Virus record (IMG/VR): IMGVR_UViG_3300028558_000016
Span: 310,001 to 374,000 of that record
DNA length: 64,000 nucleotides
Reading direction: 5' to 3' (one strand)
In this document: positions 1 to 64,000 of the stretch, one piece after another
Numbering within the stretch: position 1 is the stretch's first letter
Layout of the letters: the number at the start of each line of letters is the position of its first letter
Made by a program: the position numbers and the translations under genes
Notes under the pieces: generated by a model
Database searches by the model: none
The model's input: only the letters and a program-made list of their open reading frames with translations
What the model was told of the DNA's origin: nothing

Positions 1-501
1 GATGGTTACTTTAACAAGAACACGTCCTATATTAGACGTAAATTCAAACAACCTTTGATATACGTAGTTGGTTCGGATACATTAAACAGAATATTGGAAA
101 GCTCATATAACATTTTAAATCCAGAACTTAGCGAGAGATATAATCATTACGTCAATCAATTGATTTCCATGAAGCCTGAGAATGAACTGATAACAGACGA
201 AGAATTGGATGAAATAGAAAAAATGGCATTACAACATTATTTAAGAAGATTCAAAGAGGATTTCAAAGATGTAAAATTCTTCGTTGTAAATAGACCAGGG
301 AGCGAATTGCACGAAGATGCAAAACGAATAGAAGAATTTTATTCAATGGTTGAAGAACATCCTGAGTATTTCCATATAAGCTCAACTAAAATTCGTGCCA
401 TGCTTATAGCTGGAGATTATGAGACAATTAAAAAATTGATACCAGAAAAAATATTTGAAAAGTATATTAACCAAAAAACAAACAACCATGTCAACAACTA
501 A
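1..501 (+). CDS. NMN/NaMN adenylyltransferase-like protein (5'-partial)
   Basis: Frame open from base 1; VVGSDTL and ISSTKIR motifs of NadD/NMNAT cytidylyltransferase fold; near Nudix and NadV genes. Confidence 0.7.
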   Translation, partial: DGYFNKNTSYIRRKFKQPLIYVVGSDTLNRILESSYNILNPELSERYNHYVNQLISMKPENELITDEELDEIEKMALQHYLRRFKEDFKDVKFFVVNRPGSELHEDAKRIEEFYSMVEEHPEYFHISSTKIRAMLIAGDYETIKKLIPEKIFEKYINQKTNNHVNN

Positions 502-787
502 AACAAAAAAGTCAAAGAAAGAAAAAATTGAAATCAACAACTTCACAATCCATCGTTCGATGGGAGAGAGTTTTGATTGGAAAAAACTCGATCTTAAAAA
601 GAAACACATTGAAGCTCTTAATGAAATAGGAAATTCAGGAAAGTTAAAAGGCAAAAAAATAACCATCAGCGAATACTTTGAAAGGTATCTTAATGGAAAA
701 GGTCTTAAACACGAAGTGACATCTATGAAATCCAATAACATGGAATTTACAGACACGCTTTTAATAACAAGAGTTAAAGTAAATTAA
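488..787 (+). CDS. Hypothetical basic protein
   Basis: ORF; ATG at 488 preferred over the upstream TTG. Confidence 0.6.
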   Translation: MSTTKTKKSKKEKIEINNFTIHRSMGESFDWKKLDLKKKHIEALNEIGNSGKLKGKKITISEYFERYLNGKGLKHEVTSMKSNNMEFTDTLLITRVKVN

Positions 788-797
788 AAATTAAAAC

Positions 798-1157
798 ATG
801 GCAGCTTTTTACATATTGTTAGGAGTTATGTGTGGAGTAGTTGGAATTTTCATATTCGGTTATTATGCTTCAAAGAAGGATAACAAAAAATTTGATGCAA
901 CCGAAACAATGAATAAAACTGTAACTGAAAGCTCAGGCCCAATTTGGCCTGAGCCTGGTTACATGAGCGAACCTATATGGCAATCAACAAGGATTGAAAC
1001 AACGTTCGTCAATGCTGGAAAAGGTTCAGAAAAAAAGTCAGACAAGAATGCAAAAGAAAAACCTCTTGAAGACCAATTGAAAGAAGCTCTTGAAAATGAA
1101 TGGTACGAAAAGGCTGCAGAAATTAGAGATAAAATTAATAACGCTAAAACCAAATAA
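798..1157 (+). CDS. Membrane-anchored protein with C-terminal UvrB/UvrC (UVR) motif
   Basis: N-terminal TM helix; LEDQLKEALENEWYEKAAEIRDKI. Confidence 0.7.
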   Translation: MAAFYILLGVMCGVVGIFIFGYYASKKDNKKFDATETMNKTVTESSGPIWPEPGYMSEPIWQSTRIETTFVNAGKGSEKKSDKNAKEKPLEDQLKEALENEWYEKAAEIRDKINNAKTK

Positions 1158-2003
1158 ATGTATAACATAAAATACCCGGTCGCATTCCACCCAGTGGATA
1201 TGGCCATAACAAGAATACACGAAGGAAGAATACAAGTTCTCCTTGCGCAAAAAGTAAAAGACACAGAAGGTGGAGCTAACATTGTTAGATTCCCTGGAGG
1301 TTTCCTTGATGTGTGTGACTCGTGTGCTGAAGAAGCAGCATTGAGAGAAGCAATGGAAGAAACAGGAATGAGATTTGGAAACTCTGCTATGGCAGATTAT
1401 TTCATCGGATACTTTGCTAAGAAGAAACCATTTACCGATAAGTTGAACAAACTTATAGAATCAAACGGTGATGCAAAGGAAATAACTGAAACCATCAACC
1501 AATTGCATGCAATCAAAATATCCGATGATGCTTTAGCATGGTTGAGAACAAGAACAACTTACATTGGTTCAACTAAGATTGATGATGCAAGATATGCTGA
1601 CACAGATCACAAAGTAATCACAAGCTTTTATGAGCTACATCCAAATCCAAAATTCGATAAGGATGGTGAAGGTCCATTTGATGACATCGCAAGAACAAAA
1701 TGGTTTTTCCTTTCAGACATTAAAGAAGAAATCATGCACAAGTCGCATGTTCCATTGTTCAACATGTTATTTGAAAAATACAAAGCAGAGAGACTTGCAG
1801 ACAACGTGTTTAACGCTGCTGAAGAGGTATTCAAATCAACAGAGGAAATGTTCAACACCTTCAAAAAAGAAACTGATGAGATTTTTGATGGAATAAAAAA
1901 GAAAATGCCTGAATACGAAAAGAAAGTGGATGAAGCAATGCAAGGCATGGGAAAGAAAATGGATAAGTTCTTTAGCGGTTTAGAAGATATTTTAAAATCT
2001 TAA
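1158..2003 (+). CDS. Nudix hydrolase (ADP-ribose pyrophosphatase-like)
   Basis: Nudix box PGGFLDVCDSCAEEAALREAMEETG; DDIA..KWF motif; upstream of NAMPT. Confidence 0.85.
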   Translation: MYNIKYPVAFHPVDMAITRIHEGRIQVLLAQKVKDTEGGANIVRFPGGFLDVCDSCAEEAALREAMEETGMRFGNSAMADYFIGYFAKKKPFTDKLNKLIESNGDAKEITETINQLHAIKISDDALAWLRTRTTYIGSTKIDDARYADTDHKVITSFYELHPNPKFDKDGEGPFDDIARTKWFFLSDIKEEIMHKSHVPLFNMLFEKYKAERLADNVFNAAEEVFKSTEEMFNTFKKETDEIFDGIKKKMPEYEKKVDEAMQGMGKKMDKFFSGLEDILKS

Positions 2004-2006
2004 ATC

Positions 2007-2282
2007 ATGATAGACATCACAAAACTAACAGATGAGGATAAGGACCGTTGGGTTGCTTATACTGGAAAAGGACCCGACAATGAAGAAGTTGGAGCCATAA
2101 GTTCTTGGAACGACAAATTCATTTTTGTTAAGTATGTTTCAGGACAAGGTGGAACAGATAATGGAGTCGCTACAAAGCCAGAAGATCTAAGGTTCTTGTC
2201 AGAGGAAGAAGAGGAAGATCTTCCTGAATATTTGAATGCGCTTGAAGAAATGGAAGACGATGAAAACGAAGAAGAAAATTAA
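2007..2282 (+). CDS. Hypothetical acidic protein
   Basis: ORF in operon context. Confidence 0.6.
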   Translation: MIDITKLTDEDKDRWVAYTGKGPDNEEVGAISSWNDKFIFVKYVSGQGGTDNGVATKPEDLRFLSEEEEEDLPEYLNALEEMEDDENEEEN

Positions 2283-2300
2283 CGTAATAAAAACAACAAC

Positions 2301-4094
2301 ATGAAAAGATCAACTAAACATTTCGGAGATTATTCCGATGCGGAGTTAAAAAGCATGAGTCCTGAGCAACTCATTGCTATCATCTTGGAAGGTCAGAACG
2401 ATGATAACTTCATCATCATGACAGACTCTTACAAAATGACTCATCACCTGCTTTATCCTAATGGATTAAGAAGGGTTTACTCATATATGGAACCACGCGG
2501 CGGCGAAATGCCTTACACCGTATTCTTTGGATTGCAGTATTACATCAAAAGGTATCTTGCTGGAAGAAGAATCACCAAAGAGAAAATCGAAGATGCACGT
2601 CAAGCAAACATTGCACACTTTGGATTTGATTGCTTTGATGATACAATGTGGTATCACATATTAAATAAGCACGATGGTAAACTTCCATTGAGAATTAAAG
2701 CTATTCCTGAAGGAACTCCGATCGCTGTTAAGAATATCGTGATGGATATGGAAAACTTAGACCTTGATAATTGTGCAGCATTGACAAACATCACAGAAAC
2801 ATTGTTAATGAAAATCTGGGCAACATGTACTGTCGCAGCTTACAATAGAATCATCAAGGAATTAATAACAAAGAATCACGCGATCACTTCAGACCTTCCA
2901 GCATTCTTGATTGATTACATGCACCATGATTTTGGTTACAGAGGAACTTCATCAGAAGAGACTGCACGCTTAATGGCTGCGGCTGCAATGACAAGTTTTA
3001 AAGGAACTGACACAATGGGCGGTTTAAGCTTAATCAAGAAATATTATTCTCCTGATGGAGCAACATGGTCTGAATGCATGGCAGGTTTCTCTGTTATTGC
3101 GTCTGAACACTCAGTTGTTTGTTCATACGGTGGAAGACACAAAGAAGCGAAATCATACCTTGACATTATAAACAAGGTTAAGAACCATCCTAAAATTAAG
3201 ATAGCAAAACCATTGAGCGGAGTAATTATTCTATCTTTGGTGTCTGACACTTATAACATCTACAATGTGTCTAAGAAAATTCTTAAACAATTGGAAAAAG
3301 AATTTATTGGATGGACAAACGATAACGGCATTCCAATTAAGATTGTTATTCGTCCTGACTCGGGAGTTCCTGCTAACGTGTTATTTGGATATAACGATGT
3401 TGTTAAAGGAATGGTTGCTGACAAAGATGCTTTAGCAGTAGCACCAATCGACCTTTGCAAAAGAGTTGCAGATGACATGTCGATAACTTTAGAAGAAGGA
3501 ACAGAGCTTGTGACCAAAGGAGTATTTGAAATACTGTTCGATGAATTTGGATCAACAACAAACACTAAAGGTTACAGAGTATTCCATCCACAAATAGGAG
3601 TATTACAAGGTGATGGCGTTAAGTATACTGTCATCGATGAATTCCATGAGATCATGAAAACGAAAGAATACATGATAGACATCATGATGCTTGTTGTTGG
3701 TTCAGGCGGAAAAAATCTACAGGCTCACGATCGTGATGAACAAAAATGGGCAATCAAAGCAACTGAGGTTGGCATCGATAATGACTCAGTAATGGGTGGT
3801 ATAGAAACAGTTCAAATAGAAAAAAATCCAATCACAGATCCTGGAAAGAAATCTAAAAAAGGAGATCTTAAGCTTGGCAAGAAAATGCTTAAGGTAGGCC
3901 CTGATTACGATTTCACAAAAGAATGGATGAACTTTAAAACCTTCCAAGAAGGTGAAGAAGGATTTGATACTGTAACAAACCTTTTAGTTCCTGTATTTGA
4001 AATGGGAGAAATCCTCGTTGAATACGATTTTGAAGAAGTGAGAGCGAACAGTGCGGTAGTATATCCTCAAATTAAAAAAACGGCTTTAGCCTAA
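2301..4094 (+). CDS. nadV: Nicotinamide phosphoribosyltransferase
   Basis: TDSYKMTH, HDFGYRG, ASEHS, VSDTY, IRPDSG, QGDG, KNPITDPGKKSKKG motifs. Confidence 0.95.
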   Translation: MKRSTKHFGDYSDAELKSMSPEQLIAIILEGQNDDNFIIMTDSYKMTHHLLYPNGLRRVYSYMEPRGGEMPYTVFFGLQYYIKRYLAGRRITKEKIEDARQANIAHFGFDCFDDTMWYHILNKHDGKLPLRIKAIPEGTPIAVKNIVMDMENLDLDNCAALTNITETLLMKIWATCTVAAYNRIIKELITKNHAITSDLPAFLIDYMHHDFGYRGTSSEETARLMAAAAMTSFKGTDTMGGLSLIKKYYSPDGATWSECMAGFSVIASEHSVVCSYGGRHKEAKSYLDIINKVKNHPKIKIAKPLSGVIILSLVSDTYNIYNVSKKILKQLEKEFIGWTNDNGIPIKIVIRPDSGVPANVLFGYNDVVKGMVADKDALAVAPIDLCKRVADDMSITLEEGTELVTKGVFEILFDEFGSTTNTKGYRVFHPQIGVLQGDGVKYTVIDEFHEIMKTKEYMIDIMMLVVGSGGKNLQAHDRDEQKWAIKATEVGIDNDSVMGGIETVQIEKNPITDPGKKSKKGDLKLGKKMLKVGPDYDFTKEWMNFKTFQEGEEGFDTVTNLLVPVFEMGEILVEYDFEEVRANSAVVYPQIKKTALA

Positions 4095-4095
4095 T

Positions 4096-4575
4096 ATGGA
4101 AAAACAAGTAAAAATATCTCAGTCTGTTGCCATCTTGATTGATGGCAACAACATTGAGATCAGCATACATAAGGATGCAGAGAAAGATAACGTGATGTGT
4201 GATTTCGATAATCTCGTTCCCAAGCTTATTGGCGACAGATCATTAAATCGCTTGGTGTACTTCAGAGAAGGAAAAAGCATCTCGCCTAAATTGGCAGACA
4301 GACTCCATAAATTATTTTATGGAGTTGTTAAGCCATGCAGGAAGAATGCTGACATTCGTTTAACCATTGAAGCCATACAACTTGCAAACAAAGTGGACAC
4401 AATAATAATTATGAGTGGAGATTCTGATTACATTGAGCTTGTTCAACATTTGCAATCACAGGGATTAAGAGTTGAAATAGCCGGAGTCCAATCAAGCACT
4501 TCAAAGTCATTGATTGAAGCGGCCGATTTCTTCCATCCAATAACTAAAGACGATTGGTTCACATTTAAAAATTAA
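4096..4575 (+). CDS. NYN/LabA-DUF88 PIN-like domain protein
   Basis: ILIDGNN, ADIRL, SGDSDY, LIEAADFF motifs. Confidence 0.9.
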   Translation: MEKQVKISQSVAILIDGNNIEISIHKDAEKDNVMCDFDNLVPKLIGDRSLNRLVYFREGKSISPKLADRLHKLFYGVVKPCRKNADIRLTIEAIQLANKVDTIIIMSGDSDYIELVQHLQSQGLRVEIAGVQSSTSKSLIEAADFFHPITKDDWFTFKN

Positions 4576-4580
4576 TTGAA

Positions 4581-4898
4581 ATGAAGCAAGACGAAGAAGA
4601 AGACCAAATCATTTGTATTTGTTCAAAAGAAAATTCGGCTCATACCATTGGTATAAGAGTTCCATGCCGTGGTCCAGGCTGTAATGCTCAGCTTTGGCTG
4701 AGTGACAGCACTATTAATAGAATTAAAAAGGAAAAAACGGATGTTGATTTAACGAAAACACCTCCTACCCCATTGTGTATGGATTGTGGATTGAAGGCTT
4801 TGAAAAATTCAAAGGATTTTAAAATAGCTCCACCAACCACCGAACAGATGGAAGAAATATTAAAGGCAATGACAGAAATCGATGCTCAACAAAGATGA
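4581..4898 (+). CDS. Hypothetical Cys-rich (Zn-binding) protein
   Basis: CxxxxC and CxxC motifs. Confidence 0.55.
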   Translation: MKQDEEEDQIICICSKENSAHTIGIRVPCRGPGCNAQLWLSDSTINRIKKEKTDVDLTKTPPTPLCMDCGLKALKNSKDFKIAPPTTEQMEEILKAMTEIDAQQR

Positions 4899-5514
4899 CA
4901 TAATCAAAGCAGCAGGAGTCCATCCATTAAAGGTTAAAAACATTTACGTGTTTGGATCTCGGGTATATGGAACCGCAACAGCGGACTCTGACTATGACAT
5001 CATTGTTGTTGCTAATTCCATGGATGAAAAGAGAGAAGTTGTTTATAAGGATCTCAATATCCATATTCATACTCCAGATAAATTCATTAGAGATCTCAAA
5101 CAGCTTGACATGCATAACCTCGAGTGCATCTTTGCTCCAGAAGGAGCAAAGATATTGGAAAAAGTAAATTATGTCGATGCTAATTTTAAGATCAATCCAG
5201 ACCAAATGAAATATGCTGCAATGAGCCAATCATTCAACAGGTTTCACACGGCCAAGGTGAAAATTCTCGATGGAGATTTTCACAGAGGAATTAAAAGCTT
5301 ATTTCATTCATTAAGGATATTATTGTTTTCGATGCAAATACTTCGTAATGGAAGGATCGATGATTTTTCAGAAGCTAACAAATTTTGGGCCGACATCAAG
5401 ATAGACATTCAACTTACAAAAAATATCACCAACGAGGAAGAGATGTGGAGATATTTCAAAGATAAATATCTTCCACAAAAAATTGAATTAGAAAAACGAT
5501 TAAAAGAAATGTAA
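4882..5514 (+). CDS. Pol-beta superfamily nucleotidyltransferase
   Basis: FGSRVYGTATADSDYD motif. Confidence 0.85.
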   Translation: MLNKDDIIKAAGVHPLKVKNIYVFGSRVYGTATADSDYDIIVVANSMDEKREVVYKDLNIHIHTPDKFIRDLKQLDMHNLECIFAPEGAKILEKVNYVDANFKINPDQMKYAAMSQSFNRFHTAKVKILDGDFHRGIKSLFHSLRILLFSMQILRNGRIDDFSEANKFWADIKIDIQLTKNITNEEEMWRYFKDKYLPQKIELEKRLKEM

Positions 5515-5515
5515 T

Positions 5516-5917
5516 ATGAGAGTATTAGTAATGGGACCACCTGAAAAAGAGTCCATCAAAAAAGTAAAAGAATTCGCAGAGAGCCATGTTTTAAACTTCG
5601 ATGATCTGCTTGATATTAAAAATGGCGCTGAACCTTTTGTTGGAAACAGAAAAGGACATTCTTGTATCATCCCGCAAGATTTCAGAATTGTGTTTTCTGT
5701 TGAAATGCATCCAAGAAAAGATGGAAAAGGATTCACAAAATTAAGAGTGATGTCGATGTCAGTTCCTGCTGAGGGAAAACTTCCGAGTGTTGAAGCCGTT
5801 CAAATGGTTTTACCTGAGCTTGGATTCACTTCAAAATTTGAAGACTCTTATGTTACAATGGAGAATGATGCAAAAGGAGAACCTGTTGCCATAGTAGTAA
5901 TGGAAGAATTCAAATAG
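5516..5917 (+). CDS. Hypothetical protein (TAG stop)
   Basis: ORF in operon context. Confidence 0.6.
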   Translation: MRVLVMGPPEKESIKKVKEFAESHVLNFDDLLDIKNGAEPFVGNRKGHSCIIPQDFRIVFSVEMHPRKDGKGFTKLRVMSMSVPAEGKLPSVEAVQMVLPELGFTSKFEDSYVTMENDAKGEPVAIVVMEEFK

Positions 5918-6063
5918 AATGAGACCTATAGATCATAACGACACCTTATTGTACTTTGAAGAAGAAACTGGTTTTCTTTATAAGAAGAAGAAATATAGCG
6001 GCGCAGATTATTTTTCTCCGTTAAATTTTTGTACTTTAGAGTGTACACCTAAAAAAGATAATC

Positions 6064-6387
6064 ATGGCAACACAATTAACACCGTCAAAGAAGCAATTCA
6101 AGAACATACAGGAAATATACAACTACGCAGAGAACCAAAACGACAACCTGCACGTTGGGGACTTAGACCATACGTCAGCCTGCGAGATAGAACACCGAGA
6201 CGGGTCCAAGTTTTATTTAACCAATGTTCACATGGAATTGGTACGGTTCACAACAAAAACATTCGACGAAACTGTGTACATAGCATACTCGGAACATCAC
6301 CAACCACTCGTGTATATGGAATCGGACCTCGTGTCAGAACCAAAAATAATCCCATTAGGAAAGAAGAAGCTCGTAAAAAAGAAATAA
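6064..6387 (+). CDS. Hypothetical protein
   Basis: ORF with phage-like composition. Confidence 0.6.
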   Translation: MATQLTPSKKQFKNIQEIYNYAENQNDNLHVGDLDHTSACEIEHRDGSKFYLTNVHMELVRFTTKTFDETVYIAYSEHHQPLVYMESDLVSEPKIIPLGKKKLVKKK

Positions 6388-6402
6388 GATTTCCAATATC
6401 AC

Positions 6403-6858
6403 ATGGGACGAGAAAATTTTAAGCTATTAATACGTAATTTAAGAACGATGGAAACAACATGCGGGATATTTTTATTCTTAAAAAACGGAAAACTGTTGTT
6501 GGGACACGTAACAAACACTCAAGACAAATGGAGCATTCCGAAAGGACTTCCGGATGATGGAGAAGAATTGTTCGATGCAGCCAAACGAGAGATGTTCGAG
6601 GAGTCAAACATAGAATACGATAAGCTTAAGATAAACACCATTGTAAACAACCAATATACTTATTATAAGAATGGAAAGAAGAAGCTGTTCTCATTAACAG
6701 TTCACACTCATAATGAGGAAAAAGATTTTGATTTGAAATGTCATTCTTTGGTAAATGATGATTTTCCTGAAATAGATGGATATAAATTTGTCACAATAAA
6801 AGAAGCATTGGATATGGACATCCAAGAAACACAAAAAGAAATATTAAGAAATATATGA
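6403..6858 (+). CDS. Nudix hydrolase
   Basis: WSIPKGLPDDGEELFDAAKREMFEES; FPEID. Confidence 0.9.
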   Translation: MGRENFKLLIRNLRTMETTCGIFLFLKNGKLLLGHVTNTQDKWSIPKGLPDDGEELFDAAKREMFEESNIEYDKLKINTIVNNQYTYYKNGKKKLFSLTVHTHNEEKDFDLKCHSLVNDDFPEIDGYKFVTIKEALDMDIQETQKEILRNI

Positions 6859-7361
6859 ATAAGCTCGAATATAGAATGTATGGAATAGTTCCTTACAACA
6901 TTTCAGAAATACAAAAAGGAATCCAATTTGGACATGCTGTTGTAGAATACTCGTTGAAGTATTTTAAGAACGAAGACTTTCAACAGTGGGCCAAGAAGCA
7001 CAAAACATTCATGGTTATGAATGGAGGAACAACCAATATGGGAGAAGGAACAATTCAAGGAAGACCCGATTGGATGGTTGAAGAACTTAAAGGGTCATTA
7101 AATAAATACGCCGATTTACTTTCCAAAAATAAAATCAAATGCGCTTATTTCTTTGAGCCAGACTTAAATGATGCTTTAACTGCCGCGGTATTTCTTGCAG
7201 ATGAAAGAGTTTTCGACAAGATTAAATATCCTGATTATGTTCCTCTTTCTTTTGATTTAGCAAAAAATGATCCACAACACGAGAAAGAATGGGTCAAATC
7301 TATAGGAGGAAAACAAAATGTTTTCCTTCGTGAATTCATATCTAAACTAAGATTTGCATGA
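6855..7361 (+). CDS. PTH2-like (peptidyl-tRNA hydrolase type 2 fold) phage protein
   Basis: QKGIQFGHAVVEY ... FFEPDLNDALTA pattern. Confidence 0.6.
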   Translation: MNKLEYRMYGIVPYNISEIQKGIQFGHAVVEYSLKYFKNEDFQQWAKKHKTFMVMNGGTTNMGEGTIQGRPDWMVEELKGSLNKYADLLSKNKIKCAYFFEPDLNDALTAAVFLADERVFDKIKYPDYVPLSFDLAKNDPQHEKEWVKSIGGKQNVFLREFISKLRFA

Positions 7362-8044
7362 AAACGACAGACAAATACGTATTATTTTATACTGAGGTAT
7401 TTTCTCAGTGGCATCCTTCCAATTTTGAAGTAGGAGGTAAAAAATTCTGCACAGCAGAACAATTCATGATGTATTTCAAAGCATTAACGTTCGGTGATCA
7501 AGAGATTGCAGACAAGATATTAGCAACAAATAGTCCACGTGAACAAAAGAAACTTGGACGCGCTGTTAAAGGATTTGATGCTGTTAAATGGAATGCAATA
7601 GCCAAGGAAGTTGTATTCAAAGGAAACAGAGCTAAGTTTCAACAGAATCCAGAAATGTTCGAACAATTAATGGCAACAGGACACAAAGAACTTGTTGAAG
7701 CTTCCCCTTATGATACTATATGGGGAATAGGCTTTGATGAAAATGCTCCTGAAGCTCTTGATAAGTCAACATGGAATGGAACAAATTGGCTTGGCGAAGT
7801 ATTAACAAAGCTTAGAGATGTTCTTAGAAGAGAACAGACAATTCAAAACATAGTGAAACATGGTGAAGCTGAATTGGAAAAATTTGCCAGGGATTATCCA
7901 AATGACATAGGACGATTGTATGAAAGCTATAAAAAATTGAAAACACAATCTTGGTCTGAAGATTTTTTAAGAGGATATTTAGGAGCTATAACAGATTTAA
8001 TTATTATTAAAAAAGGACATTGGGGAGACTCATTTGTAAAATAA
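7358..8044 (+). CDS. NADAR/YbiA family protein
   Basis: FSQW, TAEQFMM, KKLGRAV, LVEASPYDTIWGIG, GTNWLG motifs. Confidence 0.92.
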   Translation: MKTTDKYVLFYTEVFSQWHPSNFEVGGKKFCTAEQFMMYFKALTFGDQEIADKILATNSPREQKKLGRAVKGFDAVKWNAIAKEVVFKGNRAKFQQNPEMFEQLMATGHKELVEASPYDTIWGIGFDENAPEALDKSTWNGTNWLGEVLTKLRDVLRREQTIQNIVKHGEAELEKFARDYPNDIGRLYESYKKLKTQSWSEDFLRGYLGAITDLIIIKKGHWGDSFVK

Positions 8045-8238
8045 TGGGAAATAAAAACAGATTATACAGAAATACCGATGATTGTTTTATCGGTGGAGTT
8101 TGTTCTGGAATATCAGACAAGCTTGGAATAGATCCAACATACGTTCGTGTATTGTGGGCTCTTTTCATATTCCTATTTGGATATGGATTATTGTTATACA
8201 TCCTCCTATGGATTATAATGCCTGAAAATGAAAACTAA
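8044..8238 (+). CDS. PspC domain protein
   Basis: RLYR..DCFIGGVCSGI...GIDPTYVR...YILLWIIMP. Confidence 0.9.
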   Translation: MGNKNRLYRNTDDCFIGGVCSGISDKLGIDPTYVRVLWALFIFLFGYGLLLYILLWIIMPENEN

Positions 8239-8500
8239 ATACGTCATAACTTTCCTTTTGAGCCTGACGATCTGTTTGTGTTCAGTATTGTATTTCCAAT
8301 TTTATTGGATGTTATTCATGCCTTTATTGGCCACAAATTTATTTCTTCCATTCTATATGATGGATCTTAAATCGGTAGAAACAAAGATGGAAATAATATT
8401 CTTCTTCTTGGTTCCGTTTGCAAGCGTTTTGTGGATTTTTGTAGATGGACTTCCTGGAACAATTTCTTACTTTGGAGATAAATGGAAAGAATTGAAATGA
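8228..8500 (+). CDS. Small membrane protein
   Basis: Hydrophobic ORF. Confidence 0.55.
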   Translation: MKTKYVITFLLSLTICLCSVLYFQFYWMLFMPLLATNLFLPFYMMDLKSVETKMEIIFFFLVPFASVLWIFVDGLPGTISYFGDKWKELK

Positions 8501-8667
8501 CAGCTTTATTAATCATATACATTATCGGTGCCTTGTTATTTCTATTCCTACTTTCATTAGATGCCAGCGCATTTAAACCTAAACATATAATACTAATAAC
8601 AGTATTTTGGTTTCTGTGGTTGCTTTACTTCTTGGTCATTTCAGTGACGCACTTCAAGAGAAAATAA
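8497..8667 (+). CDS. Small membrane protein
   Basis: Two hydrophobic segments. Confidence 0.5.
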   Translation: MTALLIIYIIGALLFLFLLSLDASAFKPKHIILITVFWFLWLLYFLVISVTHFKRK

Positions 8668-8681
8668 TAGATATATAAGTC

Positions 8682-9605
8682 GTGAAAAGATTCCACGATT
8701 ATAGCACATTCAACGGCCTTGAAAATCTAAAACAGATTGTTGCCAAGAAAGATCCTTCCATGAGCGAAGACCTCATGAAGGCACTATTTCCATTAAGAGA
8801 TAAGAACATTGGCAAAACATTGAAGGACATCATAAAGAGATTTGAAAAATCCGCTGAATACGATACACCGAACAAATGGTTCAGTCCAAACAAGTATAAC
8901 ACTTTTATGGAATACTTTCAAAGAGGATTAACCGACAAGAAGAAAGAAGAAATAGAAGCAACCATAGATCAATATCTCATGGTCATGCCTTCTGAATCAA
9001 ACATTGAATCAATAGGAAATTTCTCAGACACTTCATCGATATTAAGATTGAAGAAACCGACTAAAGACGTAGTTAAGGATTTAATGGATTTTGGAATAAG
9101 TGATGTGAGCACATTAAACTTTATAAGCCTAAAGCTTCTCAAATGTTATTACCACAGGGTGCATTGCCCAGTAAGCGGAACTATACAAAAGATAACATTC
9201 ATTGGAAGAGAAGAACCGTTGTTTGGAGACAATTCCCTATGGGTGGTTGAATTCAATTCAGAAGAAGGAAGAATTTACATGCTTGTAGTTGGAGAACTTT
9301 CTATACAGGATTTTAATTTCAACTTCAAAGAAGGAGACAAGGTTAACAAATTTGAAGAGCTCGGAAAATTCAATTGGGGTTCTCAGCTCGTTTTAATATA
9401 TGCAAAAGATTCATTCGTAAGCGAACCGTTGATCATAGAAAAGGAGAAATATTTTGTTGGTGATGGAATATTTAATAAGACAAAAATAGTTCAAGGCGAT
9501 ATTCTTAATTCAATGCCAATTGACCAGATAGGAAATGGACAAAGAAACGGAACAATATACGGAGATGATATTTTAAAAGCACCAACAGGAGCAAACATAT
9601 TTTAA
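8682..9605 (+). CDS. Phosphatidylserine decarboxylase-like protein
   Basis: F..YFQR.L, YYHRVHCPVSG, ELGKFNWGSQLVL (GxFxxGS autocleavage motif); GTG start. Confidence 0.7.
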   Translation: MKRFHDYSTFNGLENLKQIVAKKDPSMSEDLMKALFPLRDKNIGKTLKDIIKRFEKSAEYDTPNKWFSPNKYNTFMEYFQRGLTDKKKEEIEATIDQYLMVMPSESNIESIGNFSDTSSILRLKKPTKDVVKDLMDFGISDVSTLNFISLKLLKCYYHRVHCPVSGTIQKITFIGREEPLFGDNSLWVVEFNSEEGRIYMLVVGELSIQDFNFNFKEGDKVNKFEELGKFNWGSQLVLIYAKDSFVSEPLIIEKEKYFVGDGIFNKTKIVQGDILNSMPIDQIGNGQRNGTIYGDDILKAPTGANIF

Positions 9606-9943
9606 TGGAACAAGCAAAGATCGATAAGATAAACAGCATAATCGCAGATGCAAAGAATAAAATTAAATTTCTTGAATGTGACGGTTCAACGAGAGTATTT
9701 GATTACCTTCTAACTAAGAATAACATCAAACATACTGTAATGGTTGGAACTGCATCACTGGAAGATAAAGAGATGCTACATTATTGGATCAAAATTGATG
9801 ACATGATATTGGACCTAAAATCAAAGATGTGGTTTGGAGATGAAGCCTCAGAAGGATTATTCAAAACAAGCAAGGTCAAGTATAACGGTAAACCAATAGA
9901 GCTAAATACCTCCGAATTGATGTACCATATTTTAACAAGTTAA
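9605..9943 (+). CDS. Hypothetical protein (Cys-His-Asp, transglutaminase-like pattern)
   Basis: LECDG...HYWI...ILD. Confidence 0.45.
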   Translation: MEQAKIDKINSIIADAKNKIKFLECDGSTRVFDYLLTKNNIKHTVMVGTASLEDKEMLHYWIKIDDMILDLKSKMWFGDEASEGLFKTSKVKYNGKPIELNTSELMYHILTS

Positions 9944-9980
9944 ATTTTCGAGGCTCAAAAATATCTTTTATATTTGTTGC

Positions 9981-10208
9981 ATGAGCAATGAATTAATAAG
10001 AATACTTAAAGACATAACACATGACAATGAAGAAAAAAGACTTCAAAAAGCGAGTGAATGTTCTGATGGAATAAGCTATTACAATTGTAATGCTTTACCA
10101 ATGGTAGATCAATTAGCAAATGAACTTTCCAAGTTGTCTGAAGTTGAATTGTCATTGGCCTTAAGAATTCTCGTTAGAAAGACTCAGAAAAAGGCCCAGA
10201 AAAAATAA
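9981..10208 (+). CDS. Hypothetical protein
   Basis: ORF downstream of a TATATTTG box. Confidence 0.55.
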   Translation: MSNELIRILKDITHDNEEKRLQKASECSDGISYYNCNALPMVDQLANELSKLSEVELSLALRILVRKTQKKAQKK

Positions 10209-10233
10209 ATTTTTTAGTTTCAGAAATAGTTCC

Positions 10234-10241
10234 TATATTTG
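10234..10241 (+). promoter_or_regulatory. Bacteroidota-type sigma-A -7 box (TAnnTTTG)
   Basis: TATATTTG; same box recurs near 9969, 16490, 23375, 28358, 47648 and 54525 upstream of genes. Confidence 0.7.
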
Positions 10242-10244
10242 CAC

Positions 10245-10406
10245 TGATCATAGTTAAATGGCTTTATGCAATATATGTGTAGCTGTTCTACCTTCATCAG
10301 ATGCAAGGACAAAAATTTAGGTGCGGTTATCTCCTTGCTAAACTATCGCATAGGTCAGGATTGCATTGAGAAATGCAATTGTATGGACAGACTTTAGGTA
10401 TGATCA
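10245..10406 (+). ncRNA. Candidate structured ncRNA
   Basis: Terminal stem TGATCATA/TATGATCA, several internal helices, GAGA-tetraloop hairpin, no ORF, own promoter box. Confidence 0.55.
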
Positions 10407-10448
10407 TAATTTTAGAAACAAAAAAGGTATATAAGAATATAACAAGTC

Positions 10449-10520
10449 ATGAAAACAACATTGTCATTAAGTCTAAGTTTGTCGCTATCCTTATCAGGAT
10501 GGACTAACCGGGCTATGTGA
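10449..10520 (+). CDS. Leu/Ser-rich attenuator leader peptide MKTTLSLSLSLSLSLSGWTNRAM
   Basis: 12 alternating Leu/Ser codons using 7 different codons, followed by a terminator and a Leu/Ser tRNA array. Confidence 0.85.
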   Translation: MKTTLSLSLSLSLSLSGWTNRAM

Positions 10521-10549
10521 TAATTTCTGACTAATAAGAAATTTGAATG

Positions 10550-10580
10550 AACCCGGTGGAAACATCGGGTTTTTTATTTT
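10550..10580 (+). terminator. Attenuator terminator
   Basis: AACCCGGTG-GAAA-CATCGGGTT + T tract; 5' arm CCCGGT also complementary to ACCGGG (10507-10512) in the leader. Confidence 0.85.
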
Positions 10581-10588
10581 ATACACAT

Positions 10589-10671
10589 GCCCATGTGGCG
10601 GAATTGGTAGACGCGCCGGTCTTAGGAACCGGTGCCTTTAAGGCGTGCAGGTTCGAGTCCTGTCATGGGTA
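10589..10671 (+). tRNA. tRNA-Leu(TAG)
   Basis: Cloverleaf, anticodon arm CCGGT-CTTAGGA-ACCGG, long variable arm. Confidence 0.95.
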
Positions 10672-10752
10672 CAACGTGGTGAAAGTACATTCAGACTGTA
10701 CCATCAGATTTTAGCTACTGATGAAGCATTTGTGGTGATGCTGCTGCGAATT

Positions 10753-10839
10753 GGTGAGATGTCCGAGTGGTTTAAGGAGCAACCCTGGAAAGGTTGTATA
10801 CGGGAAACCGTATCGTGGGTTCGAATCCCACTCTCACCG
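10753..10839 (+). tRNA. tRNA-Ser(GGA)
   Basis: CAACC-CTGGAAA-GGTTG, long variable arm, G73. Confidence 0.95.
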
Positions 10840-10849
10840 CAAATAAAAT

Positions 10850-10934
10850 GGAAGGTTGGTAGAGCGGTCTATTGCACCAGTCTTGAAAACTGGAGATCCT
10901 ACGGGGTCCGTGAGTTCGAATCTCACACCTTCCG
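10850..10934 (+). tRNA. tRNA-Ser(TGA)
   Basis: CCAGT-CTTGAAA-ACTGG, long variable arm, G73. Confidence 0.95.
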
Positions 10935-10939
10935 CAATT

Positions 10940-11027
10940 GGAGAGCTACTCAAGTTGGTTAAGAGGCGCGTTTGCTAAACGTGTAGGACGAGAAATCGTT
11001 GGGTGGGTTCGAACCCCACGCTCTCCG
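10940..11027 (+). tRNA. tRNA-Ser(GCT)
   Basis: CGCGT-TTGCTAA-ACGTG, long variable arm. Confidence 0.95.
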
Positions 11028-11038
11028 CAGAAAATTCT

Positions 11039-11121
11039 GCCCCCATGGTGGAATTGGTAGACACGCAGGACTTAAAATCCTGTGCCCTTAGGGCGTACGA
11101 GTTCGAGTCTCGTTGGGGGTA
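11039..11121 (+). tRNA. tRNA-Leu(TAA)
   Basis: CAGGA-CTTAAAA-TCCTG. Confidence 0.95.
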
Positions 11122-11128
11122 CATAAAT

Positions 11129-11210
11129 GCCGAGTTGGCGGAATTGGTAGACGCGCTGGTCTCAAACACCAGTGACGAAAGTCGTGTGGGTTCGAGTCCC
11201 ACACTCGGTA
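11129..11210 (+). tRNA. tRNA-Leu(CAA)
   Basis: CTGGT-CTCAAAC-ACCAG. Confidence 0.95.
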
Positions 11211-11226
11211 CAAGAAGAAGAATAAA

Positions 11227-12690
11227 ATGGAAAATGATAAAAAATATTGCTTGGTGATGTTTCCTTATCCGTCTGGAGATGGATTGCACATTGGACATTG
11301 CTACAACTACTTGATAGTTGATAGCTATTGTCGTTGGATGAAGAGAAAAGGAATTGAAGTGTTTCAACCATTTGGTTATGACGCTTTCGGTTTGCCTGCG
11401 GAGAATTATGCGATCAAGCATAACAGAGATCCAAAAGAAGTCACCTATGAAAACATAGAAAATTTCAGAAGGCAGATGAAGAGATTGGATACTAATTATG
11501 AAGAGAAGTTAATTACAGCTGATCCATCTTATTTCAAATGGACACAATGGTTGTTCACAAAGATGTTGGAGAAGGGAATTGCTTACAAGAAATTTCATCC
11601 AGTAAACTTTTGTCCATCTTGCGCAACAGTGATTGCCAATGAGCAGGTGAAGGAAGGAAAATGTGAGAGATGCAATTCAGTTGTTGAGATGAAAAACTTG
11701 AATCAATGGTTCTTCAGAATAACAGACTACACAGATAGGTTGATCAAGAACTTGCAATGGTTGGATTATCCCGAGAAAACCAAGAAGCAACAATTACATT
11801 GGTTGGAGAAGATGAAAGAAAACAAGATCGATTGGTGTGTGTCAAGACAGAGAAAATGGGGATGTCCAATTCCTGTTGAAGGAGAGGAAGATACTTTGGA
11901 CACATTTGTTGACAGCTCATTTTACTACTTGAGATTCTTGACGGATTCTGAAGATGAATTCTTGCCAAGAGAAAAATATAAGCAGGTTGATTTGTACGTC
12001 GGAGGAAATGAACATGCTTGCATGCATTTGATTTATGCAAGATTTGTGAACATGTTCTTGTATGACTTGGGAATTGTTGAACAAGAAGAACCGTTCAAGA
12101 AGTTGATTCATCAGGGAATGATCAAGATGAATGGAACAAAGATGTCCAAGTCTATCGGCAATGTTGTTAATCCGGATGGGTATGATCCAGATGAATTGAG
12201 ATTTTACTTGATGTTCATTGGACATTATTTTGATGGCGGAGATTGGAACGATCAAAACATTGTTGGCATAAGAAAATTCTTTGCACGATGGGATAAGCTT
12301 ACTTTTAGAGAAGCAAAGGAAGGAATTGAATCTATGGATTTGACTGAATTTGAAAACCAGATCGATGGTTATGTGAAAGCTTTCAAGTTCAATAAGGTTG
12401 TTAGTTCATTCATGGAATTTTACAACAATAATAGCAGCAGAAACTTTGACAAGGAAACCAGATTGAAGTTGAGAAGAATGTTGGAGTGTTTTGCGCCAAC
12501 AAGATTTTCTAAAGATGAAAGGCCTCCAGTTGGCATGGATGAATTAAGAAGAAAATCCAATGAGTTGTCTGAGAACGTAAACAAGATTGAAGTAATGGTT
12601 AATAAAATTTTTAAAGATGTTGAACAAAAAGAAAATATCACCGGAATATCCGAGAATACCTCACTTGATGGGGAAGTCAAATCTGTATGA
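11227..12690 (+). CDS. leuS: Minimal leucyl-tRNA synthetase (no CP1 editing domain)
   Basis: MFPYPSG-LHIGH, GYDAFGLPAEN, DWCVSRQRKWG, DTFVDSS, GGNEHA, KMSKS; only 487 aa. Confidence 0.9.
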   Translation: MENDKKYCLVMFPYPSGDGLHIGHCYNYLIVDSYCRWMKRKGIEVFQPFGYDAFGLPAENYAIKHNRDPKEVTYENIENFRRQMKRLDTNYEEKLITADPSYFKWTQWLFTKMLEKGIAYKKFHPVNFCPSCATVIANEQVKEGKCERCNSVVEMKNLNQWFFRITDYTDRLIKNLQWLDYPEKTKKQQLHWLEKMKENKIDWCVSRQRKWGCPIPVEGEEDTLDTFVDSSFYYLRFLTDSEDEFLPREKYKQVDLYVGGNEHACMHLIYARFVNMFLYDLGIVEQEEPFKKLIHQGMIKMNGTKMSKSIGNVVNPDGYDPDELRFYLMFIGHYFDGGDWNDQNIVGIRKFFARWDKLTFREAKEGIESMDLTEFENQIDGYVKAFKFNKVVSSFMEFYNNNSSRNFDKETRLKLRRMLECFAPTRFSKDERPPVGMDELRRKSNELSENVNKIEVMVNKIFKDVEQKENITGISENTSLDGEVKSV

Positions 12691-13321
12691 CGATGACATT
12701 GAGATCAATGTTGAGTTAGGGTTTGATGCCTTTGTACAAGAGAAGGTTGATGGAGCAAACTGTGGAATCAGTTGGTTCGATGGACCCATTCTCAGAAACA
12801 GAACCCATGTGTTAAGAAAGGGATTTGAAAGAGACACTCCAGCAAAGAAACAATTTGTTCCAGCTTGGAATTGGTTGCATGAAAGAGAAGATGACTTGAA
12901 GGAGATGATGAAGAAGTGGAATGGACAGATAACTGTTTATGGAGAGTGGATGCTTGCAAAACATTCTATTGGATATGAGAAGCTTCCAGATTATTTTCTT
13001 GCTTATGACATTTGGTCGTGTGAAGAAAACAAGTTTGTTTCTCCGAAGGAATGCAAGGAACTTTTGAATGGGACTGGCATAAGATGGATCGAAGCAGAAA
13101 GAATAAGCATTCAATCGTTCTCTGATTTGAAGTCAGTTCTTGATGTTCCCTCTAAGTACAGAGATGGAATTAAAGAAGGAATAGTTATCAAGAAAACTGA
13201 CGAAGACGATAAGTGGATAGAGAAGACTTTCAAGGTTGTTAGAAAAGATTTTGAAAGGGCTGATGAAAGCTGGAATAAGAAAAAGCTTGAAAAGAATAAG
13301 CTGATAAAGAGGAGTGCCTGA
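12617..13321 (+). CDS. RNA ligase (ATP-dependent nucleotidyltransferase)
   Basis: YPRIPHL, QEKVDGAN (motif I), YGEW, FLAYDI, EGIVIK. Confidence 0.85.
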   Translation: MLNKKKISPEYPRIPHLMGKSNLYDDDIEINVELGFDAFVQEKVDGANCGISWFDGPILRNRTHVLRKGFERDTPAKKQFVPAWNWLHEREDDLKEMMKKWNGQITVYGEWMLAKHSIGYEKLPDYFLAYDIWSCEENKFVSPKECKELLNGTGIRWIEAERISIQSFSDLKSVLDVPSKYRDGIKEGIVIKKTDEDDKWIEKTFKVVRKDFERADESWNKKKLEKNKLIKRSA

Positions 13322-13393
13322 GTGGCTGAAAGGACCGGTCTCGAAAACCGGCACACCCAAAAGGTGTCGTGAGTTCGAATCTCACCTCCTCTG
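13308..13393 (+). tRNA. tRNA-Ser(CGA)
   Basis: CCGGT-CTCGAAA-ACCGG; overlaps the end of the RNA ligase ORF. Confidence 0.93.
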
Positions 13394-13432
13394 CATTTTT
13401 TAATTTGATGATTTTTTTGTAAATTCACTATC

Positions 13433-13738
13433 ATGAATGATGAAGATAAAAAAATAAAGGGATCATTGTTTTTCTTGTACATCGGCAAGCTTAAAGAATT
13501 GGGTTTGATAGAAGGTGGCGCAGGAGATTTGACCATGAAAGGTTTTGACATTGCCATTGATGCCTATAACAGTGGACATAGATTGTCAGATGAGGAGATT
13601 AGTAATTTTCTCGAAGCCGCTCCTGGAATGGACGATGACGACACAATAGAGGCAGCATTTGGAATGATAGCCAAGATGCAAGAAATTGGATTTGATGGAA
13701 TGAAAGAATTGGTTGAACGAGTAAAGAAAACATTATGA
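13433..13738 (+). CDS. Hypothetical protein
   Basis: ORF. Confidence 0.6.
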   Translation: MNDEDKKIKGSLFFLYIGKLKELGLIEGGAGDLTMKGFDIAIDAYNSGHRLSDEEISNFLEAAPGMDDDDTIEAAFGMIAKMQEIGFDGMKELVERVKKTL

Positions 13739-14445
13739 AAAAGAAATTAGTGGTGTTTAGCGGTGCAGGAGTTTCTGCTGAGAGCGGAATTCCTACATTC
13801 AGAGATTCAAATGGTCTTTGGGAAAACCATAAGATGGAAGATGTTGCTACTCCAGAAGGATGGGAGAAAAACAGAGAGCTTGTTCTCAACTTCTACAATC
13901 TTATGAGAACGAAACTCAAAGCAGTTGTTCCGAATAAAGCTCACAATATAATTGCAGAGCTTGAAGAACATTTTGAAGTTACAGTCATCACACAAAACAT
14001 AGATGACTTGCATGAGAGAAGCGGCTCAAAGAAGGTCATACATCTTCATGGAGAATTAATGAAGAGCAGAAGCACATTTAATCCAAATCTAAAATACGAG
14101 TGTACTGGAAATATAAACATAGGTGACAAATGTGAGAAAGGTTCTCAATTGAGGCCTGACATAGTTTGGTTTCATGAAAATGTTTATCACCTTGACACTG
14201 CGGCTGAATTGGTAGAACAGTGCGATATTCTTCTTGTTGTTGGAACTTCATTAAATGTTTGGCCTGCAGCAGGATTGTTATATGTGACGAAACCGGAAAC
14301 TGAAATATATTGCATTGATCCAAAAACAGTTGTTGGAAGTGATATTCAAGTTACTCACATAAAGAAGAAAGCGAGTGAAGGGATGGAGAAATTTAAAAAG
14401 ATTATTCTCGAGAAAAAAGATAAGAAAGAAAATTGCTGTTTATAA
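13735..14445 (+). CDS. cobB: Sir2/CobB NAD-dependent deacylase
   Basis: GAGVSAESGIPTFR, TQNIDDLHE, HLHG, LRPDIVWF, VGTS. Confidence 0.95.
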   Translation: MKKKLVVFSGAGVSAESGIPTFRDSNGLWENHKMEDVATPEGWEKNRELVLNFYNLMRTKLKAVVPNKAHNIIAELEEHFEVTVITQNIDDLHERSGSKKVIHLHGELMKSRSTFNPNLKYECTGNINIGDKCEKGSQLRPDIVWFHENVYHLDTAAELVEQCDILLVVGTSLNVWPAAGLLYVTKPETEIYCIDPKTVVGSDIQVTHIKKKASEGMEKFKKIILEKKDKKENCCL

Positions 14446-14449
14446 TAAT

Positions 14450-14531
14450 GCCCAGGTGTTGGAATTGGTAGACAAGCACGGTTGAGGGCCGTGTGCAGTA
14501 ATGCGTAGGGGTTCGAGTCCCCTTCTGGGTA
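14450..14531 (+). tRNA. tRNA-Leu(GAG)
   Basis: CACGG-TTGAGGG-CCGTG. Confidence 0.95.
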
Positions 14532-14532
14532 C

Positions 14533-14745
14533 ATGGAATTAATAGGAAAAAAATTCACAAGAAAAGATAGAACCTTCGTAGAAGATTTGCTCAAGAGCAC
14601 AACAGTGTACACCATAGAAGAATCAAAAAAGAAAGGTGTTTTAGTTGTTAGATGGGATAAGGACGGAGAGTCGGCTCATACAACATGCTCAATAAAAGAA
14701 GCTGAAAAAAACGTGAAGAAGGGAAAATGGGTTTTACAGCCATGA
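14533..14745 (+). CDS. Hypothetical protein
   Basis: ORF. Confidence 0.55.
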   Translation: MELIGKKFTRKDRTFVEDLLKSTTVYTIEESKKKGVLVVRWDKDGESAHTTCSIKEAEKNVKKGKWVLQP

Positions 14746-14924
14746 TTTCGATGGAACCTAAAAATATCTATATTAAGGATAAGAAAGATTTCAGGAGAGT
14801 TGAACACCTTCTTAATGGAAGAGTGTTCTGGAGAGAGAAGAAAGATGACATTAGTAAAGTAGAAATAAAAATAGCATTTCCAAGTAAATACACGAGAAAT
14901 ATTGTTAAATCTTTAAAAGACTAA
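14742..14924 (+). CDS. Hypothetical protein
   Basis: ORF with ATGA overlap. Confidence 0.5.
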   Translation: MISMEPKNIYIKDKKDFRRVEHLLNGRVFWREKKDDISKVEIKIAFPSKYTRNIVKSLKD

Positions 14925-14925
14925 A

Positions 14926-15381
14926 ATGGCAAAGATCAGCGAGGAAGATAAAATAGAATTAGAAGAATACACAAGGCTTAGAGATTTTCATCTCTCTGAA
15001 TATAAAAGATACAAAGGTTTATTGGAAAATAAAAGGACAAGCACGAAGGTTGTCTATAATCCAACCACCGATGCAGCAAAAGTTTATTGGAAAGAAAAGA
15101 AAAAGATGGACTGTGATGCAGTCTATTCGATCTTGATTAATAAGAAGGAAGAAATAGGAACCGGAGAGCTCTGTGATGTTTTAAACACAAAAATGGAATA
15201 CATCAACAACAAATATGATTCCATGACTTTCGCTGGAATTCTTGGTAAGCATTTAAAGGAGGATGATAGGATATATTGTTATATGGGGCAAGTTAATGGA
15301 AGAAGATCCACTATATGGGGATTGAATGAATGGAAGAAAACAAATCCATCTGTGATATTAAAATTCAAAAAACCAAAATGA
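14926..15381 (+). CDS. Hypothetical protein (possible C-terminal winged helix)
   Basis: ORF; ..WGLNEW terminal pattern. Confidence 0.55.
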   Translation: MAKISEEDKIELEEYTRLRDFHLSEYKRYKGLLENKRTSTKVVYNPTTDAAKVYWKEKKKMDCDAVYSILINKKEEIGTGELCDVLNTKMEYINNKYDSMTFAGILGKHLKEDDRIYCYMGQVNGRRSTIWGLNEWKKTNPSVILKFKKPK

Positions 15382-15397
15382 CCATGATATATAAATC

Positions 15398-15778
15398 ATG
15401 GATTATATTTTCACAATAACAGAAACTGACGAAGATAACGTAGATTCTTCATTCGCAGCTCTTCATGGAAGACTTGAACACTGGTTCAACCTCACTCAGA
15501 AAACCTATACAACTTACAGAATAGCAGATAATGTTCCAACTGTAACAACCGTTCTCGTATGGGAAGAAAACATCGCAAAGATTTACTACTATAAAAACCT
15601 TGAGATAAACAGACTTGAGCGACAGCTTCTGTTAGAAAAAACAAGGATGCATGAGATAAATTATTTTAAGGCTTACATGAGAATAGGTGCTGATGAAACC
15701 AATGCCACGATAGAGGCACAAATGGCACAGACCAACGCTGATCTAACATATCTGAAAAATTACAATCCTAATTTATGA
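15398..15778 (+). CDS. Hypothetical protein
   Basis: ORF after an ATATATAA motif. Confidence 0.6.
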   Translation: MDYIFTITETDEDNVDSSFAALHGRLEHWFNLTQKTYTTYRIADNVPTVTTVLVWEENIAKIYYYKNLEINRLERQLLLEKTRMHEINYFKAYMRIGADETNATIEAQMAQTNADLTYLKNYNPNL

Positions 15779-15933
15779 CGCACGACGAAGATTGCCCTAA
15801 TTGTGGTGAGCTTGTTGAAGTAGAGATTTGGGAAGAGGGAGAATGCCCGAGATGTTCTTCCCGCTATTGGTGGGAAGAAATATTTGATGAAGATGATTAC
15901 GAGACAACAGATCCTATTTTAGTTTGGGAATAA
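15775..15933 (+). CDS. Small Zn-ribbon protein (52 aa, not in ORF track)
   Basis: MTHDEDCPNCG...ECPRC; ATGA overlap. Confidence 0.6.
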   Translation: MTHDEDCPNCGELVEVEIWEEGECPRCSSRYWWEEIFDEDDYETTDPILVWE

Positions 15934-15978
15934 TATTGATTTTTTTTACTATATTAGCTAATAATCAACTGAAAACCC

Positions 15979-16461
15979 ATGGAGCGTAATTACGTGTTAT
16001 TCATATTCAATAATTCTAAGGATGAATTCCTTAAGGAACCAAAAGAACTTAAAATACTACAGCAAGTAACGGTAGGAGATATTAGAGGAGCAAGCTGTGG
16101 TCCAATCAACATGTGTTTCTTTCCAAGTGAACACAGCAAAGAAGAAATTTCCGATTTGTTAGTAAAAGATGGAATTCATTTTCTTCTTGTGGATGATCAA
16201 GATTCTGAACATTCATACCCAAAACACATTCGTAGCATGTTATCCGGAAAAATGGATCACACCGCTGTCAGAAAGATAGAAATAGGTGGTGGAATGGAAA
16301 TTACTGAACCAAAGAAATTATCATTGGAAGATCAACTCAAAGAAGCTTTAAAAGAAGACGATTTTGAGTTGGCCGCAGTATTACGTGACAAAATAGCCAA
16401 AGCAAAATCCCCAGAACCTAAGACAGGAAAGGGCTCAACCCTAAGGCAACTTTTTGATTAA
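15979..16461 (+). CDS. Protein with C-terminal UvrB/UvrC motif
   Basis: LEDQLKEALKEDDFELAAVLRDKI. Confidence 0.7.
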   Translation: MERNYVLFIFNNSKDEFLKEPKELKILQQVTVGDIRGASCGPINMCFFPSEHSKEEISDLLVKDGIHFLLVDDQDSEHSYPKHIRSMLSGKMDHTAVRKIEIGGGMEITEPKKLSLEDQLKEALKEDDFELAAVLRDKIAKAKSPEPKTGKGSTLRQLFD

Positions 16462-16503
16462 AATCTTTTTAATTTTAATTGATTTTTAGTATATTTGTTC
16501 TCT

Positions 16504-17238
16504 GTGATAGAGATAAAATGTATATTAAAATACGATCCTGTTCCATTATCTGGAAAAGCAGAAACCATGTGCAAACCTTGGTGGATGATCGCAACATGCG
16601 AAGGAGATCTCACTGAATATTATGCATGGCTTCTTAAAAAACGAACAGGATTAATTCTCCAACGCCCTGCATGGGGCGCACATATCTCAGTCATAAGAGG
16701 AGAAGAACCACCCAACAAAGAATTATGGAAAAAATACCAGGACAAAGAAGTCACTTTGCTCTATGATCCAAACGTCAGAACAAATGGAGATCATTGGTGG
16801 ATGAGAGTCCATTGCAACGAACTTCTTGACATAAGAGAAGAATTAGGTCTTCCAAGATTTGGAGCATTAACTTTACACCTCACGTTAGGAAGACCAATCC
16901 CAAGACACGAAGAAGCATCAGATTATTTCCATACAGTTTTTAAATCATTCGCTCCATCGGCGCCAATAAGACCATACATGACACAAGAAGAAGCTTTAAA
17001 GAATTTGTCTTTGCCTCCAATGGAAGTAAAGCATAAAGAATTAAAAACACCTGAACATTCAGACTCTATGTTCAGAAAGGAATGTCCAAACTGTGAGACT
17101 GGATTATTGATGATGAAAAGAAATCAGTCAACGCTCGCTCTTGAAAAAGATGATAATTGCACTTATTGTGGAAGACGATTCACTTACACTGACATAAAAG
17201 AAAACTCAGTAATATTAGAATATAATGAAAAAGCTTGA
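16504..17238 (+). CDS. 2H-phosphoesterase-like protein with C-terminal Zn ribbon
   Basis: HISV and HLTL motifs; CPNC..CTYC; probable GTG start. Confidence 0.55.
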   Translation: MIEIKCILKYDPVPLSGKAETMCKPWWMIATCEGDLTEYYAWLLKKRTGLILQRPAWGAHISVIRGEEPPNKELWKKYQDKEVTLLYDPNVRTNGDHWWMRVHCNELLDIREELGLPRFGALTLHLTLGRPIPRHEEASDYFHTVFKSFAPSAPIRPYMTQEEALKNLSLPPMEVKHKELKTPEHSDSMFRKECPNCETGLLMMKRNQSTLALEKDDNCTYCGRRFTYTDIKENSVILEYNEKA

Positions 17239-17599
17239 AACAAAAGATATAGAAAAAAATGGTGTAGCAGTGGAAAATTACGAAGGGGTATTATCTTACA
17301 TCTGTGAAGACGTTAATCGTAGTATAAGACTTACTACTTTCCTCAAAGACGAACTATCATCCATTTTTGGTACACACAACACAAAATACAAAGGTGACGA
17401 GTATAATTTTCACGTATGGATAATTGAGTTCGAACAAGAAATATTTCAGATTTTCACAGCTAATGGTAAAGGAACTTGTTTCTCTATTGTGGATCCAACA
17501 TTCTCGTTCGATGATGATGGACAACCGGACGGTAAATCTGACGTATGTTTAAGATTCCTAAAAGACATGGACATGAAACTTCAAAAGCTAATAAAATGA
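17225..17599 (+). CDS. Hypothetical protein
   Basis: ORF. Confidence 0.6.
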   Translation: MKKLETKDIEKNGVAVENYEGVLSYICEDVNRSIRLTTFLKDELSSIFGTHNTKYKGDEYNFHVWIIEFEQEIFQIFTANGKGTCFSIVDPTFSFDDDGQPDGKSDVCLRFLKDMDMKLQKLIK

Positions 17600-17600
17600 A

Positions 17601-18548
17601 ATGAAAGAAATAATATTACCGGTAGGACTTCCTGCAGCAGGAAAATCCACAATAGTAAATGATTACGTCAGCCAGGGGTTTGCTAAACTTTCGAGAGATG
17701 AAATTGGAGGAGGTCTTGAAGTAGACGGAAAAGTAAATACAAAACTCAAGGATTGGATCCGAATGGGCAAGGAACAAATAATAATGGATGCTACTTACAT
17801 GACTAAGGAAGTTAGGAAGCATGTTATAGACATTGCGAAGAAGAATGGATATAAAGTAACATGCGTTCACATTGCAACATCAATAGAAGATTCTCAATTT
17901 AATGCAGTTTCGAGAATGATCAACAGGCATGGAAAACTATTTCAACACGCAGACGATTATACCAAGGCAAAAGATCCTAACATGTTTCCAGTTGCTGCCT
18001 TATACAAAGCGAATAAAATAATCGAAAAGCCAACCATGTCAGAAGGATTCGACGAGGTTAAAATAGTTCCTTTCAAAAGGAAATTAAACGGCTACACAAA
18101 CAAAGCAATATTATTTGATTATGATGGAACACTAAGACAGACTAAAAATGCCGATTCATTATATCCAACAGATCCAAGCGACATTGAAATTCTTCCTGGG
18201 AGAACTGAAAAGATCAATGAATTGAAAAAAGAAGGTTACATCATACTCGGTGTTTCAAATCAAAGTGGTGTTGCTAAAGGAGTATTGACTTACGAAATGG
18301 CCGATAAGTGTTTCAAGAAAACAAATGAGCTTTTAGGTGTTGACATCGATTACAGATTTTGTTCTCACAAGGTTCCACCTATCACATGTTATTGCAGAAA
18401 ACCAGGAGTTGGATTTGGGGTTGAGTTCATCGAGAAATATAAATTGGATCCATCACAATGTATCATGGTTGGAGATATGAAATCCGATGAGACCTTCGCA
18501 AAGAGATGTGGTTTTAAATTTGTTCACGTAGATAAATTCTTTAAATGA
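17601..18548 (+). CDS. Polynucleotide kinase/3'-phosphatase (P-loop kinase + HAD IIIA)
   Basis: GLPAAGKS Walker A; FDYDGTL, SNQSG, CRKP, MVGD..SD. Confidence 0.85.
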   Translation: MKEIILPVGLPAAGKSTIVNDYVSQGFAKLSRDEIGGGLEVDGKVNTKLKDWIRMGKEQIIMDATYMTKEVRKHVIDIAKKNGYKVTCVHIATSIEDSQFNAVSRMINRHGKLFQHADDYTKAKDPNMFPVAALYKANKIIEKPTMSEGFDEVKIVPFKRKLNGYTNKAILFDYDGTLRQTKNADSLYPTDPSDIEILPGRTEKINELKKEGYIILGVSNQSGVAKGVLTYEMADKCFKKTNELLGVDIDYRFCSHKVPPITCYCRKPGVGFGVEFIEKYKLDPSQCIMVGDMKSDETFAKRCGFKFVHVDKFFK

Positions 18549-18700
18549 AGAAGAGCGATGAAGAAAAAATCAAAGACTTAAACTATGCTATAAAAGTATT
18601 TGAGAAAGCTTTAAAGGATGGAGGTTCTCCTGAAGCAGTTGAATGGGGAAAAAAATATCTCGAAAAGTTAAAGAAGAAAAAATTAAAACTAAAAAAATAA
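18545..18700 (+). CDS. Small basic protein (51 aa, not in ORF track)
   Basis: MKKSDEEKIKDLNYAIKVFEKAL...; fills the gap with an ATGA overlap. Confidence 0.55.
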   Translation: MKKSDEEKIKDLNYAIKVFEKALKDGGSPEAVEWGKKYLEKLKKKKLKLKK

Positions 18701-18706
18701 ATTATT

Positions 18707-19057
18707 ATGACAGAAGTTTTAGACAAATACGTGAAGTTCCTATGGGAACGTTTCATGGCAGACATGGATGTGCTAACGAATGTTTGGATGTACATTCCGC
18801 TTTTAATACCATTCATCTTCTACATGATATTCTTTGTCATCAAATGGTGGATCCTTCTTTTTCCAATAACCCTGCCTATAAGCATATTGAAAGGATTCTT
18901 CAGTGTAAAAATAAGAAATCAAAATGGAGTTTCCACTAAAAGTGAAATATTAAAAGAGATGAGCGATGACCTTGAAGATGTGGGTGTTCACCCAGACAAA
19001 AGTTACAAGGTCATCATGGAATGGAAGAAGAAATTCAGGATAGCTCGAAAAGATTAA
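18707..19057 (+). CDS. Membrane protein
   Basis: Hydrophobic central segment. Confidence 0.6.
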   Translation: MTEVLDKYVKFLWERFMADMDVLTNVWMYIPLLIPFIFYMIFFVIKWWILLFPITLPISILKGFFSVKIRNQNGVSTKSEILKEMSDDLEDVGVHPDKSYKVIMEWKKKFRIARKD

Positions 19058-19536
19058 AGCTTCTTTGTTATGACATGGTCTTCTATGTCCTCAAAGTTAT
19101 CGTTGAACTTAATTCTTTTCTTCTTAAGATATTCCTTGACAGATCCTATTCGTGTAAATCCCTCTCGGTAATAAAAACTGAGAGGTTTTCCTTCTTTATT
19201 TACGTATGAATTTATTTTCTTGCATCCGGCTTCCTTAGCAATCGAACACAGAAATTTCATAACTTCTTTTCCTTCTCCTTTATTTCTGTGTTGTGGAAGA
19301 ATACCGAGCCAACCGAGCCAAAGCTCTTTTGTGTCAAAATCGAGAGAATATAAACCACATACTCCTATGGTTTCTTTCTTATCATTCTTGATCAACCAAA
19401 CCTCCCAAAATTTTCCATCATCCACACATTTGCACCACATCTTCATAGTTTCTTTGAAGGACTCTCCAAAGTCAGCCATAAGTCCTGTAGTCAAACATTT
19501 GTACTGTCTGATATTTCTTGACTGAATAAATTTCAT
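19054..19536 (-). CDS. GNAT acetyltransferase
   Basis: LGWLGILPQHRNKGEG; FYYREGF. Confidence 0.85.
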   Translation of the reverse strand: MKFIQSRNIRQYKCLTTGLMADFGESFKETMKMWCKCVDDGKFWEVWLIKNDKKETIGVCGLYSLDFDTKELWLGWLGILPQHRNKGEGKEVMKFLCSIAKEAGCKKINSYVNKEGKPLSFYYREGFTRIGSVKEYLKKKRIKFNDNFEDIEDHVITKKL

Positions 19537-19538
19537 TG

Positions 19539-20279
19539 TTAACTTTGTTTAAAGTACCTAAATAGATGCGCAGACATAACATAGGTAATAGCAAGTCCGA
19601 TTCCGATAATGGTGAAAGACTTATCTATTCCTGCGTCGCCATTAACAAATATATTAAAATCGTACAAACCGTGATAAAAAGTTGCCGCACAAATACCAGC
19701 AAAAGTATGACACATCATCCTGAAACGTGGGTGAATTGATGATAGCATGTTCTTAGGCGAATCGTTGTCAATTCTGCCGAGGGCTACGAAGTATCCGAGC
19801 ATCAAACCACAAATCATGTGAACTAAGACTGAACTGAAAGATCTGATAAGAAGAACATCGCCCCCATAGATCTGGGCGTAAAGAATATTTTCAGAAACAG
19901 CAAAACCACAAGAAATAGACATCGCATAAAACATTATTGATGAAGGGTGATCAACCATCTTTTTGTTTCTGTACCAATCAGTGAGTTTGAACATCGAGAA
20001 TTTGCTCATCTCTTCAAGAGCACCAACCTTGACGAATGCCGTCGCAAAAAGCGCAATCATCATGTTCTTGCTCATTGGTTCATCCCAATTTGGGAACATG
20101 TAGTGAACTGCATTTACGAGTATCGTTGATAGAACTCCCATGCAAAAATAAAGTGATGCGGTTCTCCATCTAATTGTAAATGGTGGTGCTGTGATGTAAA
20201 CTATTATAGAGTAAATCAAAGCTGGAAGGAACGTGAAAATAAATGAGATCACGTTGTTGTCGTCAAACATTGAATGCAT
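19539..20279 (-). CDS. PrsW-family intramembrane protease
   Basis: LEEMSKF, GFAVSEN, VHM, YHGLYDF motifs. Confidence 0.85.
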   Translation of the reverse strand: MHSMFDDNNVISFIFTFLPALIYSIIVYITAPPFTIRWRTASLYFCMGVLSTILVNAVHYMFPNWDEPMSKNMMIALFATAFVKVGALEEMSKFSMFKLTDWYRNKKMVDHPSSIMFYAMSISCGFAVSENILYAQIYGGDVLLIRSFSSVLVHMICGLMLGYFVALGRIDNDSPKNMLSSIHPRFRMMCHTFAGICAATFYHGLYDFNIFVNGDAGIDKSFTIIGIGLAITYVMSAHLFRYFKQS

Positions 20280-20350
20280 GGAAAATAAACCTTTATTTTA
20301 TATATTCAAAATGATTTTATTGATTATATGTATTATTTCCAAGACGTTGT

Positions 20351-20424
20351 AACTTATTGATAATCAATAGATTGCTTCGATCATTTTCCATCTATAATTT
20401 TAACCTATTGATAATCAAGCAGTT
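20351..20424. promoter_or_regulatory. Two copies of palindromic box AACnTnTTGAnnATCAAnnnnTT
   Basis: 20351-20373 and 20402-20424; further copies at 27574-27596 and 56671-56693. Confidence 0.6.
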
Positions 20425-20532
20425 ACAAAATTGTTATTAAATATTGATGAAATTATTTTTCCATGTCACAAATAGTTAGTAAATTTACTATATCAAATTA
20501 ATCATTTAATTATAAACTCTAAAAACAAAAAA

Positions 20533-21180
20533 ATGTCAACAACTAAAAAACCAGGAGCCGGATTATTAGGCTTAGCGAAAAAAACAGTAAAAACAACTGC
20601 TGCTAAAAAAGACAACAAAGAAGTAATTACAGTTTCGGATAAAACCGTTTCTGATGCAATTGACACTTATATTAAAAACAAAAAGATCGCCGACGAAGCT
20701 GCCGCTGCAATGGCTGCCGCTTCTGAAATCGTGAAAAGCGAAGGTGGTAAAAAAATCTTCATCGAAGAAATGGAGAAAACCGGTCGCTCAAAAGAATCAT
20801 TCATTCTTGCCAGCCAAAATGGAAACAGCTTAATGTATGTTGTTACCGACGCTTACAAACGCGCAAACTTGGATGAAGAACGTGTTGAGTACTTACGCAA
20901 AATGTTTGGCGAAGAAATCATCACAGACAAAAACGAATTCATCGTTAATCCTGAATTAATCGATGAGCATGGTGAAACACTTTGCGAATTAATTAAAAAT
21001 TGTCCTAAGTTTACCGATGAGGTTAAAGAAAGCCTTATCCAATTGAAACAATCGTTCACAATTGCAAAAGGAACTAAAGATAAAATGCGCGACATCGCAA
21101 AAGCTTCCAATACAACTGTTGAAACAGTGTTTGAAGAAGTTCAACCAACATGTCAAGTGAAAGTTCGCGGTTCAAAATAA
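20533..21180 (+). CDS. Hypothetical (probably early) protein
   Basis: ORF after TAGTAAATTTACTA, followed by a terminator. Confidence 0.7.
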   Translation: MSTTKKPGAGLLGLAKKTVKTTAAKKDNKEVITVSDKTVSDAIDTYIKNKKIADEAAAAMAAASEIVKSEGGKKIFIEEMEKTGRSKESFILASQNGNSLMYVVTDAYKRANLDEERVEYLRKMFGEEIITDKNEFIVNPELIDEHGETLCELIKNCPKFTDEVKESLIQLKQSFTIAKGTKDKMRDIAKASNTTVETVFEEVQPTCQVKVRGSK

Positions 21181-21200
21181 TCCGCGGAATTTCCAAAATC

Positions 21201-21234
21201 AAGGGAAGGTTCGCCATGGACCTTCCCTTTTTTT
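21201..21234 (+). terminator. Rho-independent terminator
   Basis: AAGGGAAGGT..ACCTTCCCTT + T tract. Confidence 0.8.
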
Positions 21235-21260
21235 ATTTCACAAAACTAAAAATGATAAAA

Positions 21261-21764
21261 ATGAATAACGAAATTGAAAAAGAAGCAACAAAAGAAGCAC
21301 TCATTGATGGATTATACAATGCATGTGAGGATGTTTGCAAGACACTCACCATTGATGAAATCATGGAAACCATAGAGGAATCCAAAAAAAGAATTAAAGA
21401 TCACCTGCTGTTACTCCCATATAGCAAGAAGGAACAAACTCCATATCTTGATTGGGCTTTTGAGGATTTTGGTTACAGAGGAGGAATTACCGCTGAGGTT
21501 ATTGACAAGCTTGCTCCGCACACAATTATCGCAAAAGGAGAAATTGAAAATTCCGAAAAAGGATTATTCATGGTAAATTCCAATATTGGAAAAAAATTAT
21601 TGTGGGTGGCGAAAAAAGGTGGTGGAGATGATTGGGCCATTTACACTTTTTGGGCAGAAAAAGGTATTGATTATGTTCTGAAACATGGGGATAAAGTTAG
21701 CAAATACAATGTGCACAAACTTGTTCCTGTCGATGACGAAGCATTGAAAATGTATAGAAGTTAA
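21261..21764 (+). CDS. Hypothetical protein
   Basis: ORF; start placed downstream of the terminator. Confidence 0.6.
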   Translation: MNNEIEKEATKEALIDGLYNACEDVCKTLTIDEIMETIEESKKRIKDHLLLLPYSKKEQTPYLDWAFEDFGYRGGITAEVIDKLAPHTIIAKGEIENSEKGLFMVNSNIGKKLLWVAKKGGGDDWAIYTFWAEKGIDYVLKHGDKVSKYNVHKLVPVDDEALKMYRS

Positions 21765-21838
21765 ATCCGTAGTATGGTGCGTGGGGGAAAGCCCCCGACT
21801 CGTGTTATCATTTTCACGGTTTGAAACATACGGATAGT

Positions 21839-21869
21839 AAAACGGCCTCAATGAGGCCGTTTTTATTTT
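21839..21869 (+). terminator. Rho-independent terminator
   Basis: AAAACGGCCTC-AAT-GAGGCCGTTTT. Confidence 0.85.
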
Positions 21870-21913
21870 ACATGAAAAGTTAGTACATTTACCTGAAATC
21901 AAAAGATAACAAA

Positions 21914-22189
21914 ATGGCAACTATCATTAAAGCTGACGGCTCAGAAGAAAATCTTGTTTTGGAAAAAACAACCTCATTGAAAACATTGCAAAAAGCAGTT
22001 GGAGGTTATATCGAACTTTTACATACCAAAGATGGAAGATACATGCTCTGCAATGAAGATGGAAAAAGCATGAACCTTTCTCCAAACGAAAAAGCCACAG
22101 AGTTATGGGCTGGGCAAAACGAGATAATTCTCGGAGATGTTGTTGTCTGTGATAGAATTGAACTTGATAAAGGAGAAGGAGATGAATGA
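21914..22189 (+). CDS. DUF3846-like protein
   Basis: LQKAVGGYIE...NEDGK...N..AT...ILGDVVV. Confidence 0.75.
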   Translation: MATIIKADGSEENLVLEKTTSLKTLQKAVGGYIELLHTKDGRYMLCNEDGKSMNLSPNEKATELWAGQNEIILGDVVVCDRIELDKGEGDE

Positions 22190-22544
22190 AGAATTGACCA
22201 TAAAGGAAACAATCGTTTATGACGTTGACAAACAAAATGCAAGTGTTGTAGCTGGAGAAAAACCGAGGTCGTGGACAACATGGGAAGGCAGACGATTGAC
22301 TGTTGACCAAATTGACCACCAACATTTGTCAAACATATATTGGTTCAATGTGCTATTGTATAACAGAGTTTATTTGTTCATTGTTGAAGAACTTCAAAAA
22401 AGATTTAATTCAGTTCTTCTTCCATACAGACCGGATGTCAGATTTGACAACGAGATAAGAAGCCTTGATAAAAAAGGATTCTTATATGAGGGCGGAAGGT
22501 TGATCATGTATAACGGAGTTGTTATAGGAGAAATTAAAAAATAG
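22182..22544 (+). CDS. Hypothetical protein (TAG-TAA stop)
   Basis: ORF. Confidence 0.6.
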   Translation: MNEELTIKETIVYDVDKQNASVVAGEKPRSWTTWEGRRLTVDQIDHQHLSNIYWFNVLLYNRVYLFIVEELQKRFNSVLLPYRPDVRFDNEIRSLDKKGFLYEGGRLIMYNGVVIGEIKK

Positions 22545-22548
22545 TAAA

Positions 22549-23064
22549 ATGGAAAACACATTGGTTCAATTTAATGTTAACGATCACGTTCTTGTGAAAC
22601 TTCTCGATGATGGAATTATTGCTTTCATCAAACACTACAATCAATATGCTTTAAAGAAAGAAGACAAGTTGACCATCACTGAATTTGTAAAGAGAGCCGA
22701 CAAGGATGGATATTATGAAATTCAAATGCATGAATTCATGTCAGTGTTTGGAGAGCATGTTTCTAATACAATGGATTTTAGATACTTCGAGCCGAACATT
22801 TATTTCAACAAGAAAGACCTTCATCAAAAAGAAGTGAAAGCTGTTGAAGGATGGAGCGCCCAGAATTATCACGGATTTCAAGTTGATCTTCCCGATGGAT
22901 ATTATGAAGGAGTTTGGGGTGGCGGAGAAGTTGATATTATCAATTTGAATATTAAAGGAAGAGAATCAACTTATACATTCAAAACTTCCGTTGAAGTAAA
23001 ATGTACCAATTGTCCAGTGAAAGTGACAGTCGTTAATAAAAGAGCTTACGTATACGAACCTTAA
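22549..23064 (+). CDS. Two-domain hypothetical protein
   Basis: C-terminal LPDGYYEGVWGG domain paralogous to 24943-25161. Confidence 0.6.
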   Translation: MENTLVQFNVNDHVLVKLLDDGIIAFIKHYNQYALKKEDKLTITEFVKRADKDGYYEIQMHEFMSVFGEHVSNTMDFRYFEPNIYFNKKDLHQKEVKAVEGWSAQNYHGFQVDLPDGYYEGVWGGGEVDIINLNIKGRESTYTFKTSVEVKCTNCPVKVTVVNKRAYVYEP

Positions 23065-23073
23065 AACAAGAAT

Positions 23074-23340
23074 ATGAACAAATGCTTATGTGATGGAAAA
23101 GGATGGATTAGAATGCCTGGAACAAAGGCCCTGATTTATTGCCCTGACTGTGAAAAGCCAAGGATCCTCAAAAGAATGATAAAATCTGGAACCAAGATAG
23201 TAAGCCCTGTGTTTGGTACAGGAGAAGTGGTGGAAGATGGAAAGGCGGCAAAAAAGACCATAAAAGTGAGGTTTTCCAAGCAGGATAAAGATATTGACCT
23301 GGATAGGACAGAGGTGGCCTACGTCTATGACCAGGCTTGA
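23074..23340 (+). CDS. Hypothetical Zn-finger/SH3-like protein
   Basis: CLC..CPDC; PVFGTGEV. Confidence 0.5.
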   Translation: MNKCLCDGKGWIRMPGTKALIYCPDCEKPRILKRMIKSGTKIVSPVFGTGEVVEDGKAAKKTIKVRFSKQDKDIDLDRTEVAYVYDQA

Positions 23341-23402
23341 CTTCCGGGCATTTTTTTATGTGGATAAAAGTTAGTATATTTGTAGTATAAAACCAACCAG
23401 AT

Positions 23403-24083
23403 ATGATACAGTATAATGAGTTCAGATACATTTTTCCACCACGTGCGGAAAATGCTCTTTCACCTGATGCGTTGAAAGATTACGATAACGGAAAATATAT
23501 TGCCCAACCAAAACTTGATGGCGATTGCATGTTGATATTCACAAATGGAATAGAGACACGCATTATGGATCGTCACAAAAAAGAATTCTTGAAGAACATC
23601 AAGATGACTCCAACACTTCAAAAGCTTCACAGAGAAACTGACAATGGAACAAAAAATAAATGGATGATCCTTGTTGGTGAGCACATGATCAAATCAAAAA
23701 AGAATGCCGAAGGTAAAACATGGAATGAGAAGTATGTTATTTTTGACATCATTGCTTTTGATGGAATTCAGTTAGTAGGCAAAACATTTCAGGAGAGACA
23801 AGAACTTCTCGATAAGCTTTTTGGAAAAGAAGAAGTTGCATTGACAAAAACTGGAACATATAAGGATAAATTCCTTTATGCAACGGAAATTGAAGACGTG
23901 TTTCGCGTTAAATCATTCCGTGATTGTTTTTCTGCTCTTTGGAGCGATTTGACAAAGATTGACATGTACGAAGGTCTCGTTATAAAAAGAGCCGATGCAA
24001 AACTTGAAAATGGAAGCACACAAAAGAACAACATAAATTCACAATTAAAATTCAGAAAGGCCACTTTAAATTATCCACATTAA
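23403..24083 (+). CDS. ATP-dependent ligase-like adenylation domain
   Basis: QPKLDG, VGE, FDII, ERQELL, EGLVIK. Confidence 0.8.
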   Translation: MIQYNEFRYIFPPRAENALSPDALKDYDNGKYIAQPKLDGDCMLIFTNGIETRIMDRHKKEFLKNIKMTPTLQKLHRETDNGTKNKWMILVGEHMIKSKKNAEGKTWNEKYVIFDIIAFDGIQLVGKTFQERQELLDKLFGKEEVALTKTGTYKDKFLYATEIEDVFRVKSFRDCFSALWSDLTKIDMYEGLVIKRADAKLENGSTQKNNINSQLKFRKATLNYPH

Positions 24084-24550
24084 TGAGCAAGGAAAAAACA
24101 GTAAAGGCACATGAGACGAAATTAATAACCGCAAGGGAATTATTTTCCATGTCATACGCAACGCGTGAGCTTTATACACCGGACAAAATTGAGTCCATGA
24201 AAAAGAAAATAATCGAAAGACTCAAGCTGAAAATGTCGAGCGTTGAATTTTTCGAGAATGAAGGAATAATTTTTTATTCATCAACATTCAAGGAAGAAAA
24301 AGGTCCAAACAAAGGAGATCAATTAACCACCATCAATTATCTAAAGGATTATTCCGTAATGAGTGGTGGCGAATTATGGAAATTCGGTTACATCAACAAG
24401 AAGACAGGACAAATAACTCTTCTTTTTGGCGGTCATTGCGTGGCCAAAGGAAGACAAGAAGCATTTAAGTATTTTGAAATAGCAAAAGTAGTAACAACCA
24501 GTAAATTTGAAAACTCAGCAGACTTAATTCCGTTTGCTCATAAAGATTAA
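24083..24550 (+). CDS. Hypothetical protein
   Basis: ORF. Confidence 0.6.
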   Translation: MSKEKTVKAHETKLITARELFSMSYATRELYTPDKIESMKKKIIERLKLKMSSVEFFENEGIIFYSSTFKEEKGPNKGDQLTTINYLKDYSVMSGGELWKFGYINKKTGQITLLFGGHCVAKGRQEAFKYFEIAKVVTTSKFENSADLIPFAHKD

Positions 24551-24554
24551 AACC

Positions 24555-24941
24555 ATGAAAAAACTTTTATTCATTCCGTTAATTTTCCTTTTCGCATGTG
24601 GAAAGGAAGTAGTCCTAAACAAGGATTTCATCACCATCGACAACATTGAAAAGAACGATGATAATTCCTTTGAAATAAGCTTGAAAGCTCCGGCTGAAAG
24701 CGGAGGTTCAATGCCTGATGTCCATTTCACTTCCAAATTCAGATTTCAAGCCGGTGATACTCTTTGGTCGAGATACCAATTGAAAGAGTATAACATTGAC
24801 AAAATAACTCAAGCCAATATTGAAAATGCTTCTTTGAAAGATTCTTTACAGAAGATAAACATGCTTCTTAAAAAAGCTGAATTGGAAAATGAGCTTTTAA
24901 AAGATCATTACTTTTCAACATTACAACCAGCATCAAAATAA
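24555..24941 (+). CDS. Lipoprotein with coiled-coil C-terminus
   Basis: MKKLLFIPLIFLFAC lipobox. Confidence 0.7.
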   Translation: MKKLLFIPLIFLFACGKEVVLNKDFITIDNIEKNDDNSFEISLKAPAESGGSMPDVHFTSKFRFQAGDTLWSRYQLKEYNIDKITQANIENASLKDSLQKINMLLKKAELENELLKDHYFSTLQPASK

Positions 24942-24942
24942 T

Positions 24943-25161
24943 ATGAAACATAAAATCAAATCAATCAAAGAAAAAGTTCCTCAATTAACTACATTGCCAG
25001 ACGGCCTTTATAATGGAGTTTGGGGCGGATATGTTATAGAAGTTAAGTACAAAGACAAAACTTTTGAATTAGAAACAGAAGAAGGGGTAAGAGGTATGGA
25101 CATAAAAGTTGTTGTTGAAGTTAAAGATGGTGTTCCATCATTCGATGAAGTCAATTCTTAA
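24943..25161 (+). CDS. Hypothetical protein
   Basis: LPDGLYNGVWGG. Confidence 0.6.
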   Translation: MKHKIKSIKEKVPQLTTLPDGLYNGVWGGYVIEVKYKDKTFELETEEGVRGMDIKVVVEVKDGVPSFDEVNS

Positions 25162-25172
25162 TTCTTAAAAAC

Positions 25173-25853
25173 ATGTTTGATCAATTACAAGAATTTTTAT
25201 ATGTCATTGTAGCTTGCATTTCAGCCTACATCATTTATCAAGTATATCAGTTTAGAAAACTCCTTTTATTAGCAGGAGTTTTCGCTGTTTTAGGATATAT
25301 CGGTTACTTGATATATGGTCAACGAATGTTGACAAATGAAGTGGCACAAAAGACCACTGAAATAAAAGAGAAATCGAATGAACTCCAACAAATAAAAAAG
25401 ACGCTTGCGGAAGAAGATTTTAATAACACAAGATCGCTTGGTTATCGTTTAAACAATCCTGGAAACATACGCAAATCTTCGACAACATTTAAAGGCGAGG
25501 TGGAAAGTCCTGAAGCTTTCAAGCAATTCAAATCTATGAAGTATGGATTTAGAGCCATGACATCCTTGCTCCACACCTACATAAATAGCGGTTTCAATAC
25601 AGTGGAAACAATATTAAACAGGTATGCGCCATCGAGCGATGGAAATAATCCTGTGAATTATACAAAGTCAGTTATTAAATTAGCCAATGTTCGTCCAGAC
25701 CAGGCTCTATCAACTCCTGATTTTAAAAATGGAAATATGCTCAACATCATGTATGCTATGACGAGAGTTGAACAAGGATATTCTCCTAACATTCATGATC
25801 TCCATGAGGGTTACATGATGTATGTGAGAGAAATTAATTTACAAGTAGAATAA
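25173..25853 (+). CDS. Membrane-anchored lysozyme-like (NNPGNI family) protein
   Basis: Two TM helices; RLNNPGNIR, F.SM.YGFRA, RYAP..DGNN...Y, MTRVE.G. Confidence 0.7.
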   Translation: MFDQLQEFLYVIVACISAYIIYQVYQFRKLLLLAGVFAVLGYIGYLIYGQRMLTNEVAQKTTEIKEKSNELQQIKKTLAEEDFNNTRSLGYRLNNPGNIRKSSTTFKGEVESPEAFKQFKSMKYGFRAMTSLLHTYINSGFNTVETILNRYAPSSDGNNPVNYTKSVIKLANVRPDQALSTPDFKNGNMLNIMYAMTRVEQGYSPNIHDLHEGYMMYVREINLQVE

Positions 25854-26173
25854 TGGAAAGAATAATAATACCAGAAAAAGATTTCAACAAGCTTACAAAA
25901 GATGAGCTCATGAATTGTTTTGCATTAGTAACACATGATGGCTCAGACCAATATGTTTCAGGATGGAAAGTAATCATTGATGATTGCATGCAAGAAGCAC
26001 GTGAAACAAAATCTAACGCAGAAGCCACAAAATTTATAGCTGCTCGAACAAATTTACAGTTGCTTGATAAGTACTATGAGCAAAATTCAGATCTTAATGG
26101 AAATAATCACGAATTGTTATTGGCCAAAATAATTAAAGGAATTCCTAAACTGTACGTAATACAAATCGACTAA
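25853..26173 (+). CDS. Hypothetical protein
   Basis: ORF. Confidence 0.6.
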   Translation: MERIIIPEKDFNKLTKDELMNCFALVTHDGSDQYVSGWKVIIDDCMQEARETKSNAEATKFIAARTNLQLLDKYYEQNSDLNGNNHELLLAKIIKGIPKLYVIQID

Positions 26174-27259
26174 ATGAAAATAGAAGCCGGAAGTAAAGCA
26201 AAAATCTATTGCCTATCTGACAAACCAGAAGGTGAAATAATTTCAGTGACGGACACCACAGCAGTAATTAAGATTGACCGTGGAGTTCTAACTGTTGACA
26301 TGGATGACATCGTGGAAGGCGATGAATTCCTAAAAGTATTAAACTACAGATCCATAGAGGAAGAAAAGAATGAGCCTGAACCTAACAGTCCAGAAAAATT
26401 CGCAGATGACATGATGGCAACTGTACAAGCCTTGAAGGAAGATGACAAAGACATTTATAAGTTGTTCATGCACTTCATAAGAACTTCTGACACTGTAAAG
26501 AAAGATGGAATAATATTTCCTCTGCCATGCATATTTGAAATGCCATCAGGAAAAACCCTCGAAGGACTCGAAGATAAAATTAACACAAAGGCCACGATCG
26601 CGATGGCTGGATTGGCTTTACCTGTTCCACAGGTTTATGCTTCTGCTTCAGGCATAATTAAAAAGGAAAATCCGAAGGAAATAATATTTGCCACATTCAT
26701 TGAAAATAAATTGTCTGAAGGAAAAATAGATCCAAAATATTACAGAGTTCTTTGCATATTCAGGATGAAAAGAAATAAGTGGATGTATGGCGTCATGGGA
26801 TATAACACAAAAGAAGATCTCGTAAATCAAGAGCCTGATTGGAAGAACGAAGCATGGATCGAAAAGATGAAAGCTCTTCTTGGTTCAGGTGGTGCAATTC
26901 CTATTCCAGAAAAAGTTGGAACTGCGTATGGCAACAAGATCGACATAAAGATTTGGAGAGAGAACAGCCAAGGTTATTTTTATGAAGGAGATGTCGTTCT
27001 GGAAAAGCTCGATAAGAAGACTCAGAAGTATGTAAAGGAAAATAACCTCGATCTTAAATTCAGTGATCCGGATAACAGAACTAAGATAATGGATTTCTTC
27101 AAGAGCAAAGACATGACACTTGATTTCATGGACACTGGGACTGGTTCATTCGTTAACCTTATGGTATCAAACAAAGGATTCATGTTCATGGACAGAAGAA
27201 GTAAAACAAGAGCAATCCTCGAAGCAATAGAAGCAGTAGCAAACGAAAAGAAAAAGTAA
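26174..27259 (+). CDS. Hypothetical protein
   Basis: 361-aa ORF. Confidence 0.7.
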   Translation: MKIEAGSKAKIYCLSDKPEGEIISVTDTTAVIKIDRGVLTVDMDDIVEGDEFLKVLNYRSIEEEKNEPEPNSPEKFADDMMATVQALKEDDKDIYKLFMHFIRTSDTVKKDGIIFPLPCIFEMPSGKTLEGLEDKINTKATIAMAGLALPVPQVYASASGIIKKENPKEIIFATFIENKLSEGKIDPKYYRVLCIFRMKRNKWMYGVMGYNTKEDLVNQEPDWKNEAWIEKMKALLGSGGAIPIPEKVGTAYGNKIDIKIWRENSQGYFYEGDVVLEKLDKKTQKYVKENNLDLKFSDPDNRTKIMDFFKSKDMTLDFMDTGTGSFVNLMVSNKGFMFMDRRSKTRAILEAIEAVANEKKK

Positions 27260-27260
27260 T

Positions 27261-27575
27261 ATGAAAACAATAGTAGTAAAAGTTGAAGTAAAAACCGACA
27301 GGGTACAGGACTTCATAGATGCAACAATTGAAAGTCAAACAGCAACAACAAAAGAACCTCGTTGTTTGTCTTACACAATTTTGCAAGACGAAAAAGAGAA
27401 ACACAAATTCACTTTGGTGGAAACTTACAAGAACGATGCGGCCATAGAAGAACACAAGGCAACACCTCATTTTTTAAAGTGGAGAGAAGTGGTTCAGGAA
27501 ATGATGGCATGTCCGAGAGTGAGTTCTAAACACGATTTCATTGATTGGAAGAACAGCTCAGTAGAAACACTGTAA
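27261..27575 (+). CDS. ABM/LsrG-type putative quinol monooxygenase
   Basis: EPRCLSY, F.LVETY, H..TPHF..W. Confidence 0.85.
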   Translation: MKTIVVKVEVKTDRVQDFIDATIESQTATTKEPRCLSYTILQDEKEKHKFTLVETYKNDAAIEEHKATPHFLKWREVVQEMMACPRVSSKHDFIDWKNSSVETL

Positions 27576-27668
27576 CTTGTTGATTATCAATAGATTAGAA
27601 TTGAATAAGCATTTTTAAATGTGATGGAAATTTAGTAATTTTACTATGTAAATCAATAACAAACCAAC

Positions 27669-28283
27669 ATGGCCAAAGTAAAAGAAGTTGCTCCTAAAAA
27701 GGACGAGAAAAAAGTAAAAGTAGCAGAAACTAAAAAAGTTGAAGCTAAAAAAGCAGTTGAAAAACCTGCAAGCGAAATGACCTTTGAAGAAAAGGTTGCA
27801 AAGAACGAAGAATTCCAAGCAAAAAAACGCGAAATAAAAACCCGTATTGAAGCTGCTAAAAAAATAGAAAACGATGTTACTGTTTTTGAAATAAGCTTGA
27901 AACAAGTTCAGAATGAAGAAAGAAAATGGTTAGAGAGTTTTGCCAAGATGCTTGAACCTGAAATCAAGAAAAACGGTTTCATTTATAAGTTGTTCAAACG
28001 TGGAGAAAAAACTTTGATCTACGCACAACACGATAAACGTGATGCTGAAGATGGTGGTGGAATTAGCGAAACACCAATTGCTTACGAAGTTTTCTTAAGC
28101 AAGATTTCTCCTCCAAAAATTGCATTCAAAAAACCATACGACGCATACGAGATGTTTCCTGGAAATGGCGTGTTTGGAATTTGGGCATGGACATGTTCAA
28201 CAATCGAAAGAGCTGAAGAACGTTTCACCAACCTTGAAAAAGGTGACATCGCAGAAAGCGAAGCTGATAGCGATGAAGAATAA
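27669..28283 (+). CDS. Hypothetical (probably early) protein
   Basis: Lys/Glu-rich N-terminus; after the operator/promoter module. Confidence 0.7.
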   Translation: MAKVKEVAPKKDEKKVKVAETKKVEAKKAVEKPASEMTFEEKVAKNEEFQAKKREIKTRIEAAKKIENDVTVFEISLKQVQNEERKWLESFAKMLEPEIKKNGFIYKLFKRGEKTLIYAQHDKRDAEDGGGISETPIAYEVFLSKISPPKIAFKKPYDAYEMFPGNGVFGIWAWTCSTIERAEERFTNLEKGDIAESEADSDEE

Positions 28284-28326
28284 TTGAGTGGATGACCGGG
28301 AAGTTTTACTTGCTGGGCTCAAACTG

Positions 28327-28355
28327 AAAGCCTGAAAGAAATTTCAGGCTTTTTT
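28327..28355 (+). terminator. Rho-independent terminator
   Basis: AAAGCCTGAAA-GAAA-TTTCAGGCTTT + T tract. Confidence 0.85.
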
Positions 28356-28370
28356 GTTATATTTGCACTG

Positions 28371-28613
28371 ATGAGAAGAAGAAAAAAGAAAATACCAATC
28401 ACAAATGATCTTGACCTTCATGGCATAAAACACCGTGACGTTGAACTCATTGTTGAGGACCATGTTCTTCTACACAAACCTCCTTTTAAGATAATCACAG
28501 GTCATTCTACGACCATGAAGAAGCTCACCACAGATGTTCTTGAAAAACATCAATACAAATACCAGGATGGTGTTTTAAACAACCTCGGATGCATCCTCGT
28601 CATATCTGAATAG
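28371..28613 (+). CDS. Smr-like domain protein
   Basis: LDLHG, IITG.S, N.G motifs. Confidence 0.65.
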   Translation: MRRRKKKIPITNDLDLHGIKHRDVELIVEDHVLLHKPPFKIITGHSTTMKKLTTDVLEKHQYKYQDGVLNNLGCILVISE

Positions 28614-28659
28614 AAACTTCATCGTCTGTCATTCATATAAGTAGTAAATCATTTCAATT

Positions 28660-29904
28660 ATGATAAACATACTTATCGACGGCAATTTTATAAGTTTTTC
28701 TGAATTCTCATTGTTCTGCAATTATGGAAAAACAAAAGATCCCTTAAAGAAAGAAAGGGATCAAGTGGCATTCATCCAAGGATTATCAAACAGATTATTC
28801 TACATTCTAAACGGTCTTCCCAAAGGTGGAAGAGTCGTGTTCTGTCTTGACTCGAGATCTTGGAGAAAAGATTTCATGGACAAATACAAAGAGAGCAGGG
28901 AAGATGCTAATGGAAATAAGGGCATCATGGACACAGACACCAAGCAGATCTTTTATAGTCTTCTCGCTGAATTCGGCGAGGTGCTTCAAAAAGCTGGAAT
29001 AATTTCTTCAAAGGTACAAGGTGCTGAAGGTGATGACTTGCTTTTCAAATGGGCAAAGTTCTTCAATGACAGAGGAGAAAATTGCATCGTAATATCCGGT
29101 GACAAGGACATGACTCAAACAGTCGTTGGCCCAGAAGAACCTTGGACAGTAGTTTGGTCAAACAAATCAAACAACAACAAATTATATTCCATGCCAGGTT
29201 GGCAAGACACTATTGAACAAACAACAAGCAACACGATATTCGAGTTTGACATGGCTGGAGACAATGATTCTCTTTCAAGAATGATAAGAGACTCAGGAGC
29301 AGCGATGCAAGTCATGGACACAGACTTTTATATTTTGCACAAGATCTTAATTGGTGATGATGGTGATGATGTGCCTTCTTCTTGGAAGGTCAAAACCACT
29401 ACAGCAAAGGGAGAAGAAAAATGGGTGAGAGTTACAGACGGAAAAGCCAAAAAAATCATCGATGTCATAACAGCTCCTAACGTTGATCAATCCCTTAGCG
29501 CAAGGGAATGGTTGGATGTTATTTTAAAGTCCATCAATCCACAAGCAAAATCAATTTTACCCTATTTCAATGCTGGTCTTTCTGTTGACAAGAGAATGGA
29601 TGAAATTGCTGGAACTCTTTTAAGAGTCATGGGAGATGTCGATGATAAGGAATTAAGAAAACAAGTCATAGAAAACATAAAGAGGAATGCAAAGCTCGTT
29701 TGGCTGAAAGATGAGATGCTTCCTTTTAATGTCAACGAGATGATAAACGATAATATTGATAAATCAATAAATGAAGTACCAGCTCCTAACAGAACAAAAT
29801 GGAATAAGATGGCACTTCTTGATGGATCAAGATTTGGAAAGGTAAAGATAGCACCGAGAGGATTTGATCCTTTCAGCCTGATAAATTTGCCTGATGAAGA
29901 TTAA
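28660..29904 (+). CDS. 5'-3' exonuclease / T4 RNase H-like (FEN/PIN fold)
   Basis: LIDGN, DSRSWRK, YK..R, EGDD, SGDKD, GDDGDDVP. Confidence 0.85.
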   Translation: MINILIDGNFISFSEFSLFCNYGKTKDPLKKERDQVAFIQGLSNRLFYILNGLPKGGRVVFCLDSRSWRKDFMDKYKESREDANGNKGIMDTDTKQIFYSLLAEFGEVLQKAGIISSKVQGAEGDDLLFKWAKFFNDRGENCIVISGDKDMTQTVVGPEEPWTVVWSNKSNNNKLYSMPGWQDTIEQTTSNTIFEFDMAGDNDSLSRMIRDSGAAMQVMDTDFYILHKILIGDDGDDVPSSWKVKTTTAKGEEKWVRVTDGKAKKIIDVITAPNVDQSLSAREWLDVILKSINPQAKSILPYFNAGLSVDKRMDEIAGTLLRVMGDVDDKELRKQVIENIKRNAKLVWLKDEMLPFNVNEMINDNIDKSINEVPAPNRTKWNKMALLDGSRFGKVKIAPRGFDPFSLINLPDED

Positions 29905-29989
29905 AAGTTAATATGTTGTTAAGAACAGCAAAAAATGATTATATTAGCTTGTGTTGATAAACTGATGTTTAACAAAAAATCAAAAACAA

Positions 29990-30256
29990 ATGAGTAAAAA
30001 AAGCAGCTCTTCAAAGAAGAGCAACAGCTCTAAAAAGAGCAAGACTGATGTTACCGCATTAGGAACATTAACCAGAAGCACGGACAGAAGTAAATTCACT
30101 GAAAACACATGGGTTGTTTTTAGAGGTCCATCTGGAGAAAGAAAACCAATGTTGTTCAGCGGAAAATTAAGCCGTGACAGAGTACGTGGCGCTTATGCCA
30201 AGATCACTGGAACGTCTCACGATCGCACAAGATCAAGGAGATTGAGAAATTACTAA
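29990..30256 (+). CDS. Small very basic protein
   Basis: Ser/Lys/Arg-rich 88 aa. Confidence 0.65.
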   Translation: MSKKSSSSKKSNSSKKSKTDVTALGTLTRSTDRSKFTENTWVVFRGPSGERKPMLFSGKLSRDRVRGAYAKITGTSHDRTRSRRLRNY

Positions 30257-30263
30257 GAAATAG

Positions 30264-30378
30264 GGGAAAGTGAAACGGTTGGAACTCGACTAAGGAGTGG
30301 TGTTGAAACTCCTGTGCAACCAGGATGACCGTTGCCTTCGCAAGAAGTTTAATTGAAGACACCTTATAGATCTTTCCC
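30264..30378 (+). ncRNA. Candidate structured RNA with possible pseudoknot
   Basis: GGGAAAG/CTTTCCC closing stem, nested helices, GCAA tetraloop. Confidence 0.45.
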
Positions 30379-30387
30379 GCCAATTGG

Positions 30388-30416
30388 AAAAGCTTGCAGA
30401 AATGCAGGCTTTTTTT
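30388..30416 (+). terminator. Rho-independent terminator
   Basis: AAAAGCTTGCA-GAAA-TGCAGGCTTTT. Confidence 0.8.
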
Positions 30417-30481
30417 ATTTATTTTTATTACAAGGAAGTCATTCCGGGTTTGAATATATACAAAAACAAACTCAGCCTGTA

Positions 30482-33421
30482 ATGACTCTTAAAGAATTAT
30501 TTGACCTAAAAGAGGTATTAAGCACTGACTCTATTTCGACCACGAGGCTAACAGTCAATGATAACTTTTCCAAACTTAGAAAAGGATTATCGGCTTTAAT
30601 AGACACACTTCAGGTAAACGAAGGGCCAAACATCGTAGTAGATTCAGTTGCAGCCACAGACATTGTGGCCAATACTTTTTCAACACCTCTTCCAAAAGGA
30701 GGAACATATAAATTCACTGTAAATTCAAACGGTGAGATAACTGCAACAAGCGTTCTTGGAAAGGTTGTCGTAGAGACACCAAGATTAAGGCTTGATCCAG
30801 ATCCAACCCTCATTGCTTTTCAAGCGGGTGAGATTCGTTGGAGCGGAACAGATTTCGTTGGATGGAATGGAACTCAATGGATTTCGTTTACGGCCGGAGC
30901 AAACATTGTTATCACTGCAGGCCCTCTCGTAGTAAATCAACTTTATACAATAGTATCATACGGTGCAGGCGATGACTTCACAAACGTGGGCGCATCTTCT
31001 AATGCAGCCGGAGTCATATTTGTTGCAACCGGAATAACTCCTACAACATGGACAAACGGTTCCGTTCTCGCAAGCAGCAACGGAGAAGCAAACACATCAA
31101 GCAATGTTGGAACTGGAATAGGATCAGCACTTCCTAAAGCAGGAGTAAATCTTCCATTCAAATCATTTGCAGCAGGCGCAGGAATATTTTTAGACAACGT
31201 AACAGATCCTAATACGATTGTGATCAGCAACGTTGGTGCAACATCTGGTTACTCAGGAACTTCTGGAACATCAGGAAGATCTGGTTACTCAGGATTAAGC
31301 GGTTACTCAGGAAGCATTGGAGCAAATGGTACATCAGGTTTTAGCGGTTATTCGGGAGCTCCAGGTCTTTCTGGATTCTCAGGAATAGCAACATCTGGAT
31401 ATTCTGGAACATCAGGTTTTGGAAGTTCTGGATTTAGTGGTTACTCAGGAGTTTCTGGAACAAGCGGTTTTTCTGGAGCATCAGGAGTAAGCGGTTACAG
31501 TGGAACATCTGGTCAAGAAGGTCCAATTGGACCTGCAGGTGTTGCGGGTGGAATTGGTCCTGCTGGTACATCAGGAACATCAGGATTTTCTGGTTACTCA
31601 GGACAAGCTGGAGCACCAGTTCTTGGTCCAGCAGAAGATGGAAGTTATCTTGACGGATTCTGGACAGACTTAACTCCATTAACTCCAATCGGAACATTTG
31701 CTGATAGGGTGAACGAAATAATGCTTGCATTACTTCCTCCACCAGCACCAGCTCTTACAGATTGGAGTCAAACAACTTTAGCGCTTTCAGTTCAAGGAAA
31801 ATTAAGCTTTGACAACTTGAGTCCTATCATTGGTTACAATAACGCAAGCTCTGCAACGCCACCAGTATTTGTGGATGGAGTGTTTGTGCTTTCAGGAAAA
31901 AGACTTGGAATAACTCAACAGGTTGGAGGTACAAAACTTTCAGGAGTGTTGAATTATCAAGTCGTAACAGGACCAGGAGTTCCAACACCAGCATATCCAG
32001 CACAAACATTTGGAGATGCTGAAAAAGGATTTTTAAAATTATACATAAACGGAACTGAATTGGTTCCTAAAAGAATAGATTTAACATCGACTACTTCTGC
32101 AATTGATACGAGTGCAGGTGGATCATTAACTGGAATGGCTGTATCTGCGCAAGGAGATGTTCAGTTCCCTAATGGTGTTCCGCTTCCTCAATTTGAATAC
32201 AGAACTGGAACATGGAACGTATACAAAACAGATCTCAGCTTGGGATATAACATAGTGGAAATAAAACACGAGATAACACCTTTCAACATTCAAAGCTTAG
32301 CTGGTTTTGAAGTTGTTGTTGATGGAGACACAACACTTACTTCATTCAGCAGCGAATCTGTATTTAATCCAATCATGGGTTCTCCTAAGAAATTATCTGG
32401 AATAGAATACCATCAGGCTGGAACAATTCAGTACAACATCAACATTGATAATGCGTACAGAAATACTTATAGCACTTCTGCGACTGCGGTATCACACACA
32501 GGAAATTCCAATGGTTATGGAGTTTTATTAACTGCAGCGTCACAAGCACTTGCAGCAAACGGTGGTAACGAAGGATTAACCGTCAGCATTGTAGGAAAAA
32601 TAGGAACAGTTAGTTCTCCAGGAAAGAGATTAATCAACGAACCTTTAACTCTTACAACTACTGTATTGAGAACAGTTCAAGCAACTGCAACAAGCAGCGG
32701 AAGTTCTCTTCTTGGATTTTTAATTGACAACGTTGCAGCATCTTCAACAGCATTGTTGGAGAATTTTGACGATGAGAATTATAGATTAAACACAAACTCA
32801 AGTTACAACTTGATTGCAGATGTTACGACTGTGGGAAATGTATGGGATTCGATTCAATCATTGATTGACGGTTCTGTTGGTCACACAACTGGATTACAAG
32901 TCATTGATGGTAAATTAATATACCCTGGAGTTAATCCAAGTTATCCGTTAGATTTCAGAACAAGTAATATCATTAACGGAAGTACATTCAACAACGGTGG
33001 TATCGGTGGTACTGGAAGAGATTATACTCCAGGAAGTCCTTCGATAATCAGAACTTACATAAGGAAATTCCAACAGATCTCTCCTACAACAGGAAACTTT
33101 GTGATGAACATTGCAGGATCAGGCGGAACATTTGTGCCATTGACTACTTCATTGACAGGAACAAATATTCACGTTGAGGTAAAAGGTCCTTCACAAACCG
33201 GATGGATGGATGCTTACACAGACTTCATCACAGGAAACTGGGCTGATGGTGATGGTGCAAGATCTGCTTCAGGCGGTGTTGGACAAGCATTTGGAACACC
33301 ATGGGGATTGACTATCGGAACTAAGAATACTTCTGCGACTGGAGGATACATGTTAGTGAGAATAAGCGTTGCAGATTCGTTCACTGGTTCTTTTGATGCA
33401 ATAACATTCTCATTTGTATAA
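30482..33421 (+). CDS. Virion structural/fibre protein with collagen-like Gly-X-Ser repeats
   Basis: SGYSGTSGTSGRSGYSG tract; Gly/Ser/Thr-rich; ATG at 30482 after an ATATATAC motif. Confidence 0.75.
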   Translation: MTLKELFDLKEVLSTDSISTTRLTVNDNFSKLRKGLSALIDTLQVNEGPNIVVDSVAATDIVANTFSTPLPKGGTYKFTVNSNGEITATSVLGKVVVETPRLRLDPDPTLIAFQAGEIRWSGTDFVGWNGTQWISFTAGANIVITAGPLVVNQLYTIVSYGAGDDFTNVGASSNAAGVIFVATGITPTTWTNGSVLASSNGEANTSSNVGTGIGSALPKAGVNLPFKSFAAGAGIFLDNVTDPNTIVISNVGATSGYSGTSGTSGRSGYSGLSGYSGSIGANGTSGFSGYSGAPGLSGFSGIATSGYSGTSGFGSSGFSGYSGVSGTSGFSGASGVSGYSGTSGQEGPIGPAGVAGGIGPAGTSGTSGFSGYSGQAGAPVLGPAEDGSYLDGFWTDLTPLTPIGTFADRVNEIMLALLPPPAPALTDWSQTTLALSVQGKLSFDNLSPIIGYNNASSATPPVFVDGVFVLSGKRLGITQQVGGTKLSGVLNYQVVTGPGVPTPAYPAQTFGDAEKGFLKLYINGTELVPKRIDLTSTTSAIDTSAGGSLTGMAVSAQGDVQFPNGVPLPQFEYRTGTWNVYKTDLSLGYNIVEIKHEITPFNIQSLAGFEVVVDGDTTLTSFSSESVFNPIMGSPKKLSGIEYHQAGTIQYNINIDNAYRNTYSTSATAVSHTGNSNGYGVLLTAASQALAANGGNEGLTVSIVGKIGTVSSPGKRLINEPLTLTTTVLRTVQATATSSGSSLLGFLIDNVAASSTALLENFDDENYRLNTNSSYNLIADVTTVGNVWDSIQSLIDGSVGHTTGLQVIDGKLIYPGVNPSYPLDFRTSNIINGSTFNNGGIGGTGRDYTPGSPSIIRTYIRKFQQISPTTGNFVMNIAGSGGTFVPLTTSLTGTNIHVEVKGPSQTGWMDAYTDFITGNWADGDGARSASGGVGQAFGTPWGLTIGTKNTSATGGYMLVRISVADSFTGSFDAITFSFV

Positions 33422-33443
33422 TGGAAAATAATATATCTAAATA

Positions 33444-36400
33444 ATGTCAGGACTATCTTTAAACACGCAGACCACGATCGCGTTCAAAAACCTTTTGAAC
33501 AAGTCCAACACGGACGTAACGAAAGGTTTGGGAAATGAGGCAGAGGATATTAAATTTAATATCCACTCAGATACAATTTTTGTCAATCCAATATCGGCAA
33601 CAACTGCTACCGCAATTGCAGCTGGAGTTGCTGTGTTCGTTCAAGCCAATTTGACTCTTGATGGAACTTCAAACGGTCATGCATATTTTGCAACTTGGCC
33701 AGTAACTCCTCCAACAGGAACTGACCCTTTCACTGCATTGCCTTACGCTTATGGTTCTGGTGTATTGACAGGAATTTCTGCTGGACAAAGAGTTAAAAAT
33801 GCAATATCATTTTCATACGGAACTGCGTATGAGGTAATTCCTTATTCTGGACCTCCGGTAATTGCAAATAGAATATTCGTTAATGATCCACGAAATTGGG
33901 TTTATCAATATCAATCTGGAATTTTCTTTCAAGAAAATATTGGCGCAGCTCCTCAAATAATAGAAGTATATGCTTACACAGGTCAGATATTAACTGACGT
34001 CATAGGTGTTGCTTCATCTTCAATACCTTTAGCAGGAACAAGTCCAGGATTTCCTGTAACAGGCGATATAGAATTTACTGACGGAGTTAAAATATTTTTA
34101 AATACATCTCCGGCATCTTACATTCAATTTCACTCTGGACTTTCTCCTTCTGTTCCTACTGTTGAGATAGCAGGAAACTTGCTTCTCCTTGGAGACTTAA
34201 GTGTTTATGGAACAACAACCACAATACACGAAGAGACTGTACAGGTAGAAGACAACAACATAGTAATGAATTTTGGTGGAACTCACACCACAGCAAACGG
34301 TGGAGGTATTACAATACAAGATGGTATTAGCACTGGAGTTCCTGCTACGTTTGAGATCGACACAAACGGTGATTGGTATTTAAACGGATTCAAATTAAAA
34401 TTATCTGGAAACTTAACAACTACCGGATCTTTCAACACTACATTAGTACAACAATTTACTGGTTCAATAACTCTACCTGCTGTTGCAACAACATTGGTAG
34501 GAAAAACTGGAACTAACGTAACTAATAATGTTACGCTTTGGGCTGATGCAGATCAAGTCACAAGTGCCGCTGCAGGTTATTTAACTTTCGACGGATCATT
34601 ATTTAAAGTTGGTCCATCATCTTTGGATTTAATTGCATTTGGTCTTGGCACTGCAGAAACTTTAAACGGTGTTATAGGAATAAATGCAAAAAATATTTCG
34701 GCTGGAACTTCTGCATATTCAGTAATTGCTGCATCTGAAAGTTCAACAAACTATGTTGGAATGTTTAACTACAACGCAAGCAAATCTTCGGTGTATGTCG
34801 GAACTTCTATTTCATTGGCTTCAACAGGACACATCGCAAGTTCAAATGCCACGTTGGGAGGAAGAGCTTTAGTAATAAACGGACTTCCTATTTATAACAT
34901 ATCAGGAAACACAAGCACAAATTATGGATCAAGACTTGATGCAGCAGGTTTAAAAATTGATCAAATACAATTTTTACATTTAGCTTCTGCGTTAGCAAAG
35001 CTTCACGTGAAAGATTCTACAAACAACGGTTCAACAAACACATTGTTGCTTCAGGACTCTGTTGGAACAAACATGGTGACTGTGAATTCTGCAGGAAACG
35101 TTAATGTAGGAAATCTTGCAGGAGTAGGAAGCAGATTGGTTGAAGCAGATTCAAGCGGAAATTTATTCGCGACCATCTCAGGATCTTCACTTGGACTTTG
35201 GGAACTTGTTGGTTCTGACATTGTGACAAGCGCTTCTCTATTGAGTCCAGCTGTTCCTAATGTTTTACCAGCGTTTAATGACCTACAAGATCTTGGTTCA
35301 GTGAGCAATCGTTGGAGAGATTTATATCTTGGATCTAAAATAGATTTTTCTTCTGTTCTTGATTTTGCTGTAGGAAATTCGCCATTTGATTTGATCGGAA
35401 GATTTGAAAATGCCGGTCTTTCTATGTACAGTCAGAAAGTAATAAAGAGTCAAAATGGTAACGGGCAAATAAATATGGATTATTTTGCTACACCAGGCGT
35501 AGTAGCAATATCAAGTGATGCTGGTGGATTATCGGAATCATTCTTGTTTGTACATCCAGCGCAAATACAATTATATGGAAAAGTAACTTATGTTTCAGCA
35601 ACAGCAGGTCAATTGCAAATGACTGCAACATCGGACGTGGTTATAACCGGTAATGGAACTAATGTGTTGGGTGTTGGAGATTTTGCTGCAGACATTGCAG
35701 TGGCCGATGTACAATCAACATCTAAATCTAACAACACAGGATACACTCCAGCTCCAGTAATGATTTCTTCTAAATCAGCAACCGCTGCAGTAGGAGTAAA
35801 CACTTCGGTATTTCTTGGTGGTGTAGGACATTCAATGTTTAGTTCTGTTTCTCGATCAGCAATAATCGGAGGTTCAAGCAACACAATTCAAACTGCAGTT
35901 AATGCAGTATTAATTGGTGGTTCAGGAAATACAATTGGAACTGGTTCAACCAACGTAATTGTATTAGGCGGTTCAGGATTCAGCACAGGTTTTGTAAGCA
36001 ATTCTATATTCCTTGCAGACAATTCTATTATTGCTTCTACAAAAGTAATAAAGAGCACGAATGGTGGTGGTCAAATCGATCTTGATTATGGTGGAACTGC
36101 TTCTTTGATTGCATTGACTACAGATAATGGAGCAGCGTTTGGAGCAGCTTTAAAATTACAAGACGGCGCAGTTATATTACAAGATAGTTCTCCTTCGGCT
36201 TCAATATTAATAAACACTCCGGATACTTTTATACATTTAGATGAGTCTTCACAATTAATTACAATATCGAGCACAACCTTAACTGGACAAATTGATCTGA
36301 ATGTTTCAGCAATGTCATTAAGCATAAGCACGATCGGCGGAACTAAATTTACCGACTCAAGAATTTCACAACAAGGTATCGAATATTTTGCAGATTACTC

Positions 36401-37073
36401 TGCAACTTATTCTGCAAGATCTCTTGTGGACAAAGGATATGTTACTGGATTAATTGCAGGAATGGTGACTGGTACTGGAACAACTTATACACTTCCTCTT
36501 TGGACGGATGGACCTTCGAGCATTATTGGAGATTCTTTGTTCTTCCAAGACTCTTTAGCAAGAGGAGCAGGAGTTGGAGTTTCAACAGCGGCAGTTGTAA
36601 AAAGATACAAAGAATTCGTTCACTCATCAGACGACGCAGGTGTTGTTGGTGACGCGCAAGCTTCTGAACAAATTTTGCAAGCATTGACGTTTGATGCAAC
36701 AGTAACACAAATGTCGCTTGACTCAGGAGGATTGGAATATCTTTCAATAGGAACGGGATTAGGTGACAATAGAGTAGTAGGTTTTGAAGTTTTTGTTTCT
36801 GCTGTTCAAACAGGAGGAGTTGCTGGAACACCTGGAGATGCAATGATAATGAAATTCAGAGGTGGAATAAAATTCATCGGAGGTTCTGCAACACAAATAG
36901 GAAGCACCACACAAGAAATAGTTGCAGTGGACTCAGGAGCTTCAGCTTGGACAGTCGTTGTTGATTCAGATCCATTAGCAGTTGTTGGTGGAGTTAGAAT
37001 TAGAGTTACTGGAGAAATAAACAAGAACATCAAGTGGGTTGCCAAGTGTAATCTAACTGAAGTTGCATACTAA
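33444..37073 (+). CDS. Tail fibre/structural protein
   Basis: 1209 aa, G/S/T-rich, DLGSVSNRWRDLY and VEDNNIVMN fibre-type motifs. Confidence 0.75.
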   Translation: MSGLSLNTQTTIAFKNLLNKSNTDVTKGLGNEAEDIKFNIHSDTIFVNPISATTATAIAAGVAVFVQANLTLDGTSNGHAYFATWPVTPPTGTDPFTALPYAYGSGVLTGISAGQRVKNAISFSYGTAYEVIPYSGPPVIANRIFVNDPRNWVYQYQSGIFFQENIGAAPQIIEVYAYTGQILTDVIGVASSSIPLAGTSPGFPVTGDIEFTDGVKIFLNTSPASYIQFHSGLSPSVPTVEIAGNLLLLGDLSVYGTTTTIHEETVQVEDNNIVMNFGGTHTTANGGGITIQDGISTGVPATFEIDTNGDWYLNGFKLKLSGNLTTTGSFNTTLVQQFTGSITLPAVATTLVGKTGTNVTNNVTLWADADQVTSAAAGYLTFDGSLFKVGPSSLDLIAFGLGTAETLNGVIGINAKNISAGTSAYSVIAASESSTNYVGMFNYNASKSSVYVGTSISLASTGHIASSNATLGGRALVINGLPIYNISGNTSTNYGSRLDAAGLKIDQIQFLHLASALAKLHVKDSTNNGSTNTLLLQDSVGTNMVTVNSAGNVNVGNLAGVGSRLVEADSSGNLFATISGSSLGLWELVGSDIVTSASLLSPAVPNVLPAFNDLQDLGSVSNRWRDLYLGSKIDFSSVLDFAVGNSPFDLIGRFENAGLSMYSQKVIKSQNGNGQINMDYFATPGVVAISSDAGGLSESFLFVHPAQIQLYGKVTYVSATAGQLQMTATSDVVITGNGTNVLGVGDFAADIAVADVQSTSKSNNTGYTPAPVMISSKSATAAVGVNTSVFLGGVGHSMFSSVSRSAIIGGSSNTIQTAVNAVLIGGSGNTIGTGSTNVIVLGGSGFSTGFVSNSIFLADNSIIASTKVIKSTNGGGQIDLDYGGTASLIALTTDNGAAFGAALKLQDGAVILQDSSPSASILINTPDTFIHLDESSQLITISSTTLTGQIDLNVSAMSLSISTIGGTKFTDSRISQQGIEYFADYSATYSARSLVDKGYVTGLIAGMVTGTGTTYTLPLWTDGPSSIIGDSLFFQDSLARGAGVGVSTAAVVKRYKEFVHSSDDAGVVGDAQASEQILQALTFDATVTQMSLDSGGLEYLSIGTGLGDNRVVGFEVFVSAVQTGGVAGTPGDAMIMKFRGGIKFIGGSATQIGSTTQEIVAVDSGASAWTVVVDSDPLAVVGGVRIRVTGEINKNIKWVAKCNLTEVAY

Positions 37074-37090
37074 AAATAAATAGAGATTAG

Positions 37091-39046
37091 ATGTCTGTAT
37101 TTCAAATATTAAACGTAGAAGGAATTGAAGCCAATTCCGGATTATTCATCGATACATCGGGTCTCGTTGGAGTTGGTGTTACATCTTCTCTTCTTGCAAA
37201 TCTGCATGTTCGTGGAACCGGTTCACCTGCAAACGACATTTTAAGAATCGAAGACATTTCCACAAACGTGGTTGTGTATATCGATGATGTTGCAGCAGGC
37301 GTTGCGATAGGAAGCACAAATCTTTCTGGAACTGTTTACACAAATCCGAAATTAATAGTAAACACAGGAAGCGGAATTCCCGGCTTGATGCACTATAATT
37401 CATTTGGTGTTGAACTTATTACATTCACAAATGTATCAGACTCTTTATTTGGAAATGCGTCAAACCACGATCTATCATTAATAACAAATAACATTGAAGT
37501 AGTAAAAATAACTGCAGGCGGAAATGTTGGTATAAACCACTTGACTCCTCCTGCTAAATTAACTATTGTTGGTTCTGGAAATACAGTAGCGACTCATTCA
37601 TTGAGAATCGCTAATACATCTTCAGACATTATGATGAACATCCAAGATGATGGATTCGTAGGTCTCGGAACTATCACAAGATTAAATGGTTTCGGACTTG
37701 GTAACTTTGGATTAACGATGCCAGCTTTATTTGTTGATATGCAGGACACTACAGCATCAGCAAATTTATCGATAAGAATAGGAAATTTTACTACATCAAC
37801 TATAATAGGTACTTATAATTACACTCACGCATTGGATGGAACTAAAGTTGCAGCTATAGAATTTGATGATGCAACTGGTAATGTTTGGTTTGGTGGATAT
37901 GGCTACTCAGGACAAAAATATGATTTCGTATTAAATTATCAAGACGTAGTTTCTGGACAAAGATTTGCTATAGGAAGTGGAAATCACGTTCAAGACAGCG
38001 GAGCGAATCTTTGGTTTTATGGAGCTTCAAATTCAGCTTCAAATTCACAACAAGCTTATGCAAGCATAGAAGCGTTAAAAGAAAATGCGCTTGATGCGAA
38101 TTTTGCCGCATATTTAAAATTTGGAATAAGCGACAGCTCAAGTCCAACTGTTACGACTGAAGCAATGCGTATAACCAGCGCACAACATTTAGCCATCGGT
38201 CTGACTGTACCTTTAGCAAGACTTGATGTAAGAGCAGGAACTACTGGAGATATTTTCAGATTGAACAATTCCAATTTCCTTTTCGCAGATAAAATGTTGA
38301 TCAACAATGACGGATCTTTTTATTCTGGTTCTATAAATGGTTTTGGAGGTTCTGGAACAGGAACATTTAGGACTGATCATCTCGATTATACTTTAAATAC
38401 TGCATTCAGCACGTATTTAGCATTTACAAATAATGGATTGGCTGCAAACATTTCTTCTTATGGAATAATTGGCGGACCTATTGGAAGTTCTGACGTTAAT
38501 TTCAAACTGAAAGTTCTTAATACCGACGATGGATCTTTAGGAAGCGTAATGAACGTTGTCACAACTGCCAACAGCACGGCAAGTGATGGAACTAATTATG
38601 ATAATTATTCTATAAAAGTTGTTTCAAGCGGAACTCAGACAAATACTGGAGCTGGAACATTTTTCAAAACCGGTTTATATGTTGATGTGACCAATGGTGA
38701 TGTCAACAAAGCTATTGAGACTGTTGGAGGAACTGTTACAATTGGAGACTTAGCCGGAACTGGAAATAGAGTTGTGGAAGCTGATTCAACTGGTAAATTA
38801 GTTGCTGGCGCTGCTGTTATTGGATCTGCCGCTTCAAAGGTTGCATTTACATTTACGCCTGGAACACCTGGATCTCCAAACACAATAACACATGGACTTG
38901 GAACTACTGATTTTTCAGTTACTCTTTGGGATGTTACGGCTGGAGATATAATTTATGCTAAAATTGATAATGCATCTACTACGGCTGTAGATGTAACATT
39001 CACTGTAAATCCAGCTGGAAATGTTAGAATAGTCATAATTGGATAA
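37091..39046 (+). CDS. Tail fibre-like protein
   Basis: GNVGI..P.AKL repeats; ITHGLGT C-terminal module. Confidence 0.75.
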   Translation: MSVFQILNVEGIEANSGLFIDTSGLVGVGVTSSLLANLHVRGTGSPANDILRIEDISTNVVVYIDDVAAGVAIGSTNLSGTVYTNPKLIVNTGSGIPGLMHYNSFGVELITFTNVSDSLFGNASNHDLSLITNNIEVVKITAGGNVGINHLTPPAKLTIVGSGNTVATHSLRIANTSSDIMMNIQDDGFVGLGTITRLNGFGLGNFGLTMPALFVDMQDTTASANLSIRIGNFTTSTIIGTYNYTHALDGTKVAAIEFDDATGNVWFGGYGYSGQKYDFVLNYQDVVSGQRFAIGSGNHVQDSGANLWFYGASNSASNSQQAYASIEALKENALDANFAAYLKFGISDSSSPTVTTEAMRITSAQHLAIGLTVPLARLDVRAGTTGDIFRLNNSNFLFADKMLINNDGSFYSGSINGFGGSGTGTFRTDHLDYTLNTAFSTYLAFTNNGLAANISSYGIIGGPIGSSDVNFKLKVLNTDDGSLGSVMNVVTTANSTASDGTNYDNYSIKVVSSGTQTNTGAGTFFKTGLYVDVTNGDVNKAIETVGGTVTIGDLAGTGNRVVEADSTGKLVAGAAVIGSAASKVAFTFTPGTPGSPNTITHGLGTTDFSVTLWDVTAGDIIYAKIDNASTTAVDVTFTVNPAGNVRIVIIG

Positions 39047-39063
39047 AATAATTATAATATAAA

Positions 39064-41766
39064 ATGAGCAGAATATTTGATAATTTATTTGTAGAAGGGA
39101 ATGTTGGAGTTTATACGCAAACACCTACCGCAAAATTGCATGTAGCACAAGAAAGCCCATTATTTGTCGGTAATTTATTTACTGCATCAGATTCTGCATT
39201 AAGCTTTGAATATTTCAAAATAGACACATTAGTTAATGGAGCTGCAAACATAACGGCTTCATTATATGATAGTACATTCTTGGTTAACATAGGAGGATCT
39301 ATTGGAAAATTTAAACTTGACCAAGGTAATGGAAATACATTTGAAACAGATAAACCAGGTGGAAATGCTTTCATATACACAGCAGGATCTAATGTTGGAT
39401 CATCTCTCGAAGCTGGAGTTTTAATTAATTATTCTGCCGCTTTTACGAGTCCTTATGGTTGGGATGTGTGTGCTAATAGAATTGATGTTGGTTCTACTGG
39501 AACTGAAACTGGTATTATAAATGGTTTATTGGTAAGACAAAACAATTTCTTAAATACAGCTGCAACTTTTTATCCTGGTATATTTTTAGACGGTAATGTT
39601 GGTATTGGTACACCTACACCTCTTAATACACTGCAGGTTGGTGGAACTGGTGGAACTGGAACCATGAACATGAATGGTGGTGGTGGTCTTGGTTCTACAC
39701 TTTCAGTGCGTGGACATGCTACATCAGGATACCAATTTGATATGTACACTAAGGATTTTTCAAGAGCCTTCTTCCTGGCACAAACAACCGGAACCGGTCC
39801 TGGTACAAATGGAGAATTACAAATGATGTTTGTTTCTGGAAATGGAGCAGCCATCACAGCATACGATGTTGATGGAAAATTCAGAGTAGGATTTGGAGGA
39901 CATTATATTGGAGACGGAGCTTTATTAAACACAAGACATGACTTTGCTTCAACAGGAACTGATGCTTTATTTTCTTGGACTGATACTCAAAATTACATTC
40001 AAATAGATTCTATAGTTAAAGGAGCTTTAGCCGAACCATATTTAGAAATGGCTGGTGGTATTGGTGTTGGTTCAGTAGCTTCTGGAACTTTTAGAATATC
40101 AACTACACAAAATTCTTATTTTGGAGTTCCTCTTGTTGGAACTGTTGGAAACTTAGGTGTTGGAACTTCAACGCCTGGATTCAAACTTGATGTGGTAGGA
40201 GCGATTAATACCGACAATGGATTTTGGCATAACGGACACAGACTGTTACAAAGTGATACCGTTGATTATGGAAATGTATTTGTTGGATCCTATGGATTTG
40301 ATGCTACTCCTGGAAATACAGGAACATCAGTAAGCGCACTTGGTTATAATGCAGCTCAATCGAATACTGGCGATAATGTAATTGGAATTGGAAATTCTTC
40401 TGCTCTTGGAAACACAGGATCAAATATTACAGGAATTGGAACACAATCTGCGCAAGGTAATTCAGGAAACAACGTTATCGCGATCGGTTATCAATCTGCA
40501 ATTGCAAATACTGGAAATAACATTATAGCTTTAGGTGCATTTGCCGCAGATACAAATGCAATTAACGATGCTGTAATAATAGGTAAGTCAAGAGCCGCAG
40601 CTAATGCATTTTTAGAAATGTGGGTTGGTGTTGGTCCAAACAAGGACGGTACAGAAGCAATGCATCCACATACTATTAGACAAGGAAGTATTGCTTCCGG
40701 AGTAACTGACACAGGCATGACAGGCGTAGATTTAATTTTAGCTGGTGCTGTTGGTACTGGAACTGGTGTTGGTGGAAAAATTAAATTTCAAGTTGCTCCT
40801 GCTGGGACAACTGGTTCAACGCAGAACGCTCTAATAGATGCAGCAATCATTGACCAAGATGGACACATAGGTATAAATACAGCTCCAGTATCATCTTATT
40901 TCATGAAGATTGATAGTGCTACAGGTGTTGCAAATGGATTGCTTGTAAATAATGATTGGGATAGAGCAATAGTTGGACAGGTAATAACTAATCCAGGATT
41001 AATTGCAATACAGGGTATAGCTAACACTGGTGGAACTGGTGTCGGAGTTCAGGGTTTAACTTCAAATGGATTTGGAATTTATGGATCGGCTTCAACTGGA
41101 GTTGCTGCATACGGATATGCTTCCGGAGCTGGAATAGCTGGACAGTTTGAAGTCAACGACGCAAGTGCATTAATATTTAAAGGTATTGGAATAGGTGGAA
41201 CAGAAAGATTCAGAGTTACCGAAAAAGGTGATTGGGGTATTGGATTAATTTCTCCAACTGCCAAAGTTCACATACAAGGTTCTGATACAACTTCATCGAA
41301 TTTTGCTATTAAAGTTGATTCATCTACAGCAAATATTTTAACTGTAAGAAACGATCATACTTTATTATTTAGTGGAATTTCATCTGGGTTCACAGGTTCA
41401 CAGAAATATGAAAAACAGGATGGCACTCAAACCACATCAAAACCTTTAACAAAAACTATTTCTACTATTTCTACAGCAAGCAATCAAATGGTTATAGTTA
41501 AAGGAACCGTTGCTGGATTTAGAAGTACTTTTGCTGAGTCTTATGGTTCAACATTCTTTGCGGTGTTCTACAATAATGGTGGAACGCTTACACAAGTATC
41601 AACTACTGACTTAAGCGAAAAACACAATTTCGCTGGATTGCCTGCGCCAACTACAACAGTTACTACAAGTGGAACTGACATTATAATACAAGTTACTGGT
41701 GTCAGTGGAACTACAATAAATTGGGTATCAAGTTATGAATATTCAGCAGTTAATACTAACGCGTAA
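39064..41766 (+). CDS. Tail fibre-like protein
   Basis: GNVGIGT.TP repeats; NTG..V.(A/G)(L/I)G beta-solenoid repeats. Confidence 0.75.
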   Translation: MSRIFDNLFVEGNVGVYTQTPTAKLHVAQESPLFVGNLFTASDSALSFEYFKIDTLVNGAANITASLYDSTFLVNIGGSIGKFKLDQGNGNTFETDKPGGNAFIYTAGSNVGSSLEAGVLINYSAAFTSPYGWDVCANRIDVGSTGTETGIINGLLVRQNNFLNTAATFYPGIFLDGNVGIGTPTPLNTLQVGGTGGTGTMNMNGGGGLGSTLSVRGHATSGYQFDMYTKDFSRAFFLAQTTGTGPGTNGELQMMFVSGNGAAITAYDVDGKFRVGFGGHYIGDGALLNTRHDFASTGTDALFSWTDTQNYIQIDSIVKGALAEPYLEMAGGIGVGSVASGTFRISTTQNSYFGVPLVGTVGNLGVGTSTPGFKLDVVGAINTDNGFWHNGHRLLQSDTVDYGNVFVGSYGFDATPGNTGTSVSALGYNAAQSNTGDNVIGIGNSSALGNTGSNITGIGTQSAQGNSGNNVIAIGYQSAIANTGNNIIALGAFAADTNAINDAVIIGKSRAAANAFLEMWVGVGPNKDGTEAMHPHTIRQGSIASGVTDTGMTGVDLILAGAVGTGTGVGGKIKFQVAPAGTTGSTQNALIDAAIIDQDGHIGINTAPVSSYFMKIDSATGVANGLLVNNDWDRAIVGQVITNPGLIAIQGIANTGGTGVGVQGLTSNGFGIYGSASTGVAAYGYASGAGIAGQFEVNDASALIFKGIGIGGTERFRVTEKGDWGIGLISPTAKVHIQGSDTTSSNFAIKVDSSTANILTVRNDHTLLFSGISSGFTGSQKYEKQDGTQTTSKPLTKTISTISTASNQMVIVKGTVAGFRSTFAESYGSTFFAVFYNNGGTLTQVSTTDLSEKHNFAGLPAPTTTVTTSGTDIIIQVTGVSGTTINWVSSYEYSAVNTNA

Positions 41767-41767
41767 T

Positions 41768-42352
41768 ATGATCACACTTGAAGAATATCGTGGCAAGACA
41801 AGGCCGTTAGGAATTGTTCCAGTTGAAACTGATGAGAGATATGGTTATTATGAAACCGACCAACGTGTTCTGACTAATTTTATTAACTCACTTTACAATG
41901 CTAATTTATTAAATAACGAAGTTAAGTTAATAGATGTTGGATGTGGTTTATCGACAACATTATATAATTTTTATTTGCAATTGAAGGAAGATAATAGGTT
42001 TAAATTTGAATTGTTTGGCATAGAGGGAGATCCTATTATTGCAGAAAAATTTGAAAAAGAACTGTTGTCATTTTTCCAAGGAAATTTATCATTTTCTTTT
42101 AATGAAGCAGAAAAAATTAATTATTCAAAATACAATGTTGTGTATTTATACTCACCTATGAAATATGAGGGAATGTGTAGGCTTTATGACAAAATATTTT
42201 CTGAAATAAAACCAGGAACAATTGTTTATGATGCATATCTATATGGAAAAGGATTAAATGATGTTATAGATAGTAGGATTATAAAATTTGGATTAACGAA
42301 AATACAACTGGAGTTTGGTGGGATCAAGCACGAAATACACGTGAAAAAATAA
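41768..42352 (+). CDS. SAM-dependent methyltransferase
   Basis: IDVGCG, GIE, VVYLYSP, KPGT. Confidence 0.75.
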   Translation: MITLEEYRGKTRPLGIVPVETDERYGYYETDQRVLTNFINSLYNANLLNNEVKLIDVGCGLSTTLYNFYLQLKEDNRFKFELFGIEGDPIIAEKFEKELLSFFQGNLSFSFNEAEKINYSKYNVVYLYSPMKYEGMCRLYDKIFSEIKPGTIVYDAYLYGKGLNDVIDSRIIKFGLTKIQLEFGGIKHEIHVKK

Positions 42353-42367
42353 TAAATGAAGAAATAA

Positions 42368-44080
42368 ATGAAACAGACTAATAATAGTAAATTTTTAGAT
42401 TCTAATAACATAGTGTCGATAGATTTAGAACTAAGAAAAATGTATGACGCAACTGGAGCCCAAACATTGGATTGGACTTCTGTTTCATCTGTTCCGTCTT
42501 TTGGAACAGCAAGATGTGTATATCTCGTCCAAGACACAACAGACCAAACTAAACTCGGAGGAACTGCAAATAGAGTTTATACTACTTTCCAAACTGCTTA
42601 TGATGCAGCTAACGCTTTACAGGTTGCATTGGGAGGTACTAACATCGTTGATCTTGTAGTTGGAAATATGATAACCAACCAAGTTGCTAACACAATAACT
42701 CCAGCTGGCGGAGACTTAACCTTGTCAGCAAATTTTAATGCACGTGTAAGAATTGTTGGAGCAAGTCCAATAGTTTCAACGCTTGGAAACATTATTGCCA
42801 ATGGATTCACTATTGGAGCAGGAAGCGCAGTAGCTACATTCAGCAATGTATCCATTGGAAATATCACAACAAGCCAAGCCGGAGCTTCTGGTAATGGTGG
42901 AAGTATTTCTTTGAGATTAAATAATGCAAAAATAGGAAATATTGATACATCAATAACAAATGCTGCTAATACAACTGGAAATGGTGGAGGTGTTGGAATT
43001 ACAACTACTGTTCAGCTTGGGTCTATTGCACAAGTTGGTTCTATTGTAACATCGTCTAAAGCAACAACTACCACTGCCGGTGGATTATCTTTAACTGGAG
43101 GAAATATTACTGTTGGTGCAGTTACATTGTCAAACAATAATTTGGCAGGATTTTTGCAAATTAGTGGATTAAATAATTCAATATCATCATTCAGCAGTAC
43201 AGTTACAGATTCAACTGGAGGAACTCAGACTATATCAAACTGTTCTTTTGGAGCATTCACATCGTCTATATTTGGAGATACTTTTCCAGGAGATCCTATT
43301 TGGAAATTCCAAAATTGTAGTTTTGCTGCAGTTACTATAACACAGAATGCTTCAAGCGCAAATCACGTATACGTTATTTTCAATAATTGTTTTCTACAAA
43401 ATTTTGTAGGAGGCTCTGATTTTTTAACCACAGTATATGCGTACAATACAACATTTTGGGTAAGAGAAGGAGCAGGTGCTGGTATTTGTCCTATTCAAAA
43501 CTTAGGAGATGATTCTGCATTATTAAGCTGTGTTCTTTCAAAAGAACATCAATTCACTGTGCCGGTCATAAACAATCTTGGAACAGGATGTAAAATAGAA
43601 AATTCTTCATTAAGAGGAGGTTCTGCTTCTATATCAAGCACTTCAGGTGTTACAGTTAAATCTAACAATTCGATTTTTGAAAAAGGAAACATCCACGTAA
43701 CAATAGAAAAAGATGGTGGTGTTGTTAATTTGCCTGATGATGGTGCCGGAAATTTTTTATTTGATGCGTCTTCATATAGACATGCTATCGTAATACTAAA
43801 TGGAAGTGCTGGTGGACCAAACACATTAGCGATTAGTAATATCTCCATAGGAGAAACCTATACAGTATTAATAAATAATGCGACAGGCGCTGACACTGTT
43901 ACTATAGCAGATAGCAACGGACTTTACAGTTCCTATGTGGAAAGTACTGGTAGCTTAACTCCTGGTGGTGGTGGAGTTTATACACCAACTAACGAAGTTG
44001 GATCAATTGATAGATTATTAATAACATTTGATGGTGCTAACATATACACTGCCGCTGCTGGTAAAAACTTTATAGCATAA
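42368..44080 (+). CDS. Beta-helix tail fibre/spike-like protein
   Basis: G/N/T-rich repeats; YTTFQTAYDAA. Confidence 0.65.
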   Translation: MKQTNNSKFLDSNNIVSIDLELRKMYDATGAQTLDWTSVSSVPSFGTARCVYLVQDTTDQTKLGGTANRVYTTFQTAYDAANALQVALGGTNIVDLVVGNMITNQVANTITPAGGDLTLSANFNARVRIVGASPIVSTLGNIIANGFTIGAGSAVATFSNVSIGNITTSQAGASGNGGSISLRLNNAKIGNIDTSITNAANTTGNGGGVGITTTVQLGSIAQVGSIVTSSKATTTTAGGLSLTGGNITVGAVTLSNNNLAGFLQISGLNNSISSFSSTVTDSTGGTQTISNCSFGAFTSSIFGDTFPGDPIWKFQNCSFAAVTITQNASSANHVYVIFNNCFLQNFVGGSDFLTTVYAYNTTFWVREGAGAGICPIQNLGDDSALLSCVLSKEHQFTVPVINNLGTGCKIENSSLRGGSASISSTSGVTVKSNNSIFEKGNIHVTIEKDGGVVNLPDDGAGNFLFDASSYRHAIVILNGSAGGPNTLAISNISIGETYTVLINNATGADTVTIADSNGLYSSYVESTGSLTPGGGGVYTPTNEVGSIDRLLITFDGANIYTAAAGKNFIA

Positions 44081-44213
44081 AATAAACCGAGAAACGAAAC
44101 AAATCTCGAAAGATGTGATAAGACTATCATCGAGAGAATCCGGTGAAGTTTAAGAAAGTTTCATCTTAAAGAAAACTTAAGACAAACATATTACGAACAC
44201 TATTTGATACTTT

Positions 44214-44235
44214 AACCCCGCTCTGCGGGGTTTTT
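44214..44235 (+). terminator. Rho-independent terminator
   Basis: AACCCCGC-TCT-GCGGGGTT + T tract. Confidence 0.85.
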
Positions 44236-44271
44236 AGTTAAACATTATTCAAAGATTTTAATATAACAAAT

Positions 44272-44838
44272 ATGTTCACCATAATCAAAACTTTAGACCC
44301 ATCGATAACCGAAGAACTTCTTTCTATCGCCAAGCAAGCCCCACTCAAAGCAGACGTTTCAACCTATGCCAAAGGAAGACAGAGAACTTTTCTTAACATG
44401 AATTGGGATTTCAGAGATCGAAAATTTGATAAGGATTGTTTTCAGAATGAAAGAATGTGGGAAATACTTAAAGGAATTTGGCCTGAAGCAGAAATAGGAC
44501 TTCTCACATATTCAGGTGAAGAAAATCCAAAAGGAATAAACTTACACAGAGATGACAGCTATGCTGATTATGAAAGTTGGGGAGTTCAATTATCTGGAAC
44601 CTGCGAATTTCATTATATGGGAGGTTACAAGAATTTCAAATGGGAACAGGAAAGAGATCCAGAGATTGATCAATCATACACATTAAATCCAGGCGATGTT
44701 TTCAGGTTCAACTGCAAGAACAGACATAGCGCAATTCCAAGCATAAACAGATATGCTATAAACCTTTGGAAGATAGCAGAAAAATTCAAAAGAGATTACG
44801 ACAATTCAATAAACACAAAGATAACACCCCTATTTTAA
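44272..44838 (+). CDS. 2OG-Fe(II) oxygenase-like protein
   Basis: HRDD...H.....RYAINLW. Confidence 0.6.
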   Translation: MFTIIKTLDPSITEELLSIAKQAPLKADVSTYAKGRQRTFLNMNWDFRDRKFDKDCFQNERMWEILKGIWPEAEIGLLTYSGEENPKGINLHRDDSYADYESWGVQLSGTCEFHYMGGYKNFKWEQERDPEIDQSYTLNPGDVFRFNCKNRHSAIPSINRYAINLWKIAEKFKRDYDNSINTKITPLF

Positions 44839-45246
44839 ATGGAATTAAAAGATTTTATAAAAACCGTATTCGAGAAACCCGAAGAATATTTAGAACTGAG
44901 ATCTGAAAAGGCAAAGTTCTTCTTCATGACACAGAGATTCATGAGCATTGCTTTCCCTATTCAGGCACAAGCGTTCAACCATATAAGAATCCCTCAAGCA
45001 GAAACAATGGATTATTGGCATGAAAGCATGACGAAGCTTTACAAGAAGACTCCACCATGGATATACACTAAAACCAAGAAGGCTGAAAAGAAAAAAGCGA
45101 AGGAAGATATGCCTTCAGATGAAGCTGTCAACTATTACCTTGAAAGGATGAAAATGTCTAAAAGAGAGCTCACCGATGCCATAAAATTATTTGGTGAAGA
45201 AGCCATTGAACCCATCAGAAGAATAGAAGCTATCATGAAGGAATAG
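44839..45246 (+). CDS. Hypothetical protein (possible clamp-loader small subunit-like); TAG stop
   Basis: Size and FFMTQRFMS..WIY pattern; weak. Confidence 0.4.
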   Translation: MELKDFIKTVFEKPEEYLELRSEKAKFFFMTQRFMSIAFPIQAQAFNHIRIPQAETMDYWHESMTKLYKKTPPWIYTKTKKAEKKKAKEDMPSDEAVNYYLERMKMSKRELTDAIKLFGEEAIEPIRRIEAIMKE

Positions 45247-45275
45247 AATATATAAGAAAAGAATTCTATCATTAA

Positions 45276-45809
45276 ATGTCTAAGAACAATGGTTTTGTAG
45301 AAGGTTACGGAAAACCACGCTTTATAAAAGGTATAGGTCCGGATGAAATACCTACTACTCCGGTACCGCCATCACAAACAGGTGGATTTACAGAAGGATA
45401 TGTTGATGGTGGAGAAAGGGATATTAAACCTTTCAATCCAAATCAGCAAGTCATCGAGGAGATCATAATAGTTCCGCCAGCAGGCGGAAATGGTGGAATT
45501 CTTTTCGTTCAATATGTTACGTCAGTAAATGCCACGTTTTCAGATGGAGATTTCATAACATCAGACTCTTTTGCATTCGTGCCAGTAACAAAATCGGATA
45601 TGTGGATAACCGTCAATGGTCTTCCGATATATCCAGCAAATGGAGTGACCGAAGTTTCTACAAGCGCATTTTATGTGACTGATTCGACTGGGTCTATAAT
45701 AAGACCGAAAGGAACGTATCAAGTAGGAGACATGTTTAAATGGAATGGCAGCATCGCCAATTATCAAATTGAGACCGACGATGAAATAAAAATTGTATAC
45801 GAAGTTTAA
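45276..45809 (+). CDS. Probable virion protein
   Basis: After an ATATATAA motif; VNGL..YQIETDDEI. Confidence 0.55.
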   Translation: MSKNNGFVEGYGKPRFIKGIGPDEIPTTPVPPSQTGGFTEGYVDGGERDIKPFNPNQQVIEEIIIVPPAGGNGGILFVQYVTSVNATFSDGDFITSDSFAFVPVTKSDMWITVNGLPIYPANGVTEVSTSAFYVTDSTGSIIRPKGTYQVGDMFKWNGSIANYQIETDDEIKIVYEV

Positions 45810-47620
45810 TGTCAATATACGCTTTAGCATTTACAACAAACAACACTCTTGGCCACATAGGAAGCTATAGGATAATTTCTTATTCCGATGCTTTCTTAAA
45901 TGTGATTTCTATAGATGACGTATTTGATTCCGTATCTGGAGAAACAGATGGATATTATGCCAAGAGAAGCTTCAGATATAGCAAGGATGGAAGCAATTGG
46001 TCGTTGTGGATAGATTTCGTTCCAAGCAATCAGTCTCCAGAAAATATGGCACCAATAAGAAATTTGGTGTTCGATCCCGACCTTCAATATTATTTTGAGT
46101 TCAGATACATGGTGACGGATGTTCCAAACTTCAGTCCTCAGCTTGATCCTGGAGAACAGATTTCTCCAGAAATAACATTAGACACTTTTGACATTGGAAT
46201 AACATTTAAAAACAGAGACCCATTTGCAGGATTCAACATTAGGCCTGTGAATGGATTGTGCTCAGATGAATTTTACACAATTCCAGTTTTATTTCAAAAC
46301 ACTAACTTCACATTTGATCCATACAACGTGAACAGAGGAGTTGCGCTCTATCAAGATCTTTCTTTGATGGTGAACAACGTTTTCGGATTCATGGTCAATT
46401 ATTATAGAGTCATTCCACAGTGGAGAGCCAAGGATATTGTGTTGAAAGAATATACTATCAAATCAGTTCAAAGCGAGAAGTGTATTAAGGTTCTTGTTCC
46501 AAACAATGAGTTTCCAGATAATAAGGTAAACTACAATGAATTTGGAATTGATTTTCAACAACCGTTCGAGATTCATATCGACAAAGGATATTGGGAAAGT
46601 TTTTACGGAAAAGGAACCATGCCTCAGAAGAGGGATGTTATTTATTTCCAATTAAACAATAGGTTGTACCAAGTTCAATCAAGCTACATTTACAGAGATT
46701 TCATGCAACAGCCTTTATATTTTAAAGTGCTTCTTGTTAAATACGAAAACTACGCAGACACAATCATACCAGACGACATTCAGTCAACTCTTGACGACAT
46801 AACTATTTCCACAGAAGAATTGTTCGGTGAGGACATTCAAAAGGAGATGGATAAGATAACCAAGCCTCAGCAGTATGTCACAATAACATTTGACTCAGAT
46901 CCTATAAGAGAGAAAGTATTGAGAGTTCTCCCAATAACAAGATATGATTTCTATGTGAATTGGACTTTGGTGGCAGAACATTTTTATTCCATGAACCAAC
47001 CATTCTTGCAATTTGACGGTTCAAACGTTGAAGCAGTTAAATACAGAATTAAATCAAAAGTGCTTGCAAACGAAAATAGGTCGTTTACTTGTTGGTTCCA
47101 ACCTCAATTGAATACTAAAACTTCTGACAAGACAAGACCTTTATTGAGAGGAATGAATGAGTCAGGTCTTGGTGTTAATATTGATTTGATGTTTTCAAAC
47201 ACGGCTTTAAATGTTGCACCAAGTCAAATTGTGTTATCATTAAATGCTGATCAATACATATTCAATTTGCAAAAACAATTAAACAAGGATACTTGGTATG
47301 CGCTTGTGGTTAATTGGAGCAACGAATTTAGTCAAGCGAGTGTAGATCTTTATACACAGCAACAGGCATCTAATCAGTTGTTAAGAATATCACATGAACA
47401 GAAGAACATTGTTTCAGCTGTATTTGATACTGATACTAATTACACGTTGCTTGTGAGTCCGTTGAATTTGACAAACATCAGATTGTTCAACGAGATGCTC
47501 GAGGAAGAACATCACAACATAGTGTTAAACCAATTAGTTATTAAAGATTCTGAGAAGGCAATAATAATAGATAACGCTAAACCTATATTAAGGCTTCCAC
47601 GTATTGCTAATCCTAAATAA
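45809..47620 (+). CDS. Probable neck/head-closure-related structural protein with LamG-like C-terminus
   Basis: FG..VNYYR, FGIDF, P.KRDVIYF motifs; C-terminal jelly-roll pattern. Confidence 0.5.
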   Translation: MSIYALAFTTNNTLGHIGSYRIISYSDAFLNVISIDDVFDSVSGETDGYYAKRSFRYSKDGSNWSLWIDFVPSNQSPENMAPIRNLVFDPDLQYYFEFRYMVTDVPNFSPQLDPGEQISPEITLDTFDIGITFKNRDPFAGFNIRPVNGLCSDEFYTIPVLFQNTNFTFDPYNVNRGVALYQDLSLMVNNVFGFMVNYYRVIPQWRAKDIVLKEYTIKSVQSEKCIKVLVPNNEFPDNKVNYNEFGIDFQQPFEIHIDKGYWESFYGKGTMPQKRDVIYFQLNNRLYQVQSSYIYRDFMQQPLYFKVLLVKYENYADTIIPDDIQSTLDDITISTEELFGEDIQKEMDKITKPQQYVTITFDSDPIREKVLRVLPITRYDFYVNWTLVAEHFYSMNQPFLQFDGSNVEAVKYRIKSKVLANENRSFTCWFQPQLNTKTSDKTRPLLRGMNESGLGVNIDLMFSNTALNVAPSQIVLSLNADQYIFNLQKQLNKDTWYALVVNWSNEFSQASVDLYTQQQASNQLLRISHEQKNIVSAVFDTDTNYTLLVSPLNLTNIRLFNEMLEEEHHNIVLNQLVIKDSEKAIIIDNAKPILRLPRIANPK

Positions 47621-47700
47621 TTTTTTTCAATTAGATTATTATTTTGCTATATTTGTATCTGTTAGTCGTATCTGATAATGTTAAACTAAAAAAAAGAAAA

Positions 47701-47955
47701 ATGAACATTTTTGTAAGCAATCTGAACTTCAAGATGACTGAAGATCAGCTAAGAGAAGAGTTCGAGAAATACGGAGACGTAAGCTCGGCCAAGATCATCA
47801 AGGACAGGGATTCCGGAAGAAGCAAAGGCTTTGGTTTCGTAGAAATGCCTGAAACAGAAGATGCCAATGAGGCAATAAAAGAATTAAACGGAGCAGAGAT
47901 CAATGGCCGTGCAATCGTTGTTAACGAAGCGCGTCCAAAGACAGCATCACGATAA
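47701..47955 (+). CDS. RRM RNA-binding protein
   Basis: MNIFVSNL (RNP2), KGFGFVEM (RNP1). Confidence 0.95.
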   Translation: MNIFVSNLNFKMTEDQLREEFEKYGDVSSAKIIKDRDSGRSKGFGFVEMPETEDANEAIKELNGAEINGRAIVVNEARPKTASR

Positions 47956-47979
47956 TATTCTCTTCGCGAAAAGAACAAG

Positions 47980-48012
47980 AAAACCTCTGTACGAAAGTGC
48001 AGAGGTTTTTTT
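47980..48012. terminator. Bidirectional terminator
   Basis: AAAACCTCTGTAC-GAAA-GTGCAGAGGTTTTTT between convergent genes. Confidence 0.8.
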
Positions 48013-48020
48013 ATTTGCAG

Positions 48021-48092
48021 AACTCCAAGTGGGGATCGAACCCACGACCAAAGGTTTTAGAGACCTACGTTCTACCACTGAACTATTGGAGC
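48021..48092 (-). tRNA. Amber suppressor tRNA (anticodon CUA)
   Basis: GCTCCAA-TA-GTTC AGTGGTA GAAC-G-TAGGT CTCTAAA ACCTT-TGGTC-GTGGG TTCGATC CCCAC-TTGGAGT-T. Confidence 0.9.
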
Positions 48093-48093
48093 A

Positions 48094-49107
48094 TTAAGAG
48101 AAGATTTCTTTAATGTGAGAGTCTAATGTTTTTTCATCGAAATGTGACAGCAATTCTTGTTCTGAGATCATTTTAATCATTCCACCCATTTCAGTTATTT
48201 TGGAAATAACATTTTCGTACCAATAGGCTTCCGTCTGTCCTGTATTTTTAATTTTGAATATTGGACCCTTTGTTTGTTTTGAAAAACCTACAAACTCAAA
48301 ATCACTTGTGAAGTTCATCATGAGTCTGTCATCAGCAGGATCTTCAAGACCTACAATGTTTGCATACCACGTTAGGTCTAATATTTTGGTTGCATTTTCA
48401 AACGAAGGTGTTTTGCTTTGTATTTGTAAATTACGTACATTTACTCCGTGCATCGTAGTGTCAAGTTGTAATTTTCCATAGTATATTAATCCGTAAGAAT
48501 AATTATATCCTTGCCTATTGCTGCAGGTATCACCTTTGGCAGTGTCTTGACATAAAAATATTTGGCCACCTTCTAATGTTATTTTTCCTTTAGCAGGTTT
48601 ATAACCGCTTCCGGCATGATCGATTTCTCCTACGAACATTTGTCCTTGGTAAAAATCTTCTACGACTAATTCTGATTGTGGCTTGTTGATAGGTGAAAAT
48701 TGTTCAGTCATTTTAATAGGTTTTTTCGTAAATTTATCTTCCATAACAGATCTCATCAACCATTGTTTTTCTAAAAGATTAGCAGGTCTGCAATTTCTTC
48801 CAGTTATCCAAGGAGTGCATTCATGAATTTTACCTTTGTTATTTGAATCTTTCCTGAATGTTTCTGTTACGTCAGAAGATTCAGTTACATGAGTAATGGT
48901 TGACACATAATAATGAGAATGTGCACGATCTTTATCGTCGGTATGCTCTTTAAATTTGAACACAATCTCGAGATCCTTTTGTATTCCATCAGCATCATCC
49001 AACATTTCGTGACAGTGATAAATTTCTCCAGGTACAAGGTCCTCAACCTTAAGCGATTCCATTTTAATCTGTTTAAATGCGTAGCTTAAAACCTCTACCA
49101 TGAACAT
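48094..49107 (-). CDS. Hypothetical protein
   Basis: ORF; true start may be the downstream MESLKV. Confidence 0.65.
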   Translation of the reverse strand: MFMVEVLSYAFKQIKMESLKVEDLVPGEIYHCHEMLDDADGIQKDLEIVFKFKEHTDDKDRAHSHYYVSTITHVTESSDVTETFRKDSNNKGKIHECTPWITGRNCRPANLLEKQWLMRSVMEDKFTKKPIKMTEQFSPINKPQSELVVEDFYQGQMFVGEIDHAGSGYKPAKGKITLEGGQIFLCQDTAKGDTCSNRQGYNYSYGLIYYGKLQLDTTMHGVNVRNLQIQSKTPSFENATKILDLTWYANIVGLEDPADDRLMMNFTSDFEFVGFSKQTKGPIFKIKNTGQTEAYWYENVISKITEMGGMIKMISEQELLSHFDEKTLDSHIKEIFS

Positions 49108-49582
49108 TTAGAATTTCAATGCTGCTATCTTGTTTTAAATAAGCTCTCAGCTTTGTAATGTAAACATCCATGCTTCGGCTGTTGTAATAATTGATGTCTC
49201 TCCAAATTTCTTTCAACGCAACATTTCGTTCAAGCTCAGTGTTCATGCAAAGCATTTTGAGTAATTGAGTTTCTTTGTTTGTCAATTTCTTGTCAATTGA
49301 ATTTAGAGTTAAAATTCTCTTGTTTTCATTGAACATGTATTTACCAATTTTGAAATTGACTTCATCATTGGTTCTGATTTTAGTATCAAGACTCATGTCC
49401 TTCATCATTGTTTCCATCATAGACTCTTCGGTCCTGCCATTGAATATCATGACATTCGCGTCGATGTCCTCGATCCCTGCTTCCTTTAAGTTGAACAGTA
49501 TCGGTTCGTTGTTTTTAAGCTTCTCGATATTCTTATCGCTCAAGCCTAAAATTATTGTGTTTCCTACTTTTGCTTTTATCAT
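49073..49582 (-). CDS. OmpR/PhoB-type winged-helix DNA-binding protein lacking a receiver domain
   Basis: LTNKETQLL..IW..RSMDVYITKLR..IEILNVHGRGFKL. Confidence 0.85.
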   Translation of the reverse strand: MIKAKVGNTIILGLSDKNIEKLKNNEPILFNLKEAGIEDIDANVMIFNGRTEESMMETMMKDMSLDTKIRTNDEVNFKIGKYMFNENKRILTLNSIDKKLTNKETQLLKMLCMNTELERNVALKEIWRDINYYNSRSMDVYITKLRAYLKQDSSIEILNVHGRGFKLRI

Positions 49583-50313
49583 GGTTTTTTGTATAATTCT
49601 GGTCTGTCATGTAATCCATTGAATTGGATAAATGATTTTGCTATCTTATCAAAGTCCTTGTCATTTTTAATTTCATATCTTTCCACGGCATTAAAAAATC
49701 CATCGTCGGCCGTGCATCCGCCATAACTCTCACCGATGTAAAGAAGATACTGTCCAGGCTTCATGGCATTCCATATCATGTGAGCCAACGGATCCATATA
49801 AGGCCAAGACAACACGAACATATCTGCATCTTCTGCCTGCTTGACGAATCTAACCGCATCCTCTTGTTTAACTATTGGAAGAAAATTGTTTGATTTCTTG
49901 TAATGGGCCCACGTCTTATTGTCAACGGCTTCCTTTAATGGTATTCCATATTTTTTCATCCAATGAGAGAACCAGCCTGTTCCGCAACACAATTCGTGCA
50001 CAACCTTCATCTTCTTCTTATCACAGAACTTCTTCATGGCAGTAAGCATCTCGTCATTATAAGCGACGAACGAATGTTCGAGATACATCTCTCTAATAAC
50101 GAAAGGACTCATCCATTTGTTCTCATCCTTGATTATATCCTTAATGGATTTAATTGACAATAGGTTGTCATACGGGTCTCTTACATGCTGTGTGATTACT
50201 TTTCTTGATGGAAGCTTCTCAGACGACAAATCGAATGTAGAACGGATTGCTTCCGTAACATCCTGGTCGAGGGTTTCTATCAGTGAACCGTATCTTTTTT
50301 CAGCCCGTGTCAT
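49579..50313 (-). CDS. Methyltransferase-like protein
   Basis: ELCCGTGW, LSWP, YIGE..GGCT. Confidence 0.65.
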   Translation of the reverse strand: MTRAEKRYGSLIETLDQDVTEAIRSTFDLSSEKLPSRKVITQHVRDPYDNLLSIKSIKDIIKDENKWMSPFVIREMYLEHSFVAYNDEMLTAMKKFCDKKKMKVVHELCCGTGWFSHWMKKYGIPLKEAVDNKTWAHYKKSNNFLPIVKQEDAVRFVKQAEDADMFVLSWPYMDPLAHMIWNAMKPGQYLLYIGESYGGCTADDGFFNAVERYEIKNDKDFDKIAKSFIQFNGLHDRPELYKKP

Positions 50314-50387
50314 TGTAGCAATTTACCAAAAAACCATGAATCTTTTAAAGATATATAGATCAAATACACAAATTAACTAAAATCGCC

Positions 50388-50987
50388 ATGCTTAAGTACG
50401 TAAAATTATATGAGTCTTTTCTTTCTGAGGCACAGGCCGAGGTCACCACGACTAAGACTATCAAGCTGAATAAGGGAATTCAAGAGAAGGTTAAATTGGC
50501 AGCAGAATTAAGCTCCCAATTGAAACATGCTACAGCCGATTACGAGGCAAAGATAAAACCAATGCAAGAGGTTCTTAACAAGTATGATGAAGAGATCTTA
50601 AATGCTTTAACGGCTGTTAATGCTAATCAGGCAAAGGTTGAAGACATCATCGCAAAAGTTATGATGGCCAAAGGAAGAATGACTGACTCTTACAAAACTC
50701 TTTGGGAAGAAGCATTGAAGAAAATGAATGACGCAACAAGAAAAACAATGTTGGAAATTCAAGCAGCAAACAAGAAGCAAAATCCAGATAAGTACTGGAT
50801 GGAATATGTTAAGGAAGAAGCAATGACTAACGAAGGTTTCAAGGACATCCAAGAATGGGGTTCTAAATTGGTTAACAAATTTAAAACTTGGGTTAAAGAC
50901 GTTTGGTCTAAAGTTAAGAATGCGATTGGCGAACATGAGAAAGCAGTCGACAATCTCGAAGCAGTTGCAGCAAAACTTCCTAAATAA
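50388..50987 (+). CDS. Coiled-coil probable head internal protein
   Basis: MLKYVKLYESFLSE N-terminus; after an ATATATAG motif. Confidence 0.55.
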   Translation: MLKYVKLYESFLSEAQAEVTTTKTIKLNKGIQEKVKLAAELSSQLKHATADYEAKIKPMQEVLNKYDEEILNALTAVNANQAKVEDIIAKVMMAKGRMTDSYKTLWEEALKKMNDATRKTMLEIQAANKKQNPDKYWMEYVKEEAMTNEGFKDIQEWGSKLVNKFKTWVKDVWSKVKNAIGEHEKAVDNLEAVAAKLPK

Positions 50988-51664
50988 TGAAAAACCTTCT
51001 CCTCTACGAGAAATATATTGCTCCATTTGATTCTTCCATGAAGAAGGCAAAAGGACGTTGGGATGCATTACATGCATCAGATGAATTCGTTGAGAAGGCA
51101 GTTGATGCCATGTATAAATGGTTCTATGGTGGATTCATGTCAGGCCCTCACAAGCACGACAGTGATTACATTATAGAAATAACTAACGTGTTTAAAAACA
51201 TAGGAAAAGTTTATCACACTCCAGTTGATAAAAGCATGTTTAGAATTGCTCACTTACACATTGAACCTGGAATGGGAACAAAGGAAATAAGAAAGATAAG
51301 CAAAACGCAATCAGGTCCTAAGCAATTACAAAGTTGGTCAACTACAAAGGAAGGTGCTGAATGGTTTTTCAATCATTTTGTGAGAGACCAAAATCAAGAT
51401 GCAGTGTCACATCCGTCGAGGACGTGGGTTTTGTTAAGTACTGAAGCAGAGAATCTGAATCAGCTCTTGACATTTGAAGAATGCATGCAGTTTTTATATG
51501 ACATAGGTCACATGGATTCTAATGTGGAAATGCTGGCAGATAGATTAGTTTCCAACGACATGTTGAAATTGCATGAATTGATATGTGATACTCCAAAAGA
51601 AGTTCCAGTCAAGATAGAAAACATTCTCGTTCCGCCAGTAAAGAAAACAACAAAGAAGAAATAA
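50987..51664 (+). CDS. Hypothetical protein (SWS motif, possibly ADP-ribosyltransferase-like)
   Basis: FR..QSWSTT..E pattern; weak. Confidence 0.45.
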   Translation: MKNLLLYEKYIAPFDSSMKKAKGRWDALHASDEFVEKAVDAMYKWFYGGFMSGPHKHDSDYIIEITNVFKNIGKVYHTPVDKSMFRIAHLHIEPGMGTKEIRKISKTQSGPKQLQSWSTTKEGAEWFFNHFVRDQNQDAVSHPSRTWVLLSTEAENLNQLLTFEECMQFLYDIGHMDSNVEMLADRLVSNDMLKLHELICDTPKEVPVKIENILVPPVKKTTKKK

Positions 51665-51810
51665 TGGCCTGGATACCACCGAATTATAGAAGTAAATCAG
51701 CGTCTAAGGACAGAGACGAAAACGTTTTCATGTACAAGAAGAAAAAGAAAGGTGCAAAATCAATGGTTAGCTCTTTCAAGGGATTCAAAGAAATAAAGAA
51801 AATGAAATAA
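51664..51810 (+). CDS. Small basic protein (48 aa, not in ORF track)
   Basis: MAWIPPNYRSK...; TAATG overlaps on both sides. Confidence 0.55.
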   Translation: MAWIPPNYRSKSASKDRDENVFMYKKKKKGAKSMVSSFKGFKEIKKMK

Positions 51811-52247
51811 TGAGCATAAAGAAATTTGAAGATTTCTTCATCAATGAAGATAACAAAACAATAAAGGTAAAAGAAGTTGAACCTTATGGTGGAATGTATT
51901 CAGATGAGAACGGTGATAAATATTATCAAGACGACAAGAAAAACATTTATAAGCAAGTAGATGGAGTATGGCACATTTGCACAGACTCAGGTGAAGCTGA
52001 ATATCCTGTTCGTTATACGATTGAAATAGACGAGGCAACTAATGAAGCTAAGATCAATGAAGTTGGTCCAATGAAATTTACAAAGTCGACTGCCGGAATG
52101 ATTCCTGCGAATAAAAAGCAAGAATTTAAAACAGACGTTAAGCTAAAGAAATCCGAATGGGATGCAATGTTTGATAAAATAAACAAATTGACTTCAGCTA
52201 AACGTGCAGAAATAATAAAGAAGCTCCACCAAATGGGGTTGATGTAA
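51810..52247 (+). CDS. Probable head internal protein
   Basis: MSIKKFEDFFINE N-terminus; xNE motifs. Confidence 0.55.
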   Translation: MSIKKFEDFFINEDNKTIKVKEVEPYGGMYSDENGDKYYQDDKKNIYKQVDGVWHICTDSGEAEYPVRYTIEIDEATNEAKINEVGPMKFTKSTAGMIPANKKQEFKTDVKLKKSEWDAMFDKINKLTSAKRAEIIKKLHQMGLM

Positions 52248-52248
52248 T

Positions 52249-52494
52249 ATGGAAAACCAAGATCAAGACAGCACAGAAAAACAATTGGATAAGGTAGATA
52301 GTTATCTTACCAAGTTTGGAAACATATTGAAGAAACATTGGGGCAAATTACTTTTGCTTGGATTTGGATATTTAGTTTATTGGTATATGTCTCAACCTGC
52401 TGAACAAACAGAAGCAGATGAACAATATCAAATAGTAGATACTGTTTACGTGGAAGATACGGTTTTCGTGGCTGACACAACAGAAACAGAATAA
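52249..52494 (+). CDS. Single-TM membrane protein
   Basis: WGKLLLLGFGYLVYWY. Confidence 0.6.
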   Translation: MENQDQDSTEKQLDKVDSYLTKFGNILKKHWGKLLLLGFGYLVYWYMSQPAEQTEADEQYQIVDTVYVEDTVFVADTTETE

Positions 52495-52591
52495 TTTTCT
52501 AACCCGCTTAAATGCGGGACTTAGGACCGGTGAATCGATATTCGCTACATTGATTCACGAAAGAGAGGTACCAACGGGTACCTCTTGCTTT

Positions 52592-53116
52592 TTAATCCAA
52601 CGATTTTCTTGTGCTGTATTGAATCTTGAAGAATTCTCTTCCATCTAAAAGCTCTTTGTTCTTGTCATCAACTTCTTCTATTCGACTGTTCATCTTATTA
52701 AAGAGTCTTGTTGGTTTTAAACTGTAAGCTGTGTTTAATATGGAATTTTTTTGATCATCGTGAGACCACTTTCTGGAAAATCTATTGTCATCCTTTGTTA
52801 TTGGTTCTTTGATCAGGGTTTTCTCCTTGTTGAGCTTTATAAGCATTTTGAATGCTTCATCAGAAACAACGTATCTGTCTGGAATTATTTTTCCAGGATA
52901 CAAGAACATCAGCATAAATTTATACATCAACATTCCATATCCTCGTCCAGCTATCTCAATGATATATGTTCCGTCGAATTTATTAGTTGCCTTTATATAG
53001 GCAACAGGTTTGAAATTTTTTGAAAATACAAACTCCTGAATTTTGTTTCCTTCACAATGAAGTATTCTTAAGTTTTTTGGAAGTGTAAATTCTTCAAATG
53101 AATCTATGCGTGTCAT
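52592..53116 (-). CDS. Hypothetical protein
   Basis: MTRIDSFEEF; GRGYG..MY GNAT-like motif. Confidence 0.55.
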   Translation of the reverse strand: MTRIDSFEEFTLPKNLRILHCEGNKIQEFVFSKNFKPVAYIKATNKFDGTYIIEIAGRGYGMLMYKFMLMFLYPGKIIPDRYVVSDEAFKMLIKLNKEKTLIKEPITKDDNRFSRKWSHDDQKNSILNTAYSLKPTRLFNKMNSRIEEVDDKNKELLDGREFFKIQYSTRKSLD

Positions 53117-53130
53117 GAACTATATATCGA

Positions 53131-53580
53131 TCATAAACCTAAAGCATCACTTATTTTTTTCCTGACTTCTCTTAACGGAGTTGTTTCTCCGGCTTTAATC
53201 TTAGATGGAATTATGAAACCAGTTTCGCGCGTTTCTTCAACGCCATTCATAGTATATGATTCTCCAATAACATCCGTAAAAGTATCTTTAAACAATTCGT
53301 CTAATTGAGCAAAGTATTTTTCTTTAACGAGAAAGAAGAATTGATTCTCGTGCATCATCAAAGAATTGTAATGCCTGAGGAATATTATGTCGCTTCCCCA
53401 TTCTCCAGCTTCTTTTCTTGCTTGAACTATTCTTCCAACATACTTATCAACACCATTATTACCGGCCTGTGGACCTGTTATAAGATATTTTCCATGATCA
53501 GCATCTGTGAAGTTTCTGATCATCATTCCCTTGTCATCAACTATTTGATTTAGGAGTTTTGTTATTTCTGATTTTTTCAT
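53131..53580 (-). CDS. Hypothetical protein
   Basis: ORF. Confidence 0.6.
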   Translation of the reverse strand: MKKSEITKLLNQIVDDKGMMIRNFTDADHGKYLITGPQAGNNGVDKYVGRIVQARKEAGEWGSDIIFLRHYNSLMMHENQFFFLVKEKYFAQLDELFKDTFTDVIGESYTMNGVEETRETGFIIPSKIKAGETTPLREVRKKISDALGL

Positions 53581-54463
53581 TGTCTCGTATTTCGTTTATT
53601 GTTTTCATTTTCATTTTCCATTCATCACCTTTCCCCCATTTTTCCCAGGCAACCTTTTCTACTAATTTTCCATACTCACCTGTTGGATTTGCTATAAGCA
53701 ATGCAGAAAGCTCATTCATCGTTTTGGCCTTTATCTCTTCTTCTATTTTATGCAAATCAATATAGGCTTCTTCCATCTTTTCAACATTCTTGTCAAACCT
53801 GATGTTAAGAGTTTCCATTAATATGGCGAACAGCATCATTGAATAGATGTAACCTTTTGGAATGTTTATTCCCATACCGTCTATAAATAAGGAGAAACCT
53901 ATCATGACAAGGAACGCGAGAGCAAGTATCTTAAATGATGGATGTTTCTCTATGAAATTGTTCAATGGGGTAAAGAATAGAAACATGCAGAATATGGCGG
54001 TCAATGTTGCAGTCAATTGGATCCATCGAACATCTGACATTCCAACTGCTGTGATCGTCGAGTCGATGCTGAATATCAAATCAATTGCAGTCATCGTCAT
54101 AATCATCGACATCATTGTTTTTTTCTCAATTGGTTTGTCTGTTCCTTTTTGTTCAATGTTGTGATATAATTCCTTTACGGCTTTGAACACAAGAAAGAAA
54201 CCTCCACCAACCATTATAAGGTCATGCACGTTGTAAGATTTTCCCATGACAGAGAAAAGTTCTTCTTTCATGTTGGCGAGAAATCCAGCACATAGAATCA
54301 AGATGGTGTTCATGATCATCGAAATAACTATTCCAATTCGTCTTGCTTTCTTTTTAAACGCTGGGTCAAGCTCAGATGTTACTATTGATAGGAATATGAC
54401 GTTGTCTATCCCGAGAACTATTTGAAGGGCAGTTAACCCTATTACTGATATAATCAAATCCAT
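53537..54463 (-). CDS. terC: TerC family membrane protein
   Basis: IVLGIDNVIF, DLIFSIDS.ITAVGM, HPSFKILAL.FL..IG, IPKGYIY. Confidence 0.92.
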   Translation of the reverse strand: MDLIISVIGLTALQIVLGIDNVIFLSIVTSELDPAFKKKARRIGIVISMIMNTILILCAGFLANMKEELFSVMGKSYNVHDLIMVGGGFFLVFKAVKELYHNIEQKGTDKPIEKKTMMSMIMTMTAIDLIFSIDSTITAVGMSDVRWIQLTATLTAIFCMFLFFTPLNNFIEKHPSFKILALAFLVMIGFSLFIDGMGINIPKGYIYSMMLFAILMETLNIRFDKNVEKMEEAYIDLHKIEEEIKAKTMNELSALLIANPTGEYGKLVEKVAWEKWGKGDEWKMKMKTINEIRDNEKIRNNKTPKSNS

Positions 54464-54548
54464 GATAAGTATGATAAGTTTAATGCAAAAATAAAAAAAA
54501 TTTCTGAAGAATAAAAATTATTGGTATATTTGTGCTTATTGATAATTT

Positions 54549-55451
54549 ATGGACAACTTGTATAATAGTAATGGTTTGATTTTTTGGTCAGAAGCGGAGA
54601 TAAAACTTCGTGAGATGTTCGAGAACTATTTCGTTCAAAAACTGAAGACCAATCTCAAATCTCAGAACAGAGCATTCGACCTTTATAAGTGCGAAGCTCC
54701 ATTATTGACTCCGGTCGATTTAATAAACCCGAATTATACCGAAGAGGATGTTTGGATTCAAGCCAATTTAAGAGGTGCAATGCCGGTTGTTCGTTATGCT
54801 GAAAAGAAATCGAGCATTGACGATGACATGGAAAAATTAATGTCATTGAGCAAAGAACACATGCGTTCCGAAGAGGATAGTTATTACAAACGCATGCTTG
54901 AATTGAACGATCAAATTACAAATGGAAAATTGAATATGGACCTTGCCATTGAAATGGGTGCGGTATATACTGAGATGTATCCTAATCATTCATTAGTATT
55001 AAGGCCTGAAACCACAATGGGAAGTTATGCTTATGCAAGACATTTGCTTAATCCGCACAATGCAGTTAAGATAATGCCACCATTGGTTGTATATCAACAT
55101 GGAAAATCATTTAGAAGAGAACAGGATCAGCCCACAAAATACATGAGGCTTAAGGAATTCTATCAATTGGAATTCCAGATACTATATTCACCTTCTACCA
55201 AGAACGACTATTCTCTAACGTTGATCCCTACAGTAAAACAAATGATAGAGGATATGATTGGTCCGTGTCATGTGGAAGATTCAGACAGACTTCCAAGCTA
55301 TGCTGAATGGACAAGAGATGTCATCTGCGATAAAACAGGAATGGAAGTTTGTTCAATGTCAAAAAGAACTGACTACGAGAACATGAACGTCATTGAGGTG
55401 GCAATAGGAACCGACCGGTGCATATATAATTTCAATTTGAAGAATGGATAA
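54549..55451 (+). CDS. GlyRS-like class II aaRS catalytic core without anticodon-binding domain
   Basis: LRPETTMG, GKSFRRE..RLKEFYQLEFQ (motif 2), VIEVAIGTDR (motif 3); ends 10 aa later. Confidence 0.8.
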   Translation: MDNLYNSNGLIFWSEAEIKLREMFENYFVQKLKTNLKSQNRAFDLYKCEAPLLTPVDLINPNYTEEDVWIQANLRGAMPVVRYAEKKSSIDDDMEKLMSLSKEHMRSEEDSYYKRMLELNDQITNGKLNMDLAIEMGAVYTEMYPNHSLVLRPETTMGSYAYARHLLNPHNAVKIMPPLVVYQHGKSFRREQDQPTKYMRLKEFYQLEFQILYSPSTKNDYSLTLIPTVKQMIEDMIGPCHVEDSDRLPSYAEWTRDVICDKTGMEVCSMSKRTDYENMNVIEVAIGTDRCIYNFNLKNG

Positions 55452-55800
55452 CGAATATGGAAGCTGCATGTTTTCTATGATGTCATTGAGACATCTTGGA
55501 CAAACTTTAAAATGGGAAGCTTCTGATATTGCTTTGAAACATGTATGTCCATTTTGTAGCGGACAGGCAAAGATAAGAGCTGAACTTAGAGACTTTGGAA
55601 TTTATGGAGAATCAATACAGGCATTCTATGCCTGTGTTAAATGCGAGGAAGAGTTTACGACAACGGAAATTGATGAGATAAATATAACGCCTCTTCTTAA
55701 AAAGAAGCGTGGAACGAGAAAAGTAGTGGAAATAATAAAATCGGTATTAAAACTTAAATTAAAAAACAATGGCACAAGAAGTAACAGACAGCAATCTTGA
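55444..55800 (+). CDS. Zn-ribbon protein
   Basis: CPFC...CVKC..FTT.E. Confidence 0.6.
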   Translation: MDNEYGSCMFSMMSLRHLGQTLKWEASDIALKHVCPFCSGQAKIRAELRDFGIYGESIQAFYACVKCEEEFTTTEIDEINITPLLKKKRGTRKVVEIIKSVLKLKLKNNGTRSNRQQS

Positions 55801-56083
55801 GGAAACTCTTAAGACGGAAAAATTAGTGGTTCTCGATTTTTGGGCACCATGGTGTGGACCTTGCAGGACGATTGGTCCTGTCATAGAAGAACTACACACT
55901 GAGTATGGAGAAAATGTGGTAATTGGAAAAGTCAACGTTGATGACAATTCTGAAGCTGCCACAAAATACGGAATCAGAAGCATTCCAGCAATTTACTTCA
56001 TTAAGAATGGAGAAGTTGTTGACAAGATAATTGGCGCAGCTCCTAAAACGGAGTTTGTGGCAAGGATCGAGGCTAACAAATAA
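55769..56083 (+). CDS. trxA: Thioredoxin
   Basis: DFWAPWCGPC. Confidence 0.97.
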   Translation: MAQEVTDSNLEETLKTEKLVVLDFWAPWCGPCRTIGPVIEELHTEYGENVVIGKVNVDDNSEAATKYGIRSIPAIYFIKNGEVVDKIIGAAPKTEFVARIEANK

Positions 56084-56084
56084 T

Positions 56085-56636
56085 ATGGCGAACAATAATT
56101 TCAAAAGGCCTTACAGGCCAATTCAGAAACAAAGGGAACACAAGATCAATGAAGAGATCAGACATCCCAATGTGAGAGTTACAGGTGATGACATTGAGTC
56201 ACAGGTTGTAACCATCCAAGAGGCATTGCGCATGGCAAGGGAAGCTGGAGTTGATCTCGTTGAGATTGCTCCAAGCGCAAACCCACCTGTGTGCAAGATA
56301 ATCGAATATGGAAAACTCCTTTACGAGAAAAAGAGAAAAGACAAGGAGAATAAAAAGAACCAAGATCAGGTTGAAATAAAAGAACTTCGATTGACACCAA
56401 GCACAGACGAACATGATTTGCAATTCAAATGCAACAATGCAATGAAATGGTTAGCTGATGGAAATAAAGTGAAAGCCGTTGTAGTATTCAAAGGAAGAAT
56501 GATCAAATATAAAGAGATGGGAGAAATCCTTTTGCTTAAACTTTCTGTGATGCTCGAAGACCATGGAAAAGTTGAACAGCTACCAAAACTCGAAGGCTTC
56601 AAAATGACCATGATGGTCATTCCAAAAAAGAAGTAA
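56085..56636 (+). CDS. infC: Translation initiation factor IF-3
   Basis: INEEIR, DLVEIAP.ANPPVCKI..YGK, IKELRL.P..DEHD, GNKVK..FKGR. Confidence 0.95.
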   Translation: MANNNFKRPYRPIQKQREHKINEEIRHPNVRVTGDDIESQVVTIQEALRMAREAGVDLVEIAPSANPPVCKIIEYGKLLYEKKRKDKENKKNQDQVEIKELRLTPSTDEHDLQFKCNNAMKWLADGNKVKAVVVFKGRMIKYKEMGEILLLKLSVMLEDHGKVEQLPKLEGFKMTMMVIPKKK

Positions 56637-56778
56637 AATATTCCATTTACTAAAATTTATTATGCAATCTAACTTATTGACTATCAATAGGTTAGATTTC
56701 CATTTATTATTCTAATTATTTTTATTATTGATATTTATTTAGTAATTTTACTAATGTAAATCAATTAAACAACCAACC

Positions 56779-57198
56779 ATGAAAATTAAACAATTTAACT
56801 CAGCAGTAGATTTTAACCAATTAAGATCTGAAATCAATCAAGCTTTAGAAGGTGTAGGAAAAAAATATGGCGTAAATTTTCAAGCGCGTAATGCCTCATA
56901 CCTTGATCAAGTTGCAACCTTCAAACTTGAATTAACAACACTTGGGGAAGGTGGAACCGTAGAAACAAAAGAAGCCAAAGAGTTTAAATCTATGGCAACG
57001 TTATATGGAATGAAACCTGAGGACTTAGGTAAAACTGTTACCATACAAGGACGTAAATTTGAAATCACCGGAATGAAACCTAAAAGCAGAAATTGCATAA
57101 CAGGAAAAGATTCAAGTGGTAGAGGTTACAAACTTCCATTAGCTGGAGTAAAACGTTCTCTTGGATATGCAGTTACTGCAATGGATGAAACTTTATAA
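56779..57198 (+). CDS. Hypothetical (probably early) protein
   Basis: ORF after the operator/promoter module. Confidence 0.65.
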   Translation: MKIKQFNSAVDFNQLRSEINQALEGVGKKYGVNFQARNASYLDQVATFKLELTTLGEGGTVETKEAKEFKSMATLYGMKPEDLGKTVTIQGRKFEITGMKPKSRNCITGKDSSGRGYKLPLAGVKRSLGYAVTAMDETL

Positions 57199-57207
57199 AT
57201 TAAAATT

Positions 57208-58275
57208 ATGAAAAAATCTGTAATAAAAGTTTTTTATACAGAAAAACAAGTAAACACTAACGCAAACATAGAAGCTGCATCGAAATCAAAATCACCACTC
57301 AAACCGGTTCTTTTGATGAAAGCTTTAGATGTTCTTGGATATGGAAAAAATCTGGATATTGATCCAGATTTTTTTCCATTTAAAGACGAGGACTTCCTGC
57401 TTGCGCACACTAAAAATTACGTTGAAGCATTTTTCAATGGTGTTCAACCATTGTGTCAAAGTAATTTCTTACCGTGGAGCCAAGAATTGGCAGACTCAGT
57501 TCGTTACACTAATGCGAGTTTGTATAACGCAATTAGATATGCTTACTTAAATCCTGACCAAGTTACATTAAGTCCTACATCAGGATTCCATCATGCAATG
57601 CCTCACAGAGGCGATGGATTTTGTACATTCTCAGGACAGGTTATTGCTGCAGAAAAAATGTATCAAGAGTTTGGAGTGTCTGGTGCTGTTCTTGATTTGG
57701 ATGGTCACACAGGAAATTCCATAGATGATGCTCGTGGTTTTGCTAAAACAATTGATTTAGCAATTCCGCACGAATATAATTTTGCTCAGCTTAAAGGTAG
57801 TGATAAACACTATCTCGACTCTCTTTTAGAAGCAATGGATAAAATTGAAACAGGTGTATTGGAAAATAAAATACATTATCTAATGTGGTGCCACGGTGCA
57901 GACTCTCACGAGGATGATGATTTTGGTGGACAGGTTGACACAGAATATTGGGTTAAATGTTCTGAAGCATTTTATGCTTGGGTGAATCAATTGGATGCTA
58001 AATTGATTGCAATGGGAAGAAAACCTCTTCCAGTCATTTTAAGTTTATTTGGAGGTTATCGTGATGATGATTATTATTCAGTTATTTCGTTGCACATAAA
58101 AGATTTGACAACATGTCTTAATCTTCTTTGTGGAGAAAACATAAATTATGATGTGAACGTAAAAGATAAACGTCCAACAATAAAACGTAAACCACCTGAA
58201 AAATGGTTTGATGGAATGCCGCTATCTCTTTTGAATGTTCTTTACCCAGGAAAATATGACGATATAAACACATAG
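57208..58275 (+). CDS. Histone deacetylase-family (Zn-dependent) protein
   Basis: GFHHA..GFCTF, LDLDGH.GN, GADSH.DD, GGY; TAG stop. Confidence 0.88.
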   Translation: MKKSVIKVFYTEKQVNTNANIEAASKSKSPLKPVLLMKALDVLGYGKNLDIDPDFFPFKDEDFLLAHTKNYVEAFFNGVQPLCQSNFLPWSQELADSVRYTNASLYNAIRYAYLNPDQVTLSPTSGFHHAMPHRGDGFCTFSGQVIAAEKMYQEFGVSGAVLDLDGHTGNSIDDARGFAKTIDLAIPHEYNFAQLKGSDKHYLDSLLEAMDKIETGVLENKIHYLMWCHGADSHEDDDFGGQVDTEYWVKCSEAFYAWVNQLDAKLIAMGRKPLPVILSLFGGYRDDDYYSVISLHIKDLTTCLNLLCGENINYDVNVKDKRPTIKRKPPEKWFDGMPLSLLNVLYPGKYDDINT

Positions 58276-58349
58276 GGCTTGGCCGGAATCAGGGGACTGC
58301 GGATTCTAAACCCGCTGAACCGTGGGTTCGACTCCCACCCAGGCTACCA
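58276..58349 (+). tRNA. Second CUA-anticodon tRNA with degenerate D-arm
   Basis: GGCTTGG/CCAGGCT-A-CCA acceptor, GCGGA-TTCTAAA-CCCGC arm, GTGGG-TTCGACT-CCCAC T-arm. Confidence 0.7.
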
Positions 58350-58379
58350 ATTAAAAAAAGTAAAAAATAAAAACCAACC

Positions 58380-58697
58380 ATGGAAAAAACAACGTTAATA
58401 ACAGAATTAAAAGGAATAAGCAAAAGCTTATTTGAGAAAAAAGATTTTCAAAATGCAGGACGAATAAATCTTGCAATTGATGTTCTTGAAGAAGTATTGC
58501 CAATCAAAGAAACACCGGCACCAATAAAGACTGGTGATAAAACCAATAAATTTTTAAATGAATGTGAAGAGATGAATTGTGATAATTGCAAAGCAGTCAC
58601 TGGACATGTATTGAAAAGAAAAAGACTTGGTGGAACATCAGCAAATTCTGAAAAATCTTGGACATGTTCAATATGTGGAAATCAAAAAATTAAATAA
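58380..58697 (+). CDS. Zn-ribbon protein
   Basis: CDNC..CSICG. Confidence 0.6.
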   Translation: MEKTTLITELKGISKSLFEKKDFQNAGRINLAIDVLEEVLPIKETPAPIKTGDKTNKFLNECEEMNCDNCKAVTGHVLKRKRLGGTSANSEKSWTCSICGNQKIK

Positions 58698-58714
58698 CCT
58701 TAACATCATTAAAT

Positions 58715-59026
58715 ATGTTTGATTTTCACCAAAAAGATACACACGCAACTAATTTCTCTATAGACAAAAAAGATCTATATGAGAAGGCAATGGAAATTTT
58801 TAAAAGCTATAATCCAAAAATAAAAATATGGATTGAAGATACAGCATTTGATTCTTTCGGAAGACCCTATTATGACCATTTGAGTTTACATACAGATCAA
58901 GGTCATAAAGGTAAAATTAAATGGATAGGATTCTTTTCTACCATCAATAAAAGAAAGCTCCTGGCTGGAGAAATAAAACCAAAACAAACAATCAAAGAAA
59001 AACTTAAAGTATTTTTAAACCTATGA
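58715..59026 (+). CDS. Hypothetical protein
   Basis: ORF. Confidence 0.55.
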   Translation: MFDFHQKDTHATNFSIDKKDLYEKAMEIFKSYNPKIKIWIEDTAFDSFGRPYYDHLSLHTDQGHKGKIKWIGFFSTINKRKLLAGEIKPKQTIKEKLKVFLNL

Positions 59027-59964
59027 AAACGTTAACAGAGAACAAGTCCAAAACTTTATCTAAGTTTTTGGAAACCCTAAGGGATAAAAGAGGATTTGAC
59101 GCTGAAATTTATACAGAAAGAAAAGCGTATGCAATAAATAAATTCTTTAGAGAAAATAATCTTGATTGTGCTGTCATTGGACTTTCTGGAGGTGTCGATA
59201 GTGCTGTTGCATTTTCTCTTCTCGAATTTGCTTCTCGCAGACCAGACTCACCTATCAAAAAAATTCTTGCATTAGCAATGCCAATATATGGAAATGGAAC
59301 AACGAACCAAACTGATGCTACTAATAAAGCAACGAGGTTCATAACAAATTTTCTTGGTACAAAAAGAAAAAGGTACAATGATAAAGTAGAGTTTGAAATG
59401 TTTGATCTTTCGCATGCCTACGAATCATATCAATATGGACATGAAACAGACGCATGGTCTAACGGACAATTAGCGAGCATTGTAAGAACTCCGTTTCTAT
59501 ATTATAATGCCGCATTGTTACAAACAAAAGGATATAAATCAATTGTGGTTGGAACTACAAATCGTGATGAAGGTTCTTACATTGGCTTCTTTGGAAAAGC
59601 TTCTGACGCAATGGTCGATCTTCAACCGATAGCAGATATACACAAAAGCGAAGTGTATCAGGTTGCAAAACTTTTAGAAGTTAGTGATGAAATAATAAAT
59701 GCAACTCCGGCTGGTGACGTTCACGATGGCAGAGTTGATGAAGAAATGATTGGTGCTCCATATTGGTTTCTTGAATTATTCCTTCTTCAAAAACAATACA
59801 AAGAGACTGCCAAGTTAGAAACGTTTGAAGACGGAGAAATTTATGGAAAATATTACGCATCAATAGAAAGCATTCACGAAAAAAATAAACACAAATACCA
59901 GGTAGGTTCACCAGCACATTTTATTGATGTGATGGAACGTAAAATAGAAGGAGGTTGGCAATGA
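59023..59964 (+). CDS. nadE: NH3-dependent NAD+ synthetase
   Basis: GLSGGVDSAV, VGTTNRDE..GFFGK..D, PIADIHKSEV, DEEMIG. Confidence 0.9.
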   Translation: MKTLTENKSKTLSKFLETLRDKRGFDAEIYTERKAYAINKFFRENNLDCAVIGLSGGVDSAVAFSLLEFASRRPDSPIKKILALAMPIYGNGTTNQTDATNKATRFITNFLGTKRKRYNDKVEFEMFDLSHAYESYQYGHETDAWSNGQLASIVRTPFLYYNAALLQTKGYKSIVVGTTNRDEGSYIGFFGKASDAMVDLQPIADIHKSEVYQVAKLLEVSDEIINATPAGDVHDGRVDEEMIGAPYWFLELFLLQKQYKETAKLETFEDGEIYGKYYASIESIHEKNKHKYQVGSPAHFIDVMERKIEGGWQ

Positions 59965-60731
59965 TACAAATAGTTAATACAGAAAAACCAGCAATAGAAA
60001 AACTTCCAGGCGGTTGGGAGCCTGATTTCTCAATTCAGCTTAAAGAGACAACTGATTGTAACGAAGAAATGTTCAAGCGAGCATCAGTCTACACGAATTT
60101 ATTTTCTTCAGAAGAATGTGATGATATAATAAAAAAATTCATGCAGTCTCCGCGATTTGAAAATGTAACCGTTCAAGGAATAAAAGATGTTCCAGACGAT
60201 AGAATTGGAAGCATAAGAACAACTGCATGGAGCACGAAAATTGCAGATGAGATATGGGAAAAGAAATTCAAATTCTTTATGCAAGACATCGCATGTAGCA
60301 CAAAAACTCCAACTGATTGGTGGCAAGGGGATAACGAAAGAAGATTATGGAAACCAGTTGGCATTTCTCCCATGTTGAGATTCATGAAGTATGAAAACGG
60401 TGGACAACATTATGCTCATTACGATGCAGGCCACATATACAAGGATGATAAATTCAGAACACTTTGTTCGTTTGTAATGTATTTGACCACCAATGAAAAT
60501 GGTGGAACCACGAGGTTCATAGAAGACCAACAGAGTGATCTTAATGAATGGGAAAGAAAACACGAAGATTGGCCGAGAGAATCAAGAGAAGATGAAGTGC
60601 TGTTCAGATCTAAACCTATAAAAGGAAATGTTCTGGTATTTCCACACAGAATGTGCCATGACGTTGAAAAATATTTTGGGGACACTCCAAGGATTATTAT
60701 AAGAGGTGATGTTTTATTTGAAGCAATATGA
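59955..60731 (+). CDS. 2OG-Fe(II) oxygenase (prolyl-4-hydroxylase-like)
   Basis: RFMKY..G..HYD, YL..GG.T.F, HD, R.DVLF. Confidence 0.85.
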   Translation: MAMIQIVNTEKPAIEKLPGGWEPDFSIQLKETTDCNEEMFKRASVYTNLFSSEECDDIIKKFMQSPRFENVTVQGIKDVPDDRIGSIRTTAWSTKIADEIWEKKFKFFMQDIACSTKTPTDWWQGDNERRLWKPVGISPMLRFMKYENGGQHYAHYDAGHIYKDDKFRTLCSFVMYLTTNENGGTTRFIEDQQSDLNEWERKHEDWPRESREDEVLFRSKPIKGNVLVFPHRMCHDVEKYFGDTPRIIIRGDVLFEAI

Positions 60732-60979
60732 ATTGGAAAGTAATATTCTTCAAAGAATATAATGATTGGGTTCCATATCAAAATGAATCTGTATGTGAAT
60801 GTGTTGAAGAAGCTTGTCTTAAAAAAGTCTACAATCAATTAAATCCTGGAATTGAAGCTGACCATGATTATAAAATTGAATTTAAAGATGGTGAAATCGT
60901 TCATATTCTTTTTGGAGTAATAGTTTCTGGAAAAATTAAGTTTACTAATAAATTTGCTAATGAATTGGAAAGTAAATAG
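60728..60979 (+). CDS. Hypothetical protein (TAG stop)
   Basis: ORF. Confidence 0.5.
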   Translation: MNWKVIFFKEYNDWVPYQNESVCECVEEACLKKVYNQLNPGIEADHDYKIEFKDGEIVHILFGVIVSGKIKFTNKFANELESK

Positions 60980-62423
60980 AGATACATTTTATAAAGAACT
61001 TCTTCCAGTCCTTGGAGAAAAAGGAATTGCTGAAGCCGGTTTCTTTGAGGATGCTGCAACGAAAGACGAAGATGTCTTAAAGACCACAAAGGTTTTGTGC
61101 ACACCTCTTTCTTTTTTAAAACCTGCAACAGGACATCCTTGCATATTGCTAACGACTGGTTCTTTTTGTCCATTGCATCCAGGCCACATCAATATGATGG
61201 AAAAAGCCAAGGAGCATCTTGAAAAAAATGGATACAATGTAATTGGTGGTTTCATTTCACCTGGACACGATGAATACATATCTGCCAAGAATAAAGAAAA
61301 AGCAATTCCAATACACTATAGAATAAGAACCATAACTGAGATGATTAAAAACCACGATTGGCTTTCTGTCGATCCATGGGAAGGAATGTTCTGTAAGGTT
61401 GCTGTAAATTTCACAGATGTTTATATAAGGCTTGAGGCATACATCAGCGAACACCTAAAGAAAGACATTCCAATATTCTTTGTTAGTGGTGGTGATAATG
61501 CGAGATTTGCTTTGACCTTCATGAAGAAAGGAAATTGTGTGATAGTTAACAGACCTCCGTATGACGATAAATTCGAACATTATAAAAAAGTTTTAAAGGA
61601 TTGTCCTAACATCCATTTCGTTGAAGGTGGAATTCCTATATCTTCAACTGAATTAAGAAAGGAAGCTTTTGTTCCAGATGAAAAGAAAAACTTATTAATA
61701 AGAGTTGAAAACACTGAGAAGAGAGGAGTTCTAAGAATAATGTATAAATATTTCAATAATATAGAAAAGAAGGAACTACACAGTCAGAAAAAACACTTTT
61801 ATGGAAAGATGTCTCTTGGCGAGATGATAAGTCTTGACTCACTTCTTAAATCAGTGCACAACTTGAAAATATCAAGATCCTATGACATTTTCGGTGCAAA
61901 GAAGATGGGATTCACAAATAGACCAGGAACTCCATCATTAGAGGAACAACTGTCTGAAATAGAGAATGGGGAATACACTCTGTTCGATGATGACATCCAC
62001 AGTGGTTCAACCATGAGATTTGCTAAATCGTTAATAGAGGGAACAGGCTCTAAGGTGAAAGAAGTGACATCATTAAACATCTCACCAGATGGTTTTGAGA
62101 TTCTCGATTCAAGAGATTTTTTCATAGGAGGAAAGAACAATGGCCTTGTGATTAAAATGCCTGATGGAAAAAACGTCAGAGCTCCTTATGTTTATCCTTA
62201 TGTTTGTCCGTTTATTAGAGGCTCAATAGACAGTCCAATGCAGTTTTCAATAGATATTTGGAAGATGAACATGGATCTATTTGAAAAGACTAATCAAACA
62301 TTGGGTGACATGCCATTCCTCCAAGACCTATTCAAAAGAGCTGGATTTAGTTTGACAGATTCAATGTATGACATCTGTAAATGGCATCATGATTATTTGG
62401 TTTTGGTACTTTTCACCAAATAA
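60960..62423 (+). CDS. NMNAT-like cytidylyltransferase fused to a PRTase-like domain
   Basis: TGSFCPLHPGH, SPGHDEY, VDPWE, GGD, ISSTELR; LFDDDIHSGST. Confidence 0.8.
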   Translation: MNWKVNRDTFYKELLPVLGEKGIAEAGFFEDAATKDEDVLKTTKVLCTPLSFLKPATGHPCILLTTGSFCPLHPGHINMMEKAKEHLEKNGYNVIGGFISPGHDEYISAKNKEKAIPIHYRIRTITEMIKNHDWLSVDPWEGMFCKVAVNFTDVYIRLEAYISEHLKKDIPIFFVSGGDNARFALTFMKKGNCVIVNRPPYDDKFEHYKKVLKDCPNIHFVEGGIPISSTELRKEAFVPDEKKNLLIRVENTEKRGVLRIMYKYFNNIEKKELHSQKKHFYGKMSLGEMISLDSLLKSVHNLKISRSYDIFGAKKMGFTNRPGTPSLEEQLSEIENGEYTLFDDDIHSGSTMRFAKSLIEGTGSKVKEVTSLNISPDGFEILDSRDFFIGGKNNGLVIKMPDGKNVRAPYVYPYVCPFIRGSIDSPMQFSIDIWKMNMDLFEKTNQTLGDMPFLQDLFKRAGFSLTDSMYDICKWHHDYLVLVLFTK

Positions 62424-62502
62424 TTTTTCTATTTCTTTTATATGGCATCATGATTATTTGGTTTTGGTACTTTTCACCAAATAATTTTTCTATTTCTTTT
62501 AT
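62381..62502 (+). repeat. Exact 61-nt tandem duplication
   Basis: 62381-62441 is identical to 62442-62502. Confidence 0.9.
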
Positions 62503-62529
62503 TTTGTATTTTAGCTTAAAATTATCATT

Positions 62530-62814
62530 ATGAGCCAAGGACAGATGAATATGATAGAATGCACAGGATGCAAAGCATTGTTGGACGCATTCACAAGTGC
62601 GGATGAAGGAAGCAATAGTCTTCCGAATGATGAAGATTTAAGTGTGTGCGTATATTGTGGAGCAGTTGGAAAATATATTGAAGGAACAACAAAGATAAAA
62701 CCATTATCAGAAGTTGAATTGGCTTACATTAAATTGACTGAACCTGAACTCGCAATGGAATTGGATAAAATATCTGTTGCGGTTTTAATGATGAAAAAAG
62801 CAAAAAACAATTGA
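62530..62814 (+). CDS. Zn-binding hypothetical protein
   Basis: CTGC..CVYCG. Confidence 0.6.
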   Translation: MSQGQMNMIECTGCKALLDAFTSADEGSNSLPNDEDLSVCVYCGAVGKYIEGTTKIKPLSEVELAYIKLTEPELAMELDKISVAVLMMKKAKNN

Positions 62815-62968
62815 TATATAAATTATGAATGGTGGCGGACGTATTGTTTAATACTGAAAATCAAATAGTTATAACATTTTCACAAATTTTATAATTTAGT
62901 TTTAAAAATAAGTTACTACATTTGTACATCACAAACGAAACAAAGCTGATAAGCGACATATAACAATC

Positions 62969-63349
62969 ATGAAGTAGATTAACACATACCCAAAATTAAC
63001 CATCGTAACAAGACAAGATCTTGCACCTGGTTACCAGTTAGTACAAACGGCCCATGCCATGGCTGATTTTGCAACTTCTTATCCTAAGGAGTTTCAACAA
63101 TGGCATTCCACCTCCAATTATTTAGCGTGCCTATCTGTTAAGGATGAAAATTCTTTACAAGCTCTTTCACATAAACTTATGTGTGAAGATATTAAGCACA
63201 TCACATTCACTGAACCCGATCTCGGAAATCAGATCACTGCAATTGCTATTGAGCCAACTGATATGGCTCGAAGAATATGTAGCTCATTTCCATTGGCATT
63301 AAAGGAATGCACAAACGGATTAAACAAACATTCAATAATAAAACAATGA
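62969..63349 (+). CDS. PTH2-like peptidyl-tRNA hydrolase with in-frame TAG at codon 3
   Basis: ATG AAG TAG ATT..PKLTIVTRQDLAPGYQLVQTAHA..FTEPDLGNQITAIA..FPLAL. Confidence 0.75.
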
Positions 63350-63663
63350 ACAAGTACGAAAATTTAAAAGAAAACCTTGCAACAAAAGGAACAGGTCAAA
63401 TGAAATGCTTTGGCAATTCAATGACTCCTATATTGGAAACTGGAGGTTTGCTAACCTTTGTGAAGCAAGAAACTTACGAGATAGGAGACATCGTCTTCTG
63501 TAAAGTAAAAGGTCGTTACATCGATGCGCACAAGATAACAAAGAAAGATGCGGCAGGAAGATTTCTGATCTCAAACAATCATGGATGGGATAACGGATGG
63601 ACGAAAACAATTTACGGTAAAGCAATAAAAGCAGAATATCCAACTAAAACAAAAATGTTATGA
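63346..63663 (+). CDS. S24/S26 peptidase-like protein
   Basis: GNSMTP, GDIV, HKI, NN. Confidence 0.65.
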   Translation: MNKYENLKENLATKGTGQMKCFGNSMTPILETGGLLTFVKQETYEIGDIVFCKVKGRYIDAHKITKKDAAGRFLISNNHGWDNGWTKTIYGKAIKAEYPTKTKML

Positions 63664-63923
63664 CTTAGATAGTAAATTGCGAGAAAAAAGATTACATCAT
63701 CTTTCACTTTAACAAGATGCACTTAACTGATCAGACTATTCCAATGTGGACGATCAAACATAAAGGAGAAACATATTATGTTAATCATATAGAAGTTTCT
63801 CCAGGAGTTGGGTTCTCGACGAAAGAAACGCCAGAGAATCCTCATACAAAAGGAAGCTTGAAGTTCAGAGCGAAGTTGAAGATAGAAGAAATTGATGGAC
63901 AAGTGATGGCGACGATATATTGA
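63660..63923 (+). CDS. Hypothetical protein with in-frame TAG at codon 3
   Basis: ATG ACT TAG ATA.. in frame with ORF 63717-63923; ATGA overlap with the upstream stop. Confidence 0.65.
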
Positions 63924-63928
63924 AACAA

Positions 63929-63998
63929 GGCGATGTGACCGAGTGGTAGGTACAGATCCGCAAGATCTGGTACGGGGGTTCGAATCCTTCCATTGCCT
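63929..63998 (+). tRNA. tRNA-Cys(GCA)
   Basis: GGCGATG/CATTGCC-U73; CAGAT-CCGCAAG-ATCTG. Confidence 0.88.
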
Positions 63999-64000
63999 CA

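What the first reader, a model, noticed from the sequence alone, without database searches (positions are those of the whole stretch)
11227..12690. Naturally minimised LeuRS lacking CP1 editing and other inserted domains
Seen: only about 8 residues lie between QQLHWL and DWCVSRQR, where bacterial LeuRS has the roughly 190-aa CP1 editing domain. The segment after GCPIP is reduced to about 5 residues, and the Leu-specific insert before KMSKS is absent. The protein is 487 aa versus more than 800 typically, with HIGH and KMSKS intact. Inference: an error-prone, urzyme-like synthetase that would also be insensitive to CP1-targeting inhibitors, possibly specific for the phage tRNA-Leu set.
Basis: partly seen in the sequence, partly recalled or inferred. 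Interest (0 to 1): 0.6.

Follow-up and report, generated by a model that had tools for sequence, protein, structure and literature searches.

The report
Minimal phage leucyl-tRNA synthetase family
A 482-kb soil phage carries a stripped-down leucyl-tRNA synthetase with no proofreading domain and no C-terminal tRNA-gripping domain; it belongs to a large, conserved, apparently undescribed family found almost only in huge phages, so it is a natural test of how little of this enzyme is needed to work.

Summary
ORF 11227-12690 (+, 487 aa) is a bacterial-type LeuRS with HIGH, KMSKS, a four-cysteine ZN finger and all checked synthetic-site residues intact. An 8-residue linker replaces the CP1 editing domain. 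The roughly 50-aa insertion after GxPIP and the leucine-specific domain are also gone.

- The C-terminal tRNA-binding domain, the last part of the anticodon-binding domain and about 30 N-terminal residues are also absent.
- Residues 425-487 are a variable tail that runs into the next gene.
- The protein is not a one-off. It belongs to a tight family of mostly 410-430 aa proteins, found in 58 IMG/VR loci on contigs up to 608 kb and in at least 120 protein clusters. The family is under strong purifying selection (dN/dS about 0.06) and is almost absent from cellular genomes.

No CP1, LSD or C-terminal-domain gene lies elsewhere in the complete phage genome.

The gene starts 15 nt after a tRNA-Leu gene, and several other synthetase genes in this genome also follow tRNA genes for their amino acid.

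Most likely it is an active, editing-free LeuRS that recognises the tRNA acceptor end. However, deleting the C-terminal domain abolishes charging in the E. coli and Thermus enzymes, so charging remains unproven.

"Urzyme-like" is wrong: it is a complete LeuRS body. This is a new variant of a known kind; the closest precedents are Mycoplasma mobile LeuRS and the Tupanvirus mini-AlaRS.

The parts
10589..10672 (+). tRNA-Leu(UAG), 84 nt, A73, G1-U72; first gene of the tRNA array upstream of the synthetase
   Evidence: ARAGORN; Rfam tRNA 58.3 bits. A terminator-like hairpin lies just upstream at 10549-10572.
10753..11028 (+). Three tRNA-Ser genes (GGA, UGA, GCU), class II, G73; context only, within the same array
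   Evidence: ARAGORN
11039..11122 (+). tRNA-Leu(UAA), 84 nt, A73
   Evidence: ARAGORN; Rfam
11129..11211 (+). tRNA-Leu(CAA), 83 nt, A73; ends 15 nt before the synthetase start codon; CCA not encoded
   Evidence: ARAGORN; sequence
11227..12690 (+). Mini-LeuRS ORF, 487 aa, ATG to TGA
   Evidence: TIGR00396 E 6.6e-120. Best solved relative is 3ziu, M. mobile LeuRS, E 1.8e-92. AlphaFold model has pLDDT 85.6. dN/dS 0.058 against L018.
11287..11298 (+). HIGH motif (H21-I-G-H24)
11611..11673 (+). ZN finger, C129-x2-C132-x13-C146-E-R148-C149. N138 and E139 (E. coli 168/169, within the 167-169 tRNA-contacting stretch) and R148 (ATP gamma-phosphate contact) are conserved.
   Evidence: mapped with the residue roles given in PMC13454842
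11806..11829 (+). 8-residue linker EKMKENKI in place of the ~190-aa CP1 editing domain (E. coli 225-416). Most relatives have only 4 residues here.
11875..11889 (+). VEGEE, in place of the ~49-aa insertion after GxPIP (E. coli 437-485; Thermus 437-486)
12124..12153 (+). KMNG-T linker in place of the leucine-specific domain (E. coli 574-617), followed by KMSKS (residues 305-309)
   Evidence: M. mobile LeuRS has GKDG at this place (PMC3643597).
12157..12498 (+). Shortened helical anticodon-binding domain (residues ~311-424), ending at the family's conserved CFAP motif. It corresponds to E. coli residues up to ~777.
   Evidence: Secondary structure of the model; VIA-align ranges. Pfam Anticodon_1 was not detected.
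12499..12687 (+). Lineage-specific C-terminal tail (residues 425-487). Predicted as one long helix (437-471) followed by a disordered end. Slightly acidic. Absent from most relatives. Its last 74 nt overlap the RNA ligase ORF.
12617..13321 (+). RNA ligase gene (PF09414, E 3e-27), overlapping the end of the synthetase gene; context suggesting tRNA or RNA repair
13308..13394 (+). tRNA-Ser(CGA); context
14450..14532 (+). tRNA-Leu(GAG), 83 nt, A73; fourth and last tRNA-Leu gene of the genome

Best explanation
The ORF encodes a working, editing-free minimal leucyl-tRNA synthetase of a huge phage.

A bacterial leuS captured by an ancestor of this phage clade was cut down in steps to the LeuRS body: Rossmann catalytic domain, ZN finger and a short helical bundle.

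Proposed mechanism:
- It activates leucine to Leu-AMP in an ordinary LeuRS synthetic site.
- It transfers leucine to tRNA-Leu. The tRNA is recognised mainly at the acceptor end (A73, CCA, with the ZN finger and catalytic core) rather than at the elbow or variable arm.
- It has no post-transfer proofreading.
- It is probably made from the same transcript as the upstream tRNA-Leu/Ser array and helps keep leucine decoding going during infection.

Shown: identity as LeuRS, intact active-site residues, the domain losses, purifying selection, the phage-specific family, and linkage to tRNA-Leu genes.

Inferred: leucine activation, tRNA charging without the C-terminal domain, lack of editing and the resulting error rate, and co-transcription.
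For: 1. Identity. TIGR00396 matches at E 6.6e-120, against 7.5e-44 for the next family. The predicted structure superposes on Thermus, E. coli and M. mobile LeuRS at Z 33-35, rmsd 2.3-2.7 A, over ~428 residues. The tree places it inside bacterial LeuRS.

2. Active site. Counterparts of Y43, H49/H52, D80, N168/E169, R178, W223, E532/H533, M536, Y540 and KMSKS are conserved in it and in 8 relatives. Residue roles are from PMC13454842.

3. Selection. pN 0.10 against pS 0.69, dN/dS 0.058, in the comparison with L018. At least 120 clusters share 63-87% identity with no broken members seen.

4. Distribution. 58 IMG/VR loci on contigs up to 607,744 bp. A 64.5% identical copy sits in the published 634,780-bp phage LR745206.1. 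Among 185,579 species genomes (best 80 hits kept) there is only one mini-type hit, on a 2.9-kb scaffold.

5. No split partner. PF13603 and TIGR00396 find no CP1, LSD or C-terminal-domain piece anywhere in the CheckV-complete genome.

6. Gene order.
- The gene starts 15 nt after tRNA-Leu(CAA).
- tRNA-Leu genes lie upstream on the same strand in L009, L011, L013, L014 and L018 and in 11 of 56 IMG/VR loci. In those flanks Leu makes up 46 of 109 tRNAs.
- In this genome the Pro, His, Trp, Arg, Tyr and Asp synthetase genes also follow tRNA genes for their amino acid, and the GluRS gene directly follows tRNA-Gln.

7. All four phage tRNA-Leu have A73 and G18G19.

8. Precedents.
- M. mobile LeuRS works with a nonapeptide in place of CP1 and a tetrapeptide in place of the LSD (PMC3643597).
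- Tupanvirus mini-AlaRS lacks both the editing domain and the elbow-binding C-Ala domain, yet charges tRNA and a microhelix and rescues yeast (PMC10036535).
Against: - The family lacks the C-terminal domain. Its deletion abolished aminoacylation in Thermus and E. coli LeuRS (PMC3561953). M. mobile LeuRS and all ten other CP1-less LeuRS representatives I examined keep that domain.
- The LSD and CP1, which also contact the tRNA acceptor end in E. coli (PMC13454842), are gone as well, so few known tRNA contacts remain.
- An archaeal LeuRS paralogue, Sulfolobaceae LeuRS-I, binds tRNA-Leu and makes Leu-AMP but cannot aminoacylate (PMC9437257).
- The score is below the curated LeuRS cut-off, and Pfam Anticodon_1 is not detected.
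- tRNA-Leu adjacency is absent from most of the more distant relatives (45 of 56 loci).
- There are no expression data: no RNA run holds the sequence.
- No biochemical evidence exists for any member.
Confidence: 0.6

Rival explanations
1. It makes Leu-AMP but cannot charge tRNA efficiently alone. Either it needs a tRNA-binding helper supplied in trans by the phage or host, for example a Trbp111-like protein, or it has a non-canonical role. Possible roles are sequestering tRNA-Leu, sensing leucine, or handing activated leucine to another acceptor.
For: - The C-terminal domain is missing, and its deletion abolishes charging in E. coli and Thermus LeuRS.
- Sulfolobaceae LeuRS-I is a natural LeuRS paralogue that activates leucine and binds tRNA without charging it.
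- This genome encodes a free-standing tRNA_bind (PF01588) protein at genome 290795-291028 (-), E 5.8e-15.
- The MetRS-like gene also lacks the C-terminal part of the long MetRS model (residues 4-457 match positions 5-478 of 648). In many bacteria that part holds a tRNA_bind domain (recollection).
Against: - Only 5 of 22 related huge-phage records carry a PF01588 gene, 2 of the 8 that are at least 90% complete.
- No protein-coding neighbour is conserved across 7 loci.
- The residues that position A76 and C74-C75 (E532/H533, N168/E169) remain conserved. That is unnecessary if no tRNA is charged.
- Linkage to tRNA-Leu genes.
- The Tupanvirus mini-AlaRS precedent shows that an elbow-binding domain can be dispensable.
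Confidence: 0.25
2. The enzyme has drifted to another substrate: another amino acid (Met, Ile, norvaline or similar), or non-Leu tRNAs. The latter could include the class-II-shaped tRNAs with Gln, Glu or Met anticodons and A73 that this genome carries. It would then deliberately alter decoding during infection.
For: - LeuRS does not read the anticodon (established knowledge).
- The editing domain is gone.
- The genome holds 82-92-nt tRNAs with a long variable arm and with Asn, Met, Lys, Glu, Gln, Trp and His anticodons. Several have A73. Long tRNA-Gln(UUG) recurs in L013 and L015.
- E. coli W177, which closes the leucine pocket, is E147 here.
Against: - The leucine-pocket residues that were checked are conserved.
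- E at position 177 is the commonest state in full-length relatives as well, 114 of 136, so it does not signal a changed pocket.
- The long tRNA-Gln have U1-A72, which I recall as a GlnRS identity feature (recollection, not tested here). They sit next to GluRS and TyrRS genes, not next to the LeuRS gene.
- No test of charging was possible.
Confidence: 0.08
3. It is a decaying relic of a captured leuS gene with no function.
For: Large deletions of four domains. The C-terminal tail varies among near relatives and runs into the next gene.
Against: - dN/dS 0.058.
- Catalytic motifs are invariant across 37 aligned members.
- Dozens of intact copies sit in genomes that are up to about 45% diverged at the protein level.
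- The predicted fold is confident (pLDDT 85.6).
Confidence: 0.02

Closest known systems
Mycoplasma mobile LeuRS (PDB 3ZIU)
   Same: - Bacterial-type LeuRS in which CP1 is replaced by a short linker: 9 residues (KEEIDGKIT) there, 8 residues (EKMKENKI) here.
- The leucine-specific domain is replaced by about 4 residues: GKDG there, KMNG here.
- It is the best sequence and Foldseek match (E 1.8e-92; E 2.9e-35).
- It is active in aminoacylation, has no CP1 post-transfer editing, and is linked to mistranslation (PMC3643597, PMC3553970).
   Different: - M. mobile LeuRS keeps the ~40-50-aa insertion after GxPIP, where residues 274-316 are unmatched.
- It keeps a C-terminal portion: the model aligns only to residues 33-554 of 621.
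- It is the sole LeuRS of a cell.
- The phage protein is about 200 residues shorter and is an accessory gene of a virus.
- Common descent of the two deletions was not tested. Other CP1-less lineages are scattered across the tree, which points to repeated independent loss.
Tupanvirus mini-AlaRS (PMC10036535)
   Same: A virus-encoded synthetase that has lost both its editing domain and its elbow-binding C-terminal tRNA-binding domain. It derives from a cellular enzyme by later domain loss. It was shown to be active through acceptor-stem recognition alone.
   Different: It is a class II AlaRS of a eukaryotic giant virus, in a different fold and family, and a single case. Here it is a class Ia LeuRS in bacteriophages, forming a large family, with no biochemistry.
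Synthetase genes of huge phages (Al-Shayeb et al. 2020, PMC7162821)
   Same: - Huge phages carry up to 15 synthetases and up to 67 tRNAs, thought to charge phage tRNA variants.
- A 422-aa member of this very family is annotated 'Leucyl-tRNA synthetase' in one of that paper's GenBank supplements.
- LR745206.1, a 634,780-bp 'uncultured phage' record, holds a 64.5% identical copy. That this record comes from that study is my recollection, not a tool result.
   Different: I found no statement in that paper, in its held supplements or in the searched literature that the phage LeuRS lacks CP1, the LSD and the C-terminal domain.
LeuRS urzyme (designed ~130-aa catalytic core; PMC10450160, PMC12033045)
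   Same: Both lack CP1 and other insertions and keep HIGH and KMSKS.
   Different: The phage protein is a complete natural LeuRS body of about 425 aa, with a ZN finger, the full Rossmann fold and a helical anticodon-binding domain. It is not an excerpt.
Aquifex aeolicus split alpha-beta LeuRS
   Same: A LeuRS whose parts are arranged unusually, which raises the idea that missing parts could be encoded elsewhere.
   Different: No second subunit exists here. There is no match to the missing profile regions anywhere in the genome.
Sulfolobaceae LeuRS-I paralogue (as reviewed in PMC9437257)
   Same: A natural LeuRS with a disrupted CP1 and an aberrant C-terminus. It warns that such proteins may activate leucine and bind tRNA without charging it.
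   Different: It is an archaeal-type enzyme that exists as a second copy beside a normal LeuRS in a cell. The phage family is bacterial-type and much more reduced.

Membership tests
Bacterial-type leucyl-tRNA synthetase (class Ia; TIGR00396) | HIGH and KMSKS signature motifs in a Rossmann-fold catalytic domain | tested here: met
   HIGH at 21-24 and KMSKS at 305-309. PF00133 E 3.6e-38. The fold superposes on LeuRS structures at Z 33-35.
Bacterial-type leucyl-tRNA synthetase (class Ia; TIGR00396) | LeuRS-specific synthetic-site and ZN-finger residues (E. coli Y43, D80, E169, R178, W223, E532, H533, M536, Y540) | tested here: met
   All are conserved in P0001 and in nearly all of the 8 relatives checked (M536 is Ala in one). 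Only W177 differs; it is E here, which is also the commonest state in full-length relatives.
Bacterial-type leucyl-tRNA synthetase (class Ia; TIGR00396) | Whole-protein score at or above the curated equivalog cut-off (548.4 bits) | tested here: not met
   401.6 bits in four stretches. The shortfall is due to the missing domains.
Bacterial-type leucyl-tRNA synthetase (class Ia; TIGR00396) | CP1 editing domain (PF13603) inserted in the catalytic domain | tested here: not met
   No Pfam hit in the protein. E. coli 225-416 has no counterpart. PF13603 is absent from the whole genome, while the control found it in 14 of 14 genomes.
Bacterial-type leucyl-tRNA synthetase (class Ia; TIGR00396) | Helical anticodon-binding domain after KMSKS | tested here: inconclusive
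   Pfam Anticodon_1 is not detected. However, the model has a helical bundle at 321-427 that superposes on E. coli residues up to 777, with segments 691-707, 736-743 and 772 onward lacking.
Bacterial-type leucyl-tRNA synthetase (class Ia; TIGR00396) | C-terminal tRNA-binding domain (~60 aa) that contacts the tRNA elbow and variable arm | tested here: not met
   Most family members end at CFAPxx. There is no match to profile positions 748-843 anywhere in the genome.
Bacterial-type leucyl-tRNA synthetase (class Ia; TIGR00396) | Phylogenetic placement among bacterial LeuRS | tested here: met
   The family forms one clade (support 100) nested among bacterial LeuRS. Its nearest relatives include the full-length proteins P0124 and P0134, which lie in bacterial housekeeping contexts.
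Bacterial-type leucyl-tRNA synthetase (class Ia; TIGR00396) | Leucine activation and leucylation of tRNA-Leu | not testable with these tools
   Needs enzyme assays.
CP1-less minimal LeuRS of the Mycoplasma mobile type | CP1 replaced by a short peptide linker and the LSD replaced by a tetrapeptide | tested here: met
   An 8-residue linker and KMNG, against KEEIDGKIT and GKDG in M. mobile.
CP1-less minimal LeuRS of the Mycoplasma mobile type | Retains the insertion after GxPIP and the C-terminal tRNA-binding domain | tested here: not met
   Both are absent here. They are present in 3ziu and in 10 other CP1-less LeuRS representatives.
CP1-less minimal LeuRS of the Mycoplasma mobile type | Shared ancestry of the deletion with the Mycoplasma enzyme | not tested
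   The M. mobile sequence could not be placed in the tree. The scattered positions of other CP1-less forms suggest independent losses.
Aminoacyl-tRNA synthetase urzyme | About 120-130 residues, holding only the ATP and amino-acid binding core without the ZN finger, the CP core or an anticodon-binding domain | tested here: not met
   A conserved body of about 425 aa, with ZN finger and helical domain.
Split (heterodimeric) LeuRS | A second gene that encodes the missing part of the enzyme | tested here: not met
   Searches found none in the complete genome. No neighbouring protein is conserved.

The most novel reading that the evidence does not exclude
The mini-LeuRS is the core of a phage-owned decoding module built to be blind to the anticodon, to the tRNA elbow and to editing. 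Having shed every domain that checks the tRNA body or the amino acid, it would charge unconventional phage tRNAs that host enzymes handle poorly. These would include the variable-arm-less tRNA-Leu found beside it in relatives, and possibly the class-II-shaped A73 tRNAs with non-Leu anticodons in this genome. The phage could then run, or deliberately blur, leucine decoding independently of the host during infection.
Probability: 0.1. Interest if true: 0.85.

Novelty: new variant of a known kind. Interest (0 to 1): 0.6.

Why it matters
If active, this family would be by far the smallest natural LeuRS: about 410-425 aa, against about 620 in M. mobile and 860 in E. coli.

It would be the first LeuRS to work without the C-terminal tRNA-binding domain, whose deletion abolishes charging in the E. 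coli and Thermus enzymes. That would define the minimal functional LeuRS. It would also show a recognition mode based on the acceptor end, parallel to the Tupanvirus mini-AlaRS.

Other points of interest:
- The family is a natural series for studying stepwise loss of editing. Forms of 521-530 aa with a shrunken CP1 still exist in the same clade.
- It bears on whether huge phages tolerate or exploit mistranslation.
- It offers compact LeuRS/tRNA-Leu pairs as candidates for orthogonal translation systems.

If it is inactive in charging, it would be a widespread phage tRNA-synthetase-like protein with an unknown role, which is also worth knowing.

Tried and rejected
- Split enzyme. PF13603 and TIGR00396 searched in six frames over the whole 482-kb genome found no CP1, LSD or C-terminal-domain piece.
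- Read-through of the stop to a longer protein. The stop is TGA, not TAG. Despite three tRNA(CUA) genes, the evidence for TAG recoding is weak: TAG ends 23 of 434 long ORFs, and only two ORF-TAG-ORF junctions exist. Only table 11 was used for all translations.
- Assembly artefact. Rejected by independent contigs.
- W177-to-E as a signature of CP1 loss. Rejected, because ER is the commonest state in full-length relatives.
- A conserved neighbouring partner protein. None was shared by four or more of 7 loci.
- A Trbp111-like helper in trans. One is present in this genome but in only 5 of 22 related records, so it is not a conserved partner. No complex prediction was run, because I do not claim that the two proteins bind.
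- YbaK-type trans-editing factor. None found.
- T-box or other leader RNA before the gene. None found; only tRNAs were detected.
- Promoter scan. Not above chance.
- Universal adjacency to tRNA-Leu. Not true: 11 of 56 IMG/VR loci.
- Expression. No RNA run holds the stretch.
- Literature. No paper was found describing a phage LeuRS without CP1 or the C-terminal domain. The 2012 E. coli LeuRS-tRNA structure paper is not held, so detailed A73 contacts could not be checked.
Full report
**Setting**

The window is bases 310,001-374,000 of a 482,156-bp IMG/VR virus record. CheckV rates the record 100% complete. It has 36.8% G+C and 55 tRNA genes. Near-identical DNA occurs in several rhizosphere metagenomes.

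The ORF in question runs from 11227 to 12690 on the + strand. It is 487 aa, starts at ATG and ends at TGA. Its start codon lies 15 nt after the end of tRNA-Leu(CAA). That tRNA is the last gene of an array holding Leu(UAG), three tRNA-Ser, Leu(UAA) and Leu(CAA). A tRNA-Ser(CGA) and the fourth tRNA-Leu(GAG) lie 0.6 and 1.8 kb downstream.

The protein matches the bacterial LeuRS model TIGR00396 at E 6.6e-120. The next best family is ValRS at 7.5e-44. The match is split into four stretches and scores 401.6 bits, below the curated 548.4-bit cut-off.

I took E. coli LeuRS from NC_000913 and aligned it with the protein. These E. coli segments have no counterpart:
- 1-31;
- 225-416, the CP1 editing domain;
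- 437-485, the insertion after the GxPIP motif;
- 574-617, the leucine-specific domain (LSD);
- 691-707 and 736-743;
- everything from about 772 to the end.

The exact replacement linkers are EKMKENKI (residues 194-201), VEGEE (217-221) and KMNG (300-303). HMMER alignment to Thermus LeuRS shows the same gaps, with 232-419 and 436-487 missing.

Contigs assembled from three other samples cover the gene and all junctions with 0-1 differences and no indels. The architecture is therefore real.

First, the C-terminal tRNA-binding domain and the end of the anticodon-binding domain are missing. The AlphaFold model (pLDDT 85.6, pTM 0.80) superposes as follows:

| Model residues | Target | Target range | Z | rmsd (A) | Aligned |
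|---|---|---|---|---|---|
| 2-434 | Thermus LeuRS | 28-796 | 35.2 | 2.4 | 425 |
| 1-433 | E. coli LeuRS | 30-777 | 33.5 | 2.7 | 428 |
| 1-432 | M. mobile LeuRS | 33-554 of 621 | 34.7 | 2.3 | 431 |

So the protein is the complete LeuRS body with every appended or inserted module removed. It is not an urzyme-like fragment.

Second, residues 425-487 are not part of the conserved protein.
- Most relatives end a few residues after the CFAP motif.
- Only the nearest relatives have tails, and these tails differ in length and sequence.
- The model makes the tail one long helix followed by disorder.
- The tail is slightly acidic.
- Its last 74 nt overlap the start of the next gene, an RNA ligase.

I read the tail as a lineage-specific extension into the neighbouring gene. 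This is inference.

**The active site is intact**

I used the residue roles described for E. coli LeuRS in PMC13454842. All of the following are conserved in this protein and in nearly all of the eight relatives checked (M536 is Ala in one):
- Y43, H49/H52 (HIGH) and D80;
- N168/E169, within the 167-169 stretch of the ZN finger that contacts the tRNA;
- R178, the ATP gamma-phosphate contact;
- W223, E532/H533, M536 and Y540;
- KMSKS.

The ZN finger has four cysteines. The only difference is W177, which is E here. Glu-Arg is also the commonest state at positions 177-178 in full-length relatives, 114 of 136. It is therefore not linked to CP1 loss.

**It is one member of a large, phage-specific family**

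- A search of 5.8 billion proteins returned at least 120 clusters at 63-87% identity. Nearly all are 410-450 aa, and some sit on contigs of 200-438 kb.
- At 50% clustering the whole mini family collapses to essentially one representative.
- IMG/VR holds 58 loci on contigs up to 607,744 bp. Fifty-two encode mini proteins with matches of about 383-426 aa, and four encode a 521-530-aa form.
- A 64.5% identical copy lies in LR745206.1, a 634,780-bp 'uncultured phage' record. I recall this record as one of the huge phages of Al-Shayeb et al. 2020.
- A 422-aa member is annotated simply as leucyl-tRNA synthetase in a supplement of that paper.
- Among the best 80 hits in 185,579 species-representative genomes, only one is mini-type, and it sits on a 2.9-kb scaffold of a Bacteroidota MAG. 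All others are full-length cellular enzymes: Kiritimatiellales, Clostridium UBA4108, Peribacteria and Gemmatimonadetes, at 47-57% identity.
- Purifying selection is strong. Against the 83%-identical copy in L018, pN is 0.10, pS is 0.69 and dN/dS is 0.058.

**Origin**

In a maximum-likelihood tree, the mini forms and the 527-530-aa forms make one clade with support 100 on a long stem. This clade is nested among bacterial LeuRS. Its nearest relatives include full-length proteins that lie in bacterial housekeeping neighbourhoods with der, dnaG, rpoD and rsmB.

The 527-530-aa forms (P0095, P0123) already lack the insertion after GxPIP, the LSD and the C-terminal domain. They keep a shrunken CP1 of about 113-117 residues. 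This remnant retains the threonine-rich TTKPKT motif, the GTG motif and the aspartates corresponding to E. coli D342 and D345. It is predicted to fold with confidence (pLDDT 90.2). One of these forms branches at the base of the clade.

This fits stepwise reduction after capture of a bacterial leuS, with CP1 lost last. The root was not inferred, so the order of events is an inference.

Ten other CP1-less LeuRS representatives of 530-706 aa are scattered across the tree, each next to full-length enzymes. All ten keep the GxPIP insertion and the C-terminal domain. CP1 loss is thus recurrent, whereas loss of the C-terminal domain was seen only in the phage family.

**No missing piece elsewhere**

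- PF13603 (CP1) finds nothing in six frames of the genome, while it is found in 14 of 14 control genomes.
- TIGR00396 matches only this gene and, weakly, the MetRS-like gene. Nothing covers profile positions 224-413, 428-484, 568-603 or 748-843.
- No neighbouring protein is shared by four or more of 7 loci.
- A free-standing tRNA_bind (Trbp111-like) gene exists at genome 290795-291028. Only 5 of 22 related records have one.
- There is no YbaK-type trans-editing gene.

**Link to tRNA-Leu**

All four tRNA-Leu of this genome have the discriminator A73, described as the main LeuRS identity element (PMC3643597). They also have G18G19 and a G1-U72 pair.

tRNA-Leu genes lie upstream on the same strand at these distances from the synthetase start:
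- 51 nt in L009;
- 45 nt in L018;
- 268 nt in L013;
- 1.3 kb in L014;
- 1.6 kb in L011.

In the systematic IMG/VR set only 11 of 56 loci have a tRNA-Leu within 3 kb. When tRNAs are present in the flanks, Leu makes up 46 of 109, always upstream and on the same strand. The linkage is therefore real but confined to part of the family.

No terminator-like hairpin and no leader RNA separates the array from the gene. Co-transcription is plausible but is inferred.

The same layout recurs in this genome:

| Synthetase gene | Size | Note | Follows cognate tRNA genes |
|---|---|---|---|
| ProRS | 376 aa | lacks the INS editing domain | yes |
| HisRS-like core | ~210-233 aa | no anticodon-binding domain | yes |
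| TrpRS-like | 243 aa | shortened | yes |
| ArgRS-like | 401 aa | weak match | yes |
| TyrRS | 396 aa | normal length | yes |
| GluRS | 519 aa | normal length | follows tRNA-Gln |
| AspRS | 421 aa | normal length | yes |
| MetRS core | 468 aa | lacks the C-terminal part of the long MetRS model | no |
| GlyRS-like | 300 aa | weak match | no |

**Mechanism**

The most likely reading is an active LeuRS. It would make Leu-AMP in a normal synthetic site and charge tRNA-Leu by recognising mainly the acceptor end, without post-transfer proofreading.

Two precedents make this credible:
- M. mobile LeuRS works with a nonapeptide instead of CP1 and a tetrapeptide instead of the LSD (PMC3643597). Its lack of editing is linked to misincorporation at Leu codons estimated as high as 1 in 200 (PMC3553970).
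- The Tupanvirus mini-AlaRS has lost both its editing domain and its elbow-binding domain. It still charges tRNA and a microhelix and rescues yeast (PMC10036535).

The main objection is that deleting the C-terminal domain abolishes aminoacylation in Thermus and E. coli LeuRS (PMC3561953). In addition, an archaeal LeuRS paralogue with a damaged CP1 and C-terminus activates leucine and binds tRNA but does not charge it (PMC9437257).

My estimates are:
- about 0.6 for autonomous charging;
- 0.25 for a helper-dependent or non-canonical role;
- under 0.1 for changed substrate specificity;
- about 0.02 for a functionless relic.

Insensitivity to inhibitors that act in the CP1 pocket follows from the absence of the pocket. 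I see no ecological reason to think this drove the loss.

**Novelty**

CP1-less LeuRS and synthetases in huge phages are both known, and the gene has been auto-annotated as LeuRS. What appears undescribed is a conserved, phage-restricted LeuRS family reduced to the bare body. It lacks CP1, the GxPIP insertion, the LSD and the C-terminal domain, and CP1-remnant intermediates survive in the same clade. Literature searches found no description.

I class it as a new variant of a known kind, of solid interest to synthetase and phage biologists. The decisive experiments are straightforward.

Noticed in passing
Own genome outside the window (genome coordinates): 5778-5869, 6974-7059, 7373-7464, 124757-124843, 386605-386692, 387507-387591, 413915-413998, 414375-414464. 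Also L013:12731-12814, L013:12897-12987 and L015:8131-8212.: tRNAs of 82-92 nt with a long variable arm (class II shape) but with anticodons for Asn, Met, Lys, Glu, Gln, Trp and His. Most sit beside a normal-length tRNA for the same amino acid. Several have A73. The long tRNA-Gln(UUG) recurs in two related phages, with U1-A72. In bacteria only Leu, Ser and Tyr tRNAs normally have this shape. Who charges these is unknown.
   Followed up: partly
Related loci, for example L025:949-1654, L034:200-5241, L022:1803-2177, L020:2776-4962, L009:5874-5949 and L018:5794-5867: About 20 of 46 tRNA-Leu genes next to the mini-LeuRS in related phages are only 74-78 nt long. They have no long variable arm and nearly all have A73. 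Some keep a tRNA-Leu-like D-arm. Variable-arm-less tRNA-Leu beside a LeuRS that has lost its elbow and variable-arm binding domain may be connected.
   Followed up: partly
window 48020-48092 (-), 58276-58349 (+); genome 374278-374351: Three tRNA genes with a CUA anticodon (amber suppressors). TAG is the rarest stop, ending 23 of 434 long ORFs. Only two ORF-TAG-ORF junctions were found, at genome 147409 and 293268. There is no clear genome-wide recoding.
   Followed up: partly
window 54549-55451 (+); genome 393722-394852, 414484-415185, 415182-415913, 418300-419505, 401438-402844, 126571-127836, 387479-388669, 388782-390341: The phage encodes at least ten synthetase-like genes.
- Shortened: ProRS without the INS editing domain (376 aa), a HisRS catalytic core without anticodon-binding domain, TrpRS-like (243 aa), ArgRS-like (401 aa), GlyRS-like (300 aa) and a MetRS core (468 aa).
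- Normal length: AspRS, TyrRS and GluRS.
- Seven of the ten (Leu, Pro, His, Trp, Arg, Tyr, Asp) sit just downstream of tRNA genes for their amino acid, and the GluRS gene directly follows tRNA-Gln.
   Followed up: partly
L011:6001-7584; L071-L074 (matches 3001 to about 4563-4590); proteins P0095 and P0123: Members of the same clade, 521-530 aa long, keep a half-size CP1 of about 113-117 aa. The remnant retains the threonine-rich and GTG/Asp editing motifs and is predicted to fold with confidence (pLDDT 90.2). It is a possible intermediate in loss of editing, or a miniature editing domain.
   Followed up: partly
Proteins P0126, P0128, P0139, P0142, P0149, P0221, P0234, P0244, P0250, P0256: At least ten other metagenomic LeuRS lineages of 530-706 aa lack CP1 but keep the GxPIP insertion and the C-terminal domain. 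They are scattered among full-length enzymes in the tree, so CP1 loss looks recurrent beyond Mycoplasma. Their organisms were not identified.
   Followed up: partly
Protein P0100 (616 aa): One family member carries an N-terminal fusion of about 190 aa with dephospho-CoA kinase / AAA_18-type nucleotide kinase Pfam hits.
   Followed up: no
window 7358-8044, 8682-9605, 12617-13321, 13735-14445, 16495-17238: The genes around the tRNA and LeuRS cluster are:
- a NADAR domain protein;
- a phosphatidylserine-decarboxylase-like protein;
- an RNA ligase (PF09414) that overlaps the LeuRS tail by 74 nt;
- a Sir2-family protein;
- a weak 2H-phosphoesterase match.
This is a mix suggestive of RNA repair and NAD/ADP-ribose metabolism. 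PS-decarboxylase-like and Sir2 genes are also near the LeuRS gene in L018.
   Followed up: partly
Genome 290795-291028 (-), outside the window; L161-L165 in relatives: A free-standing tRNA_bind (PF01588, Trbp111-like) gene in a 121-aa open frame. It is found in 5 of 22 related huge-phage records. It could be a general tRNA-binding helper for the trimmed synthetases, but it is not consistently present.
   Followed up: partly
window 10549-10572 (+): A terminator-like hairpin of 10 pairs followed by a T-run, immediately before the first tRNA-Leu of the array. No such site lies between the array and the LeuRS gene.
   Followed up: no

What the first reader, a model, noticed from the sequence alone, without database searches (positions are those of the whole stretch)
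48021..48092. Canonical amber suppressor tRNA in a non-recoded phage, with Gly-like acceptor features
Seen: a complete cloverleaf on the minus strand with anticodon loop CUCUAAA. The anticodon arm resembles tRNA-Trp (AGGU-CUCCAAA-ACCU with CCA changed to CUA), while the acceptor has G1, C2-G71 and U73. Established: U73 and C2-G71 are bacterial tRNA-Gly identity elements; suppressor tRNAs are typical of TAG-recoded phages, but this window uses standard coding. Inference: a dedicated regulatory suppressor whose amino acid is uncertain.
Basis: partly seen in the sequence, partly recalled or inferred. Interest (0 to 1): 0.7.

Follow-up and report, generated by a model that had tools for sequence, protein, structure and literature searches.

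The report
Amber suppressor tRNA, huge soil phage
A 482-kb soil phage that reads its own genes with the standard code nevertheless carries a well-conserved tRNA that decodes the UAG stop codon; it is one of two clear UAG-reading tRNAs (plus one doubtful), which is a known but uncommon situation thought to precede genetic-code change in phages.

Summary
Window 48021-48092 (-) is a high-scoring tRNA (Rfam 67.7 bits) with anticodon CUA. It is identical in contigs from four rhizosphere samples. Three related phages have it at the same genomic spot, with compensatory stem changes and an unchanged CUCUAAA loop.

Its D arm and anticodon-stem framework is that of bacterial tRNA-Trp: 80 of 81 cellular matches carry CCA. 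Its acceptor end is not Trp-like. G1 and U73 are invariant in the four orthologs; G1.U72 and C2-G71 occur in three of four.

The genome (482,156 bp, 55 tRNA genes by ARAGORN) is not TAG-recoded. TAG ends about 5.6% of crudely called genes, and one TAG stop is confirmed by orthologs. I found no gene that needs UAG read-through.

The tRNA is not alone. A paralog (C, G73) lies 278 bp beyond the window, and a doubtful tRNA-like sequence (B) is at 58276-58349. All three sit in a region rich in translation genes: IF3, a PTH2-like gene, and a GlyRS-like core with no anticodon-binding domain.

The inserted amino acid is unresolved; Gln and Gly are the leading candidates. "Gly-like" is only weakly supported and "dedicated regulatory suppressor" is not supported. 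This is a new member of a known kind (phage suppressor tRNAs, including those in standard-code phages).

The parts
48021..48092 (-). tRNA A: amber-reading tRNA, anticodon CUA at 48058-48060. Trp-type body; acceptor with G1.U72, C2-G71 and U73; C74 at 48020.
   Evidence: orthologs; covariation; contigs from four samples.
47974..48015 (.). Hairpin flanked by an A run and a U run. It looks like a two-way intrinsic terminator between tRNA A (-) and the convergent RRM gene (+).
   Evidence: -16.2 kcal/mol, z -5.6. A hairpin sits at the same place after the orthologs in L204 and L205.
48094..49107 (-). 337-aa ORF of unknown function. Its TAA stop lies 1 nt before tRNA A, so the two are probably co-transcribed.
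   Evidence: no family hit; homologs directly precede the tRNA orthologs.
49073..49582 (-). 169-aa protein with an OmpR-type winged-helix (Trans_reg_C) domain, in the same leftward gene string.
   Evidence: E 4.6e-11; also present in L204.
49579..50313 (-). 244-aa ORF, first gene of the leftward string. I used it to fetch the related loci.
47644..47955 (+). RRM-domain protein gene, convergent with tRNA A.
   Evidence: RRM_1, E 2.4e-25; conserved neighbour in L204-L208.
54549..55451 (+). 300-aa GlyRS-like class II catalytic core. Motifs 2 and 3 are present; there is no anticodon-binding domain.
   Evidence: NF003211, E 4e-12; pLDDT 86.7; top fold matches are GlyRS.
56031..56636 (+). Phage-encoded translation initiation factor IF3.
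   Evidence: TIGR00168, E 4.7e-58.
58276..58349 (+). tRNA-like B: ARAGORN-only call with anticodon CUA, encoded CCA and a degenerate D arm. It abuts the TAG stop of the deacetylase-like gene 57208-58275.
   Evidence: no Rfam tRNA match; absent in relative L200.
63929..63999 (+). tRNA-Cys(GCA). It marks the place of the paralogous amber tRNA C, which lies just past the window end (genome 374278-374351, about window 64278-64351).
   Evidence: The Cys + CUA pair is conserved in L200.
44839..45246 (+). 135-aa gene that ends in TAG where three orthologs end in TAA, TGA and TAA. This shows that TAG is a true stop in this phage.

Best explanation
Window 48021-48092 (-) is a functional, selected tRNA gene that decodes UAG.

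Origin (inferred): it descends from a bacterial-type tRNA-Trp with CCA changed to CUA. Its acceptor end has been remodelled away from Trp identity: G73 has become U73, and the 1:72 pair is G.U in three of four orthologs.

Expression (inferred from anatomy): it is transcribed as the last element of a short leftward gene string (244-aa ORF, wHTH protein, 337-aa ORF, then the tRNA) that ends at a hairpin terminator. The usual tRNA end-processing enzymes would cut it out. Its 3' end would be completed by a CCA-adding enzyme, which the phage encodes. The A36-A37-A38 sequence is the kind of site that is usually modified in tRNAs reading U-starting codons.

Action (inferred): once charged, it competes with release factor 1 at UAG.

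Role: the phage's own reading frames do not need it, because TAG is a rare but real stop. So it is an accessory function rather than part of a recoded gene set. The most likely effects are read-through of UAG stops in the infected cell and tolerance of amber mutations. This is the state that Borges et al. proposed as the step before TAG recoding.

Amino acid: unresolved. Glutamine is favoured by precedent, because U35 draws GlnRS and Trp-derived amber suppressors are charged with Gln in E. coli. Glycine is the main alternative, because U73 is invariant and a GlyRS-like core without an anticodon-binding domain is encoded nearby.

Shown: the gene, its conservation, its Trp-type body, the standard coding of the genome, and the company of a second amber tRNA. 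Inferred: expression, charging, the inserted residue and the biological role.
For: - Gene quality.
- Orthologs at the syntenic place in three related phages, with an invariant CUCUAAA loop, G1 and U73, and compensatory changes in the stems.
- Identical sequence in contigs from four samples.
- Trp-type body: 80 CCA + 1 TCA among 81 cellular matches.
- Paralog C: 80% identical body, a different acceptor and G73. Its ortholog in L200 keeps C1-G72, G2-C71, C3-G70 and G73.
- Standard code. Treating TAG as sense does not lengthen ORFs more than treating TGA as sense. Stops are TAA 466, TGA 162, TAG 37 of 665 crude genes. No read-through candidate survived inspection. One TAG stop is confirmed by orthologs.
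- ORF-tRNA-terminator layout conserved.
- CCA-adding enzyme in the genome.
[quoted passage not shown] E. coli tRNA-Trp(CUA) is charged by GlnRS, and G73 plus CCA are the Trp identity elements (PMC2965240).
Against: - No RNA data: no RNA run was listed. Expression, processing and charging are therefore unshown.
- Among the phage's own tRNAs, U73 is confined to Gly, Thr, Cys and one atypical Asn; its Gln tRNAs have A73. In E. coli, Gln has G73. This weakens the glutamine guess.
- The tRNA is absent from four of eight related syntenic loci, so its benefit is conditional.
- About 5% of the phage's own genes end in TAG, with no extra back-up stops. Strong suppression would therefore also extend phage proteins.
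- My gene calls are crude (longest ORFs, no trained model). A very small number of in-frame TAGs in short genes could have been missed.
- The host is unknown.
Confidence: 0.6

Rival explanations
1. Orthogonal pair. The phage's GlyRS-like core (window 54549-55451) has no anticodon-binding domain, so it would recognise tRNAs by the acceptor end alone. It charges tRNA A (U73, C2-G71) with glycine, and UAG is read as Gly. By the same logic, the 243-aa TrpRS-like protein could charge paralog C (G73) with Trp.
For: - U73 is invariant in four orthologs; C2-G71 is present in three.
- In this phage U73 otherwise occurs only in Gly, Thr and Cys tRNAs and one atypical Asn tRNA. The phage has no ThrRS or CysRS.
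- The GlyRS-like core has conserved motifs 2 and 3, ends right after motif 3, gives a confident model and has GlyRS as its top fold matches.
- It lies 6.5 kb from A here and 4.2 kb from the A ortholog in L205.
- Elsewhere in the genome, synthetase genes sit beside their cognate tRNA clusters.
- The TrpRS-like protein is 243 aa and matches only the first two thirds of the profile.
Against: - The mini-GlyRS family is large (1673 hits).
- It is found without tRNA A within the 11.4 kb held of L199, which covers the syntenic place.
- It sits next to four ordinary tRNA-Gly genes in a 492-kb relative.
- A lacks G1-C72 and G3-C70, and one ortholog has A2-U71.
- No activity is known for any of these truncated enzymes.
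- Adjacency at 4-6 kb is weak evidence in a region dense with translation genes.
Confidence: 0.15
2. Dedicated regulatory suppressor. The tRNA exists to read one or a few programmed in-frame UAG codons in phage genes and so time their expression.
For: - This is how suppressor tRNAs are thought to work in recoded phages.
- The tRNA lies at the edge of a structural gene block.
- Three TAG-terminated genes are followed in frame by the next gene.
Against: - Those three cases have their own start codons and unrelated or no domains on the two sides.
- Other candidates are antisense artefacts or tandem paralogs.
- The number of in-frame followers is what chance gives.
- A TAG stop is confirmed by orthologs.
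- Relatives with the same neighbouring genes lack the tRNA.
Confidence: 0.08
3. Passenger. The gene is a neutral leftover of a recoded ancestor or of horizontal transfer. It is poorly expressed or poorly charged and has no role in infection.
For: - Patchy presence among relatives.
- A weak anticodon stem with a U.U mismatch; the single-sequence minimum-energy fold is not a cloverleaf.
- No RNA data.
Against: - Compensatory changes in all four stems with an invariant anticodon loop across orthologs whose flanking proteins are 63-74% identical.
- Fixed position at the end of an ORF with a conserved terminator.
- A second, independently conserved amber tRNA.
Confidence: 0.1
4. The genome, or a late-gene subset of it, is in fact TAG-recoded (code 15), and the tRNA is the ordinary tool of that code.
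For: Three CUA calls in one genome. TAG is the rarest stop.
Against: - Coding density is about 91% with the standard code.
- Treating TAG as sense adds no more ORF length than treating TGA as sense in any 10-kb bin.
- There are 37 TAG-terminated ORFs, and those inspected look like ordinary gene ends.
Confidence: 0.02

Closest known systems
Suppressor tRNA(CUA) genes of TAG-recoded phages (crAss-like, Lak and others; genetic code 15)
   Same: A phage-encoded canonical tRNA with anticodon CUA in a low-GC phage where TAG is the rarest stop. It is accompanied by other translation genes.
   Different: Here the genes carry no in-frame TAG and TAG still terminates genes. No RF2 gene is present; the only release-factor homolog is a 139-aa GGQ-domain fragment. 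The source is rhizosphere soil, not gut.
Standard-code relatives of recoded phages that have acquired a suppressor tRNA (Borges et al., 10.1101/2021.08.26.457843)
   Same: A suppressor tRNA in a phage that still uses code 11, with the matching stop codon depleted. This is the proposed intermediate on the way to recoding.
   Different: The example highlighted in that paper is a TGA suppressor in gut 'Agate' phages with recoded close kin. Here it is two clear TAG suppressors (plus one doubtful) in a 482-kb soil phage, and no recoded relative was found.
E. coli su7/supU: tRNA-Trp with CCA changed to CUA
   Same: A bacterial tRNA-Trp body with the single anticodon change C35 to U35, which creates an amber suppressor.
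   Different: su7 keeps the Trp acceptor (A1-U72, G73) and is charged by GlnRS (PMC2965240). tRNA A has G1.U72 and U73, so the same outcome cannot be assumed. Paralog C (G73) is the closer analogue.
tRNA-Pyl (ARAGORN's label for any CUA tRNA)
   Same: Anticodon CUA only.
   Different: tRNA A has a normal D loop with GG, a 5-nt variable loop, a 5-bp anticodon stem and a UUCGAUC T loop. Only a 34-bit, far sub-threshold PylS_Cterm match was seen, on the HisRS-like protein; pylBCD genes were not searched for.

Membership tests
tRNA (Rfam RF00005) | Full-length match to the covariance model above the gathering score | tested here: met
   67.7 bits against a cut-off of 29; model positions 1-71.
tRNA (Rfam RF00005) | Cloverleaf maintained by compensatory changes among homologs | tested here: met
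   98.4% of cells paired; 12 of 21 pairs with double changes; slid controls 48% or less.
Amber suppressor tRNA | Anticodon CUA in a 7-nt loop with U33 and a purine at 37 | tested here: met
   Loop CUCUAAA, invariant in 4 orthologs and 2 paralogs.
Amber suppressor tRNA | Is aminoacylated and inserts a residue at UAG in vivo | not testable with these tools
   No RNA run was listed. This needs a reporter assay and mass spectrometry.
Bacterial tRNA-Trp | Body sequence of the Trp isoacceptor | tested here: met
   The D arm plus anticodon-stem pattern, anticodon free, matched 80 CCA + 1 TCA of 81.
Bacterial tRNA-Trp | Identity elements G73 and anticodon CCA (PMC2965240) | tested here: not met
   U73 and CUA.
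Bacterial tRNA-Gly identity set | Discriminator U73 | tested here: met
   U73 in A and in all three orthologs.
Bacterial tRNA-Gly identity set | C2-G71 | tested here: inconclusive
   Present in A, L204 and L205; A2-U71 in L206.
Bacterial tRNA-Gly identity set | G1-C72, G3-C70, C35 and C36 (identity set recalled from established knowledge) | tested here: not met
   G1.U72, U3-A70, U35 and A36. The phage's own Gly tRNAs do have G1-C72, C2-G71, G3-C70 and U73.
TAG-recoded phage (code 15) | Many genes with in-frame TAG; ORFs lengthen when TAG is read as sense | tested here: not met
tRNA-Pyl | Compact D loop without GG, 3-nt variable loop, 6-bp anticodon stem (features recalled from established knowledge) | tested here: not met
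   Canonical cloverleaf.
Dimeric (alpha2) glycyl-tRNA synthetase, for the neighbouring 300-aa protein | Class II catalytic core with GlyRS-type motifs 2 and 3 | tested here: met
   NF003211 at E 4e-12 but far below its cut-off. Motifs are invariant in 28 homologs. Top fold matches are GlyRS.
Dimeric (alpha2) glycyl-tRNA synthetase, for the neighbouring 300-aa protein | C-terminal anticodon-binding domain (HGTP_anticodon) | tested here: not met
   The protein ends 10 residues after motif 3. PF03129 is found only in the ProRS gene of this genome.

The most novel reading that the evidence does not exclude
The phage runs acceptor-only ('anticodon-blind') charging. Truncated synthetase cores that lack anticodon-binding domains (GlyRS-like 300 aa, TrpRS-like 243 aa) charge dedicated CUA tRNAs whose only conserved identity marks are at the acceptor end: U73 in A and G73 in C. 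UAG in the infected cell would then be read as glycine and/or tryptophan rather than the usual glutamine. That would be a natural set of orthogonal synthetase/suppressor pairs in a phage that has not yet recoded its genes.
Probability: 0.12. Interest if true: 0.85.

Novelty: new member of a known kind. Interest (0 to 1): 0.48.

Why it matters
Phage suppressor tRNAs have mostly been described where the code has already changed. This is a well-supported case of the proposed earlier state. A complete 482-kb soil phage has standard coding, rare but real TAG stops, and two independently conserved amber tRNAs derived from tRNA-Trp with deliberately different acceptor ends. That makes the order of events in stop-codon reassignment testable, namely whether the suppressor comes first and the in-frame codons later. 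The conserved U73 and G73 ends, together with truncated synthetases nearby, give a concrete question for biochemistry: which enzyme charges them, and with what. If natural orthogonal pairs are involved, they would also interest genetic-code engineers.

Tried and rejected
1. **Close DNA relatives.** Megablast against GenBank phages found none. The exact acceptor-stem pattern in IMG/VR found none. A protein-seeded search with the 337-aa neighbour found nothing in IMG/VR and only the source contig in JGI metagenomes. Relatives came only through the protein-cluster index.
2. **In-frame TAG candidates from a codon-usage score.** These turned out to be antisense translations of genes on the other strand. 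I dropped them.
3. **Three TAG stops followed in frame by the next gene.** Pfam found no split domain. A 195-codon open stretch before a TAG is a tandem paralog, not a read-through.
4. **Host tRNA identity rules.** The three genomes reached through loci labelled Bacteroidales, Phocaeicola and Alistipes are 1.1-1.8 Mb bins of doubtful label. I did not use them.
5. **tRNA-like B.** It has no Rfam tRNA match and no ortholog in L200. I treat it as doubtful, not as a third proven suppressor.
6. **The 337-aa upstream ORF.** No family, atlas or fold lead.
7. **Other phages with a similar anticodon and T arm (L031-L033).** These are 60-62% GC phages whose coding status I could not settle.
8. **Complex prediction.** Not run. 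Its RNA controls are shuffles, which any tRNA would beat, so it could not tell tRNA A from tRNA-Gly.
9. **The 492-kb relative.** Its record is not held, so I could not scan it for CUA tRNAs.

Full report
**1. The observation**

ARAGORN finds a tRNA at 48020-48092 on the minus strand with anticodon CTA. The Rfam tRNA model matches 48021-48092 end to end at 67.7 bits, the highest tRNA score in the window.

Read from the sequence:
- The acceptor stem is GCUCCAA/UUGGAGU, so the first pair is a G.U wobble. It is followed by C2-G71 and U3-A70.
- The discriminator is U73.
- The anticodon loop is CUCUAAA.
- The anticodon stem has a U.U mismatch at its top.
- Only the first C of the CCA end is encoded.

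Contigs assembled from four different rhizosphere samples cover the gene without a single difference.

**2. The genome**

The window is bases 310001-374000 of a 482,156-bp virus record that CheckV rates complete. The same contig is a JGI rhizosphere metagenome scaffold.

It carries 55 tRNA genes by ARAGORN and 62 Rfam matches. They are grouped by amino acid and often sit next to a synthetase gene of the same specificity: a LeuRS-like gene with the Leu tRNAs, TyrRS and GluRS with the Tyr and Gln tRNAs, and TrpRS-like and HisRS-like genes with the Trp and His tRNAs. It also encodes a CCA-adding enzyme and a 139-aa release-factor GGQ fragment, but no full release factor.

**3. Not one suppressor but two, perhaps three**

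- **tRNA C** (genome 374278-374351, 278 bp past the window end) scores 71.6 bits. It is 80% identical to tRNA A. It shares the D arm type, anticodon arm, variable loop and T arm, but has a completely different acceptor stem (C1-G72, G2-C71, C3-G70) and G73.
- **B** (window 58276-58349) is called only by ARAGORN. It has an almost unpaired D arm and gets no Rfam tRNA match. It is missing in a relative, where the neighbouring deacetylase-like gene is 75 codons longer. I treat it as doubtful.

**4. Is the phage recoded? No.**

- Stop-to-stop ORF lengths do not grow more when TAG is read as sense than when TGA is, in any 10-kb bin.
- A crude non-overlapping ORF set covers 91% of the genome. It ends in TAA 466 times, TGA 162 times and TAG 37 times (5.6%; 3-5% for longer genes).
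- The stretch after a TAG stop runs into another stop after a median of 8 codons, like TAA (7).
- Every candidate for read-through failed on inspection. Some were separate genes with their own starts and unrelated domains, some were antisense artefacts, and one was a pair of tandem paralogs.
- The 135-aa gene at 44839-45246 ends in TAG exactly where its orthologs in three relatives end in TAA, TGA and TAA.

TAG is therefore a rare but genuine stop here. TAG is also a rare trinucleotide out of frame, so its rarity as a stop is not strong evidence of special avoidance.

**5. Descent of the tRNA**

I built a pattern from the D arm and anticodon stem of tRNA A, with the anticodon and the 26-28 positions left free. 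Eighty have CCA and one (a Mycoplasmataceae bin) has TCA, so all are tRNA-Trp.

Those cellular tRNAs nearly all have A1 or G1 and G73. tRNA A does not.

**6. Conservation**

Homologs of the flanking proteins led to related phage contigs. The tRNA is present in three of them, at the same place: directly after the homolog of the 337-aa ORF, before a hairpin and a convergent RRM gene.

| Locus | Coordinates | Acceptor stem (5'/3') | 1:72 | 2:71 | Discriminator | Note |
|---|---|---|---|---|---|---|
| Window (A) | 48021-48092 (-) | GCUCCAA/UUGGAGU | G.U | C-G | U73 | reference |
| L204 | 1889-1960 | same as A | G.U | C-G | U73 | A28-U42 becomes C-G |
| L205 | 7714-7787 | GCCUCGG/CCGGGGU | G.U | C-G | U73 | |
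| L206 | 3135-3206 | GACUCAG/CUGAGUC | G-C | A-U | U73 | |

- With C and its ortholog in L200 added, the cloverleaf is 98.4% paired and 12 of 21 pairs show double changes. Slid controls reach 48% at most.
- Invariant among the four A orthologs are G1, C5-G68, U73, most of the D arm and the whole anticodon loop.
- C and its ortholog keep C1-G72, G2-C71, C3-G70 and G73 while pairs 5-7 change.
- Both tRNAs are thus under selection for structure, for the CUA anticodon and for their different acceptor ends.
- The tRNA is absent at the corresponding place in four other related loci (L199, L207, L208, L209). It is accessory.

**7. Layout**

The TAA stop of the 337-aa ORF lies 1 nt before the tRNA. 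A strong hairpin flanked by A and U runs follows it (-16.2 kcal/mol, z -5.6). A hairpin is found at the same place in L204 and L205.

In L205 and L206 the upstream ORF actually stops at the tRNA's own U8-A9-G10, which reads TAG. Co-transcription with the upstream genes is the simplest reading, but it is not shown.

**8. Which amino acid?**

Sequence cannot decide this.

*Against Trp:* G73 and CCA, the main bacterial Trp identity elements, are both gone (PMC2965240).

*For Gln:*
- U35 attracts GlnRS.
- E. coli tRNA-Trp(CUA) is charged with Gln (same paper).
- TAG to Gln is the only reassignment seen in phages whose code differs from their host's.

*Against Gln:* the phage's own Gln tRNAs have U1-A72 and A73.

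*For Gly:*
- U73 is invariant. In this phage it otherwise marks only Gly, Thr and Cys tRNAs and one atypical Asn tRNA.
- The phage has no ThrRS or CysRS.
- It does encode, 6.5 kb away, a 300-aa GlyRS-like catalytic core that ends just after motif 3 and so has no anticodon-binding domain. It gives a confident model whose best fold matches are GlyRS, and its motifs are invariant across homologs.

*Against Gly:*
- G1-C72, G3-C70, C35 and C36 are missing, and C2-G71 is not invariant.
- The mini-GlyRS family is large (1673 hits).
- It occurs in L199 with no tRNA A within the 11.4 kb held, which covers the syntenic place.
- It sits beside four ordinary tRNA-Gly genes in a 492-kb relative.

Within the phage's own set, the top five acceptor pairs of A are identical to those of one tRNA-Glu. 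All four Glu tRNAs share G1.U72, but they have A73. This is a lead I could not weigh.

My rough split is Gln 0.3, Gly 0.2, and other or unknown 0.5.

**9. Role**

No phage gene needs the tRNA, and relatives do without it. The best-supported reading is therefore an accessory UAG decoder: it competes with release factor 1, causes read-through of UAG stops in the infected cell, and buffers amber mutations. This is the pre-recoding state proposed by Borges et al..

The region around it is rich in translation functions: IF3, a PTH2-like protein, the mini-GlyRS, tRNA-Cys and the second amber tRNA. That fits a role in reshaping translation during infection, but it shows nothing about timing.

**10. 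Verdict**

The feature is real, conserved and correctly described. The Trp likeness is confirmed, the Gly likeness is weak, and the regulatory reading is unsupported. It is a new member of a known kind, of moderate interest. The more novel reading, acceptor-only charging by truncated synthetases, is not excluded.

Noticed in passing
genome 374278-374351 (about window 64278-64351, just past the end); ortholog L200:11151-11224: A second high-scoring amber tRNA (C, 71.6 bits). It has the same Trp-type body as A but C1-G72, G2-C71, C3-G70 and G73. It lies next to tRNA-Cys in both phages.
   Followed up: yes
window 58276-58349 (+): tRNA-like B with a CUA loop, encoded CCA and an almost unpaired D arm. 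It starts right after the TAG stop of a deacetylase-like gene that is 75 codons shorter than its homolog in L200, which has no B. It may be an insertion remnant.
   Followed up: partly
window 54549-55451 (+): A 300-aa GlyRS-like catalytic core without an anticodon-binding domain. It belongs to a family of about 1,700 short proteins (223-316 aa), many on 460-492 kb contigs. One subgroup has a roughly 75-residue helical insertion.
   Followed up: partly
window 11227-12690; genome about 414.4-415.9 kb; genome 393722-394852: Other shortened synthetase genes sit beside their cognate tRNA clusters: LeuRS-like 487 aa, HisRS-like 258 aa, TrpRS-like 243 aa, and ProRS 385 aa without the editing insert. 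GluRS (519 aa) and TyrRS (406 aa) are full length.
   Followed up: partly
genome 413915, 414375, 386605, 5778, 7373, 6974, 124757, 387507: tRNAs for Trp, His, Asn, Lys, Met, Glu and Gln with 83-92 nt and long variable arms or inserts. These isotypes normally have short variable loops.
   Followed up: no
whole genome, 55 tRNA genes: Almost every tRNA gene encodes the discriminator plus one C only. G1.U72 is found in all four Glu tRNAs, all four Leu tRNAs and two of four Arg tRNAs. A CCA-adding enzyme gene is at genome 307388-308485.
   Followed up: partly
genome 374203-374274; L200:11076-11148: A conserved degenerate tRNA-like element directly 5' of amber tRNA C. It has a 6-nt anticodon loop, an unusual T loop (CUCGUUG) and an acceptor stem resembling that of tRNA A.
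   Followed up: no
L205:7118-7723 with tRNA 7714-7787; L206:2515-3144 with tRNA 3135-3206: In two relatives the ORF upstream of the amber tRNA overlaps it and stops at the tRNA's own U8-A9-G10, which is a TAG codon.
   Followed up: no
window 56031-56636, 55769-56083, 63059-63349, 17601-18548: The phage encodes IF3, a thioredoxin, a weak PTH2-like peptidyl-tRNA hydrolase and a polynucleotide kinase/phosphatase (a tRNA-repair type enzyme).
   Followed up: no
window 2301-4094, 13735-14445, 59023-59964, 60954-62423: A set of NAD salvage and NAD-use genes: nicotinamide phosphoribosyltransferase, a Sir2-type deacylase, NAD synthase and a cytidylyltransferase-like (NMNAT-like) protein.
   Followed up: no
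L031, L032, L033 (IMG/VR contigs, 60-62% GC): Unrelated high-GC phages carry two different CUA tRNAs plus a tmRNA. One has a similar anticodon and T arm with a U1-A72/G73 acceptor; the other has A73.
   Followed up: partly
genome 388791-389843 (GluRS): The phage GluRS matches PDB entries 6b1z and 6brl far better than any other solved GluRS (E 1e-142 against 1e-80). From memory, those are from a Bacteroidota genus, which would hint at the host phylum. I did not verify this.
   Followed up: no

What the first reader, a model, noticed from the sequence alone, without database searches (positions are those of the whole stretch)
54549..55451. GlyRS-like catalytic core without anticodon-binding domain: possible partner of the suppressor tRNA
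Seen: a 300-aa protein with alpha2-GlyRS-type motifs (LRPET, GKSFRxE..RxxEFxQxE, VIExxxGxDR) that ends 10 residues after motif 3. Established: homodimeric GlyRS reads the anticodon through a C-terminal domain that is missing here. Inference: an anticodon-blind synthetase able to charge the U73 CUA tRNA (a natural orthogonal pair) or damaged tRNAs, or an aaRS paralogue that ligates amino acids to another acceptor.
Basis: inference. Interest (0 to 1): 0.65.

Follow-up and report, generated by a model that had tools for sequence, protein, structure and literature searches.

The report
Anticodon-domain-less GlyRS-like enzyme of huge phages
The gene encodes a real, stripped-down relative of glycyl-tRNA synthetase from a large uncharacterised huge-phage family that sits among tRNA genes; it most likely attaches glycine to tRNA without reading the anticodon, and the proposed exclusive pairing with the amber-suppressor tRNA is not borne out.

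Summary
Window 54549-55451(+) encodes a 300-aa class II synthetase core whose closest relatives are alpha2-type GlyRS. All three class II motifs and the GlyRS glycine-pocket acids are present, and the protein ends 10 residues after motif 3. It belongs to a large stand-alone family: 1,673 clusters at 90% identity, 387 at 50%, none of the best 150 longer than 352 aa and none fused to an anticodon-binding domain. Members occur in huge phages and in isolates such as XbC2, Phosso and CcrSC. Catalytic residues are near-invariant across 151 members, and a motif-1 homodimer is predicted.

The only recurrent neighbours are tRNA genes: 29 of 48 loci have one within 2 kb. tRNA-Gly is the most enriched identity.

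The suppressor link is weak. A CUA tRNA lies directly upstream in one clade (8 loci plus Phosso) and 7-9 kb downstream in this window's subfamily. However, 20 of 23 complete phage genomes carrying the same CUA-tRNA lineage lack the gene, and in 4 of 23 gene-bearing genomes no CUA tRNA was found. This genome has no in-frame TAG.

Best reading: a minimal, anticodon-independent GlyRS acting on acceptor stems. It is one of a suite of miniaturised synthetases in this phage.

The parts
54549..55451 (+). GlyRS-like class II catalytic core, 300 aa, with no anticodon-binding domain
   Evidence: ORF; family scans and PDB search; AlphaFold2 model pLDDT 89.7; best Foldseek matches are GlyRS; 1,673 relatives.
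54684..54713 (+). Motif 1 region (residues 46-55, KCEAPLLTP) forming the dimer interface
   Evidence: E49 and P55 are conserved. Residues 4-18 and 46-55 form the predicted homodimer interface (ipSAE 0.80, best control 0.00).
54771..54983 (+). Helical insertion of about 70 residues (residues ~75-145), specific to this subfamily and located where canonical GlyRS carries insertion domain 1
   Evidence: Most family members (223-240 aa) lack it. It is predicted as helices with pLDDT 94-98. Its C-terminal part aligned with the segment that precedes RPET in M. tuberculosis GlyRS (third alignment).
54999..55022 (+). GlyRS signature LRPETTMG (residues 151-158); E154 corresponds to T. thermophilus GlyRS E188
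   Evidence: Alignments to GlyRS chains. E154 is conserved in 145 of 151 family members.
55095..55178 (+). Motif 2 (residues 183-210), containing R189 (ATP), E191 and E208 (glycine pocket)
   Evidence: Aligned without gaps to GlyRS motif 2. R189 is conserved in 147 of 151 members, E191 in 146 and E208 in 149.
55389..55418 (+). Motif 3 (residues 281-290, VIEVAIGTDR), containing E283, A285 (Ser in canonical GlyRS) and R290
   Evidence: N. equitans GlyRS aligns VLELSFGVDR here. E283 is conserved in 149 of 151 members and R290 in 145. Position 285 is Ala in 126 members and Ser in 18.
55444..55800 (+). 118-aa four-Cys zinc-ribbon ORF with a basic tail; its start overlaps the stop of the GlyRS-like gene (translational coupling)
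   Evidence: ORF. Only weak zinc-ribbon matches in family scans. It is conserved at the same position in the long-form subfamily at 36-40% identity. No homologue follows the gene in XbC2 or Phosso, and none was seen among the downstream ORFs of the other clades.
55769..56083 (+). Thioredoxin, next gene of the conserved operon
   Evidence: Pfam PF00085, E 8e-31. The order is the same in relatives.
56085..56636 (+). Translation initiation factor IF3. The frame is open from 56031; the likely ATG start is at 56085.
   Evidence: Pfam IF3_N and IF3_C. The order is the same in relatives.
57208..58275 (+). Histone-deacetylase-family protein, the last conserved gene of the block
   Evidence: Pfam PF00850, E 5.5e-16. 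Conserved in relatives.
53537..54463 (-). TerC-family membrane protein, divergent upstream neighbour
   Evidence: Pfam PF03741, E 2e-36. Also upstream in relative loci L262 and L263.
48020..48092 (-). CUA (amber-suppressor-type) tRNA with U73, G1.U72, C2-G71 and U3-A70; 6.4 kb upstream on the opposite strand
   Evidence: ARAGORN; Rfam tRNA 67.7 bits. It is 80% identical to the CUA tRNA at genome 374278.
58276..58349 (+). tRNA-like element that ARAGORN calls tRNA(CUA); it has a poor D arm and an encoded ACCA end
   Evidence: ARAGORN. No Rfam tRNA match; only a 20.5-bit tmRNA-like T-arm/acceptor match.
63929..63999 (+). tRNA-Cys(GCA), first member of a conserved tRNA-Cys/tRNA-CUA pair. The CUA partner lies at genome 374278-374351, 278 bases beyond the window end.
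   Evidence: ARAGORN. The same pair lies 7-9 kb downstream of the gene in relatives L260, L261 and L262.

Best explanation
The ORF is a functional, homodimeric, minimal glycyl-tRNA-synthetase-like enzyme. It descends from alpha2-type GlyRS and has lost the C-terminal anticodon-binding domain; most family members have also lost the insertion domains.

Proposed mechanism:
- Shown: the ATP and glycine-pocket residues are retained.
- Inferred: the enzyme forms glycyl-adenylate.
- Inferred: it transfers glycine to the 3' end of tRNA, recognising only the acceptor end through the motif 2 loop, and so does not read the anticodon.
- Inferred: its main substrates are the phage's and/or the host's tRNA-Gly, which carry the canonical G1-C72, C2-G71, G3-C70, U73 set.

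It is one member of a suite of phage-encoded, often miniaturised synthetases that keep phage tRNAs charged during infection. A tRNA with a Gly-like acceptor end but another anticodon, such as the U73 CUA tRNA at 48020-48092, could be a side substrate. Suppressor charging is not the family's general role.
For: Fold and origin:
- GlyRS is the best match by HMM, by PDB sequence search and by fold.
- The N-terminal NGLIFWSEAEI segment resembles, from my memory of GlyRS sequences, the conserved GlyRS N-terminal motif.

Active site:
- By spacing in the profile alignment, E154, R189, E208 and E283 correspond to T. thermophilus GlyRS E188, R220, E239 and E359. These are the acidic glycine pit and the motif 2 arginine; the residue numbers are from my recollection of Arnez et al. 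1999.
- These residues are conserved in 145-149 of 151 diverse members.
- The position equivalent to S361 is Ala in 126 members and Ser in 18.
- The motif 2 and motif 3 arginines are conserved.

Dimer: a homodimer through motif 1 is predicted, score 0.80 against a best control of 0.00. That mark was reached by 20 of 30 proteins solved as pairs of one chain and by 1 of 23 solved as single chains. The runs agree in at least 97% of contacts and the pLDDT is at least 86.

Family: 1,673 clusters at 90% identity and 387 at 50%. The best 150 are all 352 aa or shorter, with no fusion.

Context:
- 29 of 48 non-redundant loci have a tRNA gene within 2 kb. About 14% of this genome lies that close to a tRNA.
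- No other neighbour is conserved across clades.
- tRNA-Gly is the commonest tRNA within 10 kb (30 of 276), and all 30 lie within 5 kb.
- tRNA-Gly lies within 5 kb in 12 of the 24 tRNA-bearing loci outside the CUA-adjacent clade. The mean for an amino-acid type is 4.6 loci.
- In L004, L056, L044 and L043 the gene sits directly beside tRNA-Gly genes. In L043 the order is tRNA-Gly x3, tRNA-Ile, tRNA-Ala x2, GlyRS-like, mini-AlaRS-like.
- In this genome the nine other synthetase(-like) genes found each lie within about 2.5 kb of a cognate tRNA gene. Several are also truncated.
Against: - In this genome the two tRNA-Gly genes (genome 6195-6480) are about 124 kb from the gene. The GlyRS-like gene would therefore be the one exception to the rule that a synthetase sits next to its cognate tRNA.
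- A 225-300-aa core lacks the parts of canonical GlyRS that hold the tRNA, and no charging activity has been measured.
- The Ser-to-Ala change in the pocket could alter amino-acid choice.
- The enrichment of tRNA-Gly rests on about 9 partly related lineages and was not tested on a phylogeny.
- One clade (L010, L011, L014, L015, L024) has the gene next to Leu/Ser/Phe/Tyr tRNAs with no tRNA-Gly nearby.
- Several phages (CcrSC and about 15 loci) have no tRNA within 6-10 kb.
Confidence: 0.42

Rival explanations
1. One reading: the enzyme is the dedicated partner of the phage CUA (amber suppressor) tRNA. It would charge that tRNA without reading the anticodon, forming a natural orthogonal pair that inserts glycine at UAG.
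For: - In 8 metagenomic loci and in Sinorhizobium phage Phosso, the only tRNA within 10 kb is a CUA tRNA 50-1,900 nt upstream on the same strand.
- These tRNAs show full compensatory covariation, so they are functional.
- In this window's subfamily a tRNA-Cys/tRNA-CUA pair is conserved 7-9 kb downstream.
- In this genome the nearest sound tRNAs on both sides of the gene are a CUA tRNA upstream and the tRNA-Cys/tRNA-CUA pair downstream.
- 17 of 23 large gene-bearing records have at least one CUA tRNA.
- The U73 CUA tRNA shares G1, C2-G71 and U73 with tRNA-Gly.
Against: - The 8 adjacent cases form one clade (support 100) with Phosso beside it, and every flanking gene is syntenic too, so this is one or two events.
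- The same CUA-tRNA lineage occurs in at least 119 viral stretches. Of 23 complete records carrying it, 20 lack the gene.
- XacN1 has two CUA tRNAs according to its paper (PMC5852040) and is not among the 20 phage records that match the protein.
- In 4 gene-bearing records no CUA tRNA was found.
- The adjacent CUA tRNAs have G73 and variable first base pairs, not the Gly set.
- The genome has no in-frame TAG, and TAG accounts for 5% of stops.
- TAG-to-Gln via GlnRS is the reassignment reported for phages (bioRxiv 10.1101/2021.08.26.457843). This phage encodes its own Glu/Gln-type synthetase next to tRNA-Gln.
Confidence: 0.12
2. The enzyme is a tRNA-independent adenylate-forming enzyme. It would activate glycine or another small amino acid for transfer to a non-tRNA acceptor (a protein, carrier or metabolite), or it would make dinucleotide polyphosphates such as Ap4A. 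This would resemble other anticodon-domain-less aaRS paralogues (aa:carrier-protein ligases, HisZ, AsnA, EpmA).
For: - The tRNA-holding domains are absent, and such truncated paralogues are precedented (review PMC9437257).
- About 15 loci and CcrSC have no tRNA nearby.
- NAD-salvage or Nudix genes lie within about 5 kb in XbC2, CcrSC, this window and relatives.
- From my own knowledge, human GlyRS makes Ap4A.
Against: - No carrier protein or other non-tRNA neighbour is conserved across clades.
- tRNA genes are the only recurrent neighbours.
- The motif 2 loop, which in class II enzymes contacts the acceptor end, is highly conserved in the closer relatives, and its core residues remain so across 151 members.
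- The gene sits with other synthetases and tRNA-repair genes.
Confidence: 0.2
3. The enzyme is the catalytic subunit of a two-part synthetase. The core would need a separate RNA-binding partner, as bacterial GlyQ needs GlyS. In this subfamily the partner would be the translationally coupled zinc-ribbon protein at 55444-55800; elsewhere it would be another phage or host protein.
For: - The start of the zinc-ribbon ORF overlaps the stop of the gene.
- The ORF has two CxxC pairs and a basic tail.
- It is conserved in that position in long-form relatives at 36-40% identity.
- Small overlapping downstream ORFs are also present in XbC2 and Phosso.
Against: - The downstream ORFs of other clades are not homologous to it or to each other.
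- No anticodon-binding-type domain is encoded apart from the one in ProRS.
Confidence: 0.15

Closest known systems
alpha2-type (dimeric) glycyl-tRNA synthetase, class IIa (TIGR00389 / PRK04173; PDB 1ati, 5z5e, 8slg, 2pme)
   Same: - Class II fold with motifs 1-3.
- The GlyRS-specific RPET..G signature, motif 2 of the same length, the HYA..T.D segment and the E-x-(S/A)-x-G-x-D-R motif 3.
- All three acidic glycine-pocket residues.
- A predicted motif-1 homodimer.
   Different: - No C-terminal HGTP anticodon-binding domain.
- No insertion domains in most members; this subfamily has one 70-residue helical insertion.
- Length of 225-300 aa against about 450-690 aa.
- The pocket Ser is Ala in 83% of members.
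- Scores far below the curated family cut-offs (45.7 against 312 bits).
GlyQ, the alpha subunit of bacterial alpha2beta2 GlyRS
   Same: Both are catalytic-core-only polypeptides of about 300 aa for glycine activation that themselves lack a tRNA anticodon-binding module.
   Different: - It is a different sequence family: no Pfam GlyQ match appeared.
- GlyQ works with the large GlyS subunit, and no conserved partner was found here.
Pyrrolysyl-tRNA synthetase without the N-terminal domain, paired with tRNA-Pyl (natural anticodon-blind amber pair)
   Same: - A small class II core (about 270 aa) that ignores the anticodon.
- ARAGORN labels the CUA tRNAs 'tRNA-Pyl'.
- PylRS chains appear among the Foldseek matches.
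   Different: - The sequence signatures are those of GlyRS, not PylRS/PheRS.
- The CUA tRNAs are ordinary cloverleaves with normal D and T loops (Rfam tRNA 67.7 bits), not tRNA-Pyl.
- The co-occurrence test failed.
Truncated aaRS paralogues with non-tRNA acceptors (amino acid:carrier-protein ligases, HisZ, AsnA, EpmA/PoxA)
   Same: They are class II cores that lost the anticodon-binding domain. aa:CP ligases activate glycine or alanine.
   Different: - Those derive from SerRS, HisRS, AspRS or LysRS, not GlyRS.
- They sit next to their acceptor or pathway genes, whereas this family sits next to tRNA genes.
Designed and natural minimal synthetases ('urzymes', AlaRS and HisRS minihelix-charging fragments)
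   Same: Both are catalytic cores that act on the acceptor stem alone. The same phages carry mini-AlaRS-like, mini-HisRS-like and mini-TrpRS-like genes.
   Different: Those are mostly laboratory constructs or fragments. This is a natural, widespread family under purifying selection.

Membership tests
Class II aminoacyl-tRNA synthetase catalytic core | Antiparallel beta-sheet fold with motifs 1, 2 and 3, including the motif 2 and motif 3 arginines | tested here: met
   - AlphaFold2 model, pLDDT 89.7.
- At least 500 class II aaRS chains match by Foldseek at probability 1.0.
- R189 is conserved in 147 of 151 members and R290 in 145; P55 is conserved in 121 of 151.
Class II aminoacyl-tRNA synthetase catalytic core | Homodimer through motif 1 | tested here: met
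   Prediction only. Score 0.80 against a best control of 0.00, with the interface at residues 4-18 and 46-55. The mark was reached by 20 of 30 proteins solved as pairs of one chain and 1 of 23 solved as single chains.
alpha2-type glycyl-tRNA synthetase | Glycine pocket of three acidic residues plus Ser (T. thermophilus E188, E239, E359, S361) and the RPETAQG signature | tested here: met
   E154, E208 and E283 are near-invariant. The Ser position is Ala in 126 members and Ser in 18. The signature reads RPETTMG. The residue numbers of the reference enzyme come from my memory and were checked only by spacing.
alpha2-type glycyl-tRNA synthetase | C-terminal HGTP anticodon-binding domain that reads C35/C36 | tested here: not met
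   The protein ends 10 residues after motif 3. It has no PF03129 match. None of the best 150 representatives exceeds 352 aa.
alpha2-type glycyl-tRNA synthetase | Score above the curated family thresholds | tested here: not met
   PRK04173 scores 45.7 bits against a cut-off of 312. TIGR00389 scores 32 bits against 243.
alpha2-type glycyl-tRNA synthetase | Glycylation of tRNA-Gly | not testable with these tools
   This needs ATP-PPi exchange and aminoacylation assays.
Natural orthogonal suppressor pair (synthetase plus CUA tRNA) | Co-occurrence of the enzyme and the CUA tRNA across genomes | tested here: not met
   - Given the gene, a CUA tRNA was found in 17 of 23 records.
- Given the CUA lineage, the gene is present in 5 of 49 records and in 3 of 23 complete ones.
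- No base rate is available for huge phages that lack the gene.
Natural orthogonal suppressor pair (synthetase plus CUA tRNA) | In-frame TAG codons that require suppression | tested here: not met
   ORFs of at least 100 codons under the standard code cover 91% of the genome. Only 5 TAGs have long open frames on both sides, and all 5 are ordinary gene ends.
PylRS / tRNA-Pyl | tRNA-Pyl architecture (3-nt variable loop, small D loop, no G18G19/T-psi-C) and a PylRS-type pocket | tested here: not met
   The CUA tRNAs have normal GG and TTCGA loops and a 5-nt variable loop. The protein's sequence signatures are those of GlyRS.
Amino acid:carrier-protein ligases | SerRS-like core with an adjacent carrier-protein gene | tested here: not met
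   The best matches are GlyRS, then HisRS and ProRS, not SerRS. No conserved neighbour other than tRNA genes was found.

The most novel reading that the evidence does not exclude
Huge phages carry a natural set of miniaturised synthetase cores: GlyRS-like here, with AlaRS-like, HisRS-like and TrpRS-like genes in the same genome. These would charge tRNAs from the acceptor stem alone, with no anticodon reading. In effect this would be a living 'operational RNA code'. In the Phosso-like clade and in this window's clade, the GlyRS-like member would also charge the neighbouring CUA tRNA, giving a natural anticodon-blind amber-suppressor pair.
Probability: 0.15. Interest if true: 0.85.

Novelty: new variant of a known kind. 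Interest (0 to 1): 0.55.

Why it matters
If the core charges tRNA alone, it would be the smallest natural GlyRS known. It would also be a natural counterpart of the designed 'urzymes' used to argue how synthetases began.

Because it would ignore the anticodon, it would be a ready-made scaffold for genetic-code engineering.

For phage biology, it would show that huge phages bring a parallel, pared-down charging system placed beside their own tRNA genes. That bears on how they keep translation running when the host shuts it down or when the phage represses host synthetases. One huge phage has a CRISPR spacer against host GlyRS (PMC7162821).

The family is large, present in culturable phages of Caulobacter, Xanthomonas, Sinorhizobium and Brevundimonas, and mostly annotated as hypothetical, so it can be tested directly.

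Tried and rejected
- **Conserved downstream partner.** The small ORFs that overlap the gene's end in XbC2, Phosso and the window are not homologous. A survey of all loci found no common downstream gene. Only the long-form subfamily keeps the zinc-ribbon ORF.
- **Conserved neighbours in general.** Clustering of 2,666 flanking ORFs gave only clade-specific synteny.
- **TAG recoding.** Rejected for this genome. I named no alternative code in any tool.
- **Control set of huge phages lacking the gene.** A search with this phage's large terminase found only 9 close relatives, mostly on short contigs. I therefore could not measure the base rate of CUA tRNAs in gene-negative huge phages. The reverse test was used instead.
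- **First classification of 'no CUA' genomes.** The classification from the covariance model alone was wrong for G001, G013, G015, G020 and XbC2. It was corrected by a pattern scan plus ARAGORN and by the XbC2 annotation. The remaining negatives (G003, G004, G005, G016) were not scanned exhaustively.
- **Origin of the CUA tRNAs.** They are not derived from any isoacceptor of this genome: the best non-CUA match is 69-75% identical.
- **Literature.** Four searches and six papers gave no description of this family.
Full report
**What is there**

The window is bases 310001-374000 of a 482,156-bp viral record with 37% G+C. Positions 54549-55451(+) hold a 300-codon ORF.

Sequence and structure searches agree on what it is:
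- Pfam sees a sub-threshold class II core: tRNA-synt_2b, E 6.2e-5, residues 146-245.
- NCBIfam ranks glycine--tRNA ligase models first (PRK04173 E 4.2e-12; TIGR00389 E 4.9e-8), ahead of HisRS and ProRS. All are far below the curated cut-offs.
- phmmer against PDB returns only GlyRS chains at E below 1e-3.
- An AlphaFold2 model built on 30 relatives has mean pLDDT 89.7.
- The best Foldseek matches are alpha2 GlyRS from N. equitans, human, M. tuberculosis and T. thermophilus, followed by PheRS-alpha, ProRS and PylRS.

**The active site is that of GlyRS and is under selection**

The profile-to-PDB alignments align the family with GlyRS from the RPET signature through motif 2 and on to the HYA..T.D segment. 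Motif 3 aligns as VLELSFGVDR (GlyRS) against VLEVAIGTDR.

I used the T. thermophilus residue numbers as I recall them from Arnez et al. 1999: E188, R220, E239, E359 and S361. The spacing fits exactly with E154, R189, E208, E283 and A285 of the window protein.

In an alignment of 151 diverse members (loci plus 50%-identity representatives):
- The four charged residues are conserved in 145-149 sequences.
- The motif 3 arginine is conserved in 145.
- The Ser position is Ala in 126 sequences and Ser in 18.

A homodimer through the N-terminal segment and motif 1 is predicted. The score is 0.80 against a best control of 0.00. The mark was reached by 20 of 30 proteins solved as pairs of one chain and by 1 of 23 solved as single chains. 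The runs agree in at least 97% of contacts, and pLDDT is at least 86. This may partly reflect the model's memory of class II dimers. It shows likeness to them, not binding.

**The family**

- The word-index search found 1,673 clusters. Most are 223-240 aa, and about 27 share the 70-residue helical insertion seen here.
- The exhaustive profile search of 1.84 billion representatives found 387 at E up to 1e-3. The best 150 are all 352 aa or shorter, and none is fused to another domain.
- The loss of the anticodon-binding domain is therefore a property of the whole family, not a truncation in this genome.
- No free-standing HGTP_anticodon protein is encoded here. The only match is inside a ProRS.
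- Members occur on contigs of 277-561 kb.
- They also occur in isolates: Xanthomonas phage XbC2, Sinorhizobium phage Phosso, Caulobacter Bertelyvirus phages and Brevundimonas phages. There they are annotated variously as 'RNA synthetase class II', 'serine-tRNA synthetase', 'aminoacyl-tRNA synthetase' or hypothetical.
- I found no paper that describes the family.

**Context**

Across 48 non-redundant loci, the only recurrent neighbours are tRNA genes. 29 loci have a tRNA within 2 kb, whereas about 14% of this genome lies that close to a tRNA. Clustering of flanking ORFs gave no other neighbour shared between clades.

tRNA-Gly stands out:
- It accounts for 30 of the 276 tRNAs within 10 kb, and all 30 are within 5 kb.
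- It lies within 5 kb in 12 of the 24 tRNA-bearing loci outside the CUA clade. The mean for an amino-acid type is 4.6 loci.
- These phage tRNA-Gly genes carry the bacterial identity set: U73 in 28 of 30 and a GCG acceptor start in 21 of 30.
- In L043 the order is tRNA-Gly x3, tRNA-Ile, tRNA-Ala x2, GlyRS-like, then a 240-aa AlaRS-like gene.

This enrichment is suggestive only. The lineages are partly related, and I did not test it on a tree.

**The suppressor hypothesis: evidence for**

- In 8 loci and in Phosso, the only tRNA within 10 kb is a CUA tRNA 50-1,900 nt upstream on the same strand.
- These tRNAs are sound. 99.6% of cells pair, and 16 of 21 pairs show changes on both sides.
- Relatives of the window protein keep the block TerC / GlyRS-like / zinc-ribbon ORF / thioredoxin / IF3 / deacetylase-like. 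A tRNA-Cys/tRNA-CUA pair follows 7-9 kb downstream, as in this genome.
- 17 of 23 large gene-bearing records hold at least one CUA tRNA.

**The suppressor hypothesis: evidence against**

- The 8 adjacent loci form one clade (support 100) with Phosso next to it, and all their flanking genes are syntenic. The adjacency is one or two events.
- The adjacent CUA tRNAs have G73 and variable first pairs, unlike tRNA-Gly.
- A scan for the same tRNA lineage found at least 119 viral stretches. Only 5 of the 49 records searched have the gene, and 4 of those were already known. Only 3 of the 23 complete records have it.
- In four gene-bearing records no CUA tRNA was found. That scan was not exhaustive.
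- This genome reads well under the standard code, and none of its TAGs is in-frame.
- XacN1, which also carries CUA tRNAs, likewise showed no read-through targets (PMC5852040).
- Phage TAG reassignment is reported as Gln through GlnRS. This phage has its own Glu/Gln-type synthetase beside tRNA-Gln.
- I could not obtain a base rate of CUA tRNAs in gene-negative huge phages.

**A wider pattern in this genome**

Scanning ORFs near the tRNA arrays showed that the nine other synthetase(-like) genes found each lie beside cognate tRNA genes:

| Gene | Length | Genome position | Cognate tRNA nearby |
|---|---|---|---|
| AlaRS-like | 263 aa | 124929-125720 | tRNA-Ala |
| Asp/Asn/Lys-type | 421 aa | 126571-127836 | tRNA-Asp |
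| Class I Leu/Met-type | 487 aa | window 11227-12690 | Leu/Ser array |
| TyrRS | 406 aa | 387449-388669 | tRNA-Tyr |
| Glu/Gln-type, with a GatB/YqeY-like gene | 519 aa | 388782-390341 | tRNA-Gln |
| ProRS | 385 aa | 393695-394852 | tRNA-Pro |
| HisRS-like | 258 aa | 414409-415185 | tRNA-His |
| TrpRS-like | 243 aa | 415182-415913 | tRNA-Trp |
| ArgRS-like | 401 aa | 418300-419505 | tRNA-Arg |

Several of these are much shorter than their cellular counterparts. Domain loss is thus a general habit of this phage's synthetases, not a special adaptation of the GlyRS-like gene.

By the same rule, however, the GlyRS-like gene is the odd one out. The tRNA-Gly genes are about 124 kb away, and its nearest sound tRNAs are a CUA tRNA 6.4 kb upstream on the opposite strand and the tRNA-Cys/tRNA-CUA pair 8.5-8.8 kb downstream.

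**Verdict**

The object is real. It is a new, minimal variant of GlyRS and a member of a large uncharacterised phage family.

| Reading | Confidence |
|---|---|
| Dimeric glycine-activating enzyme that charges tRNA from the acceptor end without reading the anticodon, mainly tRNA-Gly | about 0.4 |
| tRNA-independent ligase | about 0.2 |
| Core that needs a partner such as the coupled zinc-ribbon protein | about 0.15 |
| Dedicated partner of the suppressor tRNA | about 0.12 |

None of these can be settled without enzyme assays.

Noticed in passing
Genome G000 outside the window (L255:5929-6717, L255:7571-8833, L256:13449-16338, L003:613-1767, L258:5409-6910, L258:9300-10502) and window 11227-12690: The nine other aminoacyl-tRNA-synthetase(-like) genes found in this phage each lie within about 2.5 kb of cognate tRNA genes. 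Several are strongly shortened: AlaRS-like 263 aa, HisRS-like 258 aa, TrpRS-like 243 aa, ArgRS-like 401 aa and a class I Leu/Met-type of 487 aa. A similar 240-aa AlaRS-like gene follows the GlyRS-like gene in L043.
   Followed up: partly
L025:10001-10700: This copy of the GlyRS-like gene has in-frame TGA codons exactly at two positions that are invariant Gly in the close-relative alignment A1 (equivalents of G9 and G238). That suggests a phage whose host reads TGA as glycine (code 25 type). I did not translate it under another code.
   Followed up: no
window 58276-58349 (+): ARAGORN calls this element tRNA(CUA). It has a defective D arm, a good T arm, a 7-bp acceptor stem and an encoded ACCA end, and it starts one base after the stop of the deacetylase-like gene. 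Rfam does not see a tRNA, only a weak tmRNA-like 3' part. It may be a degenerate tRNA or a tRNA-like 3' element.
   Followed up: partly
window 48020-48092 (-); genome 374278-374351; L108:1241-1559: Several phages encode two or three CUA tRNAs with different discriminators (G73, A73, U73). The U73 type of this genome and that of a distant phage (G001) share an identical acceptor top (G1.U72, C2-G71, U3-A70, C4-G69, U73) although the rest of the tRNA differs. This looks like a conserved identity set for an unknown synthetase.
   Followed up: partly
window 63929-63999 plus genome 374278-374351; L260:13145-13297; L262:10935-11225: A tandem tRNA-Cys(GCA)/tRNA(CUA) pair is conserved among relatives of this phage. 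In the Phosso-like clade a CysRS gene lies just upstream of the CUA tRNA. In L026 a CysRS gene overlaps the end of the GlyRS-like gene.
   Followed up: no
L094:1466-1541 (record G009): ARAGORN calls a tRNA here with a four-base anticodon (UCUA). It could be a quadruplet-decoding or frameshift-suppressor-like tRNA in a 289-kb phage that also has the GlyRS-like gene.
   Followed up: no
window 12617-13321, 13735-14445, 17601-18548; L254:1066-2484: Two RNA ligases, a polynucleotide kinase/phosphatase and a Sir2-family protein lie inside or beside the tRNA arrays. This is a tRNA-repair kit next to the tRNA genes.
   Followed up: no
window 59023-59964 and 60954-62423; L001:1-1453; L264:1879-4481: NAD-salvage genes lie within about 5 kb of the GlyRS-like gene in three distant phages: this one (NAD synthase and a cytidylyltransferase-like gene), XbC2 (NadR, PnuC) and CcrSC (NadM-type adenylyltransferase, nicotinamide phosphoribosyltransferase). 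This may be chance, or a shared island of auxiliary genes.
   Followed up: no
L016:10001-10700; L058:10001-10720: Two contigs carry frameshifted copies of the gene. These could be sequencing errors, pseudogenes or interrupted genes.
   Followed up: no
Genome G000: tRNA genes at 5778-5869, 7373-7464, 124757-124843, 387507-387591, 413915-413998, 414375-414464: Several tRNA genes whose amino-acid types normally give tRNAs of about 75 nt are 84-92 nt long, with an extra arm or insert drawn by ARAGORN (for example tRNA-Trp at 84 nt and tRNA-Gln at 85 nt). This could reflect introns or unusual variable arms.
   Followed up: no
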